From: Actinomycetota bacterium
GTDB taxonomy: Bacteria > Actinomycetota > Acidimicrobiia > Acidimicrobiales > JAMCPD01
Assembly: GCA_023379935.1 (NCBI GenBank)
Contig: JAMCPD010000017.1
Location: forward strand, 67,420 to 131,419
DNA length: 64,000 nt
Direction: 5' to 3'
Part shown: positions 1 to 64,000 of the stretch, piece by piece
Layout: every line of letters begins with the position of its first letter
How positions within the stretch are numbered: the stretch's first letter is position 1
Translations under genes and position numbers: made by a program
Notes under the pieces: model-generated
What the model was told of the DNA's origin: nothing
Database searches by the model: none
What the model saw: the letters and a program-made list of their open reading frames with translations, nothing else

Positions 1-111
1 CAAAGGCCCACTTTTTTAACCCAAAAGCCATACTCACCCGGCTATGGACCGACAATGCCACCCCCGTATTACAACCCGGACAGTCCTTACCCAAAAGATC
101 AGAAGAGGTAG
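1..111 (+). CDS. 3' end of an upstream gene (partial), Pro/Tyr-rich C-terminal tail
   Basis: Frame 1 is open from the window edge to TAG at 109-111 and reads ...GYGPTMPPPYYNPDSPYPKDQKR*. No start is visible, so no function can be assigned. Confidence 0.3.
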   Translation, partial: QRPTFLTQKPYSPGYGPTMPPPYYNPDSPYPKDQKR

Positions 112-116
112 ATTAA

Positions 117-803
117 ATGGCTACTGGCTCACCTTCTAAAAGCGCGCTTGTTGGCACTCTCCCTCAAAGTGCTAAGGTGAGAAAGACAGCTCAAACTATA
201 CTGAAAGAGCCGCAGTTTCGTTCCCATACCCCACCGAGACCGTTGCACGGCCTTTTGAGCACCATAGGGCACTGGCTAGACTTTAAACTACCGTCATTCC
301 CCCATCCCTTTGGTTCAAACATTTTTTCCAATATGCTGTGGACTATGTTGATATTGGCAGTTATAAGCGCGGTTATTTTAGGTTTTGCAATCGTGTTGAC
401 ACATCGGTTGACCTCTAAGGCGGTTAGGGTGAAAAGGTTGGAAGACAAAACTCCAACAATACCCGCAAAAACGGATTATTTGAATCCAGACGAGCTTTTA
501 CGCCAAGCAATCCTTGCAGAGAACTCTTCTCAGTTTAATGAAGCTGTAAAACTACGTTTCAAGGCCGGCATTGTTCGCCTGGAAAAAGATGGTTACGTAA
601 CCAATACCCTTACAACTACCACCGAAGATATATCAGAAACCATTGCTTCTCCGACTTTTAATTATCTTGCCAAAACATTCAACGAAATTGCCTATGCCAA
701 TAAAACAGCTGATATACAAGATATGCTTGAGGCGCGTTCGGGATGGGTGATGGTACTAAAGGAAGTTAGCGACACCGTATATGCCGTATCATCATCAAAA
801 TAA
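117..803 (+). CDS. DUF4129-like membrane protein
   Basis: 228-aa ORF with one TM helix (MLWTMLILAVISAVILGFAIVL) followed by a helical soluble domain. Its position directly upstream of DUF4350/MoxR/DUF58 matches the actinobacterial cluster. The family call is from memory. Confidence 0.55.
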   Translation: MATGSPSKSALVGTLPQSAKVRKTAQTILKEPQFRSHTPPRPLHGLLSTIGHWLDFKLPSFPHPFGSNIFSNMLWTMLILAVISAVILGFAIVLTHRLTSKAVRVKRLEDKTPTIPAKTDYLNPDELLRQAILAENSSQFNEAVKLRFKAGIVRLEKDGYVTNTLTTTTEDISETIASPTFNYLAKTFNEIAYANKTADIQDMLEARSGWVMVLKEVSDTVYAVSSSK

Positions 804-2031
804 GTTGTTTCTTGCCGTTAAACAGGCCGGTAGTAGATGGTGGGGAAACCTGGGTTCTAAGTTGAGGTGGTTACTTGTTATATTGTTGTTAATAGGAGTA
901 CTGAATGTCAGCTTTGTTGTGCTTGGAGTTGTCTTTAATACTACCCCCTCGGGGCCTGCCTGGTCATCTTATTCTGATGCCCCAGAAGGCCTGGCTGCAT
1001 ACTCTCAACTGCTTTCTCACTATGGGTATCACGTTTACAAACTGGATACACCGTTGCGCCAAAGGTTGATTACATCCAACAACGCCACAGTGTTTATCGT
1101 AAATCCGGATAACTTAAACTATGGTAGTTATAAAGCGATAAAACAGTTGCTTTACCGCCATGACCGGATAGTTATCACCGGCGTATCAAGCGAAAAAGCC
1201 CTCCAATATATACTTGGACCAAATAATGCACCACAATGGTCTCCTGTTGGAGTTGGGTTGGCTACTGTACGCATAAAAGGTATAACGCCGCCATTAAAAG
1301 TAGCGACACAGGGCCAAGAAGGGTCATGGGGCGAAAGAGGCAGTGGCAAAATATTGGCCCTGTCCCCCTTTGCTTCCTCCGACCATGCCGGGGTTGGCAT
1401 CTTTCCTATACTGGCTGTTCAAGCCTTTGTAGGCAACGGACGGCTCATCATGATCTCCGATGCTTCTTTTTTTGAGAATCAACTGTTGGCAAAAAGCGAT
1501 AATGCAGCTTTTGCACTGTTTTTAGCAGGCGGCATGAGAAAAACAGGCGGTAGGTCAGCCTATTTTGATGAGGCGGTTCATGGGTTTGGTCAAGCCACAG
1601 GATTTTGGGGAATACCCAGTCGGTGGAGGTGGGCTTTTTCCATAGCGCTGCTTGGTGCACTGGGTTGGATGTGGTCAAAAGGACATCGTTTAGGACCTCC
1701 ACAAAATACTCAACGTACACTGCCGCCACCTCGTAAACAGTATGTGGAAGCACTGGCTGCTACGCTTTCGAAATTAAATCCTTATCAAGCGACTATAGAC
1801 TGTTTTCAAAGAAAAGGGCAGTATCAGCTTACCAAGCGTTTAGGTTTACCTGTTGGAACAAACCCGGCAATACTGAAACAAACAGCTCTCCGTTACTCTT
1901 TAGTGCCGCAAACGGTTATAACCGGCTTATTTGATCCTGTATTTGGCAAACCCGGCGTTTTCGCTGCCGCAAAAGCATGCGCTTGGTGTTATGACGAGTC
2001 GATTCAAACTGATGAGATTCCTTTGGAGTAA
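781..2031 (+). CDS. DUF4350-like membrane-anchored protein
   Basis: 416-aa ORF overlapping the previous gene by 23 nt. It has an N-terminal TM helix and a second TM near residue 280. Placement before moxR is typical of the DUF4350 family. Confidence 0.5.
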   Translation: MPYHHQNKLFLAVKQAGSRWWGNLGSKLRWLLVILLLIGVLNVSFVVLGVVFNTTPSGPAWSSYSDAPEGLAAYSQLLSHYGYHVYKLDTPLRQRLITSNNATVFIVNPDNLNYGSYKAIKQLLYRHDRIVITGVSSEKALQYILGPNNAPQWSPVGVGLATVRIKGITPPLKVATQGQEGSWGERGSGKILALSPFASSDHAGVGIFPILAVQAFVGNGRLIMISDASFFENQLLAKSDNAAFALFLAGGMRKTGGRSAYFDEAVHGFGQATGFWGIPSRWRWAFSIALLGALGWMWSKGHRLGPPQNTQRTLPPPRKQYVEALAATLSKLNPYQATIDCFQRKGQYQLTKRLGLPVGTNPAILKQTALRYSLVPQTVITGLFDPVFGKPGVFAAAKACAWCYDESIQTDEIPLE

Positions 2032-2040
2032 GGTGTTGGT

Positions 2041-2979
2041 ATGAGTGTTCTAAGTGAACTAAGGTCAAAAATTACAACTGAAGTTTCAAAGGTTGTCGTA
2101 GGGCAACAGACTATGATAGACGGCATTTTGATATCCTTGGTTTCCGGAGGACATGTGTTGTTGGATGGTGTGCCGGGTGTAGCTAAGACTTTGCTTGCAA
2201 CAGCGGTTGCGAAAACTTTTGGTGCCGATTTTCGCCGACTCCAGTTTACGCCTGATATGCTCCCTTCGGATGTTACGGGGACCATGATACTGAAAGAAGG
2301 GGAGCTTGTTTTTCGGCATGGGCCCGTATTTACCAACTTTCTTTTGGCGGATGAGGTTAACCGCACTCCGCCTAAAACTCAAGCTGCTTTGCTGGAGTCG
2401 ATGCAAGAGGGGCAGGTTAGCATAGAGGGAGTCAGCTATCGTTTGCCGGATCCGTTTTTAGTTATTGCTACACAGAATCCCATTGAGTATGAAGGCACCT
2501 ACCCTTTACCCGAAGCACAGTTGGACCGTTTCATAATGAAATTAGATGTTGGCTATCCCTCCGATACCGAGGAGCTTGCGCTGCTTAAAATGCATTATGA
2601 TGGCATACGACCTGCGGGATTGGATCAGGTATCGCGGGTTGTTACTTTGGATGAATTGAAAGCGGGTAAAGATGAGGTTGATATAACCACGCTAAATGAC
2701 TCTTTAGTATGGTATATCGCCTCTTTGATACGCAGTACCAGGGTTCTCCCTGCAGTACAGCTTGGAGCCAGCCCCAGGGCGGGCGTTCACCTGCTTGCGT
2801 GTGCAAAAGCCATGGCCAGGTTCAATGATAGGAGTTTTGTTATACCGGAAGACATAGCCCAAATAGCCGTACCGGTTCTGGCTCATAGGTTGGTATTGAA
2901 ACCGGAAGCCGATCTGGATCGCTATAAACCCGCTGATGCCATAAGAACAACCCTTGCAAGTGTGCCAATACCCAGATAG
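2041..2979 (+). CDS. moxR: MoxR-family AAA+ ATPase
   Basis: Walker A LLDGVPGVAKT and Walker B FLLADEVNR, followed by LLESMQEGQVSIEG, match the MoxR signature. AAGGTG lies upstream of the ATG. Confidence 0.92.
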   Translation: MSVLSELRSKITTEVSKVVVGQQTMIDGILISLVSGGHVLLDGVPGVAKTLLATAVAKTFGADFRRLQFTPDMLPSDVTGTMILKEGELVFRHGPVFTNFLLADEVNRTPPKTQAALLESMQEGQVSIEGVSYRLPDPFLVIATQNPIEYEGTYPLPEAQLDRFIMKLDVGYPSDTEELALLKMHYDGIRPAGLDQVSRVVTLDELKAGKDEVDITTLNDSLVWYIASLIRSTRVLPAVQLGASPRAGVHLLACAKAMARFNDRSFVIPEDIAQIAVPVLAHRLVLKPEADLDRYKPADAIRTTLASVPIPR

Positions 2980-3010
2980 TTTGGGTTTTTGAGAAAAGAT
3001 TGATTGTGAA

Positions 3011-4276
3011 ATGAGTCCAACGCCAAGAGCAGTTTTCATAGCAGGGATTTTGGCATTATTTGCGCTAATCCTTCCCATATCACCGCTCATCATTGGCATT
3101 GCATTCATAGGATTGGTTGGAGTAACTTTAGCCGATTCCATACAAGCCAAGCGTCTCTCTGTCGCGGCAAAAAGAGAGGTTCCCGTTACCTTAGTCAGAG
3201 GCGTTGAAGTGCCACTGGTTATCACTCTTGAACTTTCATCAAACAATTCCCGTTACACCGTAGAAGTACGTCAGCCAACTCCGCCGGAGTTCAGTTTAAA
3301 ACCGGACAGAGCTGTTGGTGGACTGTCATCTTCGCTTACCCCGTTAGAAAGAGGCCAATATAAGTTAGGGCCTGTATATTTAAGGCGCATGGGGCCTTTA
3401 AATCTTGCGAGATGGGACCTTACGGTACCGTTGGATACTACTGTTAAAGTATTCCCCGATCTGGTCAGTGCCCGCAAAATGGCACTCCTCAGACGTCCCG
3501 CACGTTTTGCCCAATCCCAAAGCTGGTTCAAAGGGCCATTAGGGCTTGGTACCGAGTTCGAATCAATACGGGAGTGGTGCGTGGATGATGATATCAGGCT
3601 TGTAAATTGGCTTGCGAGCGCCAAGGCAGGTAAGTTAATGAGCAATCAATACCGCCTTGATACAGAACGCAATGTTATATGTCTTGTAGATACAGGCAGA
3701 CTTATGTCTGCTCCGGTAGAACAACAAACCCGCCTGGACATTTGTTTGGATGCCCTGGCCGCGGTAGCGGTTATGACCGAAGCTTTGGGTGATCGAATAG
3801 GGGTAGTGGCATTTGATAACTCAATACGACGCAACTTAAGTCCAAGACACAATGGTGCTAATGCTGTAGTCCAGTCCGTGTATGATTTGGAGCCGACGGA
3901 AGTAGACAGTGATTATGAACTTGCATTTCACACAGTAGCACTGAAAAAACGCTCATTGATAGTACTGTTTTGTGATTTAGTGGATGAAGCTACAGCTTAC
4001 TCTTTATTAGATGCTATACCTATTTTGGTTAAGCGCCATACACTGTTGATTGCAAGCATTATTGATCCAGACTTAAAACAGACAGTCAAAACCCCTCCTT
4101 CAAGAATGTCGGATATTTATGAGGCTTTTGTTGCTTTGGAAACTTTGGACGAACGGAATAAAGTTGTATCTAAACTAAGAAAAAACGGAGCTGTGGTGAT
4201 AGAAGCGGACCCGCCTACGCTTGGTGTCAATACCGTTATGGGATATTTAATGTTGAAACAAAAGGCACGTTTTTAA
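3011..4276 (+). CDS. DUF58 (vWA-like) protein, MoxR partner
   Basis: Two N-terminal TM helices, then a DUF58-type core (FESIREWCVDDDIRLVNW, VICLVDTGRLM). It lies immediately downstream of moxR. Confidence 0.85.
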   Translation: MSPTPRAVFIAGILALFALILPISPLIIGIAFIGLVGVTLADSIQAKRLSVAAKREVPVTLVRGVEVPLVITLELSSNNSRYTVEVRQPTPPEFSLKPDRAVGGLSSSLTPLERGQYKLGPVYLRRMGPLNLARWDLTVPLDTTVKVFPDLVSARKMALLRRPARFAQSQSWFKGPLGLGTEFESIREWCVDDDIRLVNWLASAKAGKLMSNQYRLDTERNVICLVDTGRLMSAPVEQQTRLDICLDALAAVAVMTEALGDRIGVVAFDNSIRRNLSPRHNGANAVVQSVYDLEPTEVDSDYELAFHTVALKKRSLIVLFCDLVDEATAYSLLDAIPILVKRHTLLIASIIDPDLKQTVKTPPSRMSDIYEAFVALETLDERNKVVSKLRKNGAVVIEADPPTLGVNTVMGYLMLKQKARF

Positions 4277-5234
4277 ACTCTTTGGTTTCAAGTCTTGTCG
4301 TTCCTCTCCAAAATACAAGTCCCCAAAAGATAGCCGCCAACCCTATGCCAATTGCTAAAGCCAATGGCACCCCAACGCCTATGGGTGTTACAAACCCTTC
4401 TACCATACCTGCTACAATCAAAAATACGGAAGTTCCCAAAGCCATTTCCACAGCTGATCTTGCCCCAAGTGCCAGCGATTTCATCCTTGTCTGCAATCCC
4501 GGATCTATAATAGAACGGGCTATTACGAAACCGGCTGCCCCTGCCACTGTTATACACGAAAGTTCAAGAAGACCATGGGGAACTATTAGTTGAATAAAAG
4601 TAGCTTGTTGTCCCGATCCTATGGCTAAACCAGCAATTATACCAAGTGTCATTCCATTGTATATAAGCAAATAAGCAGTTACAATTCCCAACGTAATGCC
4701 TCCGGCAAAAGCAAGGAATGCTACCGTAATGTTGTGGGTGAATATTGATGTGGCGAAAACACTGCGCATACTGGTGCTAAGACCAAGGTGGGGACTTTTT
4801 GGTTGAACCACCGCTTGATAAGAAGAGGGTAACATCCCGGCTGCAGATCCCGGATCTTTCAACGCCCAAAAGAAACTTATAATAGCCGTTCCGAACTGTA
4901 AAGCTGCAGACAATGCCAGCGGCGCGGGTTGTTTTACAATTCTTTCCCAGTAGGTGTGGCCAAAGAAAGCCAATAGGGGGTCTTTTCTTGAATTGCTCGT
5001 GTATACAAGTCCATAAGCATTCTTGACAAGAGCGTCAAGTTGTGTGACAAACGGTTGATGGGGAAAACGGTATTTCGCAACTTCTAAGTCAGCCACACAC
5101 AATCGATAAAGCATACCCAATCGTTGTATTCCCTCCACACCCAACGCTGTCGGCTTTTTCTTACAAGTTTTTATCATACTTTCCAACTCGATCCAAGCGG
5201 GACTTCGCTGTTGTAAAAAACTTTCCAGGTTCAT
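4236..5234 (-). CDS. SpoIIM-like (DUF95) integral membrane protein
   Basis: 332-aa ORF with a cytoplasmic N-domain and about 5 TM helices. Its 3' end overlaps the DUF58 gene convergently by 41 nt. Confidence 0.65.
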   Translation of the reverse strand: MNLESFLQQRSPAWIELESMIKTCKKKPTALGVEGIQRLGMLYRLCVADLEVAKYRFPHQPFVTQLDALVKNAYGLVYTSNSRKDPLLAFFGHTYWERIVKQPAPLALSAALQFGTAIISFFWALKDPGSAAGMLPSSYQAVVQPKSPHLGLSTSMRSVFATSIFTHNITVAFLAFAGGITLGIVTAYLLIYNGMTLGIIAGLAIGSGQQATFIQLIVPHGLLELSCITVAGAAGFVIARSIIDPGLQTRMKSLALGARSAVEMALGTSVFLIVAGMVEGFVTPIGVGVPLALAIGIGLAAIFWGLVFWRGTTRLETKEFKNVPFVSTLNIP

Positions 5235-5255
5235 TTATCTCTTATAATAGTATAT

Positions 5256-6275
5256 ATGGTTTCAAGTTATAGTGGCGCTGCCGGTTACCAACCTGTTACT
5301 GGTGTTGCCGGTTACGAGGTTGGCAATGAAGATGTGTATTCTACTGTCACCCCAGAGGGGATGAGAATCAATTTTACCTTAGCCGGTATTGGATCCAGGG
5401 CCTCGGCTTTCATATTGGACTCTTTGATAATGTCTGCAGTGATATTTGCAGTTTTTTATTTACTTCTTTTACTTCCTGTGTTCATCGCGGTTTCTTCCCC
5501 TAGTAGTAATACCTCTGCCAATAATACCCCCGGCCTTGCAGCACTGGCTATTTTTGTTGTTATAGCTTTTTTGATGATGTTTGGATATTTTATATTCTTT
5601 GAGGTGAAAAGCTCAGGTCGTACTCCCGGTAAAAGGGCGCTCGGGTTGAGGGTGATTAGAACTAGTGGTCAGCCGGTAACCTTTGGCGCGAGTGCAATAC
5701 GTAATATACTTAGGCTGATAGATATGCTCCCTACAGCCTATTTTGTGGGTGGAGTATGTGTGCTTGCAACAAAGCGTAACCAACGGTTGGGTGATATGGC
5801 CGCTGATACCATAGTTATAAAGGAAACGGTAAACGTCAATCAGAGACTTTCACCACCGCAACCCTTACCGCATCCACCGCCAACACCATATATGCAACCT
5901 GCGCCATACCCACCGCCAACACCATATATGCAACCTGCGCCATACCCACCGCCAACACCATATATGCAACCTGCGCCATACCCACCGCCAACACCATATA
6001 TGCAACCTGCGCCATACCCACCGCCAACACCATATATGCAACCCTTACCGCACCCACCGGAAACATCGTACTGGGATTTGTCGGCTATTACCTTAGAAGA
6101 TTTACAAATTATATCTCAATTTTTAACAAGGTGTAGTTCGCTTGACCTAAAGACCCGGCGTTACTTTGCAGAAGAGATTGCTGCAAGATTATGGAGTAAG
6201 GTGGCTGGTGCTCCGCGAACAATAGACCCTGAGGCTTTCTTGATTCAAATATTGATGACCAAGCGAACCAGGTGA
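5256..6275 (+). CDS. RDD-family membrane protein with Pro-rich tandem repeat linker
   Basis: RDD-type core (GKRALGLRVIR...RLGDMAADTIVI), then 5 copies of PAPYPPPTPYMQ, then a C-terminal helical domain. TATAAT at 5243-5248 lies 7 nt before the ATG with no SD, so the mRNA is probably leaderless. Confidence 0.8.
   Translation: MVSSYSGAAGYQPVTGVAGYEVGNEDVYSTVTPEGMRINFTLAGIGSRASAFILDSLIMSAVIFAVFYLLLLLPVFIAVSSPSSNTSANNTPGLAALAIFVVIAFLMMFGYFIFFEVKSSGRTPGKRALGLRVIRTSGQPVTFGASAIRNILRLIDMLPTAYFVGGVCVLATKRNQRLGDMAADTIVIKETVNVNQRLSPPQPLPHPPPTPYMQPAPYPPPTPYMQPAPYPPPTPYMQPAPYPPPTPYMQPAPYPPPTPYMQPLPHPPETSYWDLSAITLEDLQIISQFLTRCSSLDLKTRRYFAEEIAARLWSKVAGAPRTIDPEAFLIQILMTKRTR
5873..6046 (+). repeat. 36-bp perfect tandem repeat, about 4.8 copies, in-frame within the RDD gene
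   Basis: The unit ccaccgccaacaccatatatgcaacctgcgccatac is repeated head to tail. It is flanked on both sides by gcaacccttaccgcayccaccg. Confidence 0.95.
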
Positions 6276-6300
6276 ACGAAGGTTATCTTTATGAATGGCG

Positions 6301-6340
6301 GGATTGGCGATGAACTGGGTTTTAACAGTTTGAACTGGGT
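6301..6340. repeat. 20-bp tandem duplication in a convergent intergenic region
   Basis: tgaactgggttttaacagtt is followed directly by tgaactgggttctaacagtt (1 mismatch). Confidence 0.9.
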
Positions 6341-6418
6341 TCTAACAGTTTTCCATTTAATATTTTAGTACGGCATCCTTCCTGACATAGGCAGCTACAG
6401 ATATTCCAAACTGGTTGA

Positions 6419-6889
6419 TTATTTGTTAAACAACCATAAGTTGTAAAATACGAACTTACCTACCCACATAACTCCATAAGCGAAGAGATTGGCAAAGTCA
6501 ATCAGCAGTGTCATTGTTTGGTGGGAAGAGACAAAATCCGGTCCATAATGGCTTGCCAGGGCAACGGTTAGCATAGAAAAACCCAAGCCGGCAAAGGATG
6601 TAACCCAAAATGGAATAACTTCTCGCCAAAAATGTGACGGGCCTGATTTTTGCCATGCCCATTGACGGTTTAAGTAGTAGGATGGAACTGTAGCTACCGC
6701 ATTTGCCAACACTGCTGAGGCTACAGCTCCCAAGAGCTTATAGTCATATACTATATAAAGTATCCCAAAAGATACCACTGTTGAGATCACTGAAGTCAGT
6801 GTATAGCGAACTATTTTGATACCCATAGAGGAGCTGAGCCAAACTTGCCATTTACGGGGCAACTTGGCCTTTAATTTGGTTTGCATCAT
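6419..6889 (-). CDS. GtrA-family membrane protein
   Basis: 156 aa with 4 TM helices. The motif YLNRQWAW is typical of GtrA-like proteins. Confidence 0.75.
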   Translation of the reverse strand: MMQTKLKAKLPRKWQVWLSSSMGIKIVRYTLTSVISTVVSFGILYIVYDYKLLGAVASAVLANAVATVPSYYLNRQWAWQKSGPSHFWREVIPFWVTSFAGLGFSMLTVALASHYGPDFVSSHQTMTLLIDFANLFAYGVMWVGKFVFYNLWLFNK

Positions 6890-6952
6890 TTTGCTTATAT
6901 TAGTCTACACTAGTGACTGACATTAACAAGAAGAACAGGATAAAGGTATTGT

Positions 6953-7867
6953 ATGAGTAAAGCTTTGGAGTCGCTGCTTGAACTGTTGGATTTAGAGCAG
7001 ATAGAAGAGAATATTTTTCGCGGATACAGCCCTAAAGAGAGTAGAGGTAGGATTTTTGGTGGCCAAGTTGCGGCACAGGCGCTTATGGCTGCCGGCCGTA
7101 CCCTCAACACCGGTTCCCCACTTAAAAACGACGCCCGCGGTGATGATAGGCGTGCTAGCGTCCACTCCTTGCACTCTTATTTTTTATTGATAGGAGATCC
7201 AACTGTTCCAATCCTTTATGAAGTGGATAGAATACGTGATGGTCGTTCATTTACCACGAGGCGTGTAGTTGCCATACAACATGGCAAAGCGATTTTTCAC
7301 TTATCAGCATCCTTTCATATTCAAGAAGATGGTTTGGAACATCAACTTACAATGCCCAAAGTGCCTATGCCGGAAGAACTGCCGACATTACAAGAAAGAC
7401 TTTTACCTCTAAAGGACCAGTCAAAAGTGGTACAAGACTTATTGAACAGGCCGCATCCTATCGATACTCGCCATATCGGTGAACTACCATGGGAAAAAGA
7501 CAGTACCGGGGTTGTCGGTGAATCAAAACAGCGTCTCTGGTTCAAAACCGACGGGGTGTTACCGGACGATCCCTTGTTGCATGCCTGTGTAGTAGCGTAT
7601 GCATCCGACATGTATTTGATCTTTTCTATTTTAATTCCTCATGGTGTCAAATGGTTTGATCCCGGTTTCATGGGTGCCAGCCTGGACCACTGTATGTGGT
7701 TCCATCGACCTTTTAGGGCTGATAAATGGTTATTGTATGACCAACAGTCCCCCGTGGCTTTTGGAGCAAGAGGGTTGGCGCTTGGGAGTATTTTTGATCA
7801 AAACGGTACTCTTGTTGTTTCTGTGAGCCAAGAAGGGCTGGTACGTGTAGGCAAAACACGACCTTAA
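6953..7867 (+). CDS. tesB: acyl-CoA thioesterase II
   Basis: The N-terminus LLELLDLEQIEENIFRG, then GGQVAAQAL and the double hot-dog length (304 aa), match TesB. Confidence 0.88.
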   Translation: MSKALESLLELLDLEQIEENIFRGYSPKESRGRIFGGQVAAQALMAAGRTLNTGSPLKNDARGDDRRASVHSLHSYFLLIGDPTVPILYEVDRIRDGRSFTTRRVVAIQHGKAIFHLSASFHIQEDGLEHQLTMPKVPMPEELPTLQERLLPLKDQSKVVQDLLNRPHPIDTRHIGELPWEKDSTGVVGESKQRLWFKTDGVLPDDPLLHACVVAYASDMYLIFSILIPHGVKWFDPGFMGASLDHCMWFHRPFRADKWLLYDQQSPVAFGARGLALGSIFDQNGTLVVSVSQEGLVRVGKTRP

Positions 7868-7905
7868 ACTTGCATAAAATCGCGAAACAGTTAGTGCCGA
7901 AGGTT

Positions 7906-9174
7906 TTAGCGCTGATCTATCGGAATATACTCACGTATATCTTTTCCTGTGTAAAGTTGACGTGGGCGTATGATTTTAGAGTCTTGGTCCAACAGTTCAA
8001 TCCAATGAGCCAGCCATCCCGATGTGCGGGCCAGTGCAAACAGCACCGGAAATATCTCCAAAGGGAATCCCATGGCTTGATAGATGATTCCTGAATAAAA
8101 ATCAACATTGGGATAAAGATGACGGTCAAGGAAGTATGGATCACTCAAGGCAACCTCCTCAAGCTTTAATGCGATGTCCAACAGTGGATTCTTACCTGTT
8201 ATCTCGAATACTTCCTCAGCTGTTTGCTTGATGATACGAGCGCGGGGATCATAGCTTTTATATATGCGATGTCCAAATCCCTGTAGCCGACCATGACCGT
8301 CCTTTACTGATTTGATAAAATCTTCTACATTATCCATTGTGTGTATATCTTGAAGCATGCGTATAACTGCTTCATTTGCACCACCATGTCGAGGTCCGTA
8401 TAAAGCAGCGCATGCCGCAGAACAAGCACTGTAAGGATCTGCGTGTGCAGAACCTACCGTTCTCATGGCGGTAGTGGAACAGTTTTGTTCATGATCTGCA
8501 TGAAGTATGAATAAAATATCCAAAGCTCTGGCCAGTGCTGGGTTGGCATCAAAACGCGGCTCTGCCGTCTTCCACATCATTGAAAGGAAGTTGGCGGTAA
8601 AGCTCAAAGAATTATCAGGATATACATAAGGCATTCCCACACTAAAGCGGTGAGCGGCAGCAGCTAAAGTGGGCATCTTTGCAATAAGACGGGTAATTTG
8701 TTTCCAACGTGATTCGGAGTTAAAAATGTCTTTGGCATCCGAGTAAAAAGTGGAAAGTGCCGCCACGGCGGAAACTAACATGCCCATAGGGTGTGCATCA
8801 TAATGGAATCCATCTAAAAAGCGCTTGCGTACGTTTTCATGGATGAAGGTATGTCGTGTCACATCTTTCACCCAAACATCGTACTCTTGGCTGGTGGGGA
8901 GTTCACCTTTTAACAACAAGTAGGCTACTTCTAAATAAGTAGACTGTTCCGCCAGTTTCTCTATTGGATAACCTCTGTAACGGAGTATCCCCTTATCGCC
9001 ATCGATATAAGTAATTGAGCTTTCGCAAATAGCGGTAGTCATAAGCCCAGGGTCATAAAACCATATACCGGGTAGTAATTTTTTCCACTCGTCAACGGCA
9101 ACTCCATCGTTGATAATAGGTATTTCAACTGACTGCCCGGTTCTGTTATCTGTTATTGTAACGCTATTCGGCAT
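7906..9174 (-). CDS. gltA: citrate synthase
   Basis: 422 aa carrying the citrate synthase signatures LHADHEQNCSTT and GFGHRIYKSYDPRA. Confidence 0.95.
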   Translation of the reverse strand: MPNSVTITDNRTGQSVEIPIINDGVAVDEWKKLLPGIWFYDPGLMTTAICESSITYIDGDKGILRYRGYPIEKLAEQSTYLEVAYLLLKGELPTSQEYDVWVKDVTRHTFIHENVRKRFLDGFHYDAHPMGMLVSAVAALSTFYSDAKDIFNSESRWKQITRLIAKMPTLAAAAHRFSVGMPYVYPDNSLSFTANFLSMMWKTAEPRFDANPALARALDILFILHADHEQNCSTTAMRTVGSAHADPYSACSAACAALYGPRHGGANEAVIRMLQDIHTMDNVEDFIKSVKDGHGRLQGFGHRIYKSYDPRARIIKQTAEEVFEITGKNPLLDIALKLEEVALSDPYFLDRHLYPNVDFYSGIIYQAMGFPLEIFPVLFALARTSGWLAHWIELLDQDSKIIRPRQLYTGKDIREYIPIDQR

Positions 9175-9333
9175 GAAAACAGTCTCCTTTGCTTTTTATC
9201 TATCCACTGGATATGGCAATAATCTTACAGAATCATATTACGGAATCATATTCAGATTAGCCGGTATTTTTGACATTATGCAAACTATTTTATACACCGC
9301 TTTTACCTCAACTGCTAAATCCAGCTGTTTTGT

Positions 9334-9837
9334 TTACTGATCCTTACGTATTTCAAGGCGATAAACATTTGTATCACGTATAACAAACCCCAAAGAACTG
9401 TATAGGTGGTTTGCCGCTTGTCGGCTTGGCCTGGATGTGAGATCAATGTTTATTGCTCCAGAGGCTGCGGCCTTTGATATTGCCTCTTTGACCAGTAGCC
9501 TGCCCACATTGTTGCCTCTTTCCTGTTGGTCAACTACAACATCTTCTATCCAAGCCCTGATTCCTGTTGGCAGCCTGAGTATTACCAGTGTGAGCATGCC
9601 AACGATACGTTTTGTTTTGGTGCCGAAAGTATGTTCGATACGGGTTGTATCATTACACTTTCTTGCCACTAAGAGAGTTGTGGTTGGGGATGATACAATC
9701 TCTTCCAACTCTTTTAATGTGGTTGAGTTTGGAGAAGACGACAACTGAGCCTTCAGCCTTATTACTGCTTCTTGTAGGTCTAAAGTTACCTGTTTAACCT
9801 CTTCCAATTCGACAGTTGTTTTACCGTTTTCATTCAC
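9334..9837 (-). CDS. GNAT-family N-acetyltransferase
   Basis: Acetyl-CoA binding motif VVVDQQERGNNVGRLLV and a C-terminal YSSLGF. It has an N-terminal extension of about 60 aa. Confidence 0.75.
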   Translation of the reverse strand: MNENGKTTVELEEVKQVTLDLQEAVIRLKAQLSSSPNSTTLKELEEIVSSPTTTLLVARKCNDTTRIEHTFGTKTKRIVGMLTLVILRLPTGIRAWIEDVVVDQQERGNNVGRLLVKEAISKAAASGAINIDLTSRPSRQAANHLYSSLGFVIRDTNVYRLEIRKDQ

Positions 9838-9856
9838 GACTAAACTTATAGTTTAC

Positions 9857-10672
9857 ATGCAATACGACAAGATGAACTTTATAGTTGCCAATTATGATCA
9901 ATCGGGTATATTCCTTGATTATGATGGAACCCTGGCTCATATAGCTGACTATCCAATGCTTGCACTACCGGTTGCCGGCGTGAATGAGGTCATAACGAAG
10001 TTGGCCTTATCTTACGCGAAAGTTGCGCTAATCTCTGGAAGACCGGTGGATTTTCTTTTGGAAAAGTTCCCCGTCCATTTTCCCCTTGAGACGGAAGAAA
10101 CCAAAATGGGTAAATCGCGTACCTTACAGCTATACGGTATGTACGGAATTCAAGAAGTGGCTCGTGACGGAAGCATAGTTGTACACTCTCATCCCCAACT
10201 TTTACATTGGCAAAGTGTGGTTGAAAAAGCTAGGTTGCAAGCGATTGATGAACTCCCAAAAGATATATATGTTGAGCCCAAACAGCTGTCCTTTACACTT
10301 CATTGGCGTAGAAAGCCTGAACTTGCTGATCAAGTCGCTTCTTTCGCAAAACGCGTATCAATACAGTTCGCACTTGAAGTTCTTCCGGCACGCATGGCCA
10401 TAGAGCTTAGAGCACCGCTGGGTATTGACAAGGGAACTATTGTGGCGAAGATAGCACAACATCTAAAAGCAGTGGCATATTTTGGGGATGATCAAGCTGA
10501 TCTGCCTGCTTTTGATACCCTTGATAAATTGGCAAAAGAGGGTATTGTTACCGTAAAGATAACAGCTGCCAGTAATGAAACTCCTAAGGTGTTACTTGAA
10601 AGCGCTGATATAGTCGTACAAGGACCAAATGGGGTATTGGAACTGCTGAAACAGCTGGAGCCATCGCTTTAA
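9857..10672 (+). CDS. otsB: trehalose-6-phosphate phosphatase
   Basis: HAD motif I FLDYDGTL and a late GDDQADLPAF motif, with OtsB-like length and order. The start could instead be the second ATG at 9872. Confidence 0.8.
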   Translation: MQYDKMNFIVANYDQSGIFLDYDGTLAHIADYPMLALPVAGVNEVITKLALSYAKVALISGRPVDFLLEKFPVHFPLETEETKMGKSRTLQLYGMYGIQEVARDGSIVVHSHPQLLHWQSVVEKARLQAIDELPKDIYVEPKQLSFTLHWRRKPELADQVASFAKRVSIQFALEVLPARMAIELRAPLGIDKGTIVAKIAQHLKAVAYFGDDQADLPAFDTLDKLAKEGIVTVKITAASNETPKVLLESADIVVQGPNGVLELLKQLEPSL

Positions 10673-10710
10673 GCTCCCATCGCTTATGAGATGTGTAAAC
10701 CGTCTTATCA

Positions 10711-13700
10711 TCAGGTGCCGATGAGAACATTGCCCGCGGTATCTGTCGCCACACAAAAGTTCTGAGATGGACACGATACGGAGGTAAGAGTGTTGGTACC
10801 GTCGATGTTTGTGGCAGCCGAGAAGGTTGTTCCATTCCAAACAGTTCCAGCACCGGCGCTGCTGAGGGAACCAACTGCCACACAGAAACTTGACGATATA
10901 CAGGATATACCGTCAATATAACCAACACCAGTGTTTGTGTTTTGAGTCCAGCTCGTGCCGTTATAAACAAAGACATAGCCGTTGTCATCCCCTGCCACAC
11001 AGAAGCTGGACGAGGTACACGACACAGTATTGAGACTGGGGTCAGTGTTGGTGTCTATACTTGTAGGAGCACTCCAAGAACTGCCATTATAGGTATATCC
11101 GTTACCGGAATAGTCAACACCTGCGCAGAAGCTGGATGAGGTACACGACACTGAGGTGGGTCCGCCGGTGATTGGAGCCGACCAGGTACCACTGTTGTAG
11201 GTAAAAGCTTTACCCGCGGTATCTGTCGCCATACAGAAACTGGAGGAAGGACATGAAACAGAGGTGAGCCCATTGGTGCCGTCAATGTTTGTAGCGGCGG
11301 ACCAGCTTGTCCCGTTGAAGGAAAAAACATTGCCGACGTTGTCTGTTGCCATACAGAAACTGGAGGAAGGACACGAAACAGAGGTGAGCCCATTGGTGGC
11401 GTCAATGTTTGTAGCGGCGGACCAGCTTGTCCCGTTGTAGCTCAACACATTACCCGCGGTATCTGTCGCCATACAAAAACTGGAGGAAGGACATGAAACA
11501 GAGGTGAGCCCATTGGTGGCGTCAATGTTTGTAGCGGCGGACCAGGTAATCGCAGTGCCACTACTGGCAGTTATTGTGATTGATAACGAGGCGGTTGCGG
11601 TTTTTCCGGCAGAATCTGTAACTGTGACACCAAATGATGCGGCGGTGGCGGTGGATGGTGTTCCGCTTATTACCCCGGTTGAAGAAGCAAGGCTGAGTCC
11701 GGAAGGCAATGCTCCAGAACTTATGGACCAAGTATAAGGAGATGTACCACCGGTTGCCGAAAGCGTAGCGGAATAGGACTGACCAACGGTACCGCCCGGC
11801 AAAGCGGTTGTCGTTATACTAAGTGATGGAGAAGAGCCGGAAGATTGACCGATAAGGACATTACCCGCGTTATCTACTGCCGCGCAAAAACTTGTTGAGG
11901 GACACGATACAGATTCAAGGGTATAAGAGCCGTCAATGTTTTGAGGTGCGGACCAGGTTGTTCCGTTGAAGCTCAATGCATTTCCCGCGTTGTCTGTCGC
12001 CACGCAGAAACTGGAAGAGGGACACGAAAGCGAATAGAGTTGGTTGGTGCCGTCAATGTTTTTAGGTGTCGTCCAGCTCGTGCCGTTGAAGCTCAACACA
12101 TTGCCGACGTTGTCTGTTGCCACACAGAAACTGGAGGAAGGACACGATACAGAAAAAAGTCCGTTGGTGCTGTCAATATTCGTGGGAGATGACCAGCTTG
12201 TCCCGTTGTAGCTCAACACATTGCCGACGTTGTCTGTTGCCACACAGAAACTTGTTGATGAGCATGACACAGAGATAAGTCCGTTGGTACCGTCAATATT
12301 CGTGGGAGATGACCAGGTTGTTCCGTTGAAGGAAAAAACATTGCCGACGTTGTCTGTCGCCTCACAGAAACTGGAAGAGGGACAGGAAACAGAGTTAAGT
12401 CCGTTGGTGCCGTCAATATTCGTGGGAGATGACCAGGTTGTTCCGTTGAAGGAAAAAACATTGCCGACGTTGTCTGTCGCCTCACAGAAACTGGAAGAGG
12501 GACAGGAAACAGAGATAAGAGCGTTGGTGCCGTCAATGTTTGTAGCGGCGGACCAGCTCGTGCCGTTGTAGACAAGGGCATCACCTCCACTGCCCACTGC
12601 CTCACAAAAGCTTGTTGTGGGACATGACACAGAAAAAAGTCCGTTGGTCCCGTCAATGTTTGTAGCGGCGGACCAGGTAATCGCAGTGCCACTACTGGCA
12701 GTTATTGTGATTGATAACGAGGCGGTTGCGGTTTTTCCGGCAGAATCTGTAACTGTTACACCAAATGATGCGGCGGTGGCGGTGGATGGTGTTCCGCTTA
12801 TTACCCCGGTTGAAGAAGCAAGGCTGAGTCCGGAAGGCAACGTTCCAGAACTTATGGACCAAGTATAAGGAGATGTACCACCGGTTGCCGAAAGCGTAGC
12901 GGAATAGGACTGACCAACGGTACCGCCCGGCAAAGCGGTTGTCGTTATACTAAGTGATGGAGAAGAGCCGCTTAAAGTTGTATAGTAGCCCTCCACGTCA
13001 ATTACAACATTGACGCTTCCACTGAAGTTGTACACCTCTATATCACCGGCGGCAGATCCCGAGGTTGGCAGCCCCACTTGAACCAGGTTCGGTATGTTTT
13101 CGCCTGTTACAAAGTTCAAGTTGGAAGAGGCTTTACATGAGCTTATAGCCTCTCCGCCCGGACAGACGGAGAGATAACTTGGGGTACTTGCCCCAACTGC
13201 CGTAACGTTTAGAACAACAGCCGTTGCTCCTTTTGGAACCGGGGTTTCATTTGGAGCTAGATAAGGACTTTGATAGCCCGCAACTGCCACTGAGATATCC
13301 CCTGAAGCTCCAATGGGCGAAGCGCCACCTGTATCACACTGGTTCTTTAGTATGGTGGTTGAGTTGGCTGCCCTGGTATCACAGATGCGATAGGGGGAAG
13401 AAAGAGAGTTGAAGGATCCTTCTCCTTCGGTTGAAACTTGGGCAATGTAGCCCTCCACGTCAATTACAACATTGACGCTTCCACTGAAGTTGTACACCTC
13501 TATATCACCGGCGGCAGATCCCGAGGTTGGCAGCCCCACTTGAACCAGGTTCGGTATGTTTTCGCCTGTTACAAAGTTCAAGTTGGAAGAGGCTTTACAT
13601 GAGCTTATAGCCTCTCCGCCCGGACAGACGGAGAGATAACTTGGGGTACTTGCCCCAACTGCCGTAACGTTTAGAACAACAGCCGTTGCTCCTTTTGGAA

Positions 13701-16700
13701 CCGGGGTTTCATTTGGAGCTAGATAAGGACTTTGATAGCCCGCAACTGCCACTGAGATATCCCCTGAAGCTCCAATGGGCGAAGCGCCACCTGTATCACA
13801 CTGGTTCTTTAGTATGGTGGTTGAGTTGGCTGCCCTGGTATCACAGATGCGATAGGGGGATAAAGGCGTATAGCCGGTTGGAGCTATATAGGTAAAGTTC
13901 TCCCCGTTTGAAGTGCCACCGCCGGTTGTAACTGTCACTGAAACCGTGCCGGTGCCCGGGGGAGAAACGGCGGTGCATGAAGTGGAAGATGAACAGGTAA
14001 CAGATGTTGCTTGTCCCGATCCAAAGTCAACGGTTGTCATGTTTGTTGTGGTCAAAAATCCGGAGCCGGTTAGGGTTACGGTAGTTCCGCCTAAGGTGGA
14101 CCCGACGGTTGGTGAGATGGAAGACAAGGCTGGTTTGGTTGTGACTTTCGGACACAAAGCTCCGGGTGCAAAGATTGCCGCTGTTGGGCTTCCAAGTCCG
14201 CTTGCCATATCGTAGCCGGTGGTAGCAGGGTAAAGCCCATTATTTGTTCCTGTTATGTCGTTGTTCCCGGAGGTAATGTCTGTTAGATCGCTTGGGTGCG
14301 TGTAAAGTGCCGGGTTTGCAAACCCCGTAGGGCTTGAGCACCCTTCATTCGTGAGTGCTATGACAGAAGCCCATAGCGGAGCCGCTAGACTTGTACCGCC
14401 GACGCTAGTCCATCCCCCCTGATTTTGTTCATAAATTGTATAGCCGTGTAGAGAATTGGCTGATGCCGATACATCTGGAACCTCCCTGCAGTAGCTACCA
14501 GTCGGCGCTCCACAGGATGTACTGTTCGAGTACTGGTTTATCACACCGGTGCCGGTTTGCCATTTTGGCATCTGCCAGAATGTTGAAATACCTCCGCCGC
14601 CTCCGCCGGGTTTTATCCCATTTGTTCCGTTCCCGTTGTTCCAGACTGACTGGGTTGGGGGCGGTCCGATAGCGGTAAGGCTTGTTCCTCCGACACCCGT
14701 AACATATGGCTGTGAGGCCGGATCATCTACAGCTAATAACTCATTGCTTTGTATGTTGCCCACTGCTGCGTTTGTAATTGGGACAGATACTCCCATGCCA
14801 TTATTGGTGTTGCCTACTCCATAGCAGATAGTTGAGTTTACACATGCAATGCCTTCAACATTGATAGTTTGAGGTACTTGAACTGTAGTTCCAATTGTAC
14901 TGTTTGTAATTGGAACAACTACGCCTATAGTGCTTCCAGTGTTCTGTAAATACTGTCCAACCGTATAGCAGGTAGTTGAGCTTGAACAAGCAATTCCCCA
15001 CAGGTCAGAGGTTCCCGATACGCCTCCGGGAGTACCTACAGTTCCGTTTGTAATTACCACACCGGCGCCAATACCAGTACCGTTTAGATCGCCGAGTCCG
15101 ACCGCATAGCAGGTAGTTGAGCTTGGACAAGCAATCCCATCAAGCTGTATGAGATTTGGAATTACGGTTGGGGTTCCAATTGTACTGTTTGTAATTGGGA
15201 CTACAACCGCCTCACCAGAGTTGTTGTCTCCAACCGCATAACAGGTAGTCGAAGTCGGACAAGCAATTCCAAGCAACCAAGAGGTTCCCGATACCGTAAC
15301 AGGAGTACCAGGGGTTCCGTTTGTAACCGGTACAATAGTGCCTATATTAGTTGCTCCCAGTACCCCGGCGTATCCGACCGCATAACAGGTAGTTGAAGTC
15401 GGAAGGCAGGCAATGTCGTTCAATCCCGAAGTTGACGATATTGCCGATGATGTTCCTATGCTACCATTCGTATCAGAAACAAAGAATCCCTCGCCGTTAG
15501 CACCATCACCAACCGCATAACAGGTGGTCGAAGTGGGACAAACAACGCCATAAAGGTCTGCAGCGGCGGAAAGCGTAGCGGTAGTTCCCGGGATACCATT
15601 TTGGAGGAGAACATATGCTCCGGCTGTATTGCTATTCTGATCACCTACCGCAACACAGTCAGTGGGGTTCGTAGAGCTTGAGCAAAAAATACCAAAAAGA
15701 TAAGGGGTTGTATTGCCGGCCCAGCAGTCTTCAGAGCCGGAATCACCGCTAGCAGCCAACATGGACTGCCCCTGAGTCGCCATCTGCTCAAAGATTGTGT
15801 TCTCTGCTTTGATGATACTTGAATTATTCAATGGTTCACAACCCCCCCAGCTTGTGGAAACTACTTGTGCGTTATCGGCGGTAGCGATAGTGTTGTAGGT
15901 ATCTATTTGTCCCTGTCCGGTGTTGGGTCCTACATAAACAGTGATGTTTGCATCAGGGGCAAGACCTGCTATGTCCTCAATATCGCTGGTGGTTTCCATT
16001 GATCCACTTGTTGTGCCGTTGACGGCAGCTCCATCTACGGACACGTTTTTTATTGTTGGAGATATCCCATAGCAGCTATCATAAGTTGAAATGTCACTTG
16101 TCTGATAGGGTGCCAGTTCATAGAGTGCAATCGTCTCACCTGTGCCAAATCTACTATTTGCGTAAGCTCCAGTTGTAAACCCATACGCTTGGGCAAGCTG
16201 ATTGGCCGTATAAGAGCCGTTTTGAGTTGCCGCTGATGTTGCTGAACTACAAGGTGTAGGCGCGGTCGTTACATTAGCTTTCAGACGCGAAACAGTATGT
16301 GGGGACAGGTTGTTTTTTGGTTTTGCGGCCGGCGACTTGACAATGAGCGGCTTGGCTAAATCAACTGAGGATAAACCGACTATTGCCGTTATATATGGAG
16401 CAATAGTCTCAGGAACACGTGCCGGAGTGGTATTTGCATATGCTATCCGGCCAGAGGGAAGGCGGAAACGATTGAGAGAAGTGTGAAAAGCATGTTCTGC
16501 ATTGGCTGTGATTGTGGTAAGCGGAATTATAAGCCGGTTTGCCGAGAGCTTGCCTATATCAAGCCCTTCGGAACTAACAGTATGTTCCACCGCTAAAATG
16601 GTTGACCGTGAAGGTCCAAACTCCAAAGCAAACTGCCCTCGTTTTAAGAAGTGGTGATATTTGGGTGATGAGGGTTGATAAAGCGCAGAGAGAAAGCTGT

Positions 16701-17025
16701 TTAGGGCTGACCGGTGGCGAGGTGCAAGAACAACATCAAGGTGGAGGGGTGTATTTTTCGGAAGAGCTCCAAGACTGCGTGTACCGGGTGGAAGTGGTTG
16801 CGCATGTCCAATCGACACCAATGTATGTTGAGCTAAAGACCGGCTGACAAAAAGACTAGAAGGAGTTTTTATGATAATACCACCTTGAGTAGGGTCATTA
16901 CCGTGATTGTTGGCAATACCGTTGCCGACAATACTTCCCATAGCGCCTACGATCGCGAATAAAGCCAAGAATATGGTCAAGAAAACGCCTAAAGCATGTT
17001 TAAGACTAGATATTACAACTTTCAA
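10711..17025 (-). CDS. 2104-aa secreted/anchored mosaic protein: sedolisin (S53) protease with inserted propeller, IPT, 2 PYRICDTR domains, 2 (He_PIG + 7-blade) modules
   Basis: TTG start 8 nt after AAGGAGG and 15 nt after the upstream stop. Order of parts: N-terminal TM anchor; pro-kumamolisin-like prodomain; S53 motifs AASGDSGS and VGGTSLAAPLWA; 7 Cys-pair blades (CPTSTTCYAVGD type) between those two motifs; an IPT/TIG domain; two identical 154-aa PYRICDTR domains; then two He_PIG Ig domains (GQSYSATLSATGGTSPYTWS), each followed by 7 blades (SVSCPSSSFCxATD). Confidence 0.85.
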   Translation of the reverse strand: MKVVISSLKHALGVFLTIFLALFAIVGAMGSIVGNGIANNHGNDPTQGGIIIKTPSSLFVSRSLAQHTLVSIGHAQPLPPGTRSLGALPKNTPLHLDVVLAPRHRSALNSFLSALYQPSSPKYHHFLKRGQFALEFGPSRSTILAVEHTVSSEGLDIGKLSANRLIIPLTTITANAEHAFHTSLNRFRLPSGRIAYANTTPARVPETIAPYITAIVGLSSVDLAKPLIVKSPAAKPKNNLSPHTVSRLKANVTTAPTPCSSATSAATQNGSYTANQLAQAYGFTTGAYANSRFGTGETIALYELAPYQTSDISTYDSCYGISPTIKNVSVDGAAVNGTTSGSMETTSDIEDIAGLAPDANITVYVGPNTGQGQIDTYNTIATADNAQVVSTSWGGCEPLNNSSIIKAENTIFEQMATQGQSMLAASGDSGSEDCWAGNTTPYLFGIFCSSSTNPTDCVAVGDQNSNTAGAYVLLQNGIPGTTATLSAAADLYGVVCPTSTTCYAVGDGANGEGFFVSDTNGSIGTSSAISSTSGLNDIACLPTSTTCYAVGYAGVLGATNIGTIVPVTNGTPGTPVTVSGTSWLLGIACPTSTTCYAVGDNNSGEAVVVPITNSTIGTPTVIPNLIQLDGIACPSSTTCYAVGLGDLNGTGIGAGVVITNGTVGTPGGVSGTSDLWGIACSSSTTCYTVGQYLQNTGSTIGVVVPITNSTIGTTVQVPQTINVEGIACVNSTICYGVGNTNNGMGVSVPITNAAVGNIQSNELLAVDDPASQPYVTGVGGTSLTAIGPPPTQSVWNNGNGTNGIKPGGGGGGISTFWQMPKWQTGTGVINQYSNSTSCGAPTGSYCREVPDVSASANSLHGYTIYEQNQGGWTSVGGTSLAAPLWASVIALTNEGCSSPTGFANPALYTHPSDLTDITSGNNDITGTNNGLYPATTGYDMASGLGSPTAAIFAPGALCPKVTTKPALSSISPTVGSTLGGTTVTLTGSGFLTTTNMTTVDFGSGQATSVTCSSSTSCTAVSPPGTGTVSVTVTTGGGTSNGENFTYIAPTGYTPLSPYRICDTRAANSTTILKNQCDTGGASPIGASGDISVAVAGYQSPYLAPNETPVPKGATAVVLNVTAVGASTPSYLSVCPGGEAISSCKASSNLNFVTGENIPNLVQVGLPTSGSAAGDIEVYNFSGSVNVVIDVEGYIAQVSTEGEGSFNSLSSPYRICDTRAANSTTILKNQCDTGGASPIGASGDISVAVAGYQSPYLAPNETPVPKGATAVVLNVTAVGASTPSYLSVCPGGEAISSCKASSNLNFVTGENIPNLVQVGLPTSGSAAGDIEVYNFSGSVNVVIDVEGYYTTLSGSSPSLSITTTALPGGTVGQSYSATLSATGGTSPYTWSISSGTLPSGLSLASSTGVISGTPSTATAASFGVTVTDSAGKTATASLSITITASSGTAITWSAATNIDGTNGLFSVSCPTTSFCEAVGSGGDALVYNGTSWSAATNIDGTNALISVSCPSSSFCEATDNVGNVFSFNGTTWSSPTNIDGTNGLNSVSCPSSSFCEATDNVGNVFSFNGTTWSSPTNIDGTNGLISVSCSSTSFCVATDNVGNVLSYNGTSWSSPTNIDSTNGLFSVSCPSSSFCVATDNVGNVLSFNGTSWTTPKNIDGTNQLYSLSCPSSSFCVATDNAGNALSFNGTTWSAPQNIDGSYTLESVSCPSTSFCAAVDNAGNVLIGQSSGSSPSLSITTTALPGGTVGQSYSATLSATGGTSPYTWSISSGALPSGLSLASSTGVISGTPSTATAASFGVTVTDSAGKTATASLSITITASSGTAITWSAATNIDATNGLTSVSCPSSSFCMATDTAGNVLSYNGTSWSAATNIDATNGLTSVSCPSSSFCMATDNVGNVFSFNGTSWSAATNIDGTNGLTSVSCPSSSFCMATDTAGKAFTYNSGTWSAPITGGPTSVSCTSSSFCAGVDYSGNGYTYNGSSWSAPTSIDTNTDPSLNTVSCTSSSFCVAGDDNGYVFVYNGTSWTQNTNTGVGYIDGISCISSSFCVAVGSLSSAGAGTVWNGTTFSAATNIDGTNTLTSVSCPSQNFCVATDTAGNVLIGT
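11520..12968 (-). repeat. dispersed intragenic repeat: ~318 bp at 11520-11837 nearly identical to 12651-12968 (offset 1131 bp)
   Basis: Both copies encode the He_PIG Ig module plus the first blade boundary. The shadow ORFs 11504-11737 and 12617-12868 have the same translation apart from one residue. Confidence 0.85.
12985..13864 (-). repeat. 462-bp tandem duplication, ~418 bp of each unit identical
   Basis: 12985-13402 matches 13447-13864 base for base as far as I can read. The shadow ORFs 13224-13412 and 13686-13895 translate identically, at an offset of 462. Each unit encodes one PYRICDTR domain. Confidence 0.9.
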
Positions 17026-17040
17026 AAAATAAACCTCCTT

Positions 17041-20000
17041 TTAGCTATACCAACCGGTTACATCCACAACAACATTTACAGAACCTTGATACAGTCCTAT
17101 GCTTATCTTACCAGAAGCAGACAGTTTAACTGTAACAGAGTTTGCAACTGTTAGACCCGGCGAAAAGTTTAGGTTTGAAACTACTGGCTGAGCAGTACCT
17201 TCGGGCCAAACAGTTAGATAGGCATCAGCGGTTGGATTTACCGCTGTTACGTTCAGTACTACAGCTTTGGCATTAGAAGGAATAGGTCCCATACCGGCTA
17301 GACTAAGGGTAAGGAAGACAGAAGAGGAAAGCGGAGTGCTAGAACATCCGGTGGCATAACCAACTGATGATACTGTTCTTGTATCACATGCTCTATAAGG
17401 GGTAGTTCCAACAAAACTGATTCCGGTTGTCGAAGAAGAAAAGTATCCCATCACGTCAACAGCCACATCTGTAGTGCCACTAAAGTTATAGATTGAGATG
17501 TCACCGTTTTGTGGTAGCGGTACTATAACAACATTTGGGACGGTTTGATTTGGTGCAAAGTTCAGGTTTGACGCAGTTGGTTGGGTGGCACCCTCTGGCC
17601 AAACTGTCAGATAACCCGGTTCAGTAGGAGAAATAGCTGTTACGTTTAGTACTGCGGCCACAGCAGTTGTCGGAACTCCTCCTGAAGTCGGACAAGTTGA
17701 TAGGCTGCATGGATTTGTTCCCCCAACCTCTACATTTAATATTTTACTTGGACCCAAGGTTTTCCCTTCACATTGGCTCAAGTCGTAACCGGACAGCTTA
17801 GATGGATTATTGCTTCTTGTGTCACATACTCTGTATGGAGTAATCGGGGAAAAGACAGTTCCGCCGGAGGCCGGCCCGTAGTATCCCTCAACGTCAACCA
17901 CAACATCTGATGAAGCGTAAGAGTATATGGAGATACATCCCGTACAGGAGGTGGTAGTGCCGAGTGCAACCTCTGTCAGATTTGGAACGGTTTGTCCGGA
18001 TGTGTAGTTGAGTGAAGAAGCAGTCGGTTTAACTTCTCCAGCAGGCCAAACAGTAAGATAGCCCGGCCCGGTCGGATCCACTGCCGTTATGTTCAGCACA
18101 ACAGAAGTAGCATTGGACGGCACATATGACTCTCCTGAACCAAGATATGGGCTTTTATAACCCGAAACTTGTATTTGCATGGTTTGTCCGCCACCAAGCG
18201 GAGACGGACCGTTTACATTACACTGATTCTTCAGTATTGAGCTTCCCTGAGGTGTTCTTGTATCACATATTCGATAGGGAACAAGGGGATAGTAGTTTGT
18301 GCCGACTTGAGGCGTAGAAGAAAGATAGGTATATGCCGTCCAGTCAGAGGTTGCACCTGAAACAGTAACACTGACATCTACCGTATCGGGCAAGGTTGCT
18401 CCGCTTGGAGCAGGCGGCACGATAGCGGTGCAGGAGGAAGTAGTAGAACAAGAAACAGACGTTGCGGGAGTAGATCCAAACAAAACGGTTGTACTGCCAG
18501 GGGCGGTTGAAAAGTTCGTACCGGCTAGGGTTACGGTATTACCACCTGAGGCAGGTCCTTGAGAAGGCGAGATAGAGGTTAAGGTTGGTGGCGGTAATAA
18601 AACAGTTGAATAAAGGGTCAGGCCGACATTGTCGGCACCAAGTGTAAAACACTCGCTAACAGTTTGGACGCATGTTGTGTCAGTGCTGTCTACAGGTTCG
18701 AGATAGTTGACAGCTAGTGGCTGCCAGAATGGGGCATCTAATGTTAAGCTGTTCTGTATTGTACAAGCCCCAACTGATAAACACATAATTTTACCTGTTG
18801 AGTTAACTCCTCCGGTAGGCTGATTTGTCCAGGAAGTGCCGTTCCAGAAAAGTACACCTCCGCTGGAACCACTATATGTCCCTGGGGTAGCAAAACAGTA
18901 AGAAGATGAGATGCACAGCACATCATCTATTCCTTCGGGGTTCAAGGAGTCAAAGGAGGAAGGCAGAGTATCGGTTGTCCATCCTGAACCATTGTAAGAA
19001 AGTATAACAGGAGTTGTAGATGTCCCTGCTTTACAGAAGGTAGTCGATACGCACGATATAGTGGAGATGGGGGATATTCCCGAACTAAGGGTTTGTGTAG
19101 TCCATGCAGTACCGTTCCAAGATAACGCAATGGCGGAGGAAGAGGGGCTCCCTCCCACAGCTTCACAGAAGGTTTGAGACACACATGAGATTGCCTCAAG
19201 CGGTGCCACTGTGGATGGGAGAGTCTCGATTGTCCAATTTTTGCCGTTCCAGGACAGAGCAATACCATTAGTTTGAGTTTGTGTAACAGTGCCAATTGCT
19301 GTAACAGTGGTGGTGTAATAAGATCCCACAGCTTCACAGAAGGTCTGAGACACGCATGTAAGCGCATCAATTTCATAAGGTCCTGAGTTAGATGAGGGGA
19401 AAAGGGTTTGATTTGTCCAGGAAGTGCCGTTCCAGGACACAGAGGCTTCGACAATACCAAGAGGGGTATCGCCCGTCCCCAACGCCAGACAAAAGCTTGA
19501 AGAAACACAGGAGATTCTATAAGAACCGCTTATGGCAAAGGGAGGAGTCACACTTGACCAAGCGGTACCGTTGTAAGGGAATATAGCAGCGGTAACATCT
19601 CCGCTGTTTGGAACCGTTATAGCACCTGAAGCCAGGCATGATGAGACAGAAGCGCACCATATGCCACTGAGTGTCCATGTATTGGCTGGGATAGTCTCTG
19701 TGCTCCAGGTTGTACCATTCCAGAAATCCGCATTAGCTCCCACAGCTTGGCAATATGACTCCGAGCTGCACCAAATACTGTTTGTACCCAAAAAACCGGA
19801 GGGAAGAGTTTCATTCGACCAGCTCGTACCGTTATACAGGTATGAAAGAGGACCATTCGGATTGCTGGTTCCATTGTGATAGGAGCCGACAGCCTGGCAG
19901 AAGGTTGGGGAGGTGCATGAAATTGACCTGATAATACTTCCCGTTTCAACAAAAGGTATAGCTTCGGATGCCCAGTTAGTGCCGTTATATCCATATGCAA

Positions 20001-23000
20001 TAACAGTGGTTTGAGTATTACCACCCAACGCCTGGCAAAAGGATGTGGAGGTACATGAGATTGTGCTAAGTTGCCCCTCTATGTCGGGGCTGATGGAAAG
20101 GGTTGTTTCGACTGTCCAAGCGGTACCGTTGTACAAAAGGATAATGTCGTTGGTGGAACTGGAACCGACAGCTTGGCAATAAGTGGAAGATACGCACGCC
20201 ACAGCATAAAGGCCCGTTATTCCCGAAGGTAGGGTTTCATTTGTCCAGGTGGTACCGGTTCCGTTCCAAGAAAAAGCGATTCCAGTCGAAGCTCCAGTCA
20301 AGGTTGTGACGTAGCCCACTACTTGACAAAATCCGTTTGATGAGCCGGTTGGAGGTATACATGAAATTCCCCGGAGACTGCTGTTTGTTGGAATGCCGTC
20401 AATACCGATATCATTGATCCACGTAGATCCTCCGTTGGTTGTTTGGAAAACGGTTGTATCATTGTGTGGCCCATTGCTGGCTACACCAAAACATATGCCG
20501 GTCGTTGCACATGAAATACCCGTAAAGAGATAAGATTGGGAAGGATATCTTGTTGGAGGGAACGAAGACCAGTTGATTGTTGGATTATAGCTGTAACTTA
20601 TAACATTTGAAGTACCAGAGGAAGTCCTTACTGTGACCGGCAGTGTTCCTCCTAAACCGGGCCCGCTTGGTGAAACAACGCTGCAGGTAGTTGTTGATGA
20701 ACAAAAGACATCTGTTGCCGGCTTTGGACCAAAATACACGCTGGTTGAGCCTGTTGCAGTTGAAAAATTGTTACCGGATATCGTTACCAAAGTGCCTCCG
20801 CGCACTGATCCTGTATTTGGATTAATTGCACCAACCAAAGGGGTTAAAGCAGTGACAGAGAGTGCATAAAGCCCCGCGTAGGAGTTTGTGATACCCGATG
20901 TTTCACAAACAGCGCTTAGAGTACTGGATGATATACATGACAGGGCATCAGAAACGCTGGTTACCGAGGAGGGGAAACTTACCTTAGACCAAGTTGAACC
21001 GTTGAGAGAAAGTGAGATGGGGCTGTTGCCGGAGTTATTATTTCCAATTGCCTCACAAAAACCGGGGCCGGTACACGACACCTCATCAAGGCCGCTAATA
21101 TTTACCGGTAGGGCTTGGGGATACCAAGCATTTTCTGATTCGTCGTACTCCGCAGCGCTGTTATTACCAACCAACTCACAAAAAGTTTGTGCCTCAGGCG
21201 ATAGTATACATGACACAGCATTAGCACCGGTGGGCGTATTATTGTCCAAGGTCCAGCTTGAACCGTTCCAAGACAAGACAACACTCGCAGAAGGACTCGC
21301 AGAAGGAGCATACCCGACTGCCATACAAAAGCTTGAAGATGTACATGATACGCTGTTTAGGGTGGCATTGGCTCCCAAAGAACTAAGGGTTTGTGCAGTC
21401 CACACAGTTCCGTTGTAGGAAAAAGCGATAGGGTTACTTGAACTGTATCCTACTGCCTCACAAAAGGTTGTCGTCACACACGATACACTTGTGAGTTGGT
21501 CATTGGCTCCCAAAGAACTAAGGGTTTGTGCAGTCCACACAGTTCCGTTGTAGGAAAAAGCGATAGGGTTACTTGAACTGTATCCTACTGCCTCACAAAA
21601 GGTTGTCGTCACACACGATATCCCAAAAAGATTGGAAGCGGGCGAAGGGAGAGTCTGTTCGGACCATGTAGATCCGTTCCAGGACAAGCCAACACCGACA
21701 GTGGCATTAGAGACGACAGCTGATCCTACTGCCTCACAAAAGGTTGTCGTCACACACGATATGCCATTAGGGGCATTTATCGTTGATGAAGGCAAAGCCA
21801 GTGTAGTCCAACCTGAACCGTTATATAAAAATGCATTAGGGGGGTAGGTGGTTCCTCCTGAATTACCGCCTGAATTAGACGTTCCCAATGCCACACAAAA
21901 GCTTTGAGATATACACGATATGCTGTTGAGGCTGGAATTATAGGGTGAGTTGGGGAAAGAGACAGTCTGTTCAGTATCCCATGTTCCACTATAAGGTAGT
22001 CCAATTGCGGAGTTGGAGCTATAACCGCCCGGAGCATAGCTAAACGATGATCCCCCCGCTTCGCAAAAGCTTACAGAGGTACAAGAAATAGTAGAGTAAA
22101 GAGGTACCGTATTTGATGAATATGAGATTGGAGTGTCGCTGCCGCTCCATGAGGAACCGTTATAAGATAAGATAGTCCCGTCAATAAAAGGCTGAGTGTT
22201 TAAACTGATATTACCTACCGCCATGCAGAAAGTTTCAGAAGCACATGACAACCCCTCAATCTCGCCGTTAGTTGCTTGTTGGGAGGGTAAGCTTTGCGAA
22301 CTCCATGTGCCACCGTTATAAATGGCGGCAATAGCGGTGGAGGTGGTGTTGATAGTACCTCCTGCCACACAAAATTCACTTGATGTTCCAATACATGAAA
22401 CGCTTAACAGTTCAGACTCGGATGAGGTATCGGATGATGGTAATGTTGATGTACTCCATGTGCTGCCGTTGTAAACAGCACCAGCAGCTATGTTAGTGGC
22501 TAAGGAAGAGGAAAAGGTATCTCCGACTGCCATACAAAAGCTTGAAGATGTACATGATATGGCAAAAGGGGACGTTATTGTAGATGGCATGTTTTGAAGT
22601 ATCCATGCAGAGCCGTTATAGGTCAAAGAAACGCCGACATTAGTTGTTCCGTTATAGGAGTACCCCACAGCTTCGCAAAAGCTAGCCGACACACACGATA
22701 TGGCATCCAGCGACCCAACTGAGGAGGGAATTGAGGCTGTATCGTTTGACCATGTTGATCCTCCGTTAGCTGTTTCATAGAGTCCGGCCCCGGTGGGGGG
22801 GTTTCCAGCAGCGTTTAATGGGGTTTTCCCAACAGCAAAGCAAATCTCTGAGCTTATACAACTTATAGATTCAAGTGATGATGCCAAAAACGGGTATTCA
22901 GTTTGGACAGACCACTGTGGAGTGGCGTGAGTATGAATACTGCCCAAAAGGCTGGTTGCATATCCAGGTACAGGTGTAAATACACTGAGTAATGCTGTTA

Positions 23001-23046
23001 GACTGACAACCAAAAAAAGGTGGTAGAAGTTGGGTTTTGTTATCAT
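17041..23046 (-). CDS. 2001-aa secreted mosaic protein: 14 Cys-pair blades, IPT, 14 blades, IPT, 3 PYRxCDTR domains
   Basis: ATG with no SD (see promoter feature) and a signal peptide ending PVPGYA. I counted 14 + 14 blades by hand, of the type ISCVSASFCEAVG...YNGSxW. There are two IPT/TIG domains (GGTLVTISGNNF, GGNTVTLAGTNF). The C-terminus holds three ~140-aa domains starting PYRICDTR, PYRVCDTR and PYRACDTR. Confidence 0.85.
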   Translation of the reverse strand: MITKPNFYHLFLVVSLTALLSVFTPVPGYATSLLGSIHTHATPQWSVQTEYPFLASSLESISCISSEICFAVGKTPLNAAGNPPTGAGLYETANGGSTWSNDTASIPSSVGSLDAISCVSASFCEAVGYSYNGTTNVGVSLTYNGSAWILQNMPSTITSPFAISCTSSSFCMAVGDTFSSSLATNIAAGAVYNGSTWSTSTLPSSDTSSESELLSVSCIGTSSEFCVAGGTINTTSTAIAAIYNGGTWSSQSLPSQQATNGEIEGLSCASETFCMAVGNISLNTQPFIDGTILSYNGSSWSGSDTPISYSSNTVPLYSTISCTSVSFCEAGGSSFSYAPGGYSSNSAIGLPYSGTWDTEQTVSFPNSPYNSSLNSISCISQSFCVALGTSNSGGNSGGTTYPPNAFLYNGSGWTTLALPSSTINAPNGISCVTTTFCEAVGSAVVSNATVGVGLSWNGSTWSEQTLPSPASNLFGISCVTTTFCEAVGYSSSNPIAFSYNGTVWTAQTLSSLGANDQLTSVSCVTTTFCEAVGYSSSNPIAFSYNGTVWTAQTLSSLGANATLNSVSCTSSSFCMAVGYAPSASPSASVVLSWNGSSWTLDNNTPTGANAVSCILSPEAQTFCELVGNNSAAEYDESENAWYPQALPVNISGLDEVSCTGPGFCEAIGNNNSGNSPISLSLNGSTWSKVSFPSSVTSVSDALSCISSSTLSAVCETSGITNSYAGLYALSVTALTPLVGAINPNTGSVRGGTLVTISGNNFSTATGSTSVYFGPKPATDVFCSSTTTCSVVSPSGPGLGGTLPVTVRTSSGTSNVISYSYNPTINWSSFPPTRYPSQSYLFTGISCATTGICFGVASNGPHNDTTVFQTTNGGSTWINDIGIDGIPTNSSLRGISCIPPTGSSNGFCQVVGYVTTLTGASTGIAFSWNGTGTTWTNETLPSGITGLYAVACVSSTYCQAVGSSSTNDIILLYNGTAWTVETTLSISPDIEGQLSTISCTSTSFCQALGGNTQTTVIAYGYNGTNWASEAIPFVETGSIIRSISCTSPTFCQAVGSYHNGTSNPNGPLSYLYNGTSWSNETLPSGFLGTNSIWCSSESYCQAVGANADFWNGTTWSTETIPANTWTLSGIWCASVSSCLASGAITVPNSGDVTAAIFPYNGTAWSSVTPPFAISGSYRISCVSSSFCLALGTGDTPLGIVEASVSWNGTSWTNQTLFPSSNSGPYEIDALTCVSQTFCEAVGSYYTTTVTAIGTVTQTQTNGIALSWNGKNWTIETLPSTVAPLEAISCVSQTFCEAVGGSPSSSAIALSWNGTAWTTQTLSSGISPISTISCVSTTFCKAGTSTTPVILSYNGSGWTTDTLPSSFDSLNPEGIDDVLCISSSYCFATPGTYSGSSGGVLFWNGTSWTNQPTGGVNSTGKIMCLSVGACTIQNSLTLDAPFWQPLAVNYLEPVDSTDTTCVQTVSECFTLGADNVGLTLYSTVLLPPPTLTSISPSQGPASGGNTVTLAGTNFSTAPGSTTVLFGSTPATSVSCSTTSSCTAIVPPAPSGATLPDTVDVSVTVSGATSDWTAYTYLSSTPQVGTNYYPLVPYRICDTRTPQGSSILKNQCNVNGPSPLGGGQTMQIQVSGYKSPYLGSGESYVPSNATSVVLNITAVDPTGPGYLTVWPAGEVKPTASSLNYTSGQTVPNLTEVALGTTTSCTGCISIYSYASSDVVVDVEGYYGPASGGTVFSPITPYRVCDTRSNNPSKLSGYDLSQCEGKTLGPSKILNVEVGGTNPCSLSTCPTSGGVPTTAVAAVLNVTAISPTEPGYLTVWPEGATQPTASNLNFAPNQTVPNVVIVPLPQNGDISIYNFSGTTDVAVDVMGYFSSSTTGISFVGTTPYRACDTRTVSSVGYATGCSSTPLSSSVFLTLSLAGMGPIPSNAKAVVLNVTAVNPTADAYLTVWPEGTAQPVVSNLNFSPGLTVANSVTVKLSASGKISIGLYQGSVNVVVDVTGWYS
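21366..21620 (-). repeat. 135-bp tandem duplication with a 120-bp perfectly identical core
   Basis: 21366-21485 is identical to 21501-21620. Each copy encodes one blade (VTTTFCEAVGYSSSNPIAFSYNGTVWTAQTLSSLGAN). Confidence 0.9.
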
Positions 23047-23056
23047 TGTAGGATTT

Positions 23057-23090
23057 ATTGTATACTAAAAAACGTTCCTAAAACGTTCCT
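23057..23090 (-). promoter_or_regulatory. two 11-bp direct repeats abutting a -10 box, upstream of the giant-protein operon
   Basis: The minus strand reads AGGAACGTTTT AGGAACGTTTT TTAGTA TACAAT AAATCCTACA ATG. The repeats are at 23069-23079 and 23080-23090, TACAAT at 23057-23062, and the ATG at 23046. No SD is present. Confidence 0.55.
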
Positions 23091-23175
23091 TATAACTTAT
23101 GGGAACTGATAAAAGATAGGTAATATCAAACAACTGTAATGACCTGCCAAAGGAGGAGTTGGAACAGAAAAATAA

Positions 23176-25665
23176 ATGTGGGATTTAACGCTATTGGGCA
23201 GCTTTCGTCTGCTTCGCGAAGGCAATATAGTGCGAGGATTGAAAGAGGAAAAACTCCAGTCTCTTTTGGCTTTCTTGTCATTGCGACCGGGTAACCCCCA
23301 AAGCCGCGGTCGCATGGCAAGCTTACTTTGGCCAAACTCTTCGGAAAGCCAGTCTCGCACCAACTTACGCAAAGCTTTGCACACGTTACATGAATACCTA
23401 CCTGAACTTGCGGACTTGTTGGTCTTGGAAGGGAAAACATTAGCCTTTGCACCGGACAAGGCGAATAGCGTTGACGTTATACGGTTTCGAACAGCGGCGC
23501 AAACAAATACCCTGAGATCGTTACGTCAAGCAGCGAAGCTGTATGGCGGTGATTTTTTGCCCGGTTTATGGGATGAATGGATTCTGGCGGAACGAGAACT
23601 GCTGAACGAGGAGTACCTGAGGGTACTCGAGAAAATAGCAGAACTTTTGGAAAATCGGGGCGATTTAGATGAGGCAATTTTTTATACGAGGACACTTTTG
23701 GCGAAAGACCAACTACGGGAAAAGTTTTGGCAGCGTCTCATAAGATTAAATGGTTTGACCGGTGATGGAGCGGCAGTAGAAACAACCTGGAAACAATGCA
23801 CTAAGACGATAAAGCGGGAACTTGGGATAGAGCCTTCATTTATTACTCAACAAGTTTACGAAGAAAGCCGACTGGCTGTTCATGGCCGAATCGGTTCTGA
23901 AAATTACATTATCCCGCCGCTTCGGACTGTTTCGAACAACTCAAAGACTATGAAATTCCCAAACAGGCGCTACAGTGAGACTATGCTGGGTTATAGGGAC
24001 AAAGATATTTTTGTCGGACGTAAAGAAGAGCTGGATTTTTTCCGCAAATGGTTGTTATCTGAGAATTCGACAGTTTTAAATATTTATGGTCCGGGTGGTG
24101 TAGGCAAAACCACTTTGTTGCGTGCGTTTGAAAAAATAGCCAGAGGTGAAAACTGGTCGGTTGTTCAGATGGAAGGGTCTGAATTTACCGATGTGTCGGG
24201 AAAGGATATATGGTTGAATCGCACAGGCTCTGTTATCTTCTTGGATGCTTTTGATGAGATATCCAACCCCTTTAGGTGGATACAAGATAAGTTTTTAGAA
24301 AATCTTGCCGTTCCGTTTCATATAGTGATAGCAGGGCGTCATCCACTGAAGACAATGTTGCCTCTTAATTCAGGTTGGCACCGTCTGTTGTTCTCATTAC
24401 CTCTGACAGGATTTTCAACGGAGGTGAGCTGGGAGTATTGCAAAGCGCGGGGCTTGAAAGATTCTGTAATATCCAGCAGGTTGATTCGTGCTGCTGCTGG
24501 CAGTCCTTTAGCTCTTTCGTTGGCGGTTGACATGGTGATTCAGTATGGTTGGGATGTTCCTCAATCTGATGGTTTTACAAAAAATATTACTCAGATTCCC
24601 ACTTGGCATGTGGTTGTCCGTTCTCTGGTGGAGGAGCTGTTACGGGAGACAGATGATCCTGTTTTGTTGCGTAGTTTAGAAGCGGCTGCTGTTGTGCATC
24701 AATTCGATCGGGATCTCTTGACTGCCTTACTTGGCCAAGAGGGTAAAACATTAAACCTGGCTGGCGCTTTTGACAAGCTTGCCTCTTTGTCGGTTGTTCG
24801 TCCCACCGCCCATGGCCTTTCTCTTCATGACGAGGTACGCCGTCTGATATCCGATGATCTTCGTTGGCGATCACCGCGAAGTTACACTGAACTACTGTTG
24901 CGCGCCATTACTTACTACCGACAGTTAATATACTCCGGCGAACCGCTGGAACGAGAACGGTTGGTGGCGGAATGTCTATTTCTTGTGAATGAAGGACTGC
25001 TCAACTCACTGTTTTTCGAAGAAAAAGCAGCGGAGCAAATTTATGTGACTAATGGGGAACCCGAAGATATCCAAGCAGCTCATGACGTATGGTTGAGGTG
25101 GTATCAGCGATCTCTCGGCGAGTACCCCTCTCCCGCACTTGAACTTCAACTACGGCGCACCTTGGCTCACCCGTCAGTCCGTTTTAGATTAGCTCGTAGT
25201 TATAACAGGGAGATTTTGGGTTTTGCCGCTGTTATTCCTATCTGCCGTGACTGTTTGGATTTACTGACTTTCGGCTCCGCAACAGCTTCACTGGTTGATA
25301 CGTGTTTTACTTCTAATGATTTAGATTCACTTCCTCTTGAAGCTCATGAAACCACACTGTTTCACTTCCGTTACGTAGTGGAGGGTGATCAATGGAGTGA
25401 AACAGTCCGCTCACTTTTACTTTGTGATCTGATCGGGCTTTTAATAAATGAAGGTACTTACTTTGTTTCCACACCCTTTGCCTACTACAAAGAGGTGTTG
25501 GATGTTTTGGGTTTTCAACGGTTGGATTCAGCACGTAACTGGGGAAATGGGAACGCCTCACCTGTTGAGCATTACAAGCTGGATCTTTCCCGCACCGGAT
25601 TCGATGAGTGGTATAAAGATTTACTGCACAGGTGGAACGCTTTTGAAACGCTCCCTACTGTATAA
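23176..25665 (+). CDS. SARP/BTAD-family transcriptional regulator fused to a P-loop NTPase and a C-terminal domain of unknown type
   Basis: The N-terminus has a winged-helix plus BTAD pattern (LLGSFRLLREG...LLAFLSLRPG...YGGDFLPGLWDEW...LGIEPS). A P-loop IYGPGGVGKTTLL and Walker B VIFLDAFDE follow. The ~250-aa C-terminal region is possibly GNAT-like. AAAGGAGGAG lies before the ATG. Confidence 0.8.
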   Translation: MWDLTLLGSFRLLREGNIVRGLKEEKLQSLLAFLSLRPGNPQSRGRMASLLWPNSSESQSRTNLRKALHTLHEYLPELADLLVLEGKTLAFAPDKANSVDVIRFRTAAQTNTLRSLRQAAKLYGGDFLPGLWDEWILAERELLNEEYLRVLEKIAELLENRGDLDEAIFYTRTLLAKDQLREKFWQRLIRLNGLTGDGAAVETTWKQCTKTIKRELGIEPSFITQQVYEESRLAVHGRIGSENYIIPPLRTVSNNSKTMKFPNRRYSETMLGYRDKDIFVGRKEELDFFRKWLLSENSTVLNIYGPGGVGKTTLLRAFEKIARGENWSVVQMEGSEFTDVSGKDIWLNRTGSVIFLDAFDEISNPFRWIQDKFLENLAVPFHIVIAGRHPLKTMLPLNSGWHRLLFSLPLTGFSTEVSWEYCKARGLKDSVISSRLIRAAAGSPLALSLAVDMVIQYGWDVPQSDGFTKNITQIPTWHVVVRSLVEELLRETDDPVLLRSLEAAAVVHQFDRDLLTALLGQEGKTLNLAGAFDKLASLSVVRPTAHGLSLHDEVRRLISDDLRWRSPRSYTELLLRAITYYRQLIYSGEPLERERLVAECLFLVNEGLLNSLFFEEKAAEQIYVTNGEPEDIQAAHDVWLRWYQRSLGEYPSPALELQLRRTLAHPSVRFRLARSYNREILGFAAVIPICRDCLDLLTFGSATASLVDTCFTSNDLDSLPLEAHETTLFHFRYVVEGDQWSETVRSLLLCDLIGLLINEGTYFVSTPFAYYKEVLDVLGFQRLDSARNWGNGNASPVEHYKLDLSRTGFDEWYKDLLHRWNAFETLPTV

Positions 25666-25712
25666 TGCTCCCGTGAGCGAGTTAGACGTTAACGAGAGCC
25701 GTTGACCCGGTT

Positions 25713-26321
25713 GTGCCGACTGCTATGACAGCCGATACGGTTGGTGCGGAGAAAATTGAAGCATTACCTCAAACCACTTTCCAGATCATTCCGGTAAAGG
25801 GTTTACCCTTTGTTGCGGTGTGGCTTGTTGGGTTGGTGGTGGCGATAGCCGCCAATAAGTTATGGGCACTGGATTTTTTTCATGTGGTAGGCGGTGCAGG
25901 GTGGACAGTGATTGATTTGTTTTTAGGATTTATACTGGGACCCATTATGGGGCGTCTTTCCCTCTCATCCCGTATTGATTTCGTGACGAAGTTGATGCCA
26001 AAAATGATACTTCTTGTGCCGACTCTTGTTATATCAACTCTTGTAGCCGGATTGCAACTGGCGAGGCGTGAACACTATCTTCTTTCATCTTATTCCTATC
26101 ATGGATGGGTAGTGGCTTCCATAATAGTTGTTGGAGTTATGACAATAATAGCCATTGGTCTTTTAGAACCGGCCAACTTAGCGGTTCTCTTTGAATTGAA
26201 AAAACCAAAGCCAAATGGGGAGATCGTTGCCAAACTCATGCGTCGCTTTATATATACAGCCGCTATCACGGGGGCGATGCAGGTCGCTACTTTGGTGATT
26301 ATGACCAGGTTGGCAACATGA
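25713..26321 (+). CDS. integral membrane protein, unknown function
   Basis: 202 aa with about 5 TM helices, directly downstream of the regulator. The start could be the ATG at 25725. Confidence 0.5.
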   Translation: MPTAMTADTVGAEKIEALPQTTFQIIPVKGLPFVAVWLVGLVVAIAANKLWALDFFHVVGGAGWTVIDLFLGFILGPIMGRLSLSSRIDFVTKLMPKMILLVPTLVISTLVAGLQLARREHYLLSSYSYHGWVVASIIVVGVMTIIAIGLLEPANLAVLFELKKPKPNGEIVAKLMRRFIYTAAITGAMQVATLVIMTRLAT

Positions 26322-26334
26322 TCGGGTTTCTAAC

Positions 26335-26817
26335 ATGAACGGGCAGTCTTTGCCGACAGAGCGGCGATTTCCACCTATTGCTGAGGTGGCGGTAGTTTCA
26401 ATGGCGTTTGTCATAGCGGGTGGGGTATATCTGGGAGCATACTTTCCACGACCGGCACCCCTGGCACCAGTCGTGAGTCTATTGATTGCAGCGGGAGTGC
26501 TGTTAGTGATAAATATTGTTGCGGTTAGTCGCTTGAAACCCTTTGCTTGGGAGGTGTTCTTTAGGGTTGCAGGTTGGGCACTGCTCGCCTATATCGTGAT
26601 AACCGGCCTGATTGCGTATATTTTTGTGCTGGATCACGCCAGAGGCACTATGTTAGTAGTGCTCATACTTATGCTGGTTGGGTTTGCCGTTAATGTCCCT
26701 TTGCTTCTTGCATTTTCTGTCGCCCGCTATCAACCAGTAGACAATGTCCCGGTAGACAATGTCCCGGTAGACAATGGCTCTTTCAATGTCGTCGATAACG
26801 TTACCGGTGAGAAATAG
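26335..26817 (+). CDS. integral membrane protein, unknown function
   Basis: 160 aa with 4 TM helices. The C-terminus contains VDNVP x2.6, encoded by a 15-bp tandem repeat at about 26741-26780. Confidence 0.5.
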   Translation: MNGQSLPTERRFPPIAEVAVVSMAFVIAGGVYLGAYFPRPAPLAPVVSLLIAAGVLLVINIVAVSRLKPFAWEVFFRVAGWALLAYIVITGLIAYIFVLDHARGTMLVVLILMLVGFAVNVPLLLAFSVARYQPVDNVPVDNVPVDNGSFNVVDNVTGEK

Positions 26818-26821
26818 GTCA

Positions 26822-28261
26822 TCATAGGCTACAAACCTTCAATAAGTCATTAAACCACCCGTTAGCGGCCCGTTGTGATATCAATGACTTTAGGGCTTGT
26901 GCGGTCTGTTTTCTTTCTGTAATCCCGGTATCCAACCCGTTGGCGAGGGCTTGTGCGGTTTGTGTAATATCAAATGGATTGACTTCTATTACATGATCCT
27001 TTAACTCTTCAAAAGCTCCGGTTTGGTTGGAAAGGACAACTACCCCGTTGTTTGAGTTTACGATTGGTCCCTCTTTGGCTATAAGGTTCAGTCCGTCTTT
27101 AATCGGGTTGACCAACAACACGTCATAGGCGCGCAAAGCCGCTACAGAGTGTACATGATTGTCTTGAATATTGAGAATTATCGGTGACCAATTTTTGGTT
27201 GACCAGGTATCATTTATGCGCTTAACCAAAGTTTCAATCTCTGCTTTATACGAGATGTACTGTGCAAGTTGTTGTCTGGAGGAATAAAGCATTGCCAAAA
27301 ATACTACTTTTTCACGTAAATCAGCTCTGGTTTTCATCATTTCCTCAAACGCCAGGAATCCCCTAAGAATGTTTTTTGAAGGTTCTATGCGGTCTACTCT
27401 AAGTATCAGACGATTGCCGCCCGCCAGTTTGTTTATCCGGCTATATGCGTCTGTACACTCGCTTGATGCAACTGTTTGATTCAAATAGTTTATGTCCGGT
27501 CCCAAAGGCGCAACGAATGTCTGATTCGGATCTTTCTCCAGTAGTTCTCTGCAGCAGGATTTATATGCTTCTTCCCAGCGCTTTGCATGAAAGCCGCATG
27601 CTTTGTAAGAGAACATTGCGCTGAGCAGTTCTTTAGATATTGGATCGGGCAGGTATCCCAGGTCTTGAGGGCTACAAAAAGGTGTATGCGTGAAATGTGT
27701 TATCGACAAGTCGGGACGCAGTTCGGCTAAAAAACTCCCCACCAAAAATAGGTGATAGTCCTGTACTAATACGTGAGCATCCTCGGCGGCCTCGTTAGCG
27801 GCAGAAGCAGCAAATTGACGATTTATTTCCCTGTATGCTTCCCAGGCTTTGGTGAAATGGCAGTCCAAATGTGGTTGATGAACCGGGTCAAACAAATTAT
27901 GCAGGCAAAACCATAAAACAGTGTTGGATACCACATCATAAGCCATGCTATACCGGGCGGGATCCAAGATCAGCGTCTTTAGAACTGTTTGTCCGAAACT
28001 GTTGGTAACTGCTTGTATGTCTGAGGCATGTCCGACGGTTTCCTGAGAAGCTCCCTGAACAGCCTCCCGATCAGTATCGGTTACTGCGGCGGTAATCCAA
28101 GTTGTTTTAATTTTTTGCAATACAGGTCCCAAGGTAGAGGCCAAGCCTCCGCCTGAGCGCTTGGACACCAGTTCACCGTTTTTATCCCTTGAAAATGAAA
28201 AAGGACCTCGGTTGGAGAGGACCACCAGGTCGGCTCCGGTCATGTGTAGTGATGATAGCAC
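26822..28261 (-). CDS. otsA: trehalose-6-phosphate synthase (GT20)
   Basis: 479 aa with OtsA-like blocks VVLSNRGP, GGLASTL, VQDYHL, LRVDRIEPSKNI and DGLNLIAKE. Confidence 0.9.
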   Translation of the reverse strand: MLSSLHMTGADLVVLSNRGPFSFSRDKNGELVSKRSGGGLASTLGPVLQKIKTTWITAAVTDTDREAVQGASQETVGHASDIQAVTNSFGQTVLKTLILDPARYSMAYDVVSNTVLWFCLHNLFDPVHQPHLDCHFTKAWEAYREINRQFAASAANEAAEDAHVLVQDYHLFLVGSFLAELRPDLSITHFTHTPFCSPQDLGYLPDPISKELLSAMFSYKACGFHAKRWEEAYKSCCRELLEKDPNQTFVAPLGPDINYLNQTVASSECTDAYSRINKLAGGNRLILRVDRIEPSKNILRGFLAFEEMMKTRADLREKVVFLAMLYSSRQQLAQYISYKAEIETLVKRINDTWSTKNWSPIILNIQDNHVHSVAALRAYDVLLVNPIKDGLNLIAKEGPIVNSNNGVVVLSNQTGAFEELKDHVIEVNPFDITQTAQALANGLDTGITERKQTAQALKSLISQRAANGWFNDLLKVCSL

Positions 28262-28437
28262 CGGGGGATGATAAAAGCAAGCAGGCCCCGAAACTTCTTG
28301 GTGAAGGCGGATAAAGTTTATTTTTTTATTGTTGTGATATTGACATTGTAAGGACTTATGAGCAAGAATAGTAGTTAGAGTACCTGCTAACTTACTAGTC
28401 TACTTTTTACCATTTTTTTGTTAGGCTGTAGCTTGTA

Positions 28438-28537
28438 AGGTCTCATCAAGAGCGACTGAGGGACGGGCCCGATGATGTCGCGGCAACCTGCTAAGTGCCG
28501 TATATAGCAAGGTGCCAATGCCTGATCGATGAGGAGA
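28438..28537 (+). promoter_or_regulatory. SAM-I (S-box) riboswitch
   Basis: The sequence CTCATCAAGAGCGACTGAGGGACGGGCCCGATGATGTCGCGGCAACC...GGTGCCAATGCCTGATCGATGAG matches the S-box core. P1 pairs CTCATC (28442-28447) with GATGAG (28528-28533). The 3' strand of P1 overlaps the SD GAGGAG (28531-28536), 6 nt before GTG 28543. No terminator follows, so control is probably translational. Confidence 0.85.
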
Positions 28538-28542
28538 ATTGA

Positions 28543-29802
28543 GTGAATTTTATTGAAGAAAATTTCAACAAGGAAGTATATTACACAGGACTGCGTTGCA
28601 GGGAGTGTTCCAGAACTTATCCCGCCGAGGCACTTTATTTTTGCGATTTTTGCTTTGGGCCGCTAGAGGTGGTTTATGACTATGAAGCTATAGCAGGCAA
28701 GGTTACGAAGCAGTCCATAGCAGCAGGTCCGCAGAGTATGTGGCGATATAGGGACCTATTACCAGTCGCAAGCGGGTCACTTATAGATCTTGGAGCAGGC
28801 TTTACTCCGTTGGTTAAGGCGGATCGTCTTGGAGCGGAGCTTGGGCTGAAACAGCTTTGGATTAAAGACGATACCGTCAACCCCAGCGGCTCTTTCAAAG
28901 ACAGGGTGGTCTCAGTATCTCTCACCAAGGCTCGCGAACTTGGCTTTAAAGTGGTTGCGTGTGCTTCCACGGGCAACCTGGCTAACTCGGTTGCCGCTCA
29001 TGCCGCACGCGCCGGCATGGAGTGTTATATTTTCATTCCTAATGATTTAGAAGAAGCTAAGGTAGTTACTACTGCAGTTTATGGGGCTAACTTGATAGCT
29101 GTGGAGGGGACTTATGATGATGTAAATCGTTTATGTGCAGAGTTGACCAGTGAGCGTCCATCGTGGGCATTTGTCAATGTAAATATTCGACCATACTATG
29201 CGGAAGGATCTAAAACTTTAGCTTTTGAAGTGGCTGAACAGTTGGGCTGGCGCCTCCCTGACCATGTTGTGGTCCCAATAGCATCCGGTAGCCAGCTAAC
29301 CAAGATACATAAAGGGTTTGAAGAACTTGTCAATGTCAAACTTGTAGAACCTCATCCGGTTAGAATTTCAGGAGCACAGGCCGTGGGATGTGCTCCTGTC
29401 GCGAATGCGTTTAGTGATCAATCTGATTATATACATCCGGTCAAACCTTCCACTATTGCCAAGTCTTTGGCAATAGGCAATCCTGCTGATGGAATATATG
29501 CACTTGATGTAGTCCGTAAAAGTGGTGGATCGTGTCTTGCGGTAACCGATACCGAGATTGTGGAAGGTATACGTTTGCTTGCCGCCACAACGGGAATTTT
29601 TGCGGAAACAGCAGGTGGTGTTACAATAGCAACACTTGATAAACTTGTGTCGCAGGGAGTTGTGAGACCTGAGGAAAATGTCGTGGTTATGGTGACTGGC
29701 AACGGGCTAAAGACTATAGAGGCGCTAGCACCGTATGTGGGACCTACCTTCAATATTCCACCAACGCTGGAAGCTTTTGAAGCCGCTGTTACGGAAGGTT
29801 AG
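28543..29802 (+). CDS. threonine-synthase-family PLP enzyme with N-terminal Zn ribbon (MetM-like candidate)
   Basis: Cys4 ribbon CRECS...CDFC, PLP lysine motif NPSGSFKDR, and a Gly-rich loop. It sits behind a SAM riboswitch and upstream of a MoaD-like gene. Confidence 0.8.
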   Translation: MNFIEENFNKEVYYTGLRCRECSRTYPAEALYFCDFCFGPLEVVYDYEAIAGKVTKQSIAAGPQSMWRYRDLLPVASGSLIDLGAGFTPLVKADRLGAELGLKQLWIKDDTVNPSGSFKDRVVSVSLTKARELGFKVVACASTGNLANSVAAHAARAGMECYIFIPNDLEEAKVVTTAVYGANLIAVEGTYDDVNRLCAELTSERPSWAFVNVNIRPYYAEGSKTLAFEVAEQLGWRLPDHVVVPIASGSQLTKIHKGFEELVNVKLVEPHPVRISGAQAVGCAPVANAFSDQSDYIHPVKPSTIAKSLAIGNPADGIYALDVVRKSGGSCLAVTDTEIVEGIRLLAATTGIFAETAGGVTIATLDKLVSQGVVRPEENVVVMVTGNGLKTIEALAPYVGPTFNIPPTLEAFEAAVTEG

Positions 29803-29910
29803 CGTGCATAGCTGCCAACTTACAAGCCCAGCGTTGTTTTGAAAGCAGGCAGTTGTTATATTGCCGGTTAAGATTTGAGGGAGTTGTTAGGATTTGATAG
29901 GATCAATTTT

Positions 29911-30228
29911 ATGGCTGTAACAGTACGTATACCAACTCAACTTCGTACCCTCACTCAAGGTGTAGGTGAGGTTTCAGTTGAAGGCGATACCGTGGGAGCA
30001 GCACTCCGGGCGTTGGAAGCGTCTTATCCGGGTTTTGCGGAAAGAATATTGGACGAAGAGGGTTCACTCAGACGGTTTGTCAACGTTTTTGTTGCCGATG
30101 AAGACGTTAGATTTTTACAAGGATTGGATACTGTTTTAACACAAGGGCAGATTGTCTCTATACTACCTGCAGTTGCCGGTGGAGATTGTACAACTTCGAC
30201 TCCGTTTATCAAGGATACGGAATTTTAA
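29911..30228 (+). CDS. MoaD/ThiS-family sulfur-carrier protein with C-terminal extension after Gly-Gly
   Basis: MAVTVRIPTQLRTLTQG...ILPAVAGG followed by DCTTSTPFIKDTEF. I prefer the ATG at 29911 to the TTG at 29875 because MoaD-family proteins normally begin at this beta strand. Confidence 0.75.
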   Translation: MAVTVRIPTQLRTLTQGVGEVSVEGDTVGAALRALEASYPGFAERILDEEGSLRRFVNVFVADEDVRFLQGLDTVLTQGQIVSILPAVAGGDCTTSTPFIKDTEF

Positions 30229-30356
30229 AATAAGATATGAGGGGGCAAGATAAGACTGAGTAATTATCGATTTGCAGTATGCGCTTATTACTGTTACTCT
30301 TTACCTTTAACAGTGCTTCGCGGATGTAGCGGAAAATTGTCGAAAGGAGAAAAAAT

Positions 30357-32723
30357 ATGAGAACAGGAACTGGAAGAACTGGGATCAAACTCTACAAAGG
30401 ATATACAATTGTAGCGGCTGTATTGGTTATGACAACCTTAAGTACTCTCTTTAGCTCTGTTGTCATGACCACCGCTGATGCAGGTGCGCAATCGAGCACA
30501 CAGGCCGGCACACAGGCCTATAGTGCCGTTACCCCATTTAGGATAGCTGATACCCGCTCAAGTTATCATTGCGGAAATGTCAGCCCCGCCGGATCTCTTG
30601 GGCCGGATGCTACCGTAACGCTGACGGTTGTAGGAGCGAGCGACTGTGAAAGTACCTCCGGTAGCGTTCCTTCAAATGCAACCGCTGTTGCACTTAATGT
30701 AACCGTCACAGATACTACGGCTCCGGGTTTTCTCACCCTCTATCCTGCCAACGTTACCAAGCCTACATCCTCCAATTTGAACTGGCAGGCTGGAGAGACT
30801 GTTCCCAATATGGTTGTCATAAAACTCAGCCCTACCGGGACCATTGACATCTACAACGGATCGGATGGCACCAGTGATGTGGTAGTCGATGTAGAAGGCT
30901 ATTTCATGCCGGCCAGTTCAACGACCGGAACGGGACATTATCAACCGTTACCGACTCCGCAACGCATTTGTGATACCCGTCCCGCTAGTACAACTACGCC
31001 CAATAATCAATGCACGGATCATCCCTTACAAGCCGGTACCTCTTCACAAACACTTACGGTTCAGGTTGCAGGGAAAGCAGGGCTTCCCGTTACCGGGGTC
31101 TCAGCGGTTGCTTTAAATGTTACCGCTATCAACCCTAGCGTATTTAGTTATTTAACGGTATACCCTGCCAGTGCTACAAGACCCACAGTTTCGAATCTGA
31201 ACTTTGTTGCTGGTGAAACTGTACCCAATCGGGTAATAGTGGGGCTTGGAACTAATGGTTCCATAGATGTCTATAATTTTGCCGGCACAGTTGATGTGGC
31301 TATAGATGTAACAGGGTATTTTACAGATTCCACAGCACAACAAACCTTTGGCAGTCTTTTTGAACCGATTTCACCGCAGCGTATCTGTGATACTCGCCCC
31401 GCAAGTGTTACAGGTTATACCGATCAATGCACGGGTCACACTTTACAAGCCGGTACCTCTTCACAAACACTTACGGTTCAGGTTGCAGGAGAGGGCGGCA
31501 TTCCCGCATCAGCCAGCGCTACCCCACCTACAGCTGTGGTCTTGGATGTGGCTGTTACCGACACCACCGCCCCCAGCTATCTCACTGTTTACCCCAGCGG
31601 AGCAACTCCGCCGACAGCATCTGACCTCAACTGGACGGCTGGTGTGACGCGAGCCAATCTGGTGGTAGCCACTCTTGCTCCCGGGGGCACCCTTTTAGTC
31701 TATAACTTCTCCGGTTCTACAGATGTTGTGATAGATGTAGTCGGCTACTTTACTGCTGCGGCTACAACCTGGACACAAGTGCTGCCGGCTGTTCCCATTT
31801 CAGGAGTATCGCCTTATAATGGCACTGGTGATACTTCAACCATGTACGCGGCGATGGCCTATGATGCCAATACCAATCAGGTTATTTTTTACGGAGGCAT
31901 TAATTCAAGTACTGATACTTTTGCTTGGAGTGGATCTTCGTGGTCGGAAGTATCCTCGGCAAATACTCCTCCTGCTGGATTGTATGGGGCATCAATGGTG
32001 TATGATGCCGCCAACCAAACAATACTGTTTTTTGGTGGGACATCTGTGGGTTACCAATCTAGTCCTTCAAATAGCACATGGGTATGGGATGGCACCAACT
32101 GGACCGAAGCGGCTCCCACAACCAGTCCTTCAGGGGGTTACGGTGAAGGAATGGCATATGATCCCGCTATTGGCAAAGTGGTACTCTATACTGATTATGG
32201 TAATACCTGGACTTGGGATGGCACCAACTGGACAAAGCTTTCTCCTGCTACAAGTCCCGGACCAATCTGTGCTGAAGTAATGGCTTATGATCCTTCTACC
32301 ACCAGTATCATTTTGTTTGGTGGATATGATAACAGTGCTTCTGTTCCTCTATCTCTATCAGGTTGTGGCGGCGGTTACGGCAATGAAGAGCCCTCACTTG
32401 ATGCTACGTGGAGTTTCGACGGTACAACATGGAGCAAGTTAAGTCCTGCCACAAGCCCGCCAGGACGCCAAAATGCAGCTATGGCTTATGACCCGAACAC
32501 CAGTCAGTTGGTACTTTTTGGCGGAAATGCCGGCGGTACTTGCAGTAGCGTACCTTGTAATCCGTTGAACGATACCTGGACTTTCAATGGTAACAACTGG
32601 ACACAGCAAAGCCCGCAGTCTGTTCCCCCTGCCGGGGACGGCACCAATGGCATGGTATGGGATGGTACAGCGTTGATGATGGTTGGCAACCAAGGTAGTA
32701 CTTGGCACTATCCAACCATGTAA
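30357..32723 (+). CDS. 788-aa secreted protein: 3 PxRIxDTR domains + ~6 Kelch-type repeats
   Basis: Signal/TM at the N-terminus. The domains start VTPFRIADTR, PTPQRICDTR and ISPQRICDTR, and each ends DVxGYF. The C-terminal half has Kelch-like blades (MAYDPxTxxxxLFGG...WxxDGTxW). GGAGAAAAAAT lies before the ATG. Confidence 0.85.
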   Translation: MRTGTGRTGIKLYKGYTIVAAVLVMTTLSTLFSSVVMTTADAGAQSSTQAGTQAYSAVTPFRIADTRSSYHCGNVSPAGSLGPDATVTLTVVGASDCESTSGSVPSNATAVALNVTVTDTTAPGFLTLYPANVTKPTSSNLNWQAGETVPNMVVIKLSPTGTIDIYNGSDGTSDVVVDVEGYFMPASSTTGTGHYQPLPTPQRICDTRPASTTTPNNQCTDHPLQAGTSSQTLTVQVAGKAGLPVTGVSAVALNVTAINPSVFSYLTVYPASATRPTVSNLNFVAGETVPNRVIVGLGTNGSIDVYNFAGTVDVAIDVTGYFTDSTAQQTFGSLFEPISPQRICDTRPASVTGYTDQCTGHTLQAGTSSQTLTVQVAGEGGIPASASATPPTAVVLDVAVTDTTAPSYLTVYPSGATPPTASDLNWTAGVTRANLVVATLAPGGTLLVYNFSGSTDVVIDVVGYFTAAATTWTQVLPAVPISGVSPYNGTGDTSTMYAAMAYDANTNQVIFYGGINSSTDTFAWSGSSWSEVSSANTPPAGLYGASMVYDAANQTILFFGGTSVGYQSSPSNSTWVWDGTNWTEAAPTTSPSGGYGEGMAYDPAIGKVVLYTDYGNTWTWDGTNWTKLSPATSPGPICAEVMAYDPSTTSIILFGGYDNSASVPLSLSGCGGGYGNEEPSLDATWSFDGTTWSKLSPATSPPGRQNAAMAYDPNTSQLVLFGGNAGGTCSSVPCNPLNDTWTFNGNNWTQQSPQSVPPAGDGTNGMVWDGTALMMVGNQGSTWHYPTM

Positions 32724-32857
32724 CTCTAGATATATAACTATTGATAATATTTTCGAGAGAGATTTATCAGACGGTACACGCCATTGAGTTTTTGACTGGC
32801 TTTGTGTGGTTCTACAAAAAGATAAAAAATATTAAAGTTCGATTTGCATAGTTTGCG

Positions 32858-32884
32858 TTAGCACTCTAAAGTTGAGAGTGCTAA
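32858..32884 (+). promoter_or_regulatory. CIRCE operator (HrcA binding site)
   Basis: TTAGCACTC-TAAAGTTGA-GAGTGCTAA is a perfect match to the CIRCE consensus TTAGCACTC-N9-GAGTGCTAA. It lies 78 nt upstream of groEL. Confidence 0.92.
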
Positions 32885-32901
32885 TATATTATTAAAAATA
32901 G

Positions 32902-34617
<1,716 letters not shown>

Positions 34618-34662
34618 AAAACTACCCTCGTGAAATAGCGAAACCACAAAAGGTATCAATCG

Positions 34663-34698
34663 AAGCTAGCCATTTTACTATGATGGCTAGCTTTTTTC
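34663..34698 (+). terminator. rho-independent terminator of groEL
   Basis: An 11-bp perfect stem, AAGCTAGCCAT (34663-34673) pairing with ATGGCTAGCTT (34683-34693), has a 9-nt loop and runs into a T tract. Confidence 0.8.
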
Positions 34699-35075
34699 AT
34701 CAACGGTGTTCCGAATGCGCTTACCGCAGCAATAATCGCGAAAATTTCAAATACATGTCTCAAGTTCCTTATCACAAGTATCCTTTCTACAGAGCCTCCT
34801 GTCAGTTTTTGACCGGTATAGTGGTTGCGCGGAACTTCAGCAAGTCATTCATGCTCAATTGGACGTGAAAAGGTTGCCAAACACAGACAGAACGTGATGA
34901 TGGTAGGCGACGTCGATGTGGTACGATGATTATATGCCGGTTCGCTCGTTACTTGTTCATCTCGCAGTCAGCAGGCGCACGTACAAGGCCAGGGCGTATG
35001 TTATCAGCCTTCCGCGACACACCCGCTGGCGAGTTGACTCCAGTAAATGGTTGAAGGTCCAGGTAATATTTAGTC

Positions 35076-35285
35076 ATGGCTGAGCGTGACGAATTTCAGG
35101 ATCAGACACCAAATGGGAACTTACTGTGGCGAGAACGTTCGCTGGAAGAGCATGGACAGGCAATCGCGGCTCTTATGCGTTATGTCAGCGCAGCTCCACG
35201 GCATCGCAAGAAGGACAAGCTGGACTTTCCCGTGATCAAAGATTTGGCGCCGCATCTGATCGGTAAAGAGAGTCAACAGTCTTGA
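35076..35285 (+). CDS. small hypothetical protein (candidate partner of the downstream nucleotidyltransferase)
   Basis: 69-aa ORF whose TGA overlaps the next ATG (TGATG at 35283-35287). I recognise no motif. Confidence 0.35.
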   Translation: MAERDEFQDQTPNGNLLWRERSLEEHGQAIAALMRYVSAAPRHRKKDKLDFPVIKDLAPHLIGKESQQS

Positions 35286-35887
35286 TGGTTCCCGCTGATT
35301 ACATTCTCGTCGACGACCAGCTTGACAAGATGAAACGTCTCGACGATGCCTTAGGCTCAGCCTCTTCTCCTTCAGCTTACGCTTTTGGTGGCTCGATAGC
35401 CCTCGACTATTACACGGAACCCAGAGCAACAACAGATTTCGATATCAATATAGCTTGCAGTGAAAGGCAATCACCGGAGGTGCTCTCTTATCTCGGCAAA
35501 GCCTTGCCTGATCTGGAGATAGACGAACGTGTGGTCGCTATAGCGCAGAAAGACGGACAAGTCCGGATCGGCTGGGGACAGTACAAGCTCGATTTGTTCT
35601 TCGCTAACACGGACTTTCATAAAGCTATTGCCCAAAAGGTCCATCTTGTTCCCTTCCTTGACCGAGAGATTCCGATCATTGCAGAAGAACATCTGATTGC
35701 TTGTAAAGCCATATTTAATCGTACAAAAGACTGGCTCGATATTGAGGACATGCTTAGGGATGCTCCTGTCGAGCTGGATGTCACAGAAGCGCACAACTGG
35801 GTGTCAACCATCGCCGCCGCAGACATCACTGCTCGGCTGGATGCCTTATTTGTGTCATATGGTTTTAGTCTGTTTGAGCAGCCTTAA
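35285..35887 (+). CDS. nucleotidyltransferase-fold protein (MNT/AbiEii-like)
   Basis: FGGSIALDYYTEPRATTDFDINI fits the GS...DxD minimal nucleotidyltransferase motif. Codons look more G/C-ending than in neighbouring genes. Confidence 0.55.
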   Translation: MVPADYILVDDQLDKMKRLDDALGSASSPSAYAFGGSIALDYYTEPRATTDFDINIACSERQSPEVLSYLGKALPDLEIDERVVAIAQKDGQVRIGWGQYKLDLFFANTDFHKAIAQKVHLVPFLDREIPIIAEEHLIACKAIFNRTKDWLDIEDMLRDAPVELDVTEAHNWVSTIAAADITARLDALFVSYGFSLFEQP

Positions 35888-36132
35888 TCCAACTTTGTCG
35901 CTGATGATCGCAACGCCCCCGGTAGTGAGTCTGTAAGGTCTTAATTTGGCCACTACAACATTACCTGCTACGAATGGTTTCTCTTGGTGAGTGTCCTTTA
36001 TCTTCAAGGTGTTCGTAGATCTCCTTGTGGCACGCGCTCTAAGAGGGGAATGAAACTGTTGGTAGCTCAAAGATGTAAGTGTCAAAACTTTAAATTTTGA
36101 CGGATTTTCAATTCGGCTTTCAGCTCGTCCAG

Positions 36133-36378
36133 TCAACTCTCAACCATGTCGCCAAGTAAGTCAACACTTATGCCAAGCTCCCTAAGCCACTTTAGTGATT
36201 CCTCTATCGCATCCGTGGTGCCGGAAAGTTCACAAATAATCCACCCCTCCGTGCCTTCTACGCTGGCGCGGCGGATATTTGGGACTACATTATGTTCCTT
36301 AACCAGGCGCGCTATTATCGGTTCACGAATTAGTTTTTCTGGAAAAATAAGTTTTACTCTCAACACTACTGATGTCAT
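36133..36378 (-). CDS. stand-alone NIL-domain protein
   Basis: 81 aa resembling the C-terminal NIL domain of MetN (EPIIARLVKEHNVVPNIRRASVEG...GWIICELSG). Its start overlaps the upstream stop (ATGA). Confidence 0.7.
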   Translation of the reverse strand: MTSVVLRVKLIFPEKLIREPIIARLVKEHNVVPNIRRASVEGTEGWIICELSGTTDAIEESLKWLRELGISVDLLGDMVES

Positions 36379-37217
36379 ATTTTTTTATTCCTATATCCCT
36401 GCAAGTCTAACATGACACGACTATACCCCGCCGCTTTTACTGCTTTTACTATTTTATCCCGTTCCTTTAGGACTTTTGGCAAGTCAGAGACTTCAAATTC
36501 AATACATGCCAACGAGTCATAATGGCGCACTCTAAGCTGCTCAAAGCCGAGTTGTCTAACGGCGTACTCTGCTTTTTCCACAGTTCGCAAGGTTTTAATG
36601 TTTATCGGTGTTCCATGAGGAATTCTGGAAGCCAAACAAGCATTCTGTGGTTTGTTCCACGTAGGCAATCCCAGTGAGCGCGACAAGGAACGTATTTTTG
36701 CTTTATCAAATCCGGCTTGCACAAAGGGGAACACTGCACCGTTGAGTTGCGCAGCTTTTTGACCCGGCCTTACGTCGTTCAAGTCATCAAGATTGACACC
36801 CAGTACCACCGTTGCTTTACCGGCTTCGTCCGAGGTTACCTTGTCGTAGGATGCAAAGGAGGGTGTCAGATTGGATATAACTGACATTAGCTCTGTTTTA
36901 CACCAGTAGCAGCGTGAGACAGTATTTTGAATATAAAGTGGATTATCGAGCTCGTGTGTTACAACAGTTGCCCACTGTAGATTCCACTGAGCAGCCAAGT
37001 TTTTGCAAAAGGTGGCGTCTTGAGTGGTCAGAGTGGGAGACACGGCTGTTACACACAGTGTATTGTCCTTGCCCAACACGTTGTTGGCTGACCAAGCCAG
37101 CAAGGAAGAGTCTGCTCCGCCGCTAAAGGCAACTATGACTCGTTGTAAGCTGTTCAACACTTCGGCCAGAGCATGCCAAGCGGTTTGCAAATCTTTATCT
37201 AATGTCTGATAGTTCAT
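36375..37217 (-). CDS. PP-loop ATP pyrophosphatase, LarE-like (TIGR00268-type) sulfur transferase
   Basis: PP-loop AFSGGADSSLL and the conserved Cys motif NACLASRIPHG, with a length of 280 aa. Confidence 0.7.
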   Translation of the reverse strand: MNYQTLDKDLQTAWHALAEVLNSLQRVIVAFSGGADSSLLAWSANNVLGKDNTLCVTAVSPTLTTQDATFCKNLAAQWNLQWATVVTHELDNPLYIQNTVSRCYWCKTELMSVISNLTPSFASYDKVTSDEAGKATVVLGVNLDDLNDVRPGQKAAQLNGAVFPFVQAGFDKAKIRSLSRSLGLPTWNKPQNACLASRIPHGTPINIKTLRTVEKAEYAVRQLGFEQLRVRHYDSLACIEFEVSDLPKVLKERDKIVKAVKAAGYSRVMLDLQGYRNKKI

Positions 37218-37896
37218 TGATTTCAGCTACTATGCCCATGTAAAAAGGGCCAAAGTGTGCATACTCAGCCGACGCTTCATCAAAGCGCATTTCATATATA
37301 ATGGCTTTTAAATCATCCGGACATTGCGCGAAAAGGGTGACTCCCCATTCGTAATCATCCAATCCAAAAGACCCGGTAACCAGCTGAACGACTTTACCGG
37401 CGTACTTTCGCCCTGTGGCACCATGTGCAAGCATAAGCTCCTTTCGTTTTTCAAACGATAAGGTATACCAGTTTTGTCCAACTTTACGCCTTTTTGACAT
37501 CGGATAGAAGCAGAATGCCCGCATTCCTTCCGGGGGAAGAACAGGATATAAGCGCGCATTTTTGATTTGATCGGGCAAGCCCGGGGCATATTCTGAGGTT
37601 TCTGTCAATGAAACATACGAGCAGGACAACTCAAGTTCCGATGCCTTTAACGCATTTTGAAAACTTTTCAAATGCCAAAAGTTTTTAGCAATGGCCATAA
37701 AGCCGATATCGGCTTTATGCCCCAACAAGGCAACGGTAACTATCTGAACGTCATTTTCGCGAGCTTCTTTTATCGCGGTATCGACAGTTTGGATGTCAAA
37801 GTTCTTATTGACTTTGCAAAACAGGTGGACAACCCCCAAACCTGTCGAAGGGGCCAACTCCTTCTTGGCAGTTATGGGGTTATAAGAAGAGTTCAT
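37195..37896 (-). CDS. hemQ: coproheme decarboxylase / chlorite-dismutase-family HemQ
   Basis: The pattern GLGVVHLFCKV...YVSLTETSEY...FYPMSKRR...NWY...R..LM..H matches the chlorite dismutase family. I chose the start at ATG 37896, which forms an ATGA overlap with the upstream small ORF, over the ORF-track start at 37929. Confidence 0.8.
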   Translation of the reverse strand: MNSSYNPITAKKELAPSTGLGVVHLFCKVNKNFDIQTVDTAIKEARENDVQIVTVALLGHKADIGFMAIAKNFWHLKSFQNALKASELELSCSYVSLTETSEYAPGLPDQIKNARLYPVLPPEGMRAFCFYPMSKRRKVGQNWYTLSFEKRKELMLAHGATGRKYAGKVVQLVTGSFGLDDYEWGVTLFAQCPDDLKAIIYEMRFDEASAEYAHFGPFYMGIVAEINELSDIR

Positions 37897-38084
37897 TTGG
37901 GCGGATCTTGCTGTTTTCGTATATGCCAACCTATTTTTGAAGTTTTTCTAGGTTCATAAAATAAGCAGTTTTCAGGACAGGCAAATGGGAGTATTTGCCC
38001 AGCGTTTAGTTTGCAACGTTCCAGTTTCTCGTTGGTTTTTGTGCTTTGCATTACATAGTGGTGGCAGTCCGGCTTTACAGACAT
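37893..38084 (-). CDS. 63-aa Cys4 miniprotein, translationally coupled to hemQ
   Basis: It has four Cys (C7, C24, C35, C39; ...FACPENCLFYEPR). Its stop overlaps the hemQ ATG. I cannot assign a family. Confidence 0.45.
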   Translation of the reverse strand: MSVKPDCHHYVMQSTKTNEKLERCKLNAGQILPFACPENCLFYEPRKTSKIGWHIRKQQDPPK

Positions 38085-38239
38085 AACTATATTTTGACAG
38101 AAAATGGTTGTTTATGCCAACCGGGGATTCTCAACAGTTTGATATGGCAGTATGTGGTAGAATAGTGAAGTACAACGGTCCAGCTAAAATGGTTCTCAGC
38201 TAAGAATATAAATGGAGTATTCATTAAGGAGCAAATTCA

Positions 38240-38998
38240 GTGGTGCCCAGTCACAGTGATAGCACAGACGATAATCACTACAACCTGGTATCTCAACAAG
38301 ATCTATGTCGATGGGGAGAAAGCTTGGCTGGGGTTGCACGTACCGGGCTTGGTTTTACCAAAAGTTTATATGAACGTGAACGGTTTGAGGAGATTATAAA
38401 AATAGCTGCAGAAATTAAGGCGTCTTCGAGGGCAGCGGGTGAGATGAGGGACAGTACAAACAATGTTGATAACAAAGTTAATGCGCCAGATGCCAAAGCA
38501 TTTGCGCAAGAGTGGATTGACGATATTCAAGATGGGGTGAGTGGCTATGTAACACCAAAGGTCGCCATAGGCGCTGTCGTTGGCAACGAACACCAAGAGA
38601 TGCTTTTGATAAAAAGAGCCGATTCGGGTATATGGCTTTATCCGACAGGATGGGCGGATATTGGGTATTCGCCGGCTGAGGTAGTCATCAAGGAAGTCAA
38701 GGAGGAAACCGGGATAGATGTTAAGCCTGTTCGTCTTATAGCGGTGTTTGATGGACTACGTCTGGGAATTACAAGAATGCCGTTCTACTCTTTGATATTC
38801 CAATGTAAATTACTGGGCGGAGACTTAAAGCCTCATCCCCTGGAATGTCAAGATGTAGGCTGGTTCTCCAGGGATAAACTGCCAATGCCGTTAGGCAGAG
38901 CTGAGACATGGACTAAACACTTTTTTGCCGCCATTGCAGGCGAGCCGGTAGAGGTTATGTTTGATGAGCCGCGGGACCCGGTTTGGAAAAATACCTAG
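38240..38998 (+). CDS. NUDIX hydrolase with N-terminal NUDIX-associated domain
   Basis: Nudix box GWADIGYSPAEVVIKEVKEETG, with a GTG start 8 nt after AAGGAG. An extended -10 candidate TGGTAGAAT lies at 38155-38163. Confidence 0.8.
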   Translation: MVPSHSDSTDDNHYNLVSQQDLCRWGESLAGVARTGLGFTKSLYERERFEEIIKIAAEIKASSRAAGEMRDSTNNVDNKVNAPDAKAFAQEWIDDIQDGVSGYVTPKVAIGAVVGNEHQEMLLIKRADSGIWLYPTGWADIGYSPAEVVIKEVKEETGIDVKPVRLIAVFDGLRLGITRMPFYSLIFQCKLLGGDLKPHPLECQDVGWFSRDKLPMPLGRAETWTKHFFAAIAGEPVEVMFDEPRDPVWKNT

Positions 38999-39053
38999 AT
39001 AGGGAGCAGTTTTTCTCTAGCTATTTCTGGTTAGCGAGTATATACTTATAATC

Positions 39054-40289
39054 ATGTCCAATAAGCAAACCTTTATAGTTGTGGGTGGGGGCTTAGCGGG
39101 TGCAAAGGCAGTTGAAACTTTACGCACCGAAGGCTTTGACGGAGACATAATACTTTTTACCGAAGAAGCAGTGCGTCCCTATCAACGGCCGCCTTTGTCG
39201 AAAGATTATCTGCGCAGGGAAGCCGGTTTTGATCAATGTGCTGTTCATGATGAGAACTTTTACACAGCTAACAATATTGAACTGCATACTTCCAGTAGAG
39301 TTGTGGAAATTAATCCAGCAACATCAAAGGTAACGCTTGCTTCAGGTGAAGTTTTTTGCTACACAAAGCTTTTATTGGCCACAGGTTCTGTTCCGCGACG
39401 GTTGATGATACCCGGTGCTGAGCTGAACGGTGTTAACTATCTGAGAGACATTTCTGATGCGGATAATTTGACCGATGTTGTTACCGCTACTGCCGGTGCA
39501 AAACGGCGAGTTGTTATAGTTGGAAGTGGATGGATTGGTTCAGAAGTAGCTGCTTCTATCCGTGAAATGGGTGCGGAAGTGTCTGTAGTTGAGCTGGCAT
39601 CCGTTCCCTTAGAACGCGTACTTGGGACTGAGGTTGGTTCTTTCTATCGGGATTTACATATTGAACATGGAGTTGATATGCATTTTGGCGTGGGAATTGA
39701 GGCTATTCGCGGCGCTACATCGGTAGAGGAGGTTGTTCTGAGCGATGGTACTGTGCTTGACTGCGCTGTTGTGGTAGTCGGTATTGGAGTTTTTCCACGT
39801 ACTGAGCTGGCCGAAGCAGTTGGGCTCAGCGTGAACAACGGTATAGTAACCGATGAATACCTAAAGACTTCAGAACGGAATATTTATGCAGCCGGTGATG
39901 TAGCTACTGTTTTTTATCCGTTTTACCAAACACATATCCACCTTGAACACTGGTCAGCCGCTATAAATCAAGGTCCCATAGCTGCTCGCAATATGCTTGG
40001 TATTTCCGACATATATGAGCAAATTCCATACTTTTACTCGGATCAGTATGATGTCGGTATGGAGTATACGGGCTTTGCTCCCACTTGGGACCAAATACTG
40101 TTTCGTGGCAACCCGGCGACAAAGCAGTTCATAACTTTTTGGCTGGATAAAACCGGACGTGTGCTCGCAGGAATGAATGTGAATGTTTGGGAAGTTGCCC
40201 CCGCCATTGAAGCCCTTATTCGCAGCTGCAAACCGGTTGATCTTGAACAGCTTGTTAATCCTAATGTTGATTTAGCAAGCTTGGTGTGA
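39054..40289 (+). CDS. FAD-dependent pyridine-nucleotide oxidoreductase (ferredoxin/rubredoxin reductase type)
   Basis: FAD fold VVGGGLAGAKA, NAD fold IVGSGWIGSEVA, and AAGDVA. TATACT at 39041-39046 lies 7 nt before the ATG with no SD. Confidence 0.85.
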   Translation: MSNKQTFIVVGGGLAGAKAVETLRTEGFDGDIILFTEEAVRPYQRPPLSKDYLRREAGFDQCAVHDENFYTANNIELHTSSRVVEINPATSKVTLASGEVFCYTKLLLATGSVPRRLMIPGAELNGVNYLRDISDADNLTDVVTATAGAKRRVVIVGSGWIGSEVAASIREMGAEVSVVELASVPLERVLGTEVGSFYRDLHIEHGVDMHFGVGIEAIRGATSVEEVVLSDGTVLDCAVVVVGIGVFPRTELAEAVGLSVNNGIVTDEYLKTSERNIYAAGDVATVFYPFYQTHIHLEHWSAAINQGPIAARNMLGISDIYEQIPYFYSDQYDVGMEYTGFAPTWDQILFRGNPATKQFITFWLDKTGRVLAGMNVNVWEVAPAIEALIRSCKPVDLEQLVNPNVDLASLV

Positions 40290-40310
40290 ACCGTCGCCCG
40301 CGTTCACCTG

Positions 40311-41150
40311 TTATGAAATGGCGCCGAAAAGCGGGTCACCGCCTTTTTCTATAACTTTAGCGGAGATTGGTTCTAATATATCAAACAGATCATCAAGCTG
40401 ATCTGATATGGCAAGCAGGATGTCTGCCTCTCCTTCATCGGTAACGGCCTCTATCTCACTTCGTAAATCGTTACCTTTTTGCGTAAGTTGTTCCCCTTCA
40501 ACTAGCCCTCTTGAGTGCAGTGAGTTGATTCCGTCGCCAATTTGCTCTTCCGACCATCCTCTAGTTACTGTATGATGGCCTCTTATCGGTGCGCCTCTCC
40601 ACGCGTTGGACAACAGTTCAATCTCTATACCGGACAGCCTTTGAAGTGTCCAGGCACAAACATGACTGTCGCCTCTGTGTTCCCTTACAAGATCGCTAGC
40701 TCTCCATAGTGCACCCAGCGGGTCATCAGGCCATGGAAGAGATTTCAAACCTGCAAACAATGGGTGTCCCTCAATTCTTGCCGCTTCTGTACCTTTCCGC
40801 AGTATCTCTGTTGCTTTTTGAACCCCCGGCGGCAGCTGATCATCAAGCAGTCGCTTTAAGTTTGAAACAGCGCCTTCTAACCGGGCTTGAAGCAGTTTTT
40901 CAGGAGTTGTATGCGACCATCCTTCTTCAACAGCCAAGGCGACGACAGCGGGATTGAAAGTACCAAATATTGCTGCCACCACATTTCCGTTTAAGCGACC
41001 CAAACAAGCCGAGCGGCTGCAAAAATATCCCGGTAGAAAGGACACTCCAAGATCTTGATAAAGTTTGAAAGCGTCGCCAGAAAAATAAACGCTTGCGGCT
41101 ATCGGTTCGACTAAATCTCTGAGTTTACGGCTTTTGCTGTGTATGTCCAT
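40311..41150 (-). CDS. conserved actinobacterial hypothetical protein (SCO6745-like, from memory)
   Basis: 279 aa, starting ...LVEPIAASVYFSGDAFKLYQDLG...GYFCSRSACLG. This pattern recurs in actinobacterial proteins of unknown function. The family name is unverified. Confidence 0.4.
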   Translation of the reverse strand: MDIHSKSRKLRDLVEPIAASVYFSGDAFKLYQDLGVSFLPGYFCSRSACLGRLNGNVVAAIFGTFNPAVVALAVEEGWSHTTPEKLLQARLEGAVSNLKRLLDDQLPPGVQKATEILRKGTEAARIEGHPLFAGLKSLPWPDDPLGALWRASDLVREHRGDSHVCAWTLQRLSGIEIELLSNAWRGAPIRGHHTVTRGWSEEQIGDGINSLHSRGLVEGEQLTQKGNDLRSEIEAVTDEGEADILLAISDQLDDLFDILEPISAKVIEKGGDPLFGAIS

Positions 41151-41257
41151 ATACCGGCTGTTCCTTTCTGCATTTTTTTATTTTATCAAGTTTAGTATCT
41201 TCCGATTGACGTGAGCTAATTCACACTGTTATTTCATTCGCTGTCTGGGATTGTCCT

Positions 41258-41291
41258 CTTTTCCAACTGGCATTCTTTTCCAACTGGCATT
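41258..41291. repeat. 17-bp perfect tandem duplication (intergenic)
   Basis: cttttccaactggcatt occurs twice in direct succession. Confidence 0.9.
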
Positions 41292-41439
41292 CAAAAATTG
41301 TAGAAAAATCTTCCGCTCACGACTAGGGCGAACAGCTTTCTCAAGGGACCAACGTTTCGGCAAAACAACAGCCCGATAATCTGGACTTTGATCTCCAAGG
41401 ATTTTTTGACGCGATTGTAGTAAAGTATTTAAAAACAGC

Positions 41440-41511
41440 GCCGGCGTGGCGCAGTGGTAGCGCAGGCGATTTGTAATCGTCAGGTCGTGGGTTCAATCCC
41501 CTCCGCCGGCT
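41440..41511 (+). tRNA. tRNA-Thr (anticodon UGU)
   Basis: Folded by hand. The acceptor stem is GCCGGCG/CGCCGGC, the D stem GCGC/GCGC, and the anticodon stem GGCGA/TCGTC with loop TTTGTAA. The T loop is TTCAATC, with one U-U mismatch in the T stem. CCA is not encoded. Confidence 0.85.
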
Positions 41512-41533
41512 CAAGAATTATGTAGATTATTTT

Positions 41534-41995
41534 TTACTTGGCCTTTGTGGTTATCAGGTTGCCTGTTGGAGAAGGTACATACCAGTATCCCCCGAACTGA
41601 TAAAGACCTTGGCCAGCCATCATTCCGGGCCGGCTGTCAGCACTAAAGGTATAAAGTGGGTGCTTGGCGTAACTGAGTTGATATGCTCCAGAAGGGCGTT
41701 TTATTTTACCCACCAATAAATGGTTGATGCCGGGTCCGAGTTTTAAACTGCCATTTATAATCAAAGGGGGCCATAAAGCAGTACAAGCTCCGTGCAAACA
41801 AGCAGTTTTATGGGGGGTATCAAGCGAAAATGCATAAAGGGTCATACCCGATTTTGTGGTGATAATCGCACCGTAAGCTGAATGGCGGACTTCAAGTGTT
41901 GTGTGTGTGGCGCTTTCAGTCGTAGCAGTGCATCCAGCCAGCATTGCAGCTAAAAGTAGCAAAGTTAGAGTTTTTATTTTATTTCTCGGTTTCAC
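41534..41995 (-). CDS. secreted lipoprotein, COG4315-type (Yx[FWY]xxD repeat)
   Basis: Lipobox LAGC, with the repeated motifs MTLYAFSLD and HPLYTFSAD. Confidence 0.7.
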   Translation of the reverse strand: MKPRNKIKTLTLLLLAAMLAGCTATTESATHTTLEVRHSAYGAIITTKSGMTLYAFSLDTPHKTACLHGACTALWPPLIINGSLKLGPGINHLLVGKIKRPSGAYQLSYAKHPLYTFSADSRPGMMAGQGLYQFGGYWYVPSPTGNLITTKAK

Positions 41996-42408
41996 TCCTT
42001 TGCTCCATCTGCTTTCAATGGTGGATCTTTATGGCGACCGGCAGTGTAGAGGACCGATGCTAACGCACCTACCAGTTCAGCTGTAACCCCAAACCCTCCC
42101 GAATAGGAGATTTTCGGTTCATGAAATGCGAACAAGTTTCCCCGCAAAGCAATCATGTAACCTCCAAAAACTCCAATCAGAAAACAGGCGATTATGCCAG
42201 CCAGTATGCGTCCGGGCCTCACGGCAAATGCTGTGGCAAAGATAAAACTTAAAATAACAGTAGCCAAAAACAACGGCCCTATGGTTGGTATGGCATCGTA
42301 CTGTTCACGGGCATAGAGGTTGAGATGTACAATGCCTACTATCGCGAGAGCTGCTACAGTGATCCAACGAAACAGATTAACATGGTTGTATAGGTTAAAT
42401 TTCATCAA
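41992..42408 (-). CDS. 4-TM membrane protein, unknown function
   Basis: 138 aa with four hydrophobic helices. It overlaps the downstream lipoprotein gene by 4 nt. Confidence 0.5.
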   Translation of the reverse strand: MMKFNLYNHVNLFRWITVAALAIVGIVHLNLYAREQYDAIPTIGPLFLATVILSFIFATAFAVRPGRILAGIIACFLIGVFGGYMIALRGNLFAFHEPKISYSGGFGVTAELVGALASVLYTAGRHKDPPLKADGAKE

Positions 42409-42508
42409 TACGATACTTCTATAGCTTATTATTTCACACTTTCTTACTTAATATGTGTCGTAATTAATTTTTTTTAATTTGATTAATGTGCTAATCAATG
42501 TTTATAAT

Positions 42509-43477
42509 ATGAAGATGATGTATCAGTTTCGTTGGTTGCTGGGGTTGGCAACAATCACACTTTTGTTTAGTGCTTGTTCTATATTCCCGACTGGCGGTAC
42601 TGACGGGGGTGGGATCCCCCAAACATACCCAATTGGTAATTTTAGTGCTGCCTTACATGCAGAGTTGTTTGCTCCTACCGCTATGCCTGCGGGATCGAAT
42701 AATTGGTCTTGTCATCCATCTGCTAATCACCCATACCCGGTAGTACTTGTACACGGTACTTTTGCTAACGCGGCATTTAGCTGGCAAGCACTTTCTCCTA
42801 TGCTTGCCGATGTAGGCTACTGTGTTTATGCATTGAATTATGGCCAAACAGCCGAATCGTTTGGACGTATATTTGGATTGGCTCCAATAGAGCAATCTGC
42901 GGGGCAGCTTGAGTCTTTTATAAATAAGGTGTTGAGTTCTACCGGTGCTGCCCAAGTTGATATAGTAGGCCATTCACAGGGTGGTATGATGCCGCGGTAT
43001 TACTTGAAATTTTTAGGTGGCGCCCCGAAAGTCCATATGTTGGTGGGGTTGGCACCCTCCAATCACGGCACTACCGCCAGTAACATAGGTACATTGGCGT
43101 TGGAGTTGGAGCAGTTGGGATTTCCGACTTTGAGCCAACTTGGTTGCTCGGCTTGTCAGGAGCAAGAGTATAACTCTTCTTTTATTCAGCAACTCAATGC
43201 TGGTGGTGATACTCTTCCTGGGGTTGACTATGTGGTAATTATTTCCAAGTATGATGAGTTTATAACTCCTTATACATCTGCATTTTTAAATGGCACCAAT
43301 GTTGACAACATTACTCTTCAAAATCTTTGTTCGACTGACTATACCGATCACATAGGCATTCTTTATGACCCCGTAGCGCTTGAAGAGGTTATGAATGTTT
43401 TAGGGCCTGACAATCCTTCCTTTAAGCCACAGTGCAGTGTTGTGCTTCCTGTAGTTGGCGGAACAACTGGTGGGTGA
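42509..43477 (+). CDS. secreted lipase / alpha-beta hydrolase lipoprotein
   Basis: Lipobox LLFSAC, the oxyanion region PVVLVHGT, and the nucleophile elbow GHSQGG. I prefer the ATG at 42509 to the TTG at 42479. Confidence 0.8.
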   Translation: MKMMYQFRWLLGLATITLLFSACSIFPTGGTDGGGIPQTYPIGNFSAALHAELFAPTAMPAGSNNWSCHPSANHPYPVVLVHGTFANAAFSWQALSPMLADVGYCVYALNYGQTAESFGRIFGLAPIEQSAGQLESFINKVLSSTGAAQVDIVGHSQGGMMPRYYLKFLGGAPKVHMLVGLAPSNHGTTASNIGTLALELEQLGFPTLSQLGCSACQEQEYNSSFIQQLNAGGDTLPGVDYVVIISKYDEFITPYTSAFLNGTNVDNITLQNLCSTDYTDHIGILYDPVALEEVMNVLGPDNPSFKPQCSVVLPVVGGTTGG

Positions 43478-43950
43478 TTAAAAAAGCCGCCGCCGGATAT
43501 ACTCTGAGTCTTTTGGCGTTTTTATCTCTTATTGCTTTAGGTGTAGCACTGAGTCTATTGGATTCAACTTTTGCACAGGCAACCTTAGGTGCGGCAGTTG
43601 TGTATTTTCTTGTGGTAGGGGTGGTATTGATTGTTCTGCTTTTACCAAAAGACATTAAATTCAAGGTTGTAACCTATTTTTCTTACAAACAAAACGAAAT
43701 TACCCCCCCTTTCGAATCCAGGTCGGGCAATAATATAGGGCAAAATGCAACTTTCCGCCCTCCACTCAGGGGGATTACTATATGGGGGTTACTTTTTGCG
43801 ATGGTGGTTGCATGGGAGTTTTTGGCTCTTTTCACTCCTCCCGATAAAGCTCACCTCACTATTAGTGCACTGTCACTTCACTATCAGATATTCCATATGA
43901 TAGCCTTCTTTGTTTGGGCAGCAGCCGGGGTGGGCTTGATATGCATTTGA
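43474..43950 (+). CDS. membrane protein, unknown function
   Basis: The GTG at 43474 overlaps the lipase stop (GTGA). About 4 TM helices. Confidence 0.45.
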   Translation: MIKKAAAGYTLSLLAFLSLIALGVALSLLDSTFAQATLGAAVVYFLVVGVVLIVLLLPKDIKFKVVTYFSYKQNEITPPFESRSGNNIGQNATFRPPLRGITIWGLLFAMVVAWEFLALFTPPDKAHLTISALSLHYQIFHMIAFFVWAAAGVGLICI

Positions 43951-44183
43951 CTATACCGCCTGTTGAGCTAGCGGTTGTTGTTGGCTCCAACCTGGTTGTC
44001 GGTTTTCTGTTCTGGGCTGTGGTATTATGTGTAGGAGTACTGATTGAAATAGCAGGGATAAAACACCGGGCAGGTTTTGTCAGCATCGGTATTTTCGGAA
44101 AATGGCTTGCATCGCATAAACCGGTGCGGTTTTTGTTGATTGCAGGTTGGGCTTATGCAGGGTGGCACTTATTTTTGCATTAG
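43941..44183 (+). CDS. small membrane protein, unknown function
   Basis: The ATG at 43941 overlaps the upstream gene's end. Two to three TM helices. Confidence 0.4.
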   Translation: MHLTIPPVELAVVVGSNLVVGFLFWAVVLCVGVLIEIAGIKHRAGFVSIGIFGKWLASHKPVRFLLIAGWAYAGWHLFLH

Positions 44184-44185
44184 CT

Positions 44186-44689
44186 TTACCGTATTGGCTT
44201 TATAAGTACTATCGCCAGGCAAGCTATCCCTTCTTTACTACCCAAGCTCCCCATAGTTTCCGGGCTGGTGCCTTTCACGTTTACCTCTGTAGAGCATGCT
44301 TGAGACAGTTGCTCAGCCATAAGTGGCTTATACGGTGTCAAGTTGGGGGTTTGCGCAATGACAGTGCAGTCTATATTGACCGGTTCCCAGCCGGCTTGTC
44401 GCAGCATTGCAACCACACTGCACAAAAGCTCCATACTGTCAGCATTAGCCCATTTAGGATCAGTGTCGGGAAAATATTTACCTAAATCCCCGAGTCCAGC
44501 GGCACCGAGCAAGGCATCGGATATTGCGTGGGCAAGTACATCTCCATCACTGTGTCCCTGGAGTTTGGGATGATCAGAAATATGAACTCCCCCCAGGATC
44601 AATGAAGAGGCATTCATACTGTTTTGGTCAAATTTGTGAATATCAAATCCCTGACCTATTTTAAACTTATCCTGTTGTATAGTCGGCAT
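44186..44689 (-). CDS. ispF: 2-C-methyl-D-erythritol 2,4-cyclodiphosphate synthase
   Basis: The motifs GQGFDIHKF, GHSDGDVLAHAI and DLGKYFPD match IspF signatures. Confidence 0.95.
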   Translation of the reverse strand: MPTIQQDKFKIGQGFDIHKFDQNSMNASSLILGGVHISDHPKLQGHSDGDVLAHAISDALLGAAGLGDLGKYFPDTDPKWANADSMELLCSVVAMLRQAGWEPVNIDCTVIAQTPNLTPYKPLMAEQLSQACSTEVNVKGTSPETMGSLGSKEGIACLAIVLIKPIR

Positions 44690-44696
44690 TTCTAAT

Positions 44697-45410
44697 CTAC
44701 TCTAATCCGTCTTCACTTTCTCCAAGCAAGAGTTCTGCTATCTTTAAATCACTGGGGGCAGTGATTTTTATGTTTTTGGCTTCACCGGGCACTACTACTA
44801 CAGTACCACCACAATTTTCCACCAAGCTTGCATCATCTGTTGCCTCCGGTTGGTTTTGATGAGCTAACCTCAATATGGAAGCATTGAAAGCTTGAGGGGT
44901 TTGTGACACAACAAGCTCTTCACGATTAATGGTTGAGATGACCTTGTTATTCGCCTGGTGCTTGATGGTATCTGTTACGGCCAATCCGGGTATAGCTCCA
45001 TCCGCTCCTCGTTCAACAGCTTCTATCACCAGTTTGAAAAGGGATACAGAAGCCAATGGACGAACAGCATCGTGAACAACGATTATTTCCACGTTATCCG
45101 GTACTTTTGCCAGCCCCCGCCGAACCGAATCTGCTCTGGTTTCTCCGCCGGCTGTCACTATTGTATTTGGCGGGGTGTCGAATTGATCCACAAATTCGGC
45201 TGGTACGACGACTACTGCACCTTGGCAAACAGCTAGAGCATTTTTTAAACTCCAAAACACAACCGGGTGTCCGCCTAATGAACTAAACTGCTTTAAACTT
45301 CCAAAACGTATCCCCGCTCCTCCGGCTACGACTACGCTCCATGCAACTAGAGCCAGTGTATTTCCTTCCAGTGTGCTTCCTTCCAGTGTGCTTCCTTTAA
45401 GGTAACGCAC
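44697..45410 (-). CDS. ispD: 2-C-methyl-D-erythritol 4-phosphate cytidylyltransferase
   Basis: VVVAGGAGIRFG, VVHDAVRP and TPQAF. The N-terminus carries GSTLE GSTLE GNTL, encoded by a 15-bp tandem repeat at 45353-45397. The gene overlaps carD by 14 nt. Confidence 0.9.
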   Translation of the reverse strand: MRYLKGSTLEGSTLEGNTLALVAWSVVVAGGAGIRFGSLKQFSSLGGHPVVFWSLKNALAVCQGAVVVVPAEFVDQFDTPPNTIVTAGGETRADSVRRGLAKVPDNVEIIVVHDAVRPLASVSLFKLVIEAVERGADGAIPGLAVTDTIKHQANNKVISTINREELVVSQTPQAFNASILRLAHQNQPEATDDASLVENCGGTVVVVPGEAKNIKITAPSDLKIAELLLGESEDGLE

Positions 45411-46215
45411 CGTCTAATGTTTTTTCAGCTTCTTCTTCGTTGATGTTCAAAGCGAATGTCAACTCCGAAACTAAAATTTGGCGTGCTCTCGACAGCATAC
45501 GTTTTTCTCCGGCTGAAAGTCCGTTGTCCTTGTAACGAATAGTAAGGTTTCTGACCACTTCGGCTACTTGATAAATTTCCCCCGATTTGAGCTTTTCTAC
45601 ATGGTTTTTATAACGCCTTGACCAGTTTGTAGGCATTCTAGCCTCCTTTTTCCCCAACACAGCCAACACTTCCATAACCTCTTTTTTATTGATGACATCA
45701 CGTAACCCTACTGTTTCCGTGTTATCTTCCGGTATCATCAATGTCAAATTTCCGTAAGCCAGCTCCAGTATCAGGTAGTTTTTTGTTATTCCAAAAGCCT
45801 TTTTCTTTTCCAGGCTTTTGATTGTTGCCGCACCATGATGAGGATATACTACCCTGTCGCCAACCCTGAAAACCCTAGGTGGCGACTTTGGCTTAACCTT
45901 CACCTCCTTCTTGCTCTCTACTTTTTCTACTATAAGTGGCCCATTGGCAGGAGTTGTACCCGGCGGTGATTTTCTTGAAGTACCGACCTTAGCAGCAGTC
46001 TTAGCAGTACCGGCCTTAGCAGCAGCCTTAGTAACAGCGGCCTTAGTAGCAGTCTTAGCAGTACCGGCCTTAGCAGCAGTCTTAGTAACAGCGGCCTTAG
46101 TAGCAGTCTTAGCAGTACCGGCCTTAGCAGCAGTCTTAGTAACAGCGGCCTTAGTAGCAGTCTTAGCAGTACCGGCCTTATTTTTTAAACTATTTTTTGT
46201 AGTAGTTCTGGGCAC
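45397..46215 (-). CDS. carD: CarD-family RNAP-binding regulator with ~110-aa Ala/Lys/Thr-rich N-terminal repeat extension
   Basis: The CarD core (FRVGDRVVYPHHGAATI...RMPTNWSRRYK...) is preceded by AGTAKTATKAAVTKTAAK x3.4. I chose the GTG at 46215 as start, 6 nt after GAGGTG, over the ORF-track start at 46272. Confidence 0.85.
   Translation of the reverse strand: MPRTTTKNSLKNKAGTAKTATKAAVTKTAAKAGTAKTATKAAVTKTAAKAGTAKTATKAAVTKAAAKAGTAKTAAKVGTSRKSPPGTTPANGPLIVEKVESKKEVKVKPKSPPRVFRVGDRVVYPHHGAATIKSLEKKKAFGITKNYLILELAYGNLTLMIPEDNTETVGLRDVINKKEVMEVLAVLGKKEARMPTNWSRRYKNHVEKLKSGEIYQVAEVVRNLTIRYKDNGLSAGEKRMLSRARQILVSELTFALNINEEEAEKTLDGALP
45995..46180 (-). repeat. 54-bp tandem repeat, 3.4 copies, in-frame in carD
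   Basis: The unit gcagtcttagcagtaccggccttagcagcagtcttagtaacagcggccttagta starts at 45995, 46049, 46103 and 46157, with one substitution. Confidence 0.92.
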
Positions 46216-46291
46216 AAAATTCACCTCAAATATACGCAATCCGATAAAAGTAAGTATAGCACACGTACACACATATCAGCATTCGCCATGG

Positions 46292-47404
46292 CTACCAGTT
46301 ATAGTGTCCCAGTATGCTTGTTTCAACTAATCGAAGGACTCCGTCCTTGGCTAACCTGGCTTTTTGAGGGCCTACACCTTCAATCGCTTCCAACTCCTTT
46401 TCAGAAGCTCTTATAACTTTTTGTAAAGTGCAAAACTTATCAACTATCTTGTCTATCACCGCCGGAGAAAGTTTAGGAATGCGATAAAGTAGTCTGTATC
46501 CCCGCGGTTCTAAGGGGATGTCTATGCTGGTATGGGAGTTGGGTAGATCCAGTATGGTTGCCACCTTATTTAAATCAAACAGTTCCTCTGTTGGCAGCGT
46601 GGAAAGTTTTTTCATTACTTCATCAATGCGTTCCATGGTTACTTGAGGTGTCGAGATACCGTTTATGCCGGCTGTATTTGAGCTTAAATAGTCCTTTATA
46701 ACCAGCCTGTATTCATCTTGGACTCCTCCAAGTAACTCCTTTTCCTGCAGTTCCACCAGACGACCATCCTTGCCCAGTTCAATCAGGTACTCCTCAATTT
46801 CATCGCTTATGCGCATTGCCATTTCACAGCGTTGTAAAACTTCAACCACGTCTCGAACGGTAACAGAATCTCCAATTTCGTGAGCGTTAAGTTCAGCATT
46901 TACTGTATCCAGTCGGTTTTTGAAACGCTCCAAAGTTTGAAGAGCCTGGTTAGCTTTGTTGGTTATCCATTGCGTAGGCGGTATTAGATACTTTTCTGTA
47001 TTACGGTAAAGAGCAATTGTTGACATTGTTTCTGAAGCAGATATGACAGGTACGTCGATAGAACGAGCTACACGTTCAGCTGTGCGATGCCTTGTGCCTG
47101 TTTCATCGGTGGGTATGGAAGCTGATGGCACGAGGTGAACGTTTGCCATTACTATTTCGGTGGCCTCTTGATTTAAGATGATGGCACCATCCATTTTGGC
47201 AAGCTCATAGAGCATTTGGGGGGTAAAAGGAGTATTAACCGGGAATCCTCCTGAGCATATATCCAGTACATCAGCTTGGTCACCTATAACGATTAAAACA
47301 CCCTTGTTGGCGTGGAGTATATGATCCAAACCTTCTCGTAACGGTTGCCCGGGCGCTATCATTTTCAAGGCGTCTTTCATAGACTGAGTCCACTGGTTTA
47401 TCAT
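46292..47404 (-). CDS. disA: DNA integrity scanning protein DisA (diadenylate cyclase)
   Basis: DAC domain motifs DGAIIL and GTRHRTAERV, plus a C-terminal HhH region (EGVGPQKARL). Confidence 0.93.
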   Translation of the reverse strand: MINQWTQSMKDALKMIAPGQPLREGLDHILHANKGVLIVIGDQADVLDICSGGFPVNTPFTPQMLYELAKMDGAIILNQEATEIVMANVHLVPSASIPTDETGTRHRTAERVARSIDVPVISASETMSTIALYRNTEKYLIPPTQWITNKANQALQTLERFKNRLDTVNAELNAHEIGDSVTVRDVVEVLQRCEMAMRISDEIEEYLIELGKDGRLVELQEKELLGGVQDEYRLVIKDYLSSNTAGINGISTPQVTMERIDEVMKKLSTLPTEELFDLNKVATILDLPNSHTSIDIPLEPRGYRLLYRIPKLSPAVIDKIVDKFCTLQKVIRASEKELEAIEGVGPQKARLAKDGVLRLVETSILGHYNW

Positions 47405-47422
47405 AGTTTTATACTACAATAA

Positions 47423-48370
47423 TTAAGGTTTGGTGGTTTCGAAACGTTTCTGTAACTGCTCAACAAACTTATACCCCTGGGGGTGCCAACGCAACAAGTC
47501 TGCTTGGGTAGACGGTCGTGCAAGCATCCAGGAATGACCTCCGGGTACCCACAAAATAGGTTGACCGATGAGGCGGGAAAACTCTTCAGCTGTTTCAGCT
47601 GTAGCTATTTTGTCAAAACAGCCCCAAACGGGTAATACCGGGATATTGCCCGTTTTGGCCAGTTGCTTTACCTGGTTGGTAAGATCAGATGCAAACATCA
47701 TTGCCCCTACGGGTATTGTCCGTCCCAATGCACGCACGTTACGTTTAGCGTCGGGCCAAAGGGAACGAGCTGTAGAAAGTACACGACCGGCTGCCAAGTC
47801 AGGCAAATCTAAAGCGGCTGCAGCCACAAGGTCGGCGATTGATGCCACGTCAGGTGCGATACCACTCAAGAGAGATACGACAAGGCCTTTCCTGTGTTTC
47901 CAAGCAGGAGTGGCCGCCCCATCACGGTAGATGATACCCAGTGTACGCTCAGGATATTCAGCAGCAAAACTTACCGCTATTGCTCCCCCCATAGAGTGCC
48001 CAAGTATTACAGCTCTTTCTACTCCAAAGACATCCATCAAATTGGCTATTTCCTTTGCCATAATAGGCATGGTCACTTTTCCCCATGGCAACGAGTCACT
48101 ACCCCCAAAACCCGGCAGGCTGGGGTTGATTACTTTCCAGCCCAGTATAGAAGCGATCCTGGCACTCTCTCTCCAGTACATACCCCCCCCGGCGAAATAT
48201 CCGTGTATGTTTACCGCCCAAAGGGTATCGGTTGGTTGGCCCGGATCAAGGGCGTTATCCGATACCGCATAGCGCAAACGCCGGCTGCTTATATATGTTG
48301 CGCCTGGTATCATACGGATATTAGTCATACTTCTTCTTTCCTCACGGTATTTCTTATAGTTTTCTTTCAA
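47423..48370 (-). CDS. alpha/beta hydrolase
   Basis: Nucleophile elbow GHSMGG and alpha/beta-fold length. The start may be the internal ATG (MTNIRM...). Confidence 0.7.
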   Translation of the reverse strand: MKENYKKYREERRSMTNIRMIPGATYISSRRLRYAVSDNALDPGQPTDTLWAVNIHGYFAGGGMYWRESARIASILGWKVINPSLPGFGGSDSLPWGKVTMPIMAKEIANLMDVFGVERAVILGHSMGGAIAVSFAAEYPERTLGIIYRDGAATPAWKHRKGLVVSLLSGIAPDVASIADLVAAAALDLPDLAAGRVLSTARSLWPDAKRNVRALGRTIPVGAMMFASDLTNQVKQLAKTGNIPVLPVWGCFDKIATAETAEEFSRLIGQPILWVPGGHSWMLARPSTQADLLRWHPQGYKFVEQLQKRFETTKP

Positions 48371-48394
48371 TAGTCTTTCTCGTTAGTATTTATT

Positions 48395-49357
48395 TCAAGT
48401 AGTCAATGGCCACATTAAAAGTGCCAATAATAACATAGACGGTCCAAGATTTGGGTCTGTTCCAAAACCCGTAAACATGCCACCAAAGTTTTGACCCGCT
48501 ATCCAATATATGATGCTAACAATCATACCTGCAACCAGAGTAGCTTTGTAAGTGAAGGGACGTAAAATCCAAATTCCTATTAAAACCTGAACAATCATCA
48601 ATACAAGGGCTATTAGCATCCCATGTGAAGCGGTTGTGTGAGCCAACCATCGGTCAAAGGCGGCTATCGGATAAGGTTCACCGGTTGCCTCCCCTTTTAT
48701 TTGTGCAGATATAGCTCCTGGCGCATGATTTCCTATCTGTAGTTCCAAGAGTGCTGTTGACACCCAGATAAAGACCCAGGCTATTTTTACTCCTGTTTCA
48801 CCGATAAAGCCATTGGCGGCTATTGTGTTTCTTTTTGCCAATTGAGGCTTTGAGCTTGTCACAGGATTTGTTGCGGGCCAAAGAGCCAAACTAAGTATTC
48901 CATAAACGAATGCCGCTCCCGGGGCACCTTGGAGCATAGAACTTTGTGGTATCATAAGCCCCCCTAAACCTTCACCGACTGTCCAAACAACCAAACTCCA
49001 GAAGAATGAAGCACCCAACGCGGGTTTTAGGAGATATTTTGCGGTTGATAAAGCAGAAAAGAGCAGGCATATGCCGATGGTAAGTTGGATCACACCAAAT
49101 GTGACATCAAATATTACGGGATGTGCAGTGACAACTAAGGCCAGAAAATGAATAGATGATTTTATGATATTTGCTCTTCCCATAGTGTTGTTGCCTATAA
49201 TCTCGGCGGCAAACTTTTTTGTCAGCATTTGTGGTTGGAACTGTAAAGCACCATCCAGCAACCATAAACATCCGAATGCAACTTGAATGTGCTTGGATTG
49301 CAACTGAGACGGCTTCAAGATACTATGGTCTTTTGACGGGAGACAAGGCTGATCCAT
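48395..49357 (-). CDS. polytopic membrane protein, unknown function
   Basis: 320 aa with about 8 TM helices. The annotated ATG shares a CATG with the divergent gene's ATG, so the true start may be a downstream TTG. Confidence 0.5.
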   Translation of the reverse strand: MDQPCLPSKDHSILKPSQLQSKHIQVAFGCLWLLDGALQFQPQMLTKKFAAEIIGNNTMGRANIIKSSIHFLALVVTAHPVIFDVTFGVIQLTIGICLLFSALSTAKYLLKPALGASFFWSLVVWTVGEGLGGLMIPQSSMLQGAPGAAFVYGILSLALWPATNPVTSSKPQLAKRNTIAANGFIGETGVKIAWVFIWVSTALLELQIGNHAPGAISAQIKGEATGEPYPIAAFDRWLAHTTASHGMLIALVLMIVQVLIGIWILRPFTYKATLVAGMIVSIIYWIAGQNFGGMFTGFGTDPNLGPSMLLLALLMWPLTT

Positions 49358-50528
49358 GATATTTTCTAAACGAACTTTAAAAACGCGAACTTTACAAACA
49401 TTTCTTCACACAACAGTAGCAGTTGTTCTATCCGCCCTGTTTTTAACTTCTTGTGCAGGCCCAGGTAATCATGTTGACAATATTAGCCATGCCGGTCACA
49501 ACTCTGTTATGTTGTCGCCCTCATTGTTAACTTACGGAACTGTTCCTCCACAGGTTCCGATAGTTCCCCCGCAAGTTCCAATACCAAAAATACCAATGCA
49601 AAAGGTTATTCATGCCATTAAAGAACTTTCCGCCGGGCGAGGTTTCATTGTTCACATCTACACCACTTGGGCTGAGTACCCATCTGTTTTACCGGCTTTA
49701 AATACTGAAATAAAACAGTACGCTTTAGCCGGGTTCACTGTTAGCTTAACTCTTCGTTATATGCCGCCTTTGGGCCATAATGGCGATATCCAAGGTTTTG
49801 TGAATTATGTTCAAAATATGGTAGCCGATCTTGCCCATCAACCGGCGGTTAAATTTCTACAGATAACAAACGAACCAAACTCATCTGTAAATCCCGCTGC
49901 TTCTGACGGCGCTTATCAAAATGTCCTCAGCGCGCTTGTATTGGGGATAGAAGCTGCACATGTAGAACAGATCAAGGTTGGATCACACGCAGCACTTGGG
50001 TTCAACTGGTTTTATTCTTTCGGTGTGCAATCAGATAAGGCTTGGTGGAAAAGCTTAGGACAGTTAGGAGGTTTGAATTTTGTAAAAGACGTTGACTGGA
50101 TAGGAGTTGATCTATATCCCGGTACTTATGTTCCCTTGACATTTCCGTCCCCTAAAAGCCCTAAGTTTGTCGATGTGGCAAAAGCGGATGTAGCCAATGC
50201 TTTGGGATATGTACGCACAAAGTTGATGCCGCTTGCCGGTTTTGGCGCTAATGTTCCTATGGGTATTTCAGAAATCGGCTGGGCAACCAGTCCGCCTACT
50301 CGTTCTTTTGCAACTCAGGCCCGCCTTGTTACAGCTTTTAGCCAATCTGCTTGCTCTGTAGCACAAAAAGATAACTTGGTATTTTTGCAGTGGTTTAATC
50401 TGGCTGACAACTTTACGCCTCTTGTACAAAGTCCCCTAAAGATGGGAATTATGAAGGCCGACCTTTCTCCAAAGCCTGCTTTTTACGCTTATCAATCGGT
50501 TGTCCGTCACGGTTGCCCGATATCTTAG
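49356..50528 (+). CDS. lipoprotein, clan GH-A-like glycoside hydrolase
   Basis: Lipobox LTSCAG. ITNEPN is a candidate acid/base motif and ISEIGW a candidate nucleophile motif, as in (beta/alpha)8 clan A hydrolases. Confidence 0.55.
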   Translation: MIFSKRTLKTRTLQTFLHTTVAVVLSALFLTSCAGPGNHVDNISHAGHNSVMLSPSLLTYGTVPPQVPIVPPQVPIPKIPMQKVIHAIKELSAGRGFIVHIYTTWAEYPSVLPALNTEIKQYALAGFTVSLTLRYMPPLGHNGDIQGFVNYVQNMVADLAHQPAVKFLQITNEPNSSVNPAASDGAYQNVLSALVLGIEAAHVEQIKVGSHAALGFNWFYSFGVQSDKAWWKSLGQLGGLNFVKDVDWIGVDLYPGTYVPLTFPSPKSPKFVDVAKADVANALGYVRTKLMPLAGFGANVPMGISEIGWATSPPTRSFATQARLVTAFSQSACSVAQKDNLVFLQWFNLADNFTPLVQSPLKMGIMKADLSPKPAFYAYQSVVRHGCPIS

Positions 50529-50566
50529 ATCTTATGGTCGAGATATAGTTCACGGTTCGAGAACAG

Positions 50567-51001
50567 ATGCTATACTTGTTTGAGTTGATGAACGATGTAA
50601 CCTCGAATACTCCATCGCAATCTTATCCGCTTGACCTGGAGATGTTAGCGGCTGCCCTACGGGCGGATACCGGTGATATTGCTACATTTTTTGAGGTGTT
50701 AGCCAAGAAGTTGATTGATATTCTGGGTGAACGCGTAACGCTAGAGCGTGAAGGAGGTATCTTCCATAAAGAACACAAGATCCTTCGGATCTCTGTCGAG
50801 CTTGGTGATACCTATCTTGAAATTGAAAAAGTCCAAGAGCGTGTTGTATGTCGCCAACGACATGCCGTAAAAGGAATCGTGCTCAAGACTGCGGAAGTGG
50901 CATTTGCAGACTGGCTTACCGTATTGGTAGGTCTTTTGGCGGAAGAATCACGTCAAAATGAAGCTACACGAAAAGCCCTAGAGGAAATTTTGCTGAAATA
51001 G
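50567..51001 (+). CDS. hypothetical cytoplasmic protein upstream of the YbjQ triplet
   Basis: 144-aa ORF with no motif I recognise. The start may be at 50588. Confidence 0.4.
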   Translation: MLYLFELMNDVTSNTPSQSYPLDLEMLAAALRADTGDIATFFEVLAKKLIDILGERVTLEREGGIFHKEHKILRISVELGDTYLEIEKVQERVVCRQRHAVKGIVLKTAEVAFADWLTVLVGLLAEESRQNEATRKALEEILLK

Positions 51002-51133
51002 TTTGGTCGACATGGCCGAGATATGGCGAATCGGGATAATCTGCCAAGCTGACGATTTATTGGAAGTAATCCAGGCTAATGTTAGCATAGCTGAAGTTGT
51101 TAACAAAGCTGTTGGAAAAAGGAGTTTTATTCT

Positions 51134-52009
51134 ATGATTGAAGTTGATGATAGCACCAGCGTTGATGGCGCCGGCATGTCTGCAGCATCGAGAGGTGCTG
51201 ATACCCCTTCATTTTCACTTCCTCCTGACGCTATAAAACGTCTTGGCGAACTTGAAGGCAAGGAGGGGAAAGGTGGGCTGTTTACCAGTGATCTGTCGGT
51301 TAATGAGTTTTTGCTTGTCAAGGAGGTTGGGTTTCACCCCAGGGGGCTCGTACTGGGCAGTTCTATCTATCATATTGGACTCCAAGGCCGCAGTTGGACA
51401 AGCAACCAGGAACTCAGTTCACTTACCCAGGCTATGTACACAGCCAGAGAGTTGGCTATGTCCAGAATGGAAGCTGAGGCTGACGTACTGGGTTCAGATG
51501 GTGTCGTAGGTGTACGCTTGGATATCAACTTCTACGATTGGGGACAGCACTCTGCTGAATTTATAGCTATTGGTACAGCTGTGTCCGCACAAGATGGGAA
51601 AAGTTGGAGAACTCCCGAGGGCAAACCGTTTACCAGCGACTTGAGCGGCCAGGATTTTTGGACACTCCTGCACTCCGGATATATGCCGCTTGGCCTTGTC
51701 ATGGGAACTTGTGTTTATCATGTAGCTCACCAAGGTCTTGGTAAAAAAATTGGTCAGATTGGGCGTAACACTGAAATGGAAAACTTTACTCAAGCTCTGT
51801 ATGAGGCCCGTGAACTGGCTATGGAGCGTATGCAAGAAGAAGCAACCAGAGTTGGAGCCGAAGGTATAGTGGGGGTGCAGTTGGTAGAAAAATCACACTT
51901 TTGGGGTAGTCACGTAATTGAGTTTTTGGCTATTGGCACTGCTGTTCGGCCCATTAAAGTCGACCACGTAATTGAGCCGCCACAGATGGTTCTTTCTTTA
52001 GATACATGA
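51134..52009 (+). CDS. double YbjQ (UPF0145/DUF74) domain protein, paralog 1
   Basis: Two YbjQ-like halves. Each runs S/TSDLS...GY.PLGLVMG..(I/V)YH...Y.AREL.A..RM..EA...G(A/S)(D/E)G(I/V)VGV.L......EF.AIGTAV. AAAGGAG lies before the ATG. Confidence 0.75.
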   Translation: MIEVDDSTSVDGAGMSAASRGADTPSFSLPPDAIKRLGELEGKEGKGGLFTSDLSVNEFLLVKEVGFHPRGLVLGSSIYHIGLQGRSWTSNQELSSLTQAMYTARELAMSRMEAEADVLGSDGVVGVRLDINFYDWGQHSAEFIAIGTAVSAQDGKSWRTPEGKPFTSDLSGQDFWTLLHSGYMPLGLVMGTCVYHVAHQGLGKKIGQIGRNTEMENFTQALYEARELAMERMQEEATRVGAEGIVGVQLVEKSHFWGSHVIEFLAIGTAVRPIKVDHVIEPPQMVLSLDT

Positions 52010-53034
52010 TGAACTCTCCTAAGAAGCCTGAAGATATCACCGGGGCCGGACCGGTTGGTGCCGGATCGACTGGCAATGAGATTGACGACGTCGGTGATTT
52101 ACCTGAAGCTGCTCGTAGCCGAATTAGGGAAACAGAGGAACATGGAGGTGCGTGGAGCAGTGATTTATCGGTAGATGAGGCTCTGGCTATCTCAACTGCC
52201 GGCTATAAGCCCCTAGGTTTGGTGATGGGTAGCTCTATTTATCACATAGGATTTGGTGGAACTGGTGCTTTTTCAACTGGTGGAGGGTTGCTGAGTGCGG
52301 GAGGTGCCTTCGGTCCGGGATATTCTGGCGCATTGGGTACTTCTTCAAGAAGAATTGGTACAAACGGTTACTACCAGATGTATCCCTGCCCTCACGGTTA
52401 TACCATGGTTGCAGGAGATCACTATGCCGGTGTTAACTGGGAGAATACTATTTTTGAAGAGGGGATGACCAAAGCACGCAACTTGGCTATAGGGCGACTT
52501 GTCGAGGAAGCAAAAGGGCTTGGGGCGCATGGCGTTGTGGGAGTGGAGCTTACTTTGCGCCCTTTTGCCGATACGAATTCGGTCTTGGAGTTTACTGCCT
52601 TTGGTACTGCGATATATAGTCTGGGTGCGCCAGCGGTATCCACCCCATTTACTTCCAACCTATCGGGACAAAGTTTTGAAAAGTTGCTGTTGACCGGCTA
52701 TATGCCGGTGGCTCTTGTTATGGGGGTAGCTGCAATTGAAGCTGATGCCGGGTGTGCAACCGACTACCGGCTTGGGTCATGGGTTAACAACGAGGTGAGC
52801 CAATACACCGATGCGGTGCAGTTATGTCGAGAGATGGCAGTGGAGCGTTTAGAGTCTGAGGCGGCGCAATTTGGTGATGGGGTGGTTGGTACATGGGTAG
52901 ATTTTAACCTGCATGAGATAGGGGAACGTTCCAAGTTAATTGAGATGACTGTTTTGGGTACTGCTGTCAAACGGTTTAGCGATACCCGCCTTGCTTCTCC
53001 CCCTCTGCCCATCATGAGGTTGGTTGATAAATGA
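52006..53034 (+). CDS. double YbjQ domain protein, paralog 2 (Gly-rich insertion in first domain)
   Basis: The start overlaps paralog 1's stop (ATGA). It has the same two-domain pattern, with an insertion of about 60 aa (GFGGTGAFSTGGGLLSAGGAFGPGYSG...). Confidence 0.75.
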   Translation: MMNSPKKPEDITGAGPVGAGSTGNEIDDVGDLPEAARSRIRETEEHGGAWSSDLSVDEALAISTAGYKPLGLVMGSSIYHIGFGGTGAFSTGGGLLSAGGAFGPGYSGALGTSSRRIGTNGYYQMYPCPHGYTMVAGDHYAGVNWENTIFEEGMTKARNLAIGRLVEEAKGLGAHGVVGVELTLRPFADTNSVLEFTAFGTAIYSLGAPAVSTPFTSNLSGQSFEKLLLTGYMPVALVMGVAAIEADAGCATDYRLGSWVNNEVSQYTDAVQLCREMAVERLESEAAQFGDGVVGTWVDFNLHEIGERSKLIEMTVLGTAVKRFSDTRLASPPLPIMRLVDK

Positions 53035-53047
53035 GTTTGGAGGATAG

Positions 53048-53815
53048 GTGAAACGAGTTTTTTCATCTGACTTAAGCATAGATGAGGCAATACTGTTAGC
53101 TGATACCGACTATGAGCCTTGCGGGCTTGCTACCGGAAGTTCGATATTTCACATAGGTATGATCCCCTCTTGGGGACTTGGTCAAAATATGGAGATCAAA
53201 GAGCTTTCCTCTGCTATGTATGAAGCCAGACGACTTGCTATGGGACGCTTAGTTTCTACTGCCAATAAGGTGGGTGGGCAAGGAGTGGTGGGAGTAACAC
53301 TTGATATTAATATGTTTGAAGGGCATAATCATCTGGCTGTGTTCAATGCAATGGGAACAGCAGTTAGAAAGATAGGGGGTGGTGAAAGTTCAGGGCATAA
53401 GCACCAACCCAGCTGTTTTACCAGCGACCTGAGCGGCCAGGACTTTTATCTGTTGCTGCGCGCGGGCTACCTTCCGCTTGGTATGGTAATGGGGACGTGT
53501 GTATATTACGTGGCAAGACAGCAGATGGCCACCTGGATGCGTTCTCAAACGCAAAATATCGAAATTGCTACATATACCTCTGCTTTGTATGATGCAAGGG
53601 AACTGGCAATGGGCAGAATGCAGCAAGAAGCCTTACGGCTTGGAGCAGATGGCATAGTTGGCGTAAAGGTTACCGAGCAGTCGCATGTGTGGGGGAGCCA
53701 TGTTATTGAGTTTTTTGTGCTGGGGACAGCGGTGCGTTTAACCGGCAAAGAGCATCGTAAGCTGGAGCCTCGTTCTGTGTTGCCCTTAGATGATTTCCCA
53801 GCGGTGGTTTTTTAG
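53048..53815 (+). CDS. double YbjQ domain protein, paralog 3
   Basis: GTG start 13 nt after the previous stop, behind GGAGGATAG. It shows the same two-domain pattern (FSSDLSIDE..., FTSDLSGQDFYLLLRAGYLPLGMVMG). Confidence 0.75.
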   Translation: MKRVFSSDLSIDEAILLADTDYEPCGLATGSSIFHIGMIPSWGLGQNMEIKELSSAMYEARRLAMGRLVSTANKVGGQGVVGVTLDINMFEGHNHLAVFNAMGTAVRKIGGGESSGHKHQPSCFTSDLSGQDFYLLLRAGYLPLGMVMGTCVYYVARQQMATWMRSQTQNIEIATYTSALYDARELAMGRMQQEALRLGADGIVGVKVTEQSHVWGSHVIEFFVLGTAVRLTGKEHRKLEPRSVLPLDDFPAVVF

Positions 53816-53827
53816 AAAACGTTTCTG

Positions 53828-53873
53828 TTTGACCGGGTTAGCAGGTTTGACCGGGTTAGCAGGTTTGACCGGG
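53828..53873. repeat. 18-bp tandem repeat, 2.5 copies, spanning the stop codon of the GH5 gene
   Basis: tttgaccgggttagcagg is repeated. The unit contains the last codons (GQTC) and the TAA of the minus-strand gene. Confidence 0.9.
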
Positions 53874-55436
53874 CGTGATCTCAACTGATACATTTTGTGG
53901 CAAGGCGGTGGCACCGGAGGCAGCGGTAACGGTCATTAGCGGTGCGCATGGGTTTGAGGTTACCGTTACGCCGTGTGCTATTACGTTGTATCCGGTTGGA
54001 TAGTCCAGTTTTGGCACTACGAATGAGGTTATAGCATTAGGAGTAAATACTTTACCGTCTACTCCCCTTGTCGACCAGGTAAAATTCAGGATATGAGAGG
54101 ATGCGTCATAAGAAAGAGTTTTGGGGGTGCCGGCGATAGCCAAGGGATAAGGTTGTACAAGTGTACTTGCAACCCCTTGATTGAGGTTGGTACCTGTGGG
54201 TGGTAGTGAGAGGTTGGACACCACGCCTCCATTGAATGACCAGTAGATCCAAGGCAGCATTGCACTGTCGATCTGGCTGGATTCTGCAGCGATATCAACC
54301 GGGTTGGTTGTTCCGCCCCATTCAGTATTGAGTAATGCACCGCCGGTCAGCTGTGACCAAGAGATTGCATTTGTCAGTACCTGTTGTGCTTGTGATGTGG
54401 TGAGCGCGTACTGGTGAAAGCTAAGACCGCTGTTGGGGTCGTTGCCGGGTAAGGAGATATTGGTTCTTGAGAGCCCTTGATTGAAAAGTACAAAAGGCTC
54501 GACAAATACAATATGCGTATGATCTGCCAAGCGAGCTGCATGATCAGCAGTTTTATAAAATGGGTCCAACTCTTTGTGATCAAGTGTTGGACAACCGGAT
54601 GCGTTGATAAGACATATACCGGCTGTTTTACCGGGCCACGGCTCGTTCAGTATATCATACCCGAGTACCCATGGGTTTGCTCCAAAACGAGCGGCAACGG
54701 CAGTTAGCATGGCGGCGTAGTATTGTTGCAATCCCAGGCCACCCGGTACTTTTTCATTGTCCCAAAAGCTTTTGAACGCTTGTTGGACTGCAGGATTTGT
54801 TAGGTAATCAACCGGAAAGTTGGCGCGGCGATTAGGCGCACCGTTTGTGAGGGTCATCCAAGCGGGAAAGCCGTCAAACCCGACGCTCGGGCCGTATGCA
54901 TCTTGGTGAAAGTCCAACAGTACAAAGATGTGATGTTGGGTTAGGCTTTGTACGGTAGTGGCAAGGTTGTTGAGATAGGTCGTATCAATGTGACCAGGGC
55001 TCGGCATGAGCCCGGTTGCGAGTACACCAAGGCGCACAACATAGAGACCGTTTGAAGCCAGCCAGGCTGCATCAGTATTGCCGAATCCAAAAGCAGACGG
55101 ATAATATGGCGGTCTCTTTTCTACCATATTAACTCCGTGCAACAACACCACACGTCCTGCGGCATCAGTAAGCCATCTGTCATAGTGGGAGATTGGCCCG
55201 ACGACAAAGGGGTTAGCAGCAGCCAGAACCATGTTGTAGTGACCGGTGGCTATGGTAATTGTTGTCGTAGTTGTGGCAGTCGTGGTAGTCGGTCTTGGTT
55301 TGTTGGCGGCTTTGGCGCTGGCGCAGCTCATCATCAGTATTGCGCTGATCGCACTAAGCAACAGTCCCAGCGGTATTAATGATATTCGCAAGGGTTTTCT
55401 GCTCCCAGCTTGTTCGGGTTGGTGAAAACGGTCCAT
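53856..55436 (-). CDS. secreted glycoside hydrolase family 5 (endoglycoceramidase/cellulase-like) with C-terminal beta-sandwich
   Basis: Signal peptide, then ILNEPW (acid/base) and NTEWGG (nucleophile). The length is 526 aa. Confidence 0.8.
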   Translation of the reverse strand: MDRFHQPEQAGSRKPLRISLIPLGLLLSAISAILMMSCASAKAANKPRPTTTTATTTTTITIATGHYNMVLAAANPFVVGPISHYDRWLTDAAGRVVLLHGVNMVEKRPPYYPSAFGFGNTDAAWLASNGLYVVRLGVLATGLMPSPGHIDTTYLNNLATTVQSLTQHHIFVLLDFHQDAYGPSVGFDGFPAWMTLTNGAPNRRANFPVDYLTNPAVQQAFKSFWDNEKVPGGLGLQQYYAAMLTAVAARFGANPWVLGYDILNEPWPGKTAGICLINASGCPTLDHKELDPFYKTADHAARLADHTHIVFVEPFVLFNQGLSRTNISLPGNDPNSGLSFHQYALTTSQAQQVLTNAISWSQLTGGALLNTEWGGTTNPVDIAAESSQIDSAMLPWIYWSFNGGVVSNLSLPPTGTNLNQGVASTLVQPYPLAIAGTPKTLSYDASSHILNFTWSTRGVDGKVFTPNAITSFVVPKLDYPTGYNVIAHGVTVTSNPCAPLMTVTAASGATALPQNVSVEITPGQTC

Positions 55437-55546
55437 TTTCCCATTGTATCGTTTTTGAGTGTTGACAGCACTTTATTGTTGTGACTTTTGACGGTTTTGG
55501 TTTGTTACCTGTTATTATCATGTGGGTCGGTATGGGTTGCCAGCGA

Positions 55547-55580
55547 TAATCTAAGTTTGATAACCTAAGTTTGACCTAAA
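55547..55580. repeat. 14-bp tandem repeat, 2.4 copies, abutting a start codon
   Basis: taatctaagtttga is followed by taacctaagtttga and then cctaaa, immediately before ATG 55581. Confidence 0.85.
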
Positions 55581-56405
55581 ATGCCAGAAAAAAGTTTTCG
55601 TAGTTTTGACGGAATTCGCCTTGTTTATGATGATCGGAGGATGACGACCGGTGTAGACAACGGTTTAACCGTCTTGTTGTTGCATGGTTTTGCGGCTGAC
55701 AGTCACATTACATGGGAAAAGCCGAAAATAGCGGATGCACTTGTAAATGCCGGTTACAGGGTACTTTCATTTGATGCTCGCGGTCATGGCCGTTCCGATA
55801 AGCCACATGAGGTTACTGCTTACTCTGACGACGCCATGGTAAAAGATGCTGAAGCTCTTCTTGATTATTTAGGCTTTCAGTACAATGGCGATATGCGGGT
55901 TGTGGTAATGGGCTATTCCATGGGCGGTGTAATCGCTCTTCAACTTGCACAGACGGATACGAGAGTTATAGCTGCGGTACTGGGAGGCGTTGGTAAGGCT
56001 ATGGCGGATAGAGACTGGACTTGGGACGCACAGTTAATTGCTGAGGCGTTATCAGCACCGTCTGTTATGGATGTAGCCGATGCCAGAGGGCGGGCTTACC
56101 GCCAATTTGCCCAAGCAGCCGGTGGTGATCTGGTTGCACTTGCCGCTACTCAGCGGGCTTTGCCATATCCATTGGATATCAACCTTTCCGACACTAAAGT
56201 ACCGGTACTCGTGATTGCCGGAAATACCGATAAAGTAGCCGGATCTCCAACTGAACTGGCTGCTCTTATTGGTAATGCACGAAGCGTAACAGTCAACGGT
56301 AATCATATGAACGCCTTATTTGACCCGCAGTTTATTGCTTCCGTGCTTGAGTTTTTAGCTGATGTTTACAAAGATGTTCAAGCGGAATATCAGCAAAATA
56401 GTTAA
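55581..56405 (+). CDS. alpha/beta hydrolase
   Basis: The motifs LLLHGF and GYSMGG, with a late His (NGNHM). Confidence 0.75.
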   Translation: MPEKSFRSFDGIRLVYDDRRMTTGVDNGLTVLLLHGFAADSHITWEKPKIADALVNAGYRVLSFDARGHGRSDKPHEVTAYSDDAMVKDAEALLDYLGFQYNGDMRVVVMGYSMGGVIALQLAQTDTRVIAAVLGGVGKAMADRDWTWDAQLIAEALSAPSVMDVADARGRAYRQFAQAAGGDLVALAATQRALPYPLDINLSDTKVPVLVIAGNTDKVAGSPTELAALIGNARSVTVNGNHMNALFDPQFIASVLEFLADVYKDVQAEYQQNS

Positions 56406-56408
56406 CAA

Positions 56409-56432
56409 TAGTTCTAGCAAATGTTAGAATAA
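56409..56432. promoter_or_regulatory. operator-like palindrome, degenerate copy (site 3), overlapping a -10 box
   Basis: TAGTTCTAG-CAAATG-TTAGAATAA matches the consensus TTATTCTAG-N6-CTAGAATAA at 7/9 and 8/9 positions in the two arms. TAGAAT at 56425-56430 lies 8 nt before ATG 56439, which suggests a leaderless mRNA. Confidence 0.5.
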
Positions 56433-56438
56433 ATACTT

Positions 56439-57116
56439 ATGTCGGACAGTTGGTTACAGAAGCAAGCACGGGCATTGGGGGATCCCACTCGTTATGCAAT
56501 CTTTCGTTATATATACAATGCCGCCCAACCGGTTAATGTGGCTGAGATAACGAAAGTTTTTGGGTTGAATCACAATGCAATCAGACAGCATTTGGCAAAG
56601 CTTCAAGAAGCGGAGTTGGTGCTTTATAGCCGCGCTGTTTCAACGGCACGCGGCAGACCTACTTTGGTTTACAAGATTCATCCGGGAGTTCAAGGTACCT
56701 GGGAAACTGACGGTCCCTATGAGCGTTTATCCTTGATGTTGCTGGAGATGCTCAAGTTGGGTAACTCTGCTTATGAAGTTGGTTTACATGCTTTCAAAGA
56801 CGTGAGGGTAAAAGCCGCTCCGGATGATGATATCCTGGTTGCCTTTCAACAAGAAATTGCCAAGCAGGGATTTAGACCCGTCTTAGTAAAAGATCGTATA
56901 AAAGGCGGTCGCGGTTGTGAGTTTGTACTTGCACACTGCCCATTTTCAAATGCAGCAGTTGTTGCTCCAAAAATTGTGTGTGAACTTCATCATGGGCTTG
57001 CACAAGGCCTTGCTCAAAGCCTTGGCAAAACATTTGGAGAGCCTATACGGACAATAACTCTTACCCCCACCAAAGCTGACCATCCTCATTGCCGGCTCCG
57101 TATAGAGCTTGGCTAG
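56439..57116 (+). CDS. ArsR/SmtB-type winged-helix regulator with Cys/His-containing C-terminal domain
   Basis: The N-terminal pattern LGDPTRYAIFRYI...VAEITKVFGLNHNAIRQHLAKL is ArsR-like. The C-terminal part carries HCPF...CELHHG. Confidence 0.75.
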   Translation: MSDSWLQKQARALGDPTRYAIFRYIYNAAQPVNVAEITKVFGLNHNAIRQHLAKLQEAELVLYSRAVSTARGRPTLVYKIHPGVQGTWETDGPYERLSLMLLEMLKLGNSAYEVGLHAFKDVRVKAAPDDDILVAFQQEIAKQGFRPVLVKDRIKGGRGCEFVLAHCPFSNAAVVAPKIVCELHHGLAQGLAQSLGKTFGEPIRTITLTPTKADHPHCRLRIELG

Positions 57117-57147
57117 CGGTGTTTAGGCTTATTTTGTTGTAGGTGGT

Positions 57148-57513
57148 TTATCTGCCATGCCATCCTAACATTTGTGCAGCTTTTTCACTCATACGTTCAG
57201 GCGACCAAGGCGGATCCCAGACTACCTGAACTTCTATTCGGCACTGGGGAGGGAAAACTTGTGAAAGCGCCCACTTTGCCTCTTGGGGCAGGCTTTCTGA
57301 AACAGGACACCCGGGTGTTGTGAGAGTCATCTCCAAGTATACATTTGTAGCACTGGCTATGAGCTTGTAAACCAGTCCTAAGTTTATTATATCAATGTTT
57401 AACTCTGGATCGACAACGTTATATAAAGCATTTACAGCTATTTCGTTGTAGTCTTGGTCGTTGCTGCCGTTTTGGCTATCGGCATCGCTGTTTTGGTAAT
57501 TATAATCTTGCAT
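57148..57513 (-). CDS. DUF59 (SufT/MIP18-like) Fe-S assembly-related protein
   Basis: NALYNVVDPELNIDIINLGLVY...MTLTTPGCP is the DUF59 signature. The N-terminus is acidic. Confidence 0.8.
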   Translation of the reverse strand: MQDYNYQNSDADSQNGSNDQDYNEIAVNALYNVVDPELNIDIINLGLVYKLIASATNVYLEMTLTTPGCPVSESLPQEAKWALSQVFPPQCRIEVQVVWDPPWSPERMSEKAAQMLGWHGR

Positions 57514-58846
57514 GCCAAGGTCCCACAGCTAAGTTGGTAACGGTAAAAAGAGCCGTCAACAAAAGCAATACGCCGGATATATCTAACAAGCCGGGTAACG
57601 CGAGTAGCAAACCTATAGTAAGTCCTGATGCACCGAGGATGCTTGTAATCAGAGTGATTCTTGCTACATTCTTGTTGTACAGGTCTCCAAAGGATAAGGG
57701 CTTTCCTGCTTTGTTCATACGGACTCCTTTAGTTCGTAGTAGTGAAAACGAGATAAACGGAACGATCTTATGCATATGGCCAATGACCGCCAAAGTAAGC
57801 CAACCCGCCAACGCAGATATAAAAGCAGCAATCAAACGAGATTGGGTTACGCTTCCGGTTGGGACAAGTATGCTTAATACGGCAAGAACTACGGATATAA
57901 CGAGGAATAAAGCTGATGCCAATATGAAAACATGTAACAGTTCCAAATGGCGACGTTTATGGCGTATATAAGATCCCAGTGAACTCAAGTGAGTGATTAT
58001 GCCGGCAAATAGTATTACTCCGCCAATAAAACCCGGTATAGTACTCACCCAGCCACCCGACAACCAGTTACCGGCAGCTATTGAACTTGCGGTAATGAAA
58101 ACACCTATAGCGGTGAGATAGACAGCCCGTTTAGATAGTTTGGTTGATTGGCGATGTGAGAGCAGAAACATGGGCCAGAGTTTTTCCGCAACCGCCATGT
58201 ATGAAATTCCCAAAAATCCGATCAGTCCAAAAAGCGCATGAGCCAACACTAGGTGGGGAGGGAGTGAAAACCATGCCCTGTTCTCATTCAAAGCGTAAGT
58301 AGTGCCAAACAGGGCAGTGATGGTCAGAAAGGATAGTGATAACTTTATACCCATCCCGGATATACTTTTTGTGCCGGAGCGCAAGGGGCCTGACAGGTTC
58401 CATAATGCCATACAGATACCGCTGAATAAGAAGACTCCCGCCAACCCAATAACAACTGTTGAATTCGTGAAGAAGCCTACTGGCAACATCCATGCTCCCG
58501 ACACAAAAACAACCAAAGTCATCCACCCCGCTCTGGCGGAACGTAACTTTTTAGCTGTTATTACGGGAGTGAACTGATGAAGTGCCCCCAGTGCCGCGGT
58601 GGATAGGAAAGCCAGCATCATTAAATGAACCGTTCCGATAGCGGGATAGGAAGTATCGGAGTATACAAGCCAGTTGGAGTTTACGATAACCGCTATCCCA
58701 AAACCGGCCAGCCCCAATAGAGAGGCGGCCAAAAAAGCCAGAGGCAAAAGCGGCGGAGGAGTTGAAGGCCGCAGATTGGGTGTGGGATTTGTAGTTGTAC
58801 TGCCCGGGAGGGATTGGCGCCTGAAAGTAGGTTTACTAACCTGCAT
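57500..58846 (-). CDS. ~12-TM membrane protein, unknown function
   Basis: Long hydrophobic ORF with conserved-looking His residues (GTVHLMML...GALHQFTPV, AHALFG, IGHMHKIVPF). I chose the start at ATG 58846, which overlaps the DUF2249 stop by 11 nt. The ATGs at 58873 and 58924 are also possible. Confidence 0.55.
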   Translation of the reverse strand: MQVSKPTFRRQSLPGSTTTNPTPNLRPSTPPPLLPLAFLAASLLGLAGFGIAVIVNSNWLVYSDTSYPAIGTVHLMMLAFLSTAALGALHQFTPVITAKKLRSARAGWMTLVVFVSGAWMLPVGFFTNSTVVIGLAGVFLFSGICMALWNLSGPLRSGTKSISGMGIKLSLSFLTITALFGTTYALNENRAWFSLPPHLVLAHALFGLIGFLGISYMAVAEKLWPMFLLSHRQSTKLSKRAVYLTAIGVFITASSIAAGNWLSGGWVSTIPGFIGGVILFAGIITHLSSLGSYIRHKRRHLELLHVFILASALFLVISVVLAVLSILVPTGSVTQSRLIAAFISALAGWLTLAVIGHMHKIVPFISFSLLRTKGVRMNKAGKPLSFGDLYNKNVARITLITSILGASGLTIGLLLALPGLLDISGVLLLLTALFTVTNLAVGPWHARL

Positions 58847-59069
58847 TTCTTGTAAAGGTAACTTGCCACTCATTTTGCTCCAATGGTACTGCTTGATAAG
58901 AAAAACCTTGTCCGGAAAGTACACCTTCTAACGGTACCGGTTCAAACGGTGCTATTACTATCAGGTCCTGATCTTCCGCCAGTTCTCCAACTGTCTGCAT
59001 TATTGTATCAAACGGTTCCAAGCCGGCTTTGATAATTGGCCTTACATCCAAAACTCTCGGTTCTGACAT
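58836..59069 (-). CDS. DUF2249 protein
   Basis: 77 aa reading LDVRPIIKAGLEPFDTIMQTV...LIVIAPFEPVPL, a DUF2249 pattern. GGAGAG lies before the ATG. Confidence 0.75.
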   Translation of the reverse strand: MSEPRVLDVRPIIKAGLEPFDTIMQTVGELAEDQDLIVIAPFEPVPLEGVLSGQGFSYQAVPLEQNEWQVTFTRNAG

Positions 59070-59132
59070 TTCACTCTCCTGTTCGTTTTACTGTTTTGTG
59101 CGGTTTAAAAAGTTTTAACAGTTTGCTGCATA

Positions 59133-59156
59133 TTATTCTACTATATACTAGAATAA
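59133..59156. promoter_or_regulatory. operator-like palindrome (site 1)
   Basis: TTATTCTAC-TATATA-CTAGAATAA, with one arm mismatch. It lies 64 nt upstream of the DUF2249 operon start. The minus-strand TAGAAT within it could serve as the -10 box. Confidence 0.6.
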
Positions 59157-59179
59157 ATAGCAAGAGCTAAACAGTAAAT

Positions 59180-59882
59180 TCCATCTTCGGCGATTTTTTT
59201 AAAATGTGACATTTTGAGTGGGTCATAATTCTTATTTGTCCAGGGATTTTGCCCTGGTCGCGAATTACCGAAAAAGTCATTGTTGGAGAACAGATTAAAG
59301 ACGACAAACGAACGCTGAAACTCATCAAACACATTGCAACGGCCAAAACCGATGAAGAACTGGAAATTCTAAAGTCAATTGCTAAAGAGGAAGGATTAAA
59401 ACTATCCAAAGGAGGTCAGCTAAGTTTCAATTTAGGCCAAGATCCTTTTAACTCACTTTTTACCTTGGGATTTTACAACCATGGAGCAGAAGTTATCTTT
59501 GGAAGCATTTTTAACTCCTTTGGAATTTGCAACCGAGTGGCTCACCTCTTTGCTGAGGCTTTTGACCGTTGCCCGCATTATTCATCCGGGCTCAAAGAGA
59601 AATACTGCCTGACGATTAGATGCAAAAAACTATGGGATCAGGCTACTCATTGGATTAGATCTACAGATTTTTAGATGTGATTTTCAAGAAGAGAAAAGAT
59701 ATTGAAAGCGCTTTAAGTGACACAGAACGTTCATCAACAACACTAACTCAGCCGTAATTGGAAATAAACGAAAGTCACACCTTATAGATCCTCTTTACAC
59801 CAAGGAATTCTCGGAAATCCTAGAATCTGCCAAGAAAACCTAAAGCGGAGCTAAAAATCCATACCTATTTGCGGAAGACGGA
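59180..59882 (+). mobile_element. degenerate IS remnant (IS1634/IS4-like transposase N-terminal fragment) bounded by a 15-nt direct repeat
   Basis: ORF 59249-59674 reads KVIVGEQIKDDKRTLKLIKHIATAKTDEELEILKSIAKEE...VIFGSIFNSFG. This resembles the N-terminus of IS1634-family transposases, but no DDE core is present. AGCTAAACAGTAAAT occurs at 59165-59179 and 59883-59897. Confidence 0.4.
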
Positions 59883-59940
59883 AGCTAAACAGTAAATAAT
59901 TAGTCAATACTGAGGTGTAACATAAAAAGCTCTTCCTTGC

Positions 59941-60900
59941 TTAGCGTCTTTTTCTTTTATTTCTGGAAGAATTCTTCCTTCGTCTTTTTCCGTTATTATT
60001 GGAAAAAGAGCTGGTAGTCCGATCGGCAATGGTGGCTATAACGGAGGCAATGGTCATTATTATCATCAATAGATCCAACACTACTCGTACTATGATTATC
60101 ACTCCGTACTTAATTTCCTGTCCAAACCTGTTCAAGCTCTCTCTTTTGGTCAATTGCGCGGTTTTATAAAACTTGAAAGCCCCGGGGTCTTTTCTGTAAG
60201 TACTTCGAATCGCCATTTCACCAAAAAACATTATAAAACCGGTAAAAAAGAGAACTGTTATTAGTCCCTCGTAGAAAGCGTTTATTGTTTGGGAGAGGTT
60301 TGGACTATTTGTCATTAGCATAGCAATTAGCGTTACAGGCATGCCAAGGAGAACAATAACGGGTATCATCAGAAAAACCCCTTTATATGGTCGTTTGTAG
60401 ATTGCGTTCATTATTTTCCCCCGGGTAGTTATACTCTTACCACCATAATAATAACCTATTCCACTGGTTGAATAGCGGCTATAGCCGTCGGAATAAGCGT
60501 TAAAGTTATAGTCATCATCATAGTTGCGTTGATACTTGTCTTCTTCCTCGCTGTCCTCGTCGGAATAAGCGTCAAAGTTATAGTCATCATCATAGTTGCG
60601 TTGATACTTGTCTTCTTCCTCGCTGTCCTCGTCGGAATAAGCGTCAAAGTTATAGTCATCATCATGAAAGCTTTCATCGGTGGCAGAAGAGTCAGGTTGT
60701 TTCAATCTGTCATCATATTGACGTCTCCGATCTGGATCGGAGAGGGTTTCGTAAGCTTCCCGTATGGTCCTAAAAAGTGCATTGGTGCCTCCCTTATCCG
60801 GATGCACCTGTTGTGCTAACTTTTTATATGCACGATGTATCTCTTCTTGGGTGGCATCTGCCCCGACTCCCAGTACCTCATAATATGTGTCTGTCGCCAT
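59941..60900 (-). CDS. J-domain (DnaJ-like) membrane protein with acidic tandem repeats and polybasic tail
   Basis: J domain YYEVLGV...HPDKGG...YETLSDPDRRRQYD, then 2.4 copies of DDDYNFDAYSDEDSEEEDKYQRNY. Four TM helices follow, and the C-terminus reads GKRRRKNSSRNKRKRR. Confidence 0.8.
   Translation of the reverse strand: MATDTYYEVLGVGADATQEEIHRAYKKLAQQVHPDKGGTNALFRTIREAYETLSDPDRRRQYDDRLKQPDSSATDESFHDDDYNFDAYSDEDSEEEDKYQRNYDDDYNFDAYSDEDSEEEDKYQRNYDDDYNFNAYSDGYSRYSTSGIGYYYGGKSITTRGKIMNAIYKRPYKGVFLMIPVIVLLGMPVTLIAMLMTNSPNLSQTINAFYEGLITVLFFTGFIMFFGEMAIRSTYRKDPGAFKFYKTAQLTKRESLNRFGQEIKYGVIIIVRVVLDLLMIIMTIASVIATIADRTTSSFSNNNGKRRRKNSSRNKRKRR
60489..60664 (-). repeat. 72-bp tandem repeat, 2.4 copies, in-frame in the J-domain gene
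   Basis: Units start at 60489, 60561 and 60633 (cggaataagcgtyaaagttatagtcatcatcatagttgcg...) and are nearly perfect. Confidence 0.9.
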
Positions 60901-61031
60901 ACAGCATTAATTATAGCTTGGGATGCAATATCGTTTAGAAAAATTAATCTCCGGTTCCGGCTGCTACTTTCATTTTAACTCTTTTGTTCTTTGGTTGTTT
61001 AAAAAATTTCCGACAGTCCTGCAGTATATAT

Positions 61032-61055
61032 TTATTCTAGTATATGCTAGAATAA
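61032..61055. promoter_or_regulatory. operator-like palindrome (site 2, perfect)
   Basis: TTATTCTAG-TATATG-CTAGAATAA has perfect arms, and the arms extend to 10 nt as TTTATTCTAG/CTAGAATAAA. It lies 50 nt upstream of the hemerythrin gene and contains TAGAAT. Confidence 0.65.
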
Positions 61056-61105
61056 ATAATAAGTAGTTAACACTAAATAAGTTAAAATATAAGGAGATCA
61101 GAAAG

Positions 61106-61957
61106 ATGAAGATAAGTGTAACCAAAACAAACAGTACGGCTGGCACAGAGGTGCTTAGGGATGCACAAGGCGGCAAGGCTAACCAATCCGGTCAATCTGA
61201 CGATGAAGCGTTTTCAGCGATGTTGGCTCATCATAAGGCTTTGGTAGAAACCGCTCGGGAGTGTGTAAAGGCGCTTAATGTAGCCATACATGAGGGGGAT
61301 GCATATGAGACAACTCAGTCTGAGTTTATAACCTACTTTGTTGACCAAGTACTGCCACATGCTAAAGCAGAAGAGGAAACCGTTTATCCGGCTGCTGCAA
61401 CCCAAGTTGGACTTGGGAACCTGGTGGAGCGTATGATAGCTGAACACCGTGAGCTTGAGTACCAATTGAAATTATTGCAGCAAGTTACAACTCCGTTTGA
61501 TGTCATGAAGGTTGCCACGCATATGGTTGATCTTTTTGAAAAACATGTAAATGTTGAAAACCAGCAGATACTGCCTGTTCTTTTAAACAGTGATGTCAAC
61601 AGTCTAAGCGAGATTCTTTCAGCTCTTCACGAACATTACGAGTTGTTATGCAGGTCAAGCGGTGCGGTAAAAACGGATGGCGACATTGAGAGTGAGGGCG
61701 ATAAGGGAAACAAAGGCGCCAGAGAGGTTGTCGGACCTTATGTTCTGGATGTACGTAACCTGCCACCGGCACAACGGCATCAGACAATTTTTGCCACATT
61801 CAACGGTTTGGCTCCCTTGGCCAGTTTTGTGCTTGTGAACGACCATGATCCAAAGCCGCTTTATTACCAGTTCAATGCCGAGTATACCGGAGAGTTTGGT
61901 TGGGAATATTTGGAGTCGGGTCCTGAAGTTTGGCGAGTAAGAATTTTTAAGCAGTAA
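61106..61957 (+). CDS. hemerythrin-like (HHE) domain protein fused to C-terminal DUF2249
   Basis: Hemerythrin-type His/Glu pattern (HHKAL...PHAKAEEETVYP...AEHRELE...FEKHVNVEN), then LDVRNLPPAQRHQTIFATF...VLVNDHDPKPL, which is DUF2249-like. AAGGAGA lies before the ATG. Confidence 0.75.
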   Translation: MKISVTKTNSTAGTEVLRDAQGGKANQSGQSDDEAFSAMLAHHKALVETARECVKALNVAIHEGDAYETTQSEFITYFVDQVLPHAKAEEETVYPAAATQVGLGNLVERMIAEHRELEYQLKLLQQVTTPFDVMKVATHMVDLFEKHVNVENQQILPVLLNSDVNSLSEILSALHEHYELLCRSSGAVKTDGDIESEGDKGNKGAREVVGPYVLDVRNLPPAQRHQTIFATFNGLAPLASFVLVNDHDPKPLYYQFNAEYTGEFGWEYLESGPEVWRVRIFKQ

Positions 61958-62323
61958 CGGACTGCTTTGTGAGGCTTACTTGTATCAACGACTGTTATTT
62001 ATCCATATTAATTACAGATGAAAATTTGTATATAACAGTTTTTAATCCAATATGTGTTGTTAATGTATAGGTATTTATGGTATGCCTGTTTTGTTGCGTA
62101 TGCCTACTCGTGGCAGAGTTTGAAAGCTTTCGACGCACGGTTTAGGAATCAGACTGAGTTCGTCCGTCTAGTAGTCTCTAGTATCATTTAGCCTGTTCAG
62201 TGGGGGTGTCAGTCCGTCTAGTATTGTCCTGTATCAAGCAATATCGGGCAATTCATTCCCAATTCATTCCCAAAAGTGCCTCCAAATTCCTATCAATTAC
62301 AGATTTGATAGGAAACACATTGT

Positions 62324-62353
62324 AACAGTATACCATTTTAGTGGTATACTGTT
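62324..62353. promoter_or_regulatory. 12-nt perfect inverted repeat (candidate TA operator) overlapping a -10 box
   Basis: AACAGTATACCA-TTTTAG-TGGTATACTGTT ends 3 nt before ATG 62357. TATACT at 62345-62350 lies 6 nt before the ATG with no SD, which suggests a leaderless mRNA. Confidence 0.6.
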
Positions 62354-62356
62354 TAT

Positions 62357-62659
62357 ATGGCTAAAAGGAAAATAACACTCTATATAGATGAATCTGTAGC
62401 TAAAGCAGCCAAAGTGTCTGCTATTGCTACAAAGTGTACTGAAAGTGTCTTGGTTGAAAAAGCAATAATTTCGTATCTTGACACTAAGGACATCAAAACC
62501 GCTAAAGCCGATCTCATGAAATTATTGGATGAAGTAGCTGTATCTTCAAATCCAGTGAATATATCAGAAGACGATATTATGGATCTGGCGGTAAAAGAGA
62601 CCAAATTAGTCCGCAAGAATAGACAAGATAAACAACAATCAAAAGCAAAAATTAGTTGA
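62357..62659 (+). CDS. ribbon-helix-helix (CopG-like) antitoxin candidate
   Basis: MAKRKITLYIDESVAKAAK... has an RHH-like N-terminus. The stop overlaps the PIN gene start (TTGA). Confidence 0.6.
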   Translation: MAKRKITLYIDESVAKAAKVSAIATKCTESVLVEKAIISYLDTKDIKTAKADLMKLLDEVAVSSNPVNISEDDIMDLAVKETKLVRKNRQDKQQSKAKIS

Positions 62660-63084
62660 CCACTCCATTGCGAGCAATCGCTGACACTAATGTATTAGTT
62701 TCAGCTATTTGCTTTCCTTCGGGTGTTGGTGCCAAATTGCTTTCATTAGCGATTGACGGCAGTTGGCAAATAGTTGCATCACCGATATTACTCAATGAAC
62801 TAAGTGAGGTGCTTTTGAGAAATAAATTTCGTCGCTACCTTGGAGTAGATCAATGCCAAAGATATATTTCAGATATAGAAACCCTCGCAGAAGTTATCGA
62901 CGACCCACTATCCGCTCCTCTTAGGGTTACTCGTGATCCTAAGGACGATTTCCTTATAGCTCTTGCTTACAAAGCATCTGTTGAGATTTTGATTTCTGGT
63001 GATAAAGATTTGCAAGTTCTAAAACTGAACAACTTATTAGTCCGATCTCCCAAGGAATTTCTGTCCCTTCTCATTGAACGATAA
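62656..63084 (+). CDS. PIN-domain toxin candidate
   Basis: The ADTNVLVSA N-terminal acidic motif, a later SGDKDL, 142 aa, and pairing with an RHH gene all fit a PIN-family toxin. Confidence 0.7.
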   Translation: MTTPLRAIADTNVLVSAICFPSGVGAKLLSLAIDGSWQIVASPILLNELSEVLLRNKFRRYLGVDQCQRYISDIETLAEVIDDPLSAPLRVTRDPKDDFLIALAYKASVEILISGDKDLQVLKLNNLLVRSPKEFLSLLIER

Positions 63085-63097
63085 TTCTTCAAACTAT

Positions 63098-64000
63098 CTA
63101 TAATCGCCTTACCATGTCATCCAAGCTAGTCACGACATCATAATCAACATCTATTGCCTCGAAGTGTCGCCTGCCACAATTGATTTTGATATTTTCCTCC
63201 CTACGTCTTTCCCCTGCTACCAATGTGCTCTTAGTTTCTCTCACTAAATATATTCTGGCATCTTGTTCAAATACAATCGCCCAGTCTGGGTTATACGAAC
63301 CAACTGGCGTGTCAACTTTAAACCAACTGGGAAGTTTCAAAAAGTACTTGACATCCTTATTGTCATCTAGTGCTTTAGCAAATGCTTTTTCAACCTTGGA
63401 GTCGAATTCCACATAGTCATACGGTGTTTTATTTAAGTTTCTAACTTTATATAGGTTGTCCAAATAGCATTCAAGTACATGAGATGTCTCAGACTCCAAC
63501 CGGTGCATCTCCCATACTTGACCTGCTAATTTCTCGTATCTAATTCCCTCAACCATTAAGGTGTCAAGGTGTTGGCGTATTTCATGGGCAACCATGGTAA
63601 GAAACGCTTGTGGATTTATCTTAAACTCATCTAACCTGCCACTTTTTAAAAGAATCTTACTGAGTGTCATTCTTGTCAACTCTGTTTCATTCTGCAAGTA
63701 GTCCAAAATATCAGGTAAAAATCGCGGAAGTGATGTGTCATATGATCCGGTTTCGATGATCTTGTCGGCTTTAATTCCGCCCTTGTTTGTTTCAACTTTG
63801 ACGACATCAACCATAAGTTTGATTGGAGTAATCTTTGGAGCGGTTTTCAAATTCCTAATTACGTCGTCGACAAGTTGATCGCTGGAAAACTCAACCCGAT
63901 ATCGCGTTCGTGGACTGATTTTTTCCCACAACTCTTTAAATCCTTGATCAAGAGTAACTTCCTTGTTAAATGCAACCCGTTGACGATGTCTAGCATCTTT
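63098..64000 (-). CDS. type III restriction endonuclease Res subunit, C-terminal part (gene continues beyond the window)
   Basis: The frame stays open to the window edge. The C-terminal PD-(D/E)xK nuclease motif is YNPDWAIVFEQDARIYLVRETKS, and the preceding region resembles COG3587-type Res proteins. Confidence 0.6.
   Translation of the reverse strand, partial: KDARHRQRVAFNKEVTLDQGFKELWEKISPRTRYRVEFSSDQLVDDVIRNLKTAPKITPIKLMVDVVKVETNKGGIKADKIIETGSYDTSLPRFLPDILDYLQNETELTRMTLSKILLKSGRLDEFKINPQAFLTMVAHEIRQHLDTLMVEGIRYEKLAGQVWEMHRLESETSHVLECYLDNLYKVRNLNKTPYDYVEFDSKVEKAFAKALDDNKDVKYFLKLPSWFKVDTPVGSYNPDWAIVFEQDARIYLVRETKSTLVAGERRREENIKINCGRRHFEAIDVDYDVVTSLDDMVRRL

Follow-up and report, generated by a model that had tools for sequence, protein, structure and literature searches.

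Base-identical segments within genes for large repeat-bearing surface proteins are probable footprints of intragenic gene conversion

Domain architecture of the repeat-bearing genes

The window analyzed here, a 64-kb stretch of DNA from the metagenome-assembled genome (MAG) of an uncultured actinobacterium, carries two large repeat-rich genes, G1 and G2, both on the minus strand, as are all of their features described below. G1 (10711..17025), placed from its open reading frame (ORF), Pfam matches and motif positions, encodes a 2104-aa secreted or surface protein, and its GenBank gene call has the same length as the ORF used here. The N-terminal part runs from a hydrophobic segment through a pro-kumamolisin activation domain (PF09286, E 3e-25 in Pfam) into an S53 (sedolisin-type) peptidase, which is split by a Cys-blade array (aa ~444-762). 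The peptidase is followed by an IPT/TIG domain, two PYRxCDTR domains (hereafter PYR domains), a He_PIG domain, propeller A, a second He_PIG domain and propeller B; Pfam matches in G1 were to Pro-kuma_activ and He_PIG. Inspection by eye located SMETTSDIED at aa 342-354 and GGTSLAAP at aa 876-885, and we take these motifs to hold the catalytic residues from general knowledge of sedolisins rather than from an alignment. On this assignment G1 has the layout of an S53 (sedolisin) pro-enzyme, in which the activation domain precedes a peptidase that has an E/D pair and the catalytic Ser in a GGTS motif.

The C-terminal blade arrays of G1 are predicted to be closed 7-bladed propellers, seven 40-aa blades having been counted in three arrays. 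Propeller A (11842..12681) consists of 7 blades of 40 aa that form a mosaic of 62-90 % DNA identity, with the interior blades most alike, and propeller B (10714..11550), also of 7 blades, is 66 % identical to it overall at the amino acid level. The AF2 model of propeller A (pLDDT 93.8, pTM 0.91) matched Ycf48/WD40 7-blade folds at TM 0.77-0.86 (Ycf48 E 6e-16). Closure at seven blades would constrain copy number and therefore limit blade gain and loss.

G2 (17041..23046) encodes a 2001-aa IPT/TIG protein that carries two TIG domains and Cys-blade arrays and ends in three diverged PYR domains (17050-18285; aa 1588-2001). A third PYR protein lies on the plus strand (ORF 30357-32723; triplet at 30528..31748, 47-59 % aa identical). 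Across the family, which comprises at least 38,641 clusters at 50 % identity and occurs nearly always as triplets, three copies were found in 122 of 143 proteins, with a median within-protein identity of 50 % and with copies grouping by position (D1, D2 and D3); the PYRxCDTR unit thus appears normally to be a set of three ancient, diverged copies. The domain gave no Pfam match at E <= 10, no NCBIfam match and no PDB sequence match, and its fold matches were weak (TM 0.3-0.45); a CBM-like function is a possible lead only. The analysis in this way brings out a very large domain family, the PYRxCDTR triplet, without a Pfam model.

Anatomy of the identical segments

The cores of the two PYR domains of G1, U_a (13447..13860) and U_b (12985..13398), are identical at 414/414 positions with a period of 462 bp, and are separated by a unique 48-bp spacer, S (13399..13446, IAQVSTEGEGSFNSLS). 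The perfect run ends at mismatches 13399/13861 and 13400/13862 and encodes 138 aa (SPYRICDTR...VIDVEGY) with 138/138 codons identical, so the original prediction had the repeat and its period right and its length, ~418 bp, slightly wrong. Both edges are sharp and fall nearly exactly at the domain limits (SPYR...EGY); apart from the PYRICDTR motif, no microhomology or common motif was found at tract edges. The spacer resembles neither flank; in its 3' portion it matches the beta1-strand motif G-x-[FY]-x-x-[LIV], which is found before every PYR domain of the family and here sits outside the identical tract. Both U copies are D1-type, and U_a, contiguous with the TIG domain, has the ancestral TIG-linker-PYR setting seen in the single-domain relative P0123.

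The He_PIG tracts A (12651..12970) and B (11520..11839) are identical at 317/320 positions, and each covers a He_PIG domain and the first 10 codons of the following blade (blade 1 or 8, respectively). For this repeat the predicted position and spacing held, whereas the one or two differences expected over ~318 bp proved to be three: segments 11520-11837 and 12651-12968, 1131 bp apart, match at 315/318 positions, with differences at 11626, 11710 and 11712, of which one is synonymous and the other two fall in the same codon and exchange Thr and Ala; identity reaches 11839/12970. The tract is enclosed by an older 1131-bp duplication of He_PIG plus seven blades, the remainder of which is 50-88 % identical with differing lengths. 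Compared with P0002, G1 carries a lineage-specific extra super-module of He_PIG and propeller.

Near-identical adjacent blades at 12.2-12.5 kb and a 120-bp perfect core within a 135-bp blade unit were also recovered as predicted. In G1, neighbouring pairs in that region are 85-90 % identical, and blades 2 and 3 of propeller A share a perfect 105 bp (12290-12394 = 12410-12514; period 120). In G2, copies a (21501..21620) and b (21366..21485) are identical over 120 bp with a period of 135; the 15-bp loop spacer between them (21486..21500, DQLTS) and its counterpart following copy b (ATLNS) disagree at 7/15 nt, against 0 differences in the tract. Finally, D2 and D3 of the third PYR protein share a perfect 47-bp micro-tract (31026-31072 = 31443-31489), a length reached in 0/20000 permutations. 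Elsewhere in the 64-kb window, enumeration of exact repeats of at least 60 bp returned only three short-period tandem repeats, which excludes chance.

Tracts in relatives and between strains

In the relative P0065, D1 and D2 share a tract of 294/294 nt that covers only the N-terminal two-thirds of the domain, and the C-terminal thirds stay D1-type and D2-type, a partial-domain pattern that is direct evidence of gene conversion. An older equivalent tract is present between D1 and D2 of P0070 (247/263). The homologue gene L004 holds a two-copy pair with 414/432 identity, 18 distinguishing sites and an unrelated linker. For L002, whose translation was out of frame, the analysis drew on the DNA repeat alone. 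The tracts of G1, P0065 and P0070 have their 5' edge at the conserved PYRICDTR motif; in L004 it lies at the corresponding PERLVDTR.

Cluster members led to only two strain-level relatives, L039 and L040, and none spanning U_a-S-U_b was detected in genome-contig, metagenome or short-query protein searches. The background difference between the window and L039, a contig from a metagenome, is 2 SNPs in 3394 bp; in blade 9 of G1, three informative sites in a row (11374, 11356 and 11347) all have the blade-8 state in L039. They delimit a tract within 11342..11425 with a length between 28 bp (11347-11374) and 84 bp. The clustering of these sites has P = 3.7e-4, and a paralogue match is expected by chance at 0.058 per site; a de Bruijn path switch is excluded because only 5 bp are common downstream. 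A mismatch cluster in L044 (cols 2145-2207) was also considered as a conversion tract and was left out as evidence, since it is not clearly paralogue-derived (best 58/73).

Length variation between strains, which the original prediction anticipated, gained only indirect support, from three homologue alleles (P0001, P0003 and P0004; ~99 % identical) with 16, 14 and 13 blades, i.e., 2- and 1-blade differences. These whole-blade indels lie in the longer, peptidase-inserted blade array. The C-terminal arrays, predicted to be closed propellers, speak against such variation, and propeller B is equal in length in G1 and L039, a comparison with one JGI contig possibly from the same sample as the MAG.

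Gene conversion, its alternatives and known systems

Taken together, the base-perfect segments were probably left by intragenic gene conversion that is still active, a process already known but met here in a new setting. The U_a-S-U_b anatomy, the partial-domain tracts of relatives and the paralogue-derived polymorphism between strains could each be demonstrated directly. In all repeats the identical run is shorter than the period (414/462, 120/135, 105/120 and 320/1131) and the spacer or flanks are diverged or unrelated; tracts end in mid-unit in P0065, P0070 and the He_PIG pair, and the L039 polymorphism matches a paralogue. A fresh tandem duplication would leave a run spanning at least one full period and is therefore not the source. 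Of the two origins first proposed, very recent duplication or ongoing gene conversion, it is thus the second that fits, and the headline of recent module shuffling is only partly right, as runs are shorter than periods and the He_PIG tract lies inside an older duplication.

Such conversion would be a non-reciprocal, homology-dependent copying among pre-existing modules (PYR domains, He_PIG domains and propeller blades), in which a broken or gapped copy is presumably repaired from the neighbouring paralogue and a tract of tens to ~400 bp is overwritten with module number unchanged. A RecA-type homologous repair pathway may be responsible. Selection on module number would mostly purge unequal crossovers that add or remove modules in fixed-count architectures, and conversion would be tolerated in closed 7-bladed propellers and PYR arrays because it is copy-number neutral. 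U_b would represent a second domain of earlier origin that U_a sequence has overwritten; the tract of this pair covers the whole domain core, so its ends do not bear on the mid-unit argument.

Fresh module duplication, with the perfect copies newly made, is an unlikely alternative that for the PYR pair would have to take a non-tandem or imprecise form, with a copy of U placed 48 bp downstream, e.g., through template switching during replication that left a filler junction. The 0 differences over 414 bp and the D1-type of both U copies suit a new copy. However, S is not random filler, as it bears the conserved PYR beta1-strand motif, and full-period identity was found in 0/4 repeats. The extra super-module relative to P0002 indicates that module gain did occur in the G1 lineage, yet the He_PIG identity is nested in a much older duplication and the conversion tracts of relatives stop in mid-domain. 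Two observations on the PYR pair count against conversion. Only one PYR domain is present in P0123, which is closest to U among the relatives (66-68 % aa), such that the second copy in G1 could be a lineage-specific new one, and the sharp, domain-matching edges of the 414-bp tract also resemble a copy-event breakpoint. A further point against conversion is that most D1/D2 pairs of the family, at ~50 % nucleotide identity, are too diverged for homologous recombination, so that a more similar intermediate ancestor pair must be assumed; pairs at 70-93 % exist.

What is known of U, both its identity and its number of copies, depends on the assembly, and an artefact or wrong copy number, although improbable, could take two forms. 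U_a-S-U_b may be the minimal path through a repeat cycle, the true array being (U-S)n-U with three copies as in the usual triplet, or bubble-popping or polishing may have erased small differences between copies. In favour of such an error, the sequence comes from a MAG, the 414-bp repeat is longer than short reads, L039, an independent JGI contig, breaks off within the He_PIG repeat, and the same caveat has been voiced for identical blades (Pereira & Lupas, PMC9218822). Nevertheless, the 2104-aa protein is present under two GenBank accessions, probably separate contig records, with the order of neighbouring-gene accessions reversed, and the assembler retained the 3 differences between the He_PIG copies. 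Moreover, the 18 distinguishing sites of the L004 pair argue that two-copy arrays are real in the family, an isolate genome (Flexivirga alba, 4.7-Mb contig) carries a 121-bp exact blade repeat, and identity cannot arise artificially from ~50 %-diverged domains. No paper was found that mentions the assembly accessions. The risk of collapse or misassembly named in the original prediction is a reasonable one. As the repeats exceed short-read length, MAG copy numbers of such genes are not trustworthy without long reads.

Selection for identical sequence, whether the target of purifying selection were the protein or an element at the RNA or DNA level, can be virtually dismissed, since it has nothing specific in its favour beyond the modules being clearly functional domains, whereas all 138/138 codons are identical with every synonymous site included, sharp tract edges would be unexpected, and paralogous domains elsewhere match at only ~40 % of codons for identical residues (19-23/~55 among the G2 PYR domains), so the nucleotide identity does not stem from protein-level constraint.

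Concerted evolution and segmental gene conversion are known in bacteria from tufA/tufB and rRNA operons and from the pilE/pilS, vlsE and MgPa cassettes, which, as here, involve short non-reciprocal transfers between diverged paralogues and produce mosaic genes. In contrast to those systems, donor and recipient lie here in one reading frame instead of in separate genes or silent cassettes, and nothing points to a dedicated variation system. Periscope Proteins (SasG, Aap, Rib and Sgo_0707) are likewise large bacterial surface proteins with folded domains repeated at very high DNA identity, which is a proposed driver of intragenic recombination (Whelan et al. 2021, PMC8201768). They form rods from long tandem arrays of identical domains with documented copy-number variation, whereas G1 has no array of several highly identical folded domains, only two identical PYR copies and blades of 62-90 % identity. 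Its blade arrays model as closed 7-bladed propellers and not as a long stalk that would hold out a functional domain, the protein C-termini show no sortase signal, and the dominant signal is copy-number-neutral conversion.

The propellers of G1 also recall the highly repetitive beta-propellers "continuously amplified from single blades" (Pereira & Lupas 2022, PMC9218822; Afanasieva et al. 2019, PMC6805158), which are bacterial, often actinobacterial, have blades that can match down to synonymous sites and are subject to the same assembly caveat. Those propellers are globally near-identical (> 90 %) and are read as fresh amplification. Here the beta-propeller fold is found without global blade near-identity (> ~90 %) free of synonymous differences; instead, patchy tracts of 28-120 bp, shorter than the blade period, lie in a diverged 7-blade propeller, and one varies between strains although blade number stays constant, a pattern that points to conversion. 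Gene conversion is not mentioned by Pereira & Lupas 2022 (PMC9218822), and its action at constant blade number in a closed 7-bladed propeller bears on the view that near-identical blades always reflect fresh amplification. Run length compared with period, together with position-specific signatures, offers a clean sequence-level separation of new duplication from conversion between old repeats.

A speculative reading, to which we give little credence, is that PYRxCDTR is an undescribed extracellular jelly-roll family whose three positions recurrently swap segments from an invariant PYRICDTR hotspot. If true, the identical pair in G1 would be an extreme outcome, and one-gene "cassette" conversion would be a built-in mechanism by which actinobacterial and Chloroflexi surface proteins re-assort or homogenise their ligand-binding surfaces.

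Two giant surface-protein genes and their internal repeats

Two adjacent genes on the minus strand, G1 (10711-17025, 2104 aa) and G2 (17041-23046, 2001 aa), dominate 10.7-23.0 kb of the window and encode predicted secreted or surface proteins; the closest homologues were found in Acidimicrobiales MAGs. G1 starts with a hydrophobic segment and a pro-kumamolisin activation domain (PF09286, E 3e-25), followed by a sedolisin-type peptidase interrupted by a Cys-rich array of blades (repeated propeller units), then IPT/TIG, two PYRxCDTR (PYR) domains, He_PIG, seven 40-aa blades, He_PIG and seven further blades. G2 contains blade arrays, TIG domains and three C-terminal PYR domains (17050-18285). The insert in the G1 S53 peptidase (~320 aa, about seven blades; aa 444-762, window ~14740-15696) follows the E/D motif (aa 342-354) and precedes the GGTS Ser motif (aa 876-885); in homologues, the number of blades inserted here is 4-16. 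The split is probably why the Pfam peptidase model does not match G1. The giant genes have a candidate regulator in a BTAD and STAND-type NTPase protein (829 aa, 23176-25665, plus strand) divergent from the pair. A similar multi-gene layout occurs in the related MAG locus L004 (JAJYXR010000028.1, 637-20951), where three giant genes adjoin (1886, 2167 and 1562 aa); the central gene encodes a sedolisin whose PYR domains form a near-identical pair.

All four repeats of the original prediction were located, each on the minus strand. The PYR repeat of G1 (12985-13398 = 13447-13860) has the predicted period of 462 bp, with a perfect run of 414 bp instead of ~418 bp, and the He_PIG repeat of G1 (11520-11839 versus 12651-12970) has the predicted 1131-bp spacing and 317/320 identical positions, with three mismatches (11626, 11710 and 11712) instead of one or two. 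Perfect runs were also found in a G2 blade pair (120 bp, 21366-21485 = 21501-21620, period 135) and in G1 blades 2 and 3 (105 bp, 12290-12394 = 12410-12514, period 120). The G1 PYR pair agrees in every codon (138/138). Protein constraint or chance cannot explain this, because amino acid identity among the three G2 PYR domains is 44-48 %, and they use the same codon at only about 40 % of identical residues.

Anatomy of the repeats and origin of the PYR pair

Tandem duplication or unequal crossover leaves an identical run of at least one period. The reading of these repeats as fresh duplications from module shuffling was not borne out, as a full period of identity was reached in 0/4. The 414-bp PYR cores (U) flank a unique 48-bp spacer (S, 13399-13446) and have unrelated outer flanks; the G2 blade pair is free of differences over 120 bp, yet the 15-bp loop next to this run has seven. 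Identity in the He_PIG tract is 99 % over about 320 bp, and the tract ends, on its 3' side, ten codons into the first blade, while the rest of the 1131-bp He_PIG and seven-blade super-module is 50-88 % identical and of unequal length. The two G1 propellers share 66 % amino acid identity, and their blades form a DNA mosaic (62-90 %, interior blades closest to one another) with many exact matches of 24-51 bp at differing offsets. As far as sequence can tell, this anatomy argues against fresh duplication. Ongoing gene conversion, the alternative originally offered, agrees with identity shorter than the period, mid-unit edges and a strain tract matching a neighbouring blade, and the perfect tracts are probably its footprints. 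The most fitting label is concerted evolution through intragenic gene conversion, a process already known, for which the protein family and phylum are new.

For the PYR pair, the second domain could instead be a lineage-specific new copy, for which the nearest relative of U leaves room: P0123 (66-68 %) aligns contiguously over TIG, linker and the upstream U (13447-13860) and ends there, hence has one domain. However, the last residues of S, GSFNSLS, conform to the beta1-strand motif found ahead of every PYR domain, and this motif is not part of the identical tract; overwriting of an older second domain would leave just this arrangement. Whole-domain conversion is therefore ranked ahead of fresh copying. 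U-S-U also represents the shortest assembly path through a longer (U-S)n-U array, which makes two a lower bound on PYR copy number. The strain contig L039 terminates within the He_PIG repeat, but its source metagenome is fragmented throughout. GenBank lists the G1 protein twice, under accessions with the neighbour order reversed, which suggests independent assemblies. Arrays of two copies do exist in the family: the PYR-type domains of the L004 homologue number exactly two, have an unrelated linker and differ at 18 sites (414/432 identical).

DNA-identical domains in a surface protein are also a feature of Periscope Proteins (PMC8201768), which differ in their long identical array and rod-like stalk, both missing in G1. 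Highly repetitive propellers (PMC9218822) are alike in their blades, but identity is global there and patchy here.

Probable conversion tracts and blade number in strains and relatives

Two contigs of JGI metagenome 3300039716, found via cluster members, correspond to window 11612-10167 (L039) and 18578-16631 (L040), with five base differences in 3394 bp. Blades 9 and 10 contain four of these, clustered in a 66-bp stretch (P = 3.7e-4), and the variant base is a paralogous one each time (chance 0.058 per site). Three consecutive informative sites of L039 (11374, 11356 and 11347) have the blade-8 state, with blade-9 states on both sides, delimiting a blade-8-like tract of 28-84 bp. An assembler path switch is excluded here, because the sequence downstream has only 5 bp in common with blade 8. 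Blade number is unchanged.

Among homologues, P0065 has a canonical PYR triplet in which the first and second domains (D1 and D2) are identical over 294/294 nt, confined to the N-terminal two-thirds, with D1-type and D2-type signatures retained in the C-terminal thirds. Such a pattern is impossible by duplication and is produced by a conversion tract running from D1 into D2. P0070 has the same layout (247/263). The 5' tract edge lies at the invariant PYRICDTR motif in G1, P0065 and P0070, and at the equivalent PERLVDTR in L004. A third secreted protein of the window (30357-32723, plus strand) combines an N-terminal PYR triplet with a Kelch-type propeller; its second and third PYR domains share a 47-bp perfect run (31026-31072 = 31443-31489), reached in 0/20000 column permutations and probably a micro-conversion tract.

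The seven-blade array was modeled as one compact domain (pLDDT 93.8, pTM 0.91) matching seven-bladed propellers (Ycf48, E 6e-16; WD40 proteins, TM up to 0.86). Since both G1 arrays and the C-terminal array of homologue P0002 have exactly seven blades and the model is closed, copy-neutral conversion would be permitted in arrays that probably do not tolerate the gain or loss of a blade. In the peptidase-inserted array, P0001, P0003 and P0004, from three MAGs with one shared genomic context, are ~99 % identical with 16, 14 and 13 blades; in-frame indels of 270 and 159 bp separate them. These alleles of a homologous sedolisin gene (L042-L044; GCA_027387695, GCA_027387785 and GCA_027387915) measure 2183, 2094 and 2041 aa. 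Exact repeats there are at most 64 bp, making assembly collapse unlikely, and this copy-number variation is likely genuine. A homologous blade array in the isolate Flexivirga alba NBRC 107580 (L002 12661-12904, 4.7-Mb contig) has a 121-bp exact run with period 123; near-perfect blade repeats are thus not limited to MAGs, and this one comes near to full-period duplication.

The PYRxCDTR family and other repeats in the window

The ~135-aa PYR domain (12985-13890, 17050-18285 and 30528-31748) had no match in Pfam even at E <= 10, no match in NCBIfam and no relative among PDB sequences. It was modeled as a beta-sandwich (pLDDT 88) with weak fold matches to CBM/Cry domain III. With 38,641 50 %-identity cluster representatives at E <= 1e-3 (29,082 at E <= 1e-10), it is a large undescribed extracellular module, nearly always in three copies or multiples of three (6, 9); the triplet is possibly a pseudo-trimer. 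Three copies were present in 122/143 retrieved proteins, with a median within-protein identity of 50 % (95th percentile 72 %), and copies group by position across proteins. This makes the triplet ancient, with copies that as a rule evolve separately. Outliers were G1 (99 %), P0005/L004 (96 %), P0065 (93 %) and P0070 (87 %).

Three other repeats were observed in the window. An RDD-family membrane protein (5256-6275, plus strand) carries (PPPTPYMQPAPY)x5 in its C-terminal part, encoded by a perfect 36-bp x 4.7 tandem repeat (5874-6043); the 88-aa opposite-strand ORF in the contig gene table there looks like a mis-call. A CarD-family transcription regulator (45397-46272, minus strand; CarD_TRCF_RID and CarD_C) has a ~100-aa N-terminal extension rich in Ala, Lys and Thr (AKTAxKAGT), a predicted histone-H1-like tail encoded by a 27/54-bp repeat (45979-46180). 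In a J-domain (DnaJ) membrane protein (59941-60900, minus strand), a near-perfect 72-bp x 2.5 repeat (60486-60665) specifies an acidic unit of 24 aa (DDDYNFDAYSDEDSEEEDKYQRNY).

What the first reader, a model, noticed from the sequence alone, without database searches (positions are those of the whole stretch)
28438..30228. SAM-I riboswitch controlling a Zn-ribbon ThrC homolog plus a MoaD-like carrier with a post-GG extension
**Seen**
- A canonical S-box element sits upstream, and its P1 3' strand overlaps the SD of the first gene.
- The first gene is a threonine-synthase-family PLP enzyme (SFKDR) with an N-terminal Cys4 ribbon.
- The second is a ubiquitin-fold MoaD/ThiS protein ending ...AVAGG-DCTTSTPFIKDTEF.

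**Known**
- SAM riboswitches regulate Met/Cys/SAM genes, not threonine synthesis.
- Protein thiocarboxylates (CysO, HcyS) donate sulfur to PLP enzymes.
- As I recall, a ThrC-like/sulfur-carrier pair (MetM/MetO) making homocysteine from O-phosphohomoserine has been described in Streptomyces.
- Carriers with residues after the Gly-Gly need a JAMM-type protease to be activated.

**Inference**
- This is a MetM/MetO-type homocysteine route under translational SAM control.
- The processing protease and the adenylating (MoeZ-like) enzyme must be encoded elsewhere.
Basis: partly seen in the sequence, partly recalled or inferred. Interest (0 to 1): 0.65.

Follow-up and report, generated by a model that had tools for sequence, protein, structure and literature searches.

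The report
SAM-riboswitch-controlled MetM/MetO homocysteine operon
This is a two-gene operon, switched off by S-adenosylmethionine through an RNA sensor, that most likely makes the methionine precursor homocysteine with a threonine-synthase-like enzyme and a small sulfur-carrier protein; the pathway was described in Streptomyces in 2024, so this is a new example of a known system and not a new system.

Summary
Rfam places a SAM-I aptamer at 28440-28535 (75.9 bits; threshold 44.4). The 3' strand of its P1 helix (28528-28534) overlaps the Shine-Dalgarno GAGGAG, 6 nt before the GTG start at 28543. There is no terminator.

The aptamer lacks helix P4. That variant is conserved in at least 26 related leaders and is already described for Actinomycetota.

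Gene 1 (28543-29802) is a ThrC-family PLP enzyme with four invariant N-terminal Cys. Gene 2 (29911-30228) is a ThiS/MoaD carrier closest to M. tuberculosis CysO. It has 14 residues after the Gly-Gly.

In 82 loci from six or more phyla, the carrier gene follows the enzyme gene in 71. A SAM-I aptamer precedes the enzyme gene in 38. The enzyme clade is separate from housekeeping ThrC and carries different residues at ThrC's recalled phosphate-site positions.

The literature held here describes MetM/MetO, with Mec and MoeZ, in Streptomyces albulus, including an upstream SAM riboswitch.

The 64-kb window has no protease, E1-like enzyme, thrC or thrB. Direct comparison with S. albulus MetM and any activity test were not possible.

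Verdict: a new member of a known kind, of modest interest. Side lead: a small NIL-domain protein adjoins metM in Chloroflexota and Nitrospirota.

The parts
28340..28369 (+). Promoter-like site (TTGACA, 18 nt, AAGAAT) about 70 nt upstream of the aptamer
   Evidence: Consensus scan only, 10 of 12 matches. This is weak evidence; the transcription start is not known.
28440..28535 (+). SAM-I (S-box) aptamer, P4-less variant with P1, P2a/b, P3 and pseudoknot PK-1
   Evidence: RF00162 at 75.9 bits against a gathering score of 44.4, E = 5e-16, with P4 deleted. The MFE fold reproduces P1, P2 and P3. On 25 related leaders the structure is 93.5% paired, 12 pairs show changes on both sides, and 0 of 500 shuffles reach that.
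28441..28447 (+). P1 5' strand, UCUCAUC
   Evidence: Pairs with 28528-28534 over 7 contiguous pairs including one G-U.
28528..28536 (+). P1 3' strand GAUGAGG, overlapping the Shine-Dalgarno GAGGAG (28531-28536)
   Evidence: Read directly from the sequence. The same GAUGAGGAG(G), followed 4-9 nt later by ATG or GTG, is seen in most of the 25 aligned relatives.
28543..29802 (+). metM-like gene: 419-aa ThrC-family PLP enzyme with GTG start, an N-terminal Cys4 ribbon (C19, C22, C34, C37) and the PLP lysine K119 in SFKDR
   Evidence: PALP E = 9e-77; TIGR00260 at 307 bits; NF006050 at 318 bits. The Cys are invariant. The gene sits in the carrier-linked clade with signature R216/Y219/S223/S248, against N/R/Q/N in ThrC. 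NCBI names it 'threonine synthase'.
29911..30228 (+). metO-like gene: 105-aa ThiS/MoaD-fold sulfur carrier with Gly90-Gly91 (30178-30183) followed by the 14-residue tail DCTTSTPFIKDTEF (30184-30225)
   Evidence: PF02597 E = 2e-13; SAMP1 NF041918 at 60.4 bits (cut-off 60). The best solved relative is M. tuberculosis CysO, 3dwg_C, E = 2.6e-24. Of the 120 nearest clusters, 98 end exactly at GG.
36133..36378 (-). Stand-alone NIL-domain protein of 81 aa; a possible accessory, and its membership of the system is not established
   Evidence: PF09383 E = 8e-17. Homologues lie directly next to metM in 8 loci of Chloroflexota and Nitrospirota. In the window it is coupled to larE instead.
36375..37217 (-). 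LarE-family PP-loop ATPase of 280 aa in a hemQ-larE-NIL operon; probably unrelated to the finding
   Evidence: TIGR00268 at 266 bits against a cut-off of 150. A homologue follows metO directly only in L029. A related genome has LarB- and LarC-like genes near larE-NIL.

Best explanation
This is a SAM-repressed metM-metO operon for homocysteine synthesis.

When SAM is plentiful it binds the P4-less SAM-I aptamer and locks helix P1. The 3' strand of P1 contains the ribosome-binding site, so the first gene is not translated (inferred from the anatomy). When SAM is low, P1 opens and both genes are expressed.

The carrier (MetO-like) must first lose its 14 residues after Gly-Gly, most likely to a JAMM/Mec-type protease. 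An E1-like enzyme (MoeZ/ThiF type) must then adenylate its C-terminal glycine and convert it to a thiocarboxylate. Both enzymes would be encoded outside this window (inferred from the CysO, HcyS and MetO precedents).

The ThrC-like PLP enzyme (MetM-like) would then eliminate phosphate from O-phosphohomoserine and add the carrier's thiocarboxylate sulfur at C-gamma. The adduct would be resolved to homocysteine (inferred by homology to S. albulus MetM; not tested here).
For: - SAM-I aptamer well above the Rfam threshold, with P1 overlapping the SD and no terminator.
- The same SD-in-P1 design in at least 26 related leaders, with covariation in P2, P3 and PK-1.
- A model built from these leaders finds exactly one aptamer directly upstream of the enzyme gene in 38 of 82 sources.
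- The carrier gene directly follows the enzyme gene in 71 of 82 sources, spanning Actinomycetota, Cyanobacteria, Chloroflexota, Nitrospirota and others.
- In L048 the pair is flanked by two ThiF (E1-like) genes. In L058 it lies next to sulfite reductase and ATP sulfurylase genes.
- The enzyme clade is separate from short ThrCs encoded in hom-thrC-thrB operons and has its own residue signature.
- Nonomuraea has both a canonical thrC-thrB pair and a riboswitch-metM-metO locus.
- Literature: the MetM, MetO, Mec and MoeZ pathway; a SAM riboswitch upstream of S. albulus metM, and 51.6% identity between the Microcystis homologue and MetM.
- The carrier is closest to CysO, a proven thiocarboxylate carrier.
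Against: - The S. albulus MetM and MetO sequences could not be obtained, so orthology rests on a two-step link through Microcystis.
- The only biochemical study of a non-Streptomyces homologue available here (Microcystis, PMC12172450) reported threonine deaminase activity and no clear MetM function in vivo.
- NCBIfam equivalog models call the protein threonine synthase, above their cut-offs.
- No Mec/JAMM, MoeZ/ThiF, thrB or second thrC lies in the 64-kb window, and the rest of the genome could not be read.
- P4-less aptamers are reported to bind SAM more weakly (PMC12714719).
- SAM binding and SD sequestration are untested.
Confidence: 0.8

Rival explanations
1. The first gene is the organism's ordinary threonine synthase, as annotated, and the carrier gene next to it serves another pathway such as molybdopterin or thiamin synthesis.
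For: TIGR00260 and NF006050 'threonine synthase' scores exceed their curated cut-offs. The best solved relatives are ThrCs, for example 2zsj at E = 3e-60. No other thrC lies in the window.
Against: A SAM riboswitch makes no regulatory sense for threonine synthesis. The enzyme-carrier adjacency is kept in 71 of 82 loci across phyla. The clade is separate from operon-encoded ThrCs and differs at conserved ThrC positions N159, R162, Q166 and N190 in Aquifex numbering. Nonomuraea has a separate thrC-thrB pair. GapMind 2026 states that MetM is often misannotated as threonine synthase.
Confidence: 0.05
2. The pair is a carrier-dependent sulfur-transfer system whose substrate or product differs from MetM's. 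Examples would be O-phosphoserine to cysteine (like CysM/CysO, or like the ThrC-fold cysteate synthase), or an enzyme whose main role is threonine deamination as proposed for Microcystis.
For: The carrier's best solved relative is CysO of the cysteine pathway. Cysteate synthase is a distant ThrC-family hit at 76 bits. SAM riboswitches also control cysteine genes in some bacteria (general knowledge). The Microcystis homologue showed deaminase activity.
Against: The only member of this clade tied to genetics and biochemistry (S. albulus MetM) uses O-phosphohomoserine and gives homocysteine. L048 encodes a separate CysK/CysM-like PALP enzyme beside the metM-metO pair, which suggests distinct roles. 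Cysteate synthase scores far below its cut-off of 325 bits.
Confidence: 0.12
3. The riboswitch does not work mainly by hiding the ribosome-binding site. SAM binding would instead trigger Rho-dependent termination or mRNA decay, or the P4-less aptamer would no longer respond to SAM.
For: There is no intrinsic terminator. Shortening P4 is reported to lower SAM affinity. The MFE of the leader is no better than that of shuffled sequence, z = 0.1.
Against: All SAM-contacting core positions align to RF00162 with high posterior probability. The P4-less form is conserved with covariation in 25 leaders. The SD lies inside P1 in nearly all of them, which argues for selection on that overlap. Aptamers can function without P4 (PMC12714719). 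Loss of translation would itself expose the mRNA to Rho or RNases, so these mechanisms need not exclude each other.
Confidence: 0.15

Closest known systems
MetM/MetO (with Mec and MoeZ) of Streptomyces albulus: homocysteine from O-phosphohomoserine (Hasebe et al. 2024, as cited)
   Same: A ThrC-homologous PLP enzyme with an adjacent ThiS/MoaD-type carrier and an upstream SAM riboswitch. The carrier needs maturation. The protease and E1-like enzyme are not in the operon.
   Different: The host is an uncultured Acidimicrobiia-like lineage at 46% G+C. The aptamer lacks P4 and uses P1 itself to hide the SD. The carrier tail is 14 residues with no similarity to other tails. Sequence identity to the S. 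albulus proteins could not be measured directly. Activity is untested.
CysM/CysO/Mec/MoeZ of Mycobacterium tuberculosis: cysteine from O-phosphoserine
   Same: A carrier thiocarboxylate donates sulfur to a fold-type-II PLP enzyme acting on a phosphorylated hydroxy-amino acid. The window's carrier aligns with CysO over residues 1-91 at E = 2.6e-24.
   Different: The PLP enzyme here belongs to the ThrC family, not the CysK/CysM family. No mec gene is adjacent. Regulation is by a SAM riboswitch.
HcyS/HcyD/HcyF/MetY of Wolinella succinogenes: thiocarboxylate-dependent homocysteine synthesis (from my own knowledge)
   Same: A carrier with residues after the Gly-Gly that a JAMM-type protease removes. 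The product is homocysteine.
   Different: That system uses O-acetylhomoserine and a MetY (fold-type-I) enzyme. Its accessory genes are clustered with it.
Housekeeping threonine synthase (ThrC; e.g. PDB 2zsj, 1uim, 2d1f)
   Same: Same fold, the SFKDR lysine motif, and probably the same substrate, O-phosphohomoserine. Identity is about 38%.
   Different: The window's protein has an extra 65-residue Cys4 N-terminus. Conserved ThrC residues N159, R162, Q166 and N190 (Aquifex numbering) are R, Y, S and S here. It is not in a hom-thrC-thrB operon. It is controlled by SAM.
SAM-I riboswitch, P4-less Actinomycetota variants (PMC12714719)
   Same: The same core, P1-P3 and PK-1. Loss of P4 in a group of Actinomycetota is already described.
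   Different: Nothing essential differs. This work adds that the P4-less form with the SD inside P1 is the standard leader of metM in Acidimicrobiia.

Membership tests
MetM (thiocarboxylate-dependent homocysteine synthase) | ThrC-family fold-type-II PLP enzyme with the Schiff-base lysine | tested here: met
   PALP E = 9e-77; SFKDR at residues 117-121; K119 invariant.
MetM (thiocarboxylate-dependent homocysteine synthase) | A paralogue distinct from the housekeeping ThrC | tested here: met
   The NJ tree separates it from operon-encoded ThrCs. An 18-position signature is fixed in 27 of 27 clade members and differs in 5 of 5 ThrCs. Co-occurrence with thrC-thrB is shown only in Nonomuraea, not in this genome.
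MetM (thiocarboxylate-dependent homocysteine synthase) | Orthology to the characterised S. albulus MetM | tested here: inconclusive
   The sequence was not obtainable, and the best 80 loci of the genome scan did not reach Streptomyces. The link is indirect: 60% identity to the Microcystis homologue, which the literature reports as 51.6% identical to MetM.
MetM (thiocarboxylate-dependent homocysteine synthase) | Adjacent metO carrier gene | tested here: met
   The carrier gene starts 108 nt downstream on the same strand. The adjacency holds in 71 of 82 loci.
MetM (thiocarboxylate-dependent homocysteine synthase) | Converts O-phosphohomoserine plus MetO thiocarboxylate to homocysteine | not testable with these tools
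   Needs biochemistry or genetics.
MetO (sulfur carrier) | ThiS/MoaD beta-grasp protein with a C-terminal Gly-Gly | tested here: met
   PF02597 E = 2e-13; aligns end to end with CysO up to GG91.
MetO (sulfur carrier) | Maturation by Mec and charging by MoeZ, both encoded in the genome | not testable with these tools
   No JAMM or ThiF gene lies in the window or about 2 kb beyond its low-coordinate end. ThiF genes flank the pair in L048.
SAM-I riboswitch (RF00162) | Score at or above the Rfam gathering threshold with the conserved core | tested here: met
   75.9 bits against 44.4, covering model positions 1-108.
SAM-I riboswitch (RF00162) | Four-way junction including helix P4 | tested here: not met
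   P4 is deleted here and in at least 26 related leaders. This is a known natural variant.
SAM-I riboswitch (RF00162) | Binds SAM and represses expression | not testable with these tools
   Needs in-line probing, ITC or reporter assays.
Threonine synthase (housekeeping ThrC) | Curated family score | tested here: met
   TIGR00260 at 307 bits (cut-off 167) and NF006050 at 318 bits (cut-off 303). GapMind 2026 warns that MetM is often misannotated this way.
Threonine synthase (housekeeping ThrC) | Conserved residues N159, R162, Q166 and N190 (Aquifex numbering). From memory, two of these correspond to the phosphate-binding Arg160 and Asn188 of T. thermophilus ThrC | tested here: not met
   They are replaced by R216, Y219, S223 and S248. 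The functional assignment of these residues is my recollection and was not verified.
Threonine synthase (housekeeping ThrC) | Genomic context with hom and/or thrB | tested here: not met
   The neighbours are otsA, the carrier gene, a Kelch-repeat protein and groEL.

The most novel reading that the evidence does not exclude
A stand-alone NIL-domain protein of about 80 aa may be an unrecognised partner of MetM-type homocysteine synthesis, acting as a sulfur-relay or methionine/homocysteine-sensing subunit.

- It is translationally coupled or directly adjacent to metM in 8 loci from Chloroflexota and Nitrospirota.
- In two of these loci (L034, L087) it stays beside metM although metO is not adjacent.
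- In the window's lineage the same protein is instead coupled to a LarE-family enzyme, which makes thiocarboxylates.
- NIL domains also occur in the MA1822-type protein of the aspartate-semialdehyde route to homocysteine and in MetN.

None of the papers I read on MetM/MetO mentions NIL.
Probability: 0.2. Interest if true: 0.5.

Novelty: new member of a known kind. Interest (0 to 1): 0.3.

Why it matters
- **Annotation.** The gene and thousands of its relatives are named 'threonine synthase' in public databases. Read correctly, they supply the homocysteine step.
- **An old pathway gap.** Price et al. 2018 listed Acidimicrobium and Aquifex as lacking any known homocysteine route. Relatives of this gene occur in Ferrimicrobium and Aquificaceae.
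- **A practical test.** The residue signature R216/Y219/S223/S248, against N/R/Q/N in ThrC, together with the carrier adjacency, separates the two functions in genome annotation.
- **Regulation.** The P4-less, SD-in-P1 leader is a compact natural translational SAM switch.

None of this changes current understanding of the pathway.

Tried and rejected
- **S. albulus MetM sequence.** Hasebe et al. 2024 (PMC11497804) is not held. The genome scan kept only the best 80 loci (at least 56% identity) and did not reach Streptomyces. No Streptomyces MetM-like hit appeared among plasmid records. Direct comparison was therefore impossible.
- **First scan attempt.** The 17-sequence alignment A1 was too diverse for the scan; a 6-sequence alignment worked.
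- **LarE as the thiocarboxylate-forming enzyme for the carrier.** I considered this because larE follows metO in L029 and lies 3-6 kb away in Acidimicrobiia. I largely rejected it. In Acidimicrobiia larE sits in a hemQ-larE-NIL operon separated from metO by groEL. A related genome has LarB- and LarC-like genes nearby, so that larE is probably a genuine nickel-pincer cofactor gene.
- **P4-less SAM-I as a new riboswitch variant.** Rejected, because PMC12714719 already describes Actinomycetota aptamers without P4. I found no compensating pseudoknot between the P3 loop and the 3' tail (reading).
- **Zn ribbon as a MetM marker.** Rejected, because ribbon-bearing representatives with the canonical ThrC signature exist (P0356, P0383).
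- **Literature check of ThrC phosphate-site residues.** This failed.
- **A second thrC in this genome.** This could not be searched.
Full report
**Source and observation.** The window is part of contig JAMDDC010000017.1 of GCA_023489215.1, an uncultured Actinomycetota MAG whose closest relatives are Acidimicrobiales.

- Rfam's SAM-I model (RF00162) matches 28440-28535 at 75.9 bits (gathering score 44.4), E = 5e-16. It is the only riboswitch in the window.
- ORF 28543-29802 encodes 419 aa and is a PALP-domain protein. It reaches the curated threonine-synthase models TIGR00260 (307 bits, cut-off 167) and NF006050 (318 bits, cut-off 303).
- ORF 29911-30228 encodes 105 aa with a ThiS/MoaD domain and ends AVAGG followed by DCTTSTPFIKDTEF. 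Its start is the ATG at 29911 used by its homologues, not the first in-frame TTG.

**The RNA.**

- The cmscan alignment covers the whole model but skips the P4 hairpin. The minimum-energy fold gives P1, P2 and P3 only.
- P1 is UCUCAUC (28441-28447) paired with GAUGAGG (28528-28534). The Shine-Dalgarno GAGGAG is at 28531-28536 and the GTG start at 28543.
- No terminator-like hairpin lies between the aptamer and the start codon. The only obvious expression platform is therefore P1 itself.
- In the upstream regions of 81 related loci the same arrangement recurs. At least 26 leaders, from all Acidimicrobiia and several other Actinomycetota, lack P4. They run from J3/4 (AAUGCCCGA.C) straight into GAUGAGGAG(G), with ATG or GTG 4-9 nt later.
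- On an alignment of 25 of these leaders, the structure P1/P2a/P2b/P3 plus pseudoknot PK-1 is 93.5% paired. Twelve pairs show changes on both sides. None of 500 shuffles reaches that, and slid controls give 30-50% pairing.
- A covariance model built from them finds exactly one aptamer, directly upstream of the enzyme gene, in 38 of 82 sources and none in about 38 cyanobacterial loci.
- Homologous leaders that keep P4 come from Nonomuraea, Chloroflexota and Verrucomicrobiia, and some carry a terminator-like hairpin with a U-run.
- P4-less SAM-I aptamers in a group of Actinomycetota are already described. They are reported to function, with lower affinity as P4 shortens (PMC12714719). This feature is therefore not new.

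**The enzyme.**

- The best solved relatives are threonine synthases at about 38% identity (2zsj, E = 3e-60). They start only at residue 63-68 of the window's protein.
- The extra N-terminus holds C19, C22, C34 and C37, which are invariant in 17 homologues down to 44% identity.
- An all-against-library search finds 2,337 representatives at E below 1e-30.
- I built a neighbour-joining tree of 117 sequences. It included ThrCs encoded next to hom and/or thrB (Listeria, Microbacterium, Nonomuraea) and the Aquifex ThrC of PDB entry 2zsj. The short ThrCs fall apart from a large ribbon-bearing group, and the window's protein is nested in a terminal clade whose members are followed by the carrier gene.
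- Eighteen alignment positions are fixed in 27 of 27 members of that clade and differ in 5 of 5 ThrCs.
  - SFKDR-GM becomes SFKDR-VV.
  - STGNTSA becomes STGNLAN.
  - N159, R162, Q166 and N190 (Aquifex numbering) become R216, Y219, S223 and S248.
- From memory, R162 and N190 correspond to the phosphate-binding Arg160 and Asn188 of T. thermophilus ThrC, whose retained phosphate directs water addition. I could not verify this in the held literature.
- Deeper ribbon-bearing representatives keep the ThrC signature (P0356, P0383). The ribbon is thus a subfamily trait, and the signature, not the ribbon, marks the carrier-linked clade.

**The carrier.**

- Its best solved relative is M. tuberculosis CysO (3dwg_C, E = 2.6e-24), aligned from residue 1 to the Gly-Gly at 90-91. 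Next is the Amycolatopsis ThiS/MoaD protein 4n6e_B.
- Of the 120 nearest protein clusters, 98 end exactly at Gly-Gly. The other 22 have tails of 1-34 residues with no similarity to each other, and the commonest tail is a single Cys.
- In the genome loci, 9 of about 68 complete carriers have a tail.
- The 14-residue tail here is therefore a lineage-specific cap and not a conserved module. It is real, because the identical 105-aa product is called in three independent sequencing runs.
- A free C-terminal glycine is needed for adenylation (established for ThiS, MoaD and CysO), so the tail must be removed. For S. albulus MetO, the GapMind preprint lists Mec as needed for maturation.

**Comparative context.**

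- A scan of one genome per species returned 80 loci. They are Acidimicrobiia (65-74% identity), then Cyanobacteria, Chloroflexota, Nitrospirota, Aquificaceae, Verrucomicrobiia and others (56-63%).
- The carrier gene lies directly downstream of the enzyme gene in 71 of 82 sources.
- In L048 (Manganitrophaceae) the order is CysK/M-like PALP, ThiF, metM, metO, NIL, ThiF.
- In L058 (Dehalococcoidia) the order is metM, NIL, metO, followed by sulfite reductase and ATP sulfurylase.
- The Nonomuraea gerenzanensis chromosome, filed among plasmids, carries otsA, a SAM-I aptamer, metM, metO and groEL in the same order as the window. It also has a separate canonical thrC-thrB pair elsewhere.
- The window itself, plus about 2 kb beyond its low-coordinate end, holds no JAMM or ThiF gene and no hom, thrB, thrC or metX/Y gene.

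**Comparison with what is known.**

- The GapMind 2026 preprint summarises the S. albulus pathway of Hasebe et al. 2024. It consists of the carrier MetO, the hydrolase Mec, the sulfur ligase MoeZ and the MetO-thiocarboxylate-dependent homocysteine synthase MetM. [quoted passage not shown]
- PMC12172450 adds three points.
  - S. albulus metM has an upstream SAM riboswitch.
  - The Microcystis 'ThrC' is 51.6% identical to MetM and sits next to a metO-like gene.
  - That Microcystis gene lacks the riboswitch.
- All three points match my loci. The window's enzyme is 60% identical to the Microcystis novacekii homologue.
- The same paper found threonine deaminase activity and no clear MetM role for the Microcystis enzyme. 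The function of non-Streptomyces members is therefore not settled.
- I could not obtain the S. albulus sequences.

**Mechanism and verdict.**

- Shown here: a conserved SAM-I aptamer whose P1 contains the SD; a ThrC-family paralogue with a distinct residue signature; a tightly linked CysO-like carrier with a removable tail; and association of the pair with E1-like and sulfate-assimilation genes in other lineages.
- Inferred: SAM-dependent block of translation initiation; removal of the tail by a JAMM/Mec protease; thiocarboxylation by a MoeZ-type enzyme; and gamma-replacement of O-phosphohomoserine to give homocysteine.
- I put this at about 0.8.
- This is a new member of a known, recently described kind. 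Its practical value lies in correcting annotation and in explaining homocysteine synthesis in Acidimicrobiia and Aquificae, which Price et al. 2018 listed as lacking a known route.

**Side observations.**

- A stand-alone NIL-domain protein is directly adjacent to metM in 8 loci of Chloroflexota and Nitrospirota.
- In the window it is coupled to a LarE-family PP-loop ATPase in a hemQ-larE-NIL operon at 36133-37929 on the minus strand.
- A related genome has LarB- and LarC-like genes near larE-NIL, so that LarE is probably a genuine nickel-pincer cofactor enzyme and not the enzyme that charges the carrier.
- The NIL link to metM is the most novel reading left open.

Noticed in passing
window 36133-36378 (-); L034 6400-6627; L048 7518-7757; L058 7242-7484; L060 7248-7478; L067 4459-4686; L069 7239-7487; L070 7272-7514; L087 7276-7503: A stand-alone NIL-domain protein (PF09383, about 80 aa) lies directly after metM in 7 Chloroflexota loci and after metO in a Manganitrophaceae locus. 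In some loci its start overlaps the stop of the preceding gene. In L034 and L087 it stays beside metM although metO is not adjacent. In the window it is 6 kb away and coupled to larE. No paper I read on MetM/MetO mentions it.
   Followed up: partly
window 36375-37217 (-) and 37195-37929 (-); L029 2634-3542; L093 8351-10240 and 14894-16778: A LarE-family PP-loop ATPase (TIGR00268, 266 bits) forms a hemQ-larE-NIL operon that is conserved in Acidimicrobiia 3-6 kb from metM-metO. In L029 a larE homologue follows metO directly. L093 has LarC (PF01969) and LarB-like (AIRC) genes nearby, which suggests a genuine nickel-pincer cofactor role and not carrier charging.
   Followed up: partly
window 28440-28535; L008-L028, L051, L053, L082, L084 (coordinates): All Acidimicrobiia metM leaders use a SAM-I aptamer without helix P4, with the SD built into the P1 3' strand. 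In most of them an A-G mismatch interrupts P1 where the window has a C-G pair. Homologous leaders in Nonomuraea, Chloroflexota and Verrucomicrobiia keep P4, and some have terminator-like hairpins. The P4-less variant is already described (PMC12714719).
   Followed up: yes
window 26822-28261 (-), 28440-30228 (+), 32962-34617 (+); L007 5634-7205 (-), 7852-9542 (+), 10187-11938 (+): The order otsA (trehalose-6-phosphate synthase), riboswitch-metM-metO, groEL is shared by this Acidimicrobiia-like MAG and Nonomuraea (Streptosporangiales). In the window a 788-aa Kelch-repeat protein (30357-32723) is inserted between metO and groEL.
   Followed up: partly
L048 4153-8610: This Manganitrophaceae locus clusters a CysK/CysM-like PALP gene, ThiF, metM, metO, NIL and a second ThiF. 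It was the only locus seen in which the E1-like enzymes sit with the pair.
   Followed up: partly
P0121-P0240 (carrier homologues); L025, L029, L040, L058, L060, L067, L070, L087: Tails after the Gly-Gly occur in 22 of 120 nearest carrier clusters and in 9 genome loci. They are unrelated in sequence and 1-34 residues long. The commonest tail is a single Cys, which resembles the CysO-cysteine adduct that Mec hydrolyses.
   Followed up: partly
L030-L083 (cyanobacterial loci), e.g. L044 1087-1353: Cyanobacterial metM-metO loci have no SAM riboswitch. Nine of them carry a second, MoaD-type carrier gene (TIGR01682, 60.7 bits, just under the cut-off) a few hundred bases upstream of metM.
   Followed up: no
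window 10711-23046 (-): Two very large adjacent genes (2104 aa and 2001 aa) carry Pro-kumamolisin activation/He_PIG and TIG domains respectively. They are probably secreted or cell-surface proteins and are unrelated to the finding.
   Followed up: no

Follow-up and report, generated by a model that had tools for sequence, protein, structure and literature searches.

Four open reading frames (ORFs) follow one another on the minus strand of the window, as we call the whole 64-kb stretch of DNA analyzed here, and encode a miniprotein with four cysteines, HemQ, LarE and a NIL-domain protein (Table 1). All three junctions between these ORFs overlap. Does such tight packing mean that the four products work together, as the initial annotation had proposed for heme maturation and sulfur transfer? 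The explanation that we favor, with moderate confidence, is that the locus, from an Acidimicrobiia-like actinobacterium, is a housekeeping operon of convenience, that it contains an undescribed LarE-NIL pair, and that the four products probably act in separate processes.

Table 1. Positions of the four genes and of neighboring features in the window
Feature	Position	Strand	Remarks
Miniprotein	37893..38084	-	63 aa; Cys at 7, 24, 36, 40
HemQ (ChdC)	37195..37896	-	233 aa from ATG 37896; stop TAA 37197-37195
LarE	36375..37217	-	280 aa; ATG 37217; stop TGA 36377-36375
NIL-domain protein	36133..36378	-	81 aa, stand-alone; ATG 36378-36376
Intergenic region miniprotein/Nudix	38085..38239		Likely divergent promoter site of the four-gene transcript
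Nudix hydrolase	38240..38998	+	Pfam Nudix_N + NUDIX; divergent neighbor of the miniprotein gene; context, not a shown operon member
GroEL	32962..34617	+	Marks both syntenic block and inversion; in relatives, conserved upstream neighbor of the HemQ-LarE-NIL triad

Junctions and predicted transcription of the four genes

The ATG of HemQ (37896-37894) overlaps the TGA of the miniprotein gene (37895-37893) as ATGA, HemQ and LarE share 23 nt (37195-37217), and the TGA of LarE (36377-36375) overlaps the ATG of the NIL gene (36378-36376), again as ATGA. On re-check, these overlaps were exactly as the initial annotation had described them, and its gene identities were also right: PF06778 for HemQ, TIGR00268 with the motifs SGGADSS and ACLASR for LarE, and PF09383 for the NIL protein, besides a Cys4 protein of 63 aa. 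A sequence scan found no terminator-like site after any junction of the four genes. Overlapping stops and starts combined with junctions of this kind are the features expected of a translationally coupled operon. Transcription of all four cistrons into a single mRNA probably begins between the miniprotein and Nudix genes, and the overlaps would allow translational coupling along this mRNA. On the minus strand, a sigma-70-like site (TTGGCA-18-CAAAAT, 38120..38091) is a consensus match only, with 5 such sites found versus 3.6 expected. It ends 6 nt before ATG 38084, a spacing that would fit a leaderless mRNA.

The miniprotein gene is conserved but lies on the opposite strand in relatives

The public annotation of the contig (locus L001) lacks the small gene; NCBI calls there a 244-aa HemQ from position 37929. 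If this were correct, the small ORF would be no gene and hemQ would start at TTG 37929, leaving three coupled genes. The initial annotation had itself raised the possibility of an untranslated small ORF, mistaking the TTG at 37929 for an ATG. Compatible with this reading, a Shine-Dalgarno-like sequence was not obvious ahead of either start. However, a search of 5.8 billion proteins gave homologues of the 63-aa protein, P0121-P0123, with E-values of 1e-20 to 1e-21, and tblastn and HMM searches matched it in 14 other loci representing 13 lineages. The alignment contains 16 invariant columns that include C7, C24, C36, and C40 (spacing C-x16-C-x11-C-x3-C), the genomes concerned span 45% to 71% G+C, and other assemblies annotate the homologues as a gene of 68-71 aa. 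In addition, the N-termini of HemQ homologues line up with ATG 37896, not with TTG 37929, and another gene caller picked the 233-aa form of HemQ (L002, L003). These observations make an untranslated small ORF highly improbable. Judged by its conservation, the miniprotein gene is real, and the public hemQ start probably lies 33 nt too far upstream.

The miniprotein family had no match in Pfam (E up to 10), NCBIfam, or, by profile search, the PDB, and an AlphaFold2 model was unusable (pLDDT 44). The product is probably a small metal-binding protein.

In 14 of the 14 other loci (13 lineages), the miniprotein gene is on the strand opposite to the triad, converging on NIL and diverging from Nudix. 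With arrowheads for direction, relatives show GroEL> HemQ> LarE> NIL> <mini Nudix>, in loci of 45-71% G+C with about 50% protein identity, versus GroEL> <NIL <LarE <HemQ <mini Nudix> in the window. The Nudix gene adjoins the miniprotein gene divergently in L005, L008-L012, L016, L017, L025, and L026 and lies ~2 kb from it in L027. The triad is inverted only in the present genome, where a lineage-specific inversion has put the hemQ-larE-NIL segment behind the miniprotein gene; we looked for inverted repeats at the flanks of the inverted triad and found none. Hence, the set of four coupled genes that had been described is not conserved, and from its position in relatives the miniprotein looks like a neighbor of HemQ, LarE, and NIL rather than a partner.

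HemQ carries the residues of a coproheme decarboxylase

HemQ matched PF06778 (Chlor_dismutase) at E = 1.4e-48 and 165.5 bits (cut-off, 25). It narrowly missed the equivalog cut-off of the firmicute-like model PRK12276 (222.5 versus 253 bits) and scored only 58.2 bits against HemQ_actino (cut-off, 235). Over the heme-binding half, it is ~50% identical to the coproheme decarboxylases (ChdC) of Geobacillus (1T0T) and Listeria (5LOQ). The motifs CFYPMSK, HG, and VQL are kept here and in 11 orthologues; we take them to contain Listeria Y147/M149/K151, H174, and Q187, respectively, a numbering that agrees with the alignment count. The protein thus has the catalytic Tyr, the proximal His, and, where true chlorite dismutases have Arg, the distal Gln. 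The Tyr of the motif RLYP was also considered as the catalytic residue and rejected, since it varies among orthologues and Tyr147 falls in the invariant CFYPM in the Listeria alignment. On the strength of these residues, HemQ is a coproheme decarboxylase ChdC of the firmicute-like type, which would turn coproheme into heme b using H2O2 by means of the conserved Tyr/His/Gln set. No other heme gene was found near it among the genes called in the window.

LarE is of the [4Fe-4S] type and resembles LarB-linked enzymes

LarE, a PP-loop ATP pyrophosphatase of the sulfur-insertase family, scored 266.4 bits against TIGR00268 (equivalog cut-off, 150) and matched the Lactiplantibacillus plantarum LarE structures at E = 1e-33. 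The PP-loop SGGADS (residues 32-37) is invariant in the LarE alignment, and the CXXC…C triad formed by C103 and C106 (CYWC) and C194 is invariant in 53 homologues. In Thermotoga LarE, CXXC…C binds a [4Fe-4S] cluster that is needed for catalytic sulfur transfer (PMC9283937). The motif ACLASR, which the initial annotation had presented as the LarE-type Cys motif, is indeed present; its Cys, however, aligns one residue after L. plantarum Cys176, the sacrificial residue, and is part of CXXC…C, and the Cys176 position is occupied by Ala193. The residues S197/R198 and R229/R231 correspond to L. plantarum S180/R181 and R212/R214, so that the substrate-phosphate-binding residues (L. plantarum Ser180, Arg212, and Arg214) are kept. 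As far as its residues tell, LarE here is of the catalytic [4Fe-4S] type and not of the sacrificial type. Since it has the cluster-binding Cys together with Ala at the Cys176 position, the NCBI name "sacrificial sulfur transferase" is probably wrong on mechanism. Sulfide bound at the free iron of the cluster would replace the activated group of the substrate, presumably toward the nickel-pincer nucleotide cofactor.

The nearest LarE relatives outside the clade of the present locus lie within canonical larB-larC or are fused to it, and the identity of LarE to LarE-LarB fusions is 41-49%, the value for P0131 being 49%. Among 73 columns conserved to at least 85% in LarB-linked LarE, the HemQ/NIL-linked group shares the conserved residue in 61; the remaining 12 are just more variable, none being swapped for another conserved residue, and the group-specific substitutions are mild only. 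From these comparisons, LarE looks canonical. An actinobacterial LarE clade (90% bootstrap) holds both LarB-linked and HemQ/NIL-linked members. Its LarB-linked members form their own group (92%) beside the HemQ/NIL-linked ones, whose monophyly has a bootstrap of 28%. Acidimicrobiia occur in both, and larE-larB-larC operons are found in Acidimicrobiia and other Actinomycetota. The window contained no larA, larB, or larC, and neither did the flanking 6-8 kb of the HemQ/NIL-linked LarE genes.

HemQ, LarE, and NIL belong to a larger syntenic block

We compared the neighborhoods of about 100 related loci, including ~27 HemQ/NIL-linked LarE loci and 61 more distant LarE loci. An Acidimicrobiia-like clade of Actinomycetota has HemQ, LarE, and NIL, in this order, as a conserved block. 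HemQ was directly upstream of LarE in 18 of the 26 evaluable clade loci, with a junction of -23 to +15 nt in most loci, and NIL was directly downstream of LarE in ~17 of 25 clade loci and in 2 more distant ones. Conservation of the neighborhood, which the initial annotation had named as the way to check its proposal, is thus borne out for HemQ-LarE-NIL.

The block extends beyond the triad. GroEL adjoins HemQ at a frequency similar to that of LarE, and a threonine-synthase-like/ThiS-like (MetM/MetO-like) pair is conserved in it nearly as well as HemQ. A SAM riboswitch (RF00162, 75.9 bits) precedes these threonine-synthase-like and MoaD/ThiS-like genes, 6-9 kb from the triad. Because GroEL and this pair are nearly as conserved as HemQ, synteny is no sign of shared function here. 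Several loci have LarE without HemQ or LarE without NIL. In the sister loci L021 and L027, the gene that overlaps the start of LarE is AlaX-like instead of HemQ, and in L030 and L033 HemQ is separated from LarE or lies on the other strand. Next to the more distant LarE genes, HemQ was found in 0 of 61 loci and LarB in ~10. Among the ten longest of 150 listed representatives, there were LarE-LarB fusions and no HemQ-LarE fusion. LarE seems to be without a promoter of its own and may ride on an upstream housekeeping gene, hemQ in most relatives and the alaX-like gene in some.

LarE and NIL form a conserved pair

The NIL protein matched PF09383 with 61.4 bits (threshold, 24; E = 7.6e-17) over profile positions 2-71 of 73. 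It is not a MetN, as it has no ABC ATPase domain and reached 20 bits against TIGR02314 (cut-off, 500). The firmest conserved feature of the locus is the NTGA overlap of the LarE stop with the NIL start, present in 19 of 21 related loci that span 45% to 71% G+C. NIL is absent from about a third of the clade loci and is therefore not essential to LarE, and it never accompanied the canonical larEBC operons observed, of which L095-L099 were scanned with a NIL HMM. The literature that we searched contained no joint mention of LarE and the NIL domain. This gene arrangement suggests that LarE and NIL are the conserved functional core of the locus, a previously undescribed pair and a possible working unit in which NIL is likely a partner or regulator of LarE. 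HemQ, by contrast, looks like a mere neighbor of the pair. Made together with LarE, NIL would most likely bind it, as an accessory, ligand-sensing, or sulfur-supply subunit.

Several other ideas about the pair were rejected. The protein P0168, a candidate LarE-NIL fusion, turned out to be a frameshifted gene call. The conserved C-terminus of NIL had suggested a ThiS-like carrier, but there is no Gly-Gly tail and the motif LGDVVE presumably forms, as it does in MetN, the final strand of the NIL fold. The single NIL Cys was considered as a conserved persulfide site; it is Leu in the more distant LarE-NIL pairs L032 and L037.

Operon of convenience, shared pathway, or new LarE function

Tight coupling of the genes could mean that ChdC, LarE, NIL, and perhaps the Cys4 protein cooperate in a heme-sulfur module, translational coupling setting their stoichiometry. 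The frequent position of HemQ directly upstream of LarE in the clade, the stops and starts that overlap or nearly touch in most such loci, and the persistence of this arrangement over a wide G+C range all point in that direction. However, the association is limited to one clade and vanishes among the more distant LarE loci, and the comparable attachment of GroEL to HemQ marks the block as plain synteny. An overlapping AlaX-like gene can stand in HemQ's place, the two genes come apart in other loci, and fusions of HemQ with LarE did not appear among the longest representatives. Moreover, ChdC keeps the full catalytic set of an ordinary enzyme and lies apart from other heme genes among those called in the window, and coupling to the miniprotein is found only in this genome. 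The joint function proposed in the initial annotation is therefore weak, in view of GroEL, the AlaX-like swaps, and the loci with LarE and no HemQ; a heme-sulfur pathway is not supported, and we consider it improbable. One point against the favored explanation is that many lineages retain the overlap of HemQ with LarE, which a model with HemQ as a bystander explains solely by inheritance.

HemQ would also be a bystander if LarE were a duplicate that left nickel-pincer synthesis and, with NIL, thiocarboxylates or thiolates another carboxylated metabolite. In favor of such a paralogue, larB and larC lie beside none of the ~27 HemQ/NIL-linked LarE loci, as opposed to LarB in some of the distant loci, and the larEBC operons observed were free of NIL. 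Since the LarB-linked LarEs are a group of their own and Acidimicrobiia occur in both groups, an ancient duplication after which one copy changed function would fit as well. One possibility within this reading is a connection with sulfur and methionine metabolism: many relatives keep the riboswitch-led MetM/MetO-like pair in synteny with the triad, and NIL domains, which the literature ties to methionine regulation, bind methionine both in MetN and in archaeal aspartate-semialdehyde sulfurtransferase. Against the duplicate, all strongly conserved residues of LarB-linked LarE are retained, the phosphate-binding ones known from L. plantarum LarE among them, the differences specific to the group are mild, and its monophyly is poorly resolved by bootstrap. 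The methionine link has its own difficulties, as the presence of NIL does not track adjacency to PALP/ThiS (ThiS without NIL in L023, L031, L033, and L038; NIL without PALP/ThiS in L005, L006, L021, and L027) and the published sulfur ligase of MetO is MoeZ. We regard a departure from nickel-pincer synthesis as rather unlikely. A bolder version is unlikely in our view: LarE-NIL would be a two-protein system that inserts sulfur without LarB and LarC into a substrate other than the nickel pincer, NIL would be a new ligand-sensing or sulfur-relay partner, and the persistent co-translation with ChdC could stem from a genuine connection with heme or sulfur/methionine metabolism. Returning to the operon of convenience, points that count against it are the absence of larA, larB, and larC from the 64-kb window and the 6-8 kb flanks, and Cys238, which in this LarE replaces a nearly invariant Arg of the family.

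Significance

If the LarE-NIL pairing is functional, it adds a partner protein to the [4Fe-4S] LarE class and gives stand-alone NIL proteins a concrete context. To our knowledge, heterologous IscS is the only sulfur donor demonstrated for a [4Fe-4S] LarE. Comparison with relatives corrected the annotation of the Cys4 miniprotein gene and, probably, that of the hemQ start and the "sacrificial" name of LarE. The locus also calls for caution, since tight overlap and clade-wide synteny alone are no indication of a shared pathway.

Comparison with known systems

HemQ shares the catalytic Tyr, Met, and Lys, the proximal His, and the distal Gln with the firmicute-type ChdC of Geobacillus and Listeria. 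It differs in being actinobacterial, yet poor on the actinobacterial model and just under the PRK12276 cut-off, and in not being clustered with other heme genes.

The closest known counterpart of LarE is the [4Fe-4S] enzyme of Thermotoga maritima, with which it shares SGGxDS, CXXC…C, the phosphate-holding Ser/Arg residues, length, and domain order. Unlike that enzyme, it is not beside larB/larC and sits between hemQ and an overlapping NIL gene; Cys238 is a further difference, and its activity is a prediction. The sacrificial LarE of L. plantarum (PDB 5UDQ) has the same fold family and ATP-binding motif, the match extending over the whole length, whereas LarE here has Ala at the Cys176 position and cluster-binding Cys instead.

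The Pfam domain of the NIL protein is also that of the C2 domain of MetN and of the NIL-ferredoxin subunit of the archaeal/Desulfovibrio aspartate-semialdehyde sulfurtransferase. As in the latter, NIL is associated here with a sulfur-inserting enzyme; in contrast to both, it is a stand-alone protein with neither an ABC nor a ferredoxin domain, and its partner would be a PP-loop enzyme. TtuA is a PP-loop enzyme with a three-Cys cluster that receives sulfur from TtuB, a small ThiS-like carrier with a Gly-Gly tail. The pairing of such an enzyme with a small partner protein resembles LarE-NIL, and by analogy LarE might receive sulfur from NIL, although NIL, unlike TtuB, is no ThiS-like carrier and has no Gly-Gly tail. 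The [4Fe-4S] LarE has itself been compared with TtuA (PMC9283937).

Identity of the four gene products

The initial annotation described four coupled genes on the minus strand, and our reading of ORFs and junctions returned all four ORFs and the three overlaps between them as described. Profile searches likewise confirmed HemQ, LarE, and NIL, each a member of a known family. Elsewhere in the window (G+C, ~46%), we observed two adjacent giant ORFs with Pro-kumamolisin activation, He_PIG, and TIG domains, whose products are probably large proteins that are secreted or displayed at the surface, three consecutive genes each encoding a YbjQ_1-domain product, and a tRNA-Thr gene whose reverse strand gives a spurious 57-aa ORF.

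Features of the window and of related loci (L0xx, L100)
Feature	Position	Strand	Basis or content
Miniprotein ORF, 63 aa	37893..38084	-	ORF reading
HemQ ORF, chlorite-dismutase family	end at 37195, ATG 37896	-	PF06778, E = 1.4e-48
LarE ORF, PP-loop, 280 aa	36375..37217	-	TIGR00268, 266 bits (cut-off, 150)
NIL ORF, 81 aa	36133..36378	-	PF09383, E = 7.6e-17
Miniprotein/HemQ junction	37893-37896	-	ATGA
HemQ/LarE junction	37195-37217	-	23-nt overlap
LarE/NIL junction	36375-36378	-	ATGA
LarE residue 238	36504-36506	-	Cys
Public hemQ extension	37896-37929	-	TTG 37929
Giant ORFs	10711-23046	-	2104 and 2001 aa
SAM riboswitch region	28440-30228	+	RF00162, 75.9 bits
Threonine-synthase-like gene	28543-29802	+	
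MoaD/ThiS-like gene	29911-30228	+	Gly-Gly, then 14-residue tail
ORF pair, 69 and 201 aa	35076-35887	+	4-nt overlap
tRNA-Thr	41440-41512	+	anticodon TGT
YbjQ_1-domain genes	51134-53815	+	three genes
AlaX-like gene overlapping LarE start	L021:4-681; L027:1666-2379		tRNA_SAD domain
IS4-family transposase	L012:7295-8515		
Partial LarE	L100:145-426		C-terminal 94 residues

HemQ is firmicute-like in profile searches (222 bits for PRK12276 versus 58 bits for the actinobacterial model) and shares ~50% identity with the structures from Geobacillus and Listeria. Counted on the Listeria alignment, the catalytic Tyr147, Met149, and Lys151 fall within CFYPMSK; HG contains the proximal His174, and VQL contains the distal Gln187. 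Because these residues are kept in the window protein and 11 orthologues, HemQ is, as far as sequence tells, an ordinary coproheme decarboxylase (ChdC). The contig's public (NCBI) annotation starts hemQ 33 nt upstream, at a TTG; the aligned N termini of homologues match the ATG instead, contrary to the upstream start considered initially.

The miniprotein gene is real but separately arranged

The public annotation also lacks the gene for the Cys4 miniprotein. A protein search found homologues at E = 1e-20, tblastn and HMMs matched it in 14 other loci from 13 lineages, and 16 columns of its alignment are invariant, all four Cys (C-x16-C-x11-C-x3-C) among them. This conservation argues for a real gene and makes it highly improbable that the ORF goes untranslated, a possibility raised in the initial annotation. 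The miniprotein had no match in Pfam, NCBIfam, or PDB, and its predicted structure was unusable.

In 14/14 other loci (13 lineages), NIL and the miniprotein gene face each other, and the miniprotein and Nudix genes point apart. Only in the window genome is the HemQ-LarE-NIL segment inverted, which places hemQ behind the miniprotein gene. We therefore interpret their ATGA junction as a recent, lineage-specific arrangement, and the coupling of four genes does not hold as a conserved unit. Between GroEL and the inverted segment lies a pair of ORFs without family match, absent from this position in relatives, that may have been inserted at the edge of the rearrangement. In L012, a transposase separates NIL from the miniprotein gene, the remaining order being intact.

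HemQ adjacency is confined to one clade

We collected ~100 loci by exact homologue look-ups, a genome scan, and a scan of metagenomes queried with an alignment of diverse LarEs, and screened them by tblastn and HMMs. LarEs at least 47% identical to that of the window form an Acidimicrobiia-like clade. The usual clade order was GroEL> HemQ> LarE> NIL> <mini Nudix>, with HemQ immediately preceding LarE in 18 of 26 evaluable loci and NIL immediately following it in ~17 of 25, whereas HemQ was found in none of 61 more distant LarE loci. Thus, the conserved neighborhood anticipated initially exists inside one clade but not beyond it. No clade locus had LarB or LarC within 6-8 kb of LarE, and the 64-kb window contains neither larB nor larC. 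LarB directly adjoined LarE in ~10 of the 61 distant loci, 5 of these also with LarC in the stretch covered; L082 has LarC beside LarE and no LarB match, and L085 has LarB and LarC ~1.3-2.6 kb upstream.

The tight coupling had initially suggested a heme-sulfur module in which HemQ and LarE/NIL act together, which we now consider quite unlikely. GroEL-HemQ adjacency is kept about as faithfully as HemQ-LarE adjacency, and threonine-synthase-like and ThiS-like genes are often kept in the block as well; GroEL-HemQ-LarE-NIL is a run of housekeeping genes held in synteny. In L021 and L027, the LarE start is overlapped by the end of a gene for an AlaX-like editing protein rather than by HemQ; L019, L024, and L029 have neither HemQ nor NIL beside LarE, and in L030 and L033 HemQ is displaced or on the other strand. 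The ten longest of 150 listed LarE representatives carry LarB (three), Nudix, RNase H-like, or zinc ribbon fusions, and none is fused to HemQ. Miniprotein-hemQ coupling, too, is confined to the window genome, the 14 other loci showing the opposite arrangement. The joint function is thus not supported, and the apparent tie to heme is probably a chance product of gene order.

The threonine-synthase-like gene of the window directly follows a SAM riboswitch and precedes the ThiS-like gene; this set resembles the MetM/MetO route, which reaches homocysteine by way of a thiocarboxylate and is often misannotated as threonine synthase. In many relatives, the pair is syntenic with GroEL-HemQ-LarE. Among representative proteins, LarE is fused to a MutT-like Nudix domain in P0188 and to LarB in P0131, P0133, and P0199; the Nudix gene that is conserved beside the LarE-NIL locus belongs to a different subfamily from that in P0188.

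LarE and NIL form the conserved pair

In 19 of 21 loci, from genomes of 45% to 71% G+C, the stop codon of LarE shares bases with the NIL start codon (ATGA, GTGA, or TTGA), and the pair persists without HemQ in L021, L027, L032, and L037. We infer that the two are cotranslated, and the pair is the conserved part of the locus. Since NIL is absent from a subgroup (L023, L029-L031, L033, and L038) even by HMM search, it is an accessory of LarE, not a requirement. In L032 and L037 its sole Cys is a Leu, which speaks against NIL as a persulfide carrier. In the library of papers searched, none names LarE and the NIL domain together; the undescribed element is this conserved pair, with overlapping genes, away from larB/larC.

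As to substrate, we compared 73 columns that are at least 85% conserved in 14 LarB-linked or LarB-fused LarEs with those of 24 HemQ/NIL-linked LarEs. The same residue was conserved in 61 columns, the other 12 were only more variable, and none held a different conserved residue. These retained columns, which include residues holding the substrate phosphate in the Lactiplantibacillus plantarum (Lp) structure, the mild group-specific differences, a LarE-LarB fusion 49% identical to the window LarE in an Actinomycetota genome (P0131), and canonical larE-larB-larC operons in Acidimicrobiia and relatives count for a nickel-pincer role. Against it, or leaving it open, stand the absence of larB/larC from the window, Cys238 in place of a family near-invariant Arg (Lp Arg221), and the separate LarB-linked group. 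In a bootstrapped neighbor-joining tree, actinobacterial LarEs form one clade (90%), in which the LarB-linked group (92%) lies beside the HemQ/NIL-linked group with weak support (28%), a pattern compatible with an ancient duplication as well as with the relocation, in some lineages, of a single larE. The window LarE has a long branch and other unusual residues (N188, H201, and N277). That an orphan LarE-NIL system acts on a new substrate is conceivable but doubtful. On one Acidimicrobiales contig (L100), a partial LarE upstream of larB-larC represents either a gene in decay or an artifact of assembly.

Proposed mechanism and comparison with known systems

We lean towards a reading with one transcript, ChdC making heme b, LarE serving the nickel-pincer cofactor with NIL as partner, and the miniprotein acting elsewhere. 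The transcript would be driven from the 155 nt between the miniprotein and Nudix genes, where a candidate promoter, TTGGCA-18-CAAAAT (a consensus match only), ends 6 nt before ATG 38084, and the overlapping stops and starts would pass ribosomes from cistron to cistron. ChdC would convert coproheme to heme b. LarE would adenylate a carboxylate, most probably of the nickel-pincer precursor, and sulfide from the free iron of its cluster would replace the activated group. NIL, made in step with LarE, would probably bind it as a subunit that senses a ligand or supplies sulfur. For the miniprotein, metal binding is probable.

In MetN and archaeal aspartate-semialdehyde sulfurtransferase, the NIL domain is known from the literature as a regulatory module that binds methionine. 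The window LarE has SGGADS plus C103, C106, and C194, the last of which falls one alignment position beyond the sacrificial Cys176 of Lp LarE. In Thermotoga LarE, a CXXC…C signature binds a [4Fe-4S] cluster, and the enzyme is catalytic, with sulfur from cysteine desulfurase (PMC9283937); the window LarE carries the same signature in its three cysteines.
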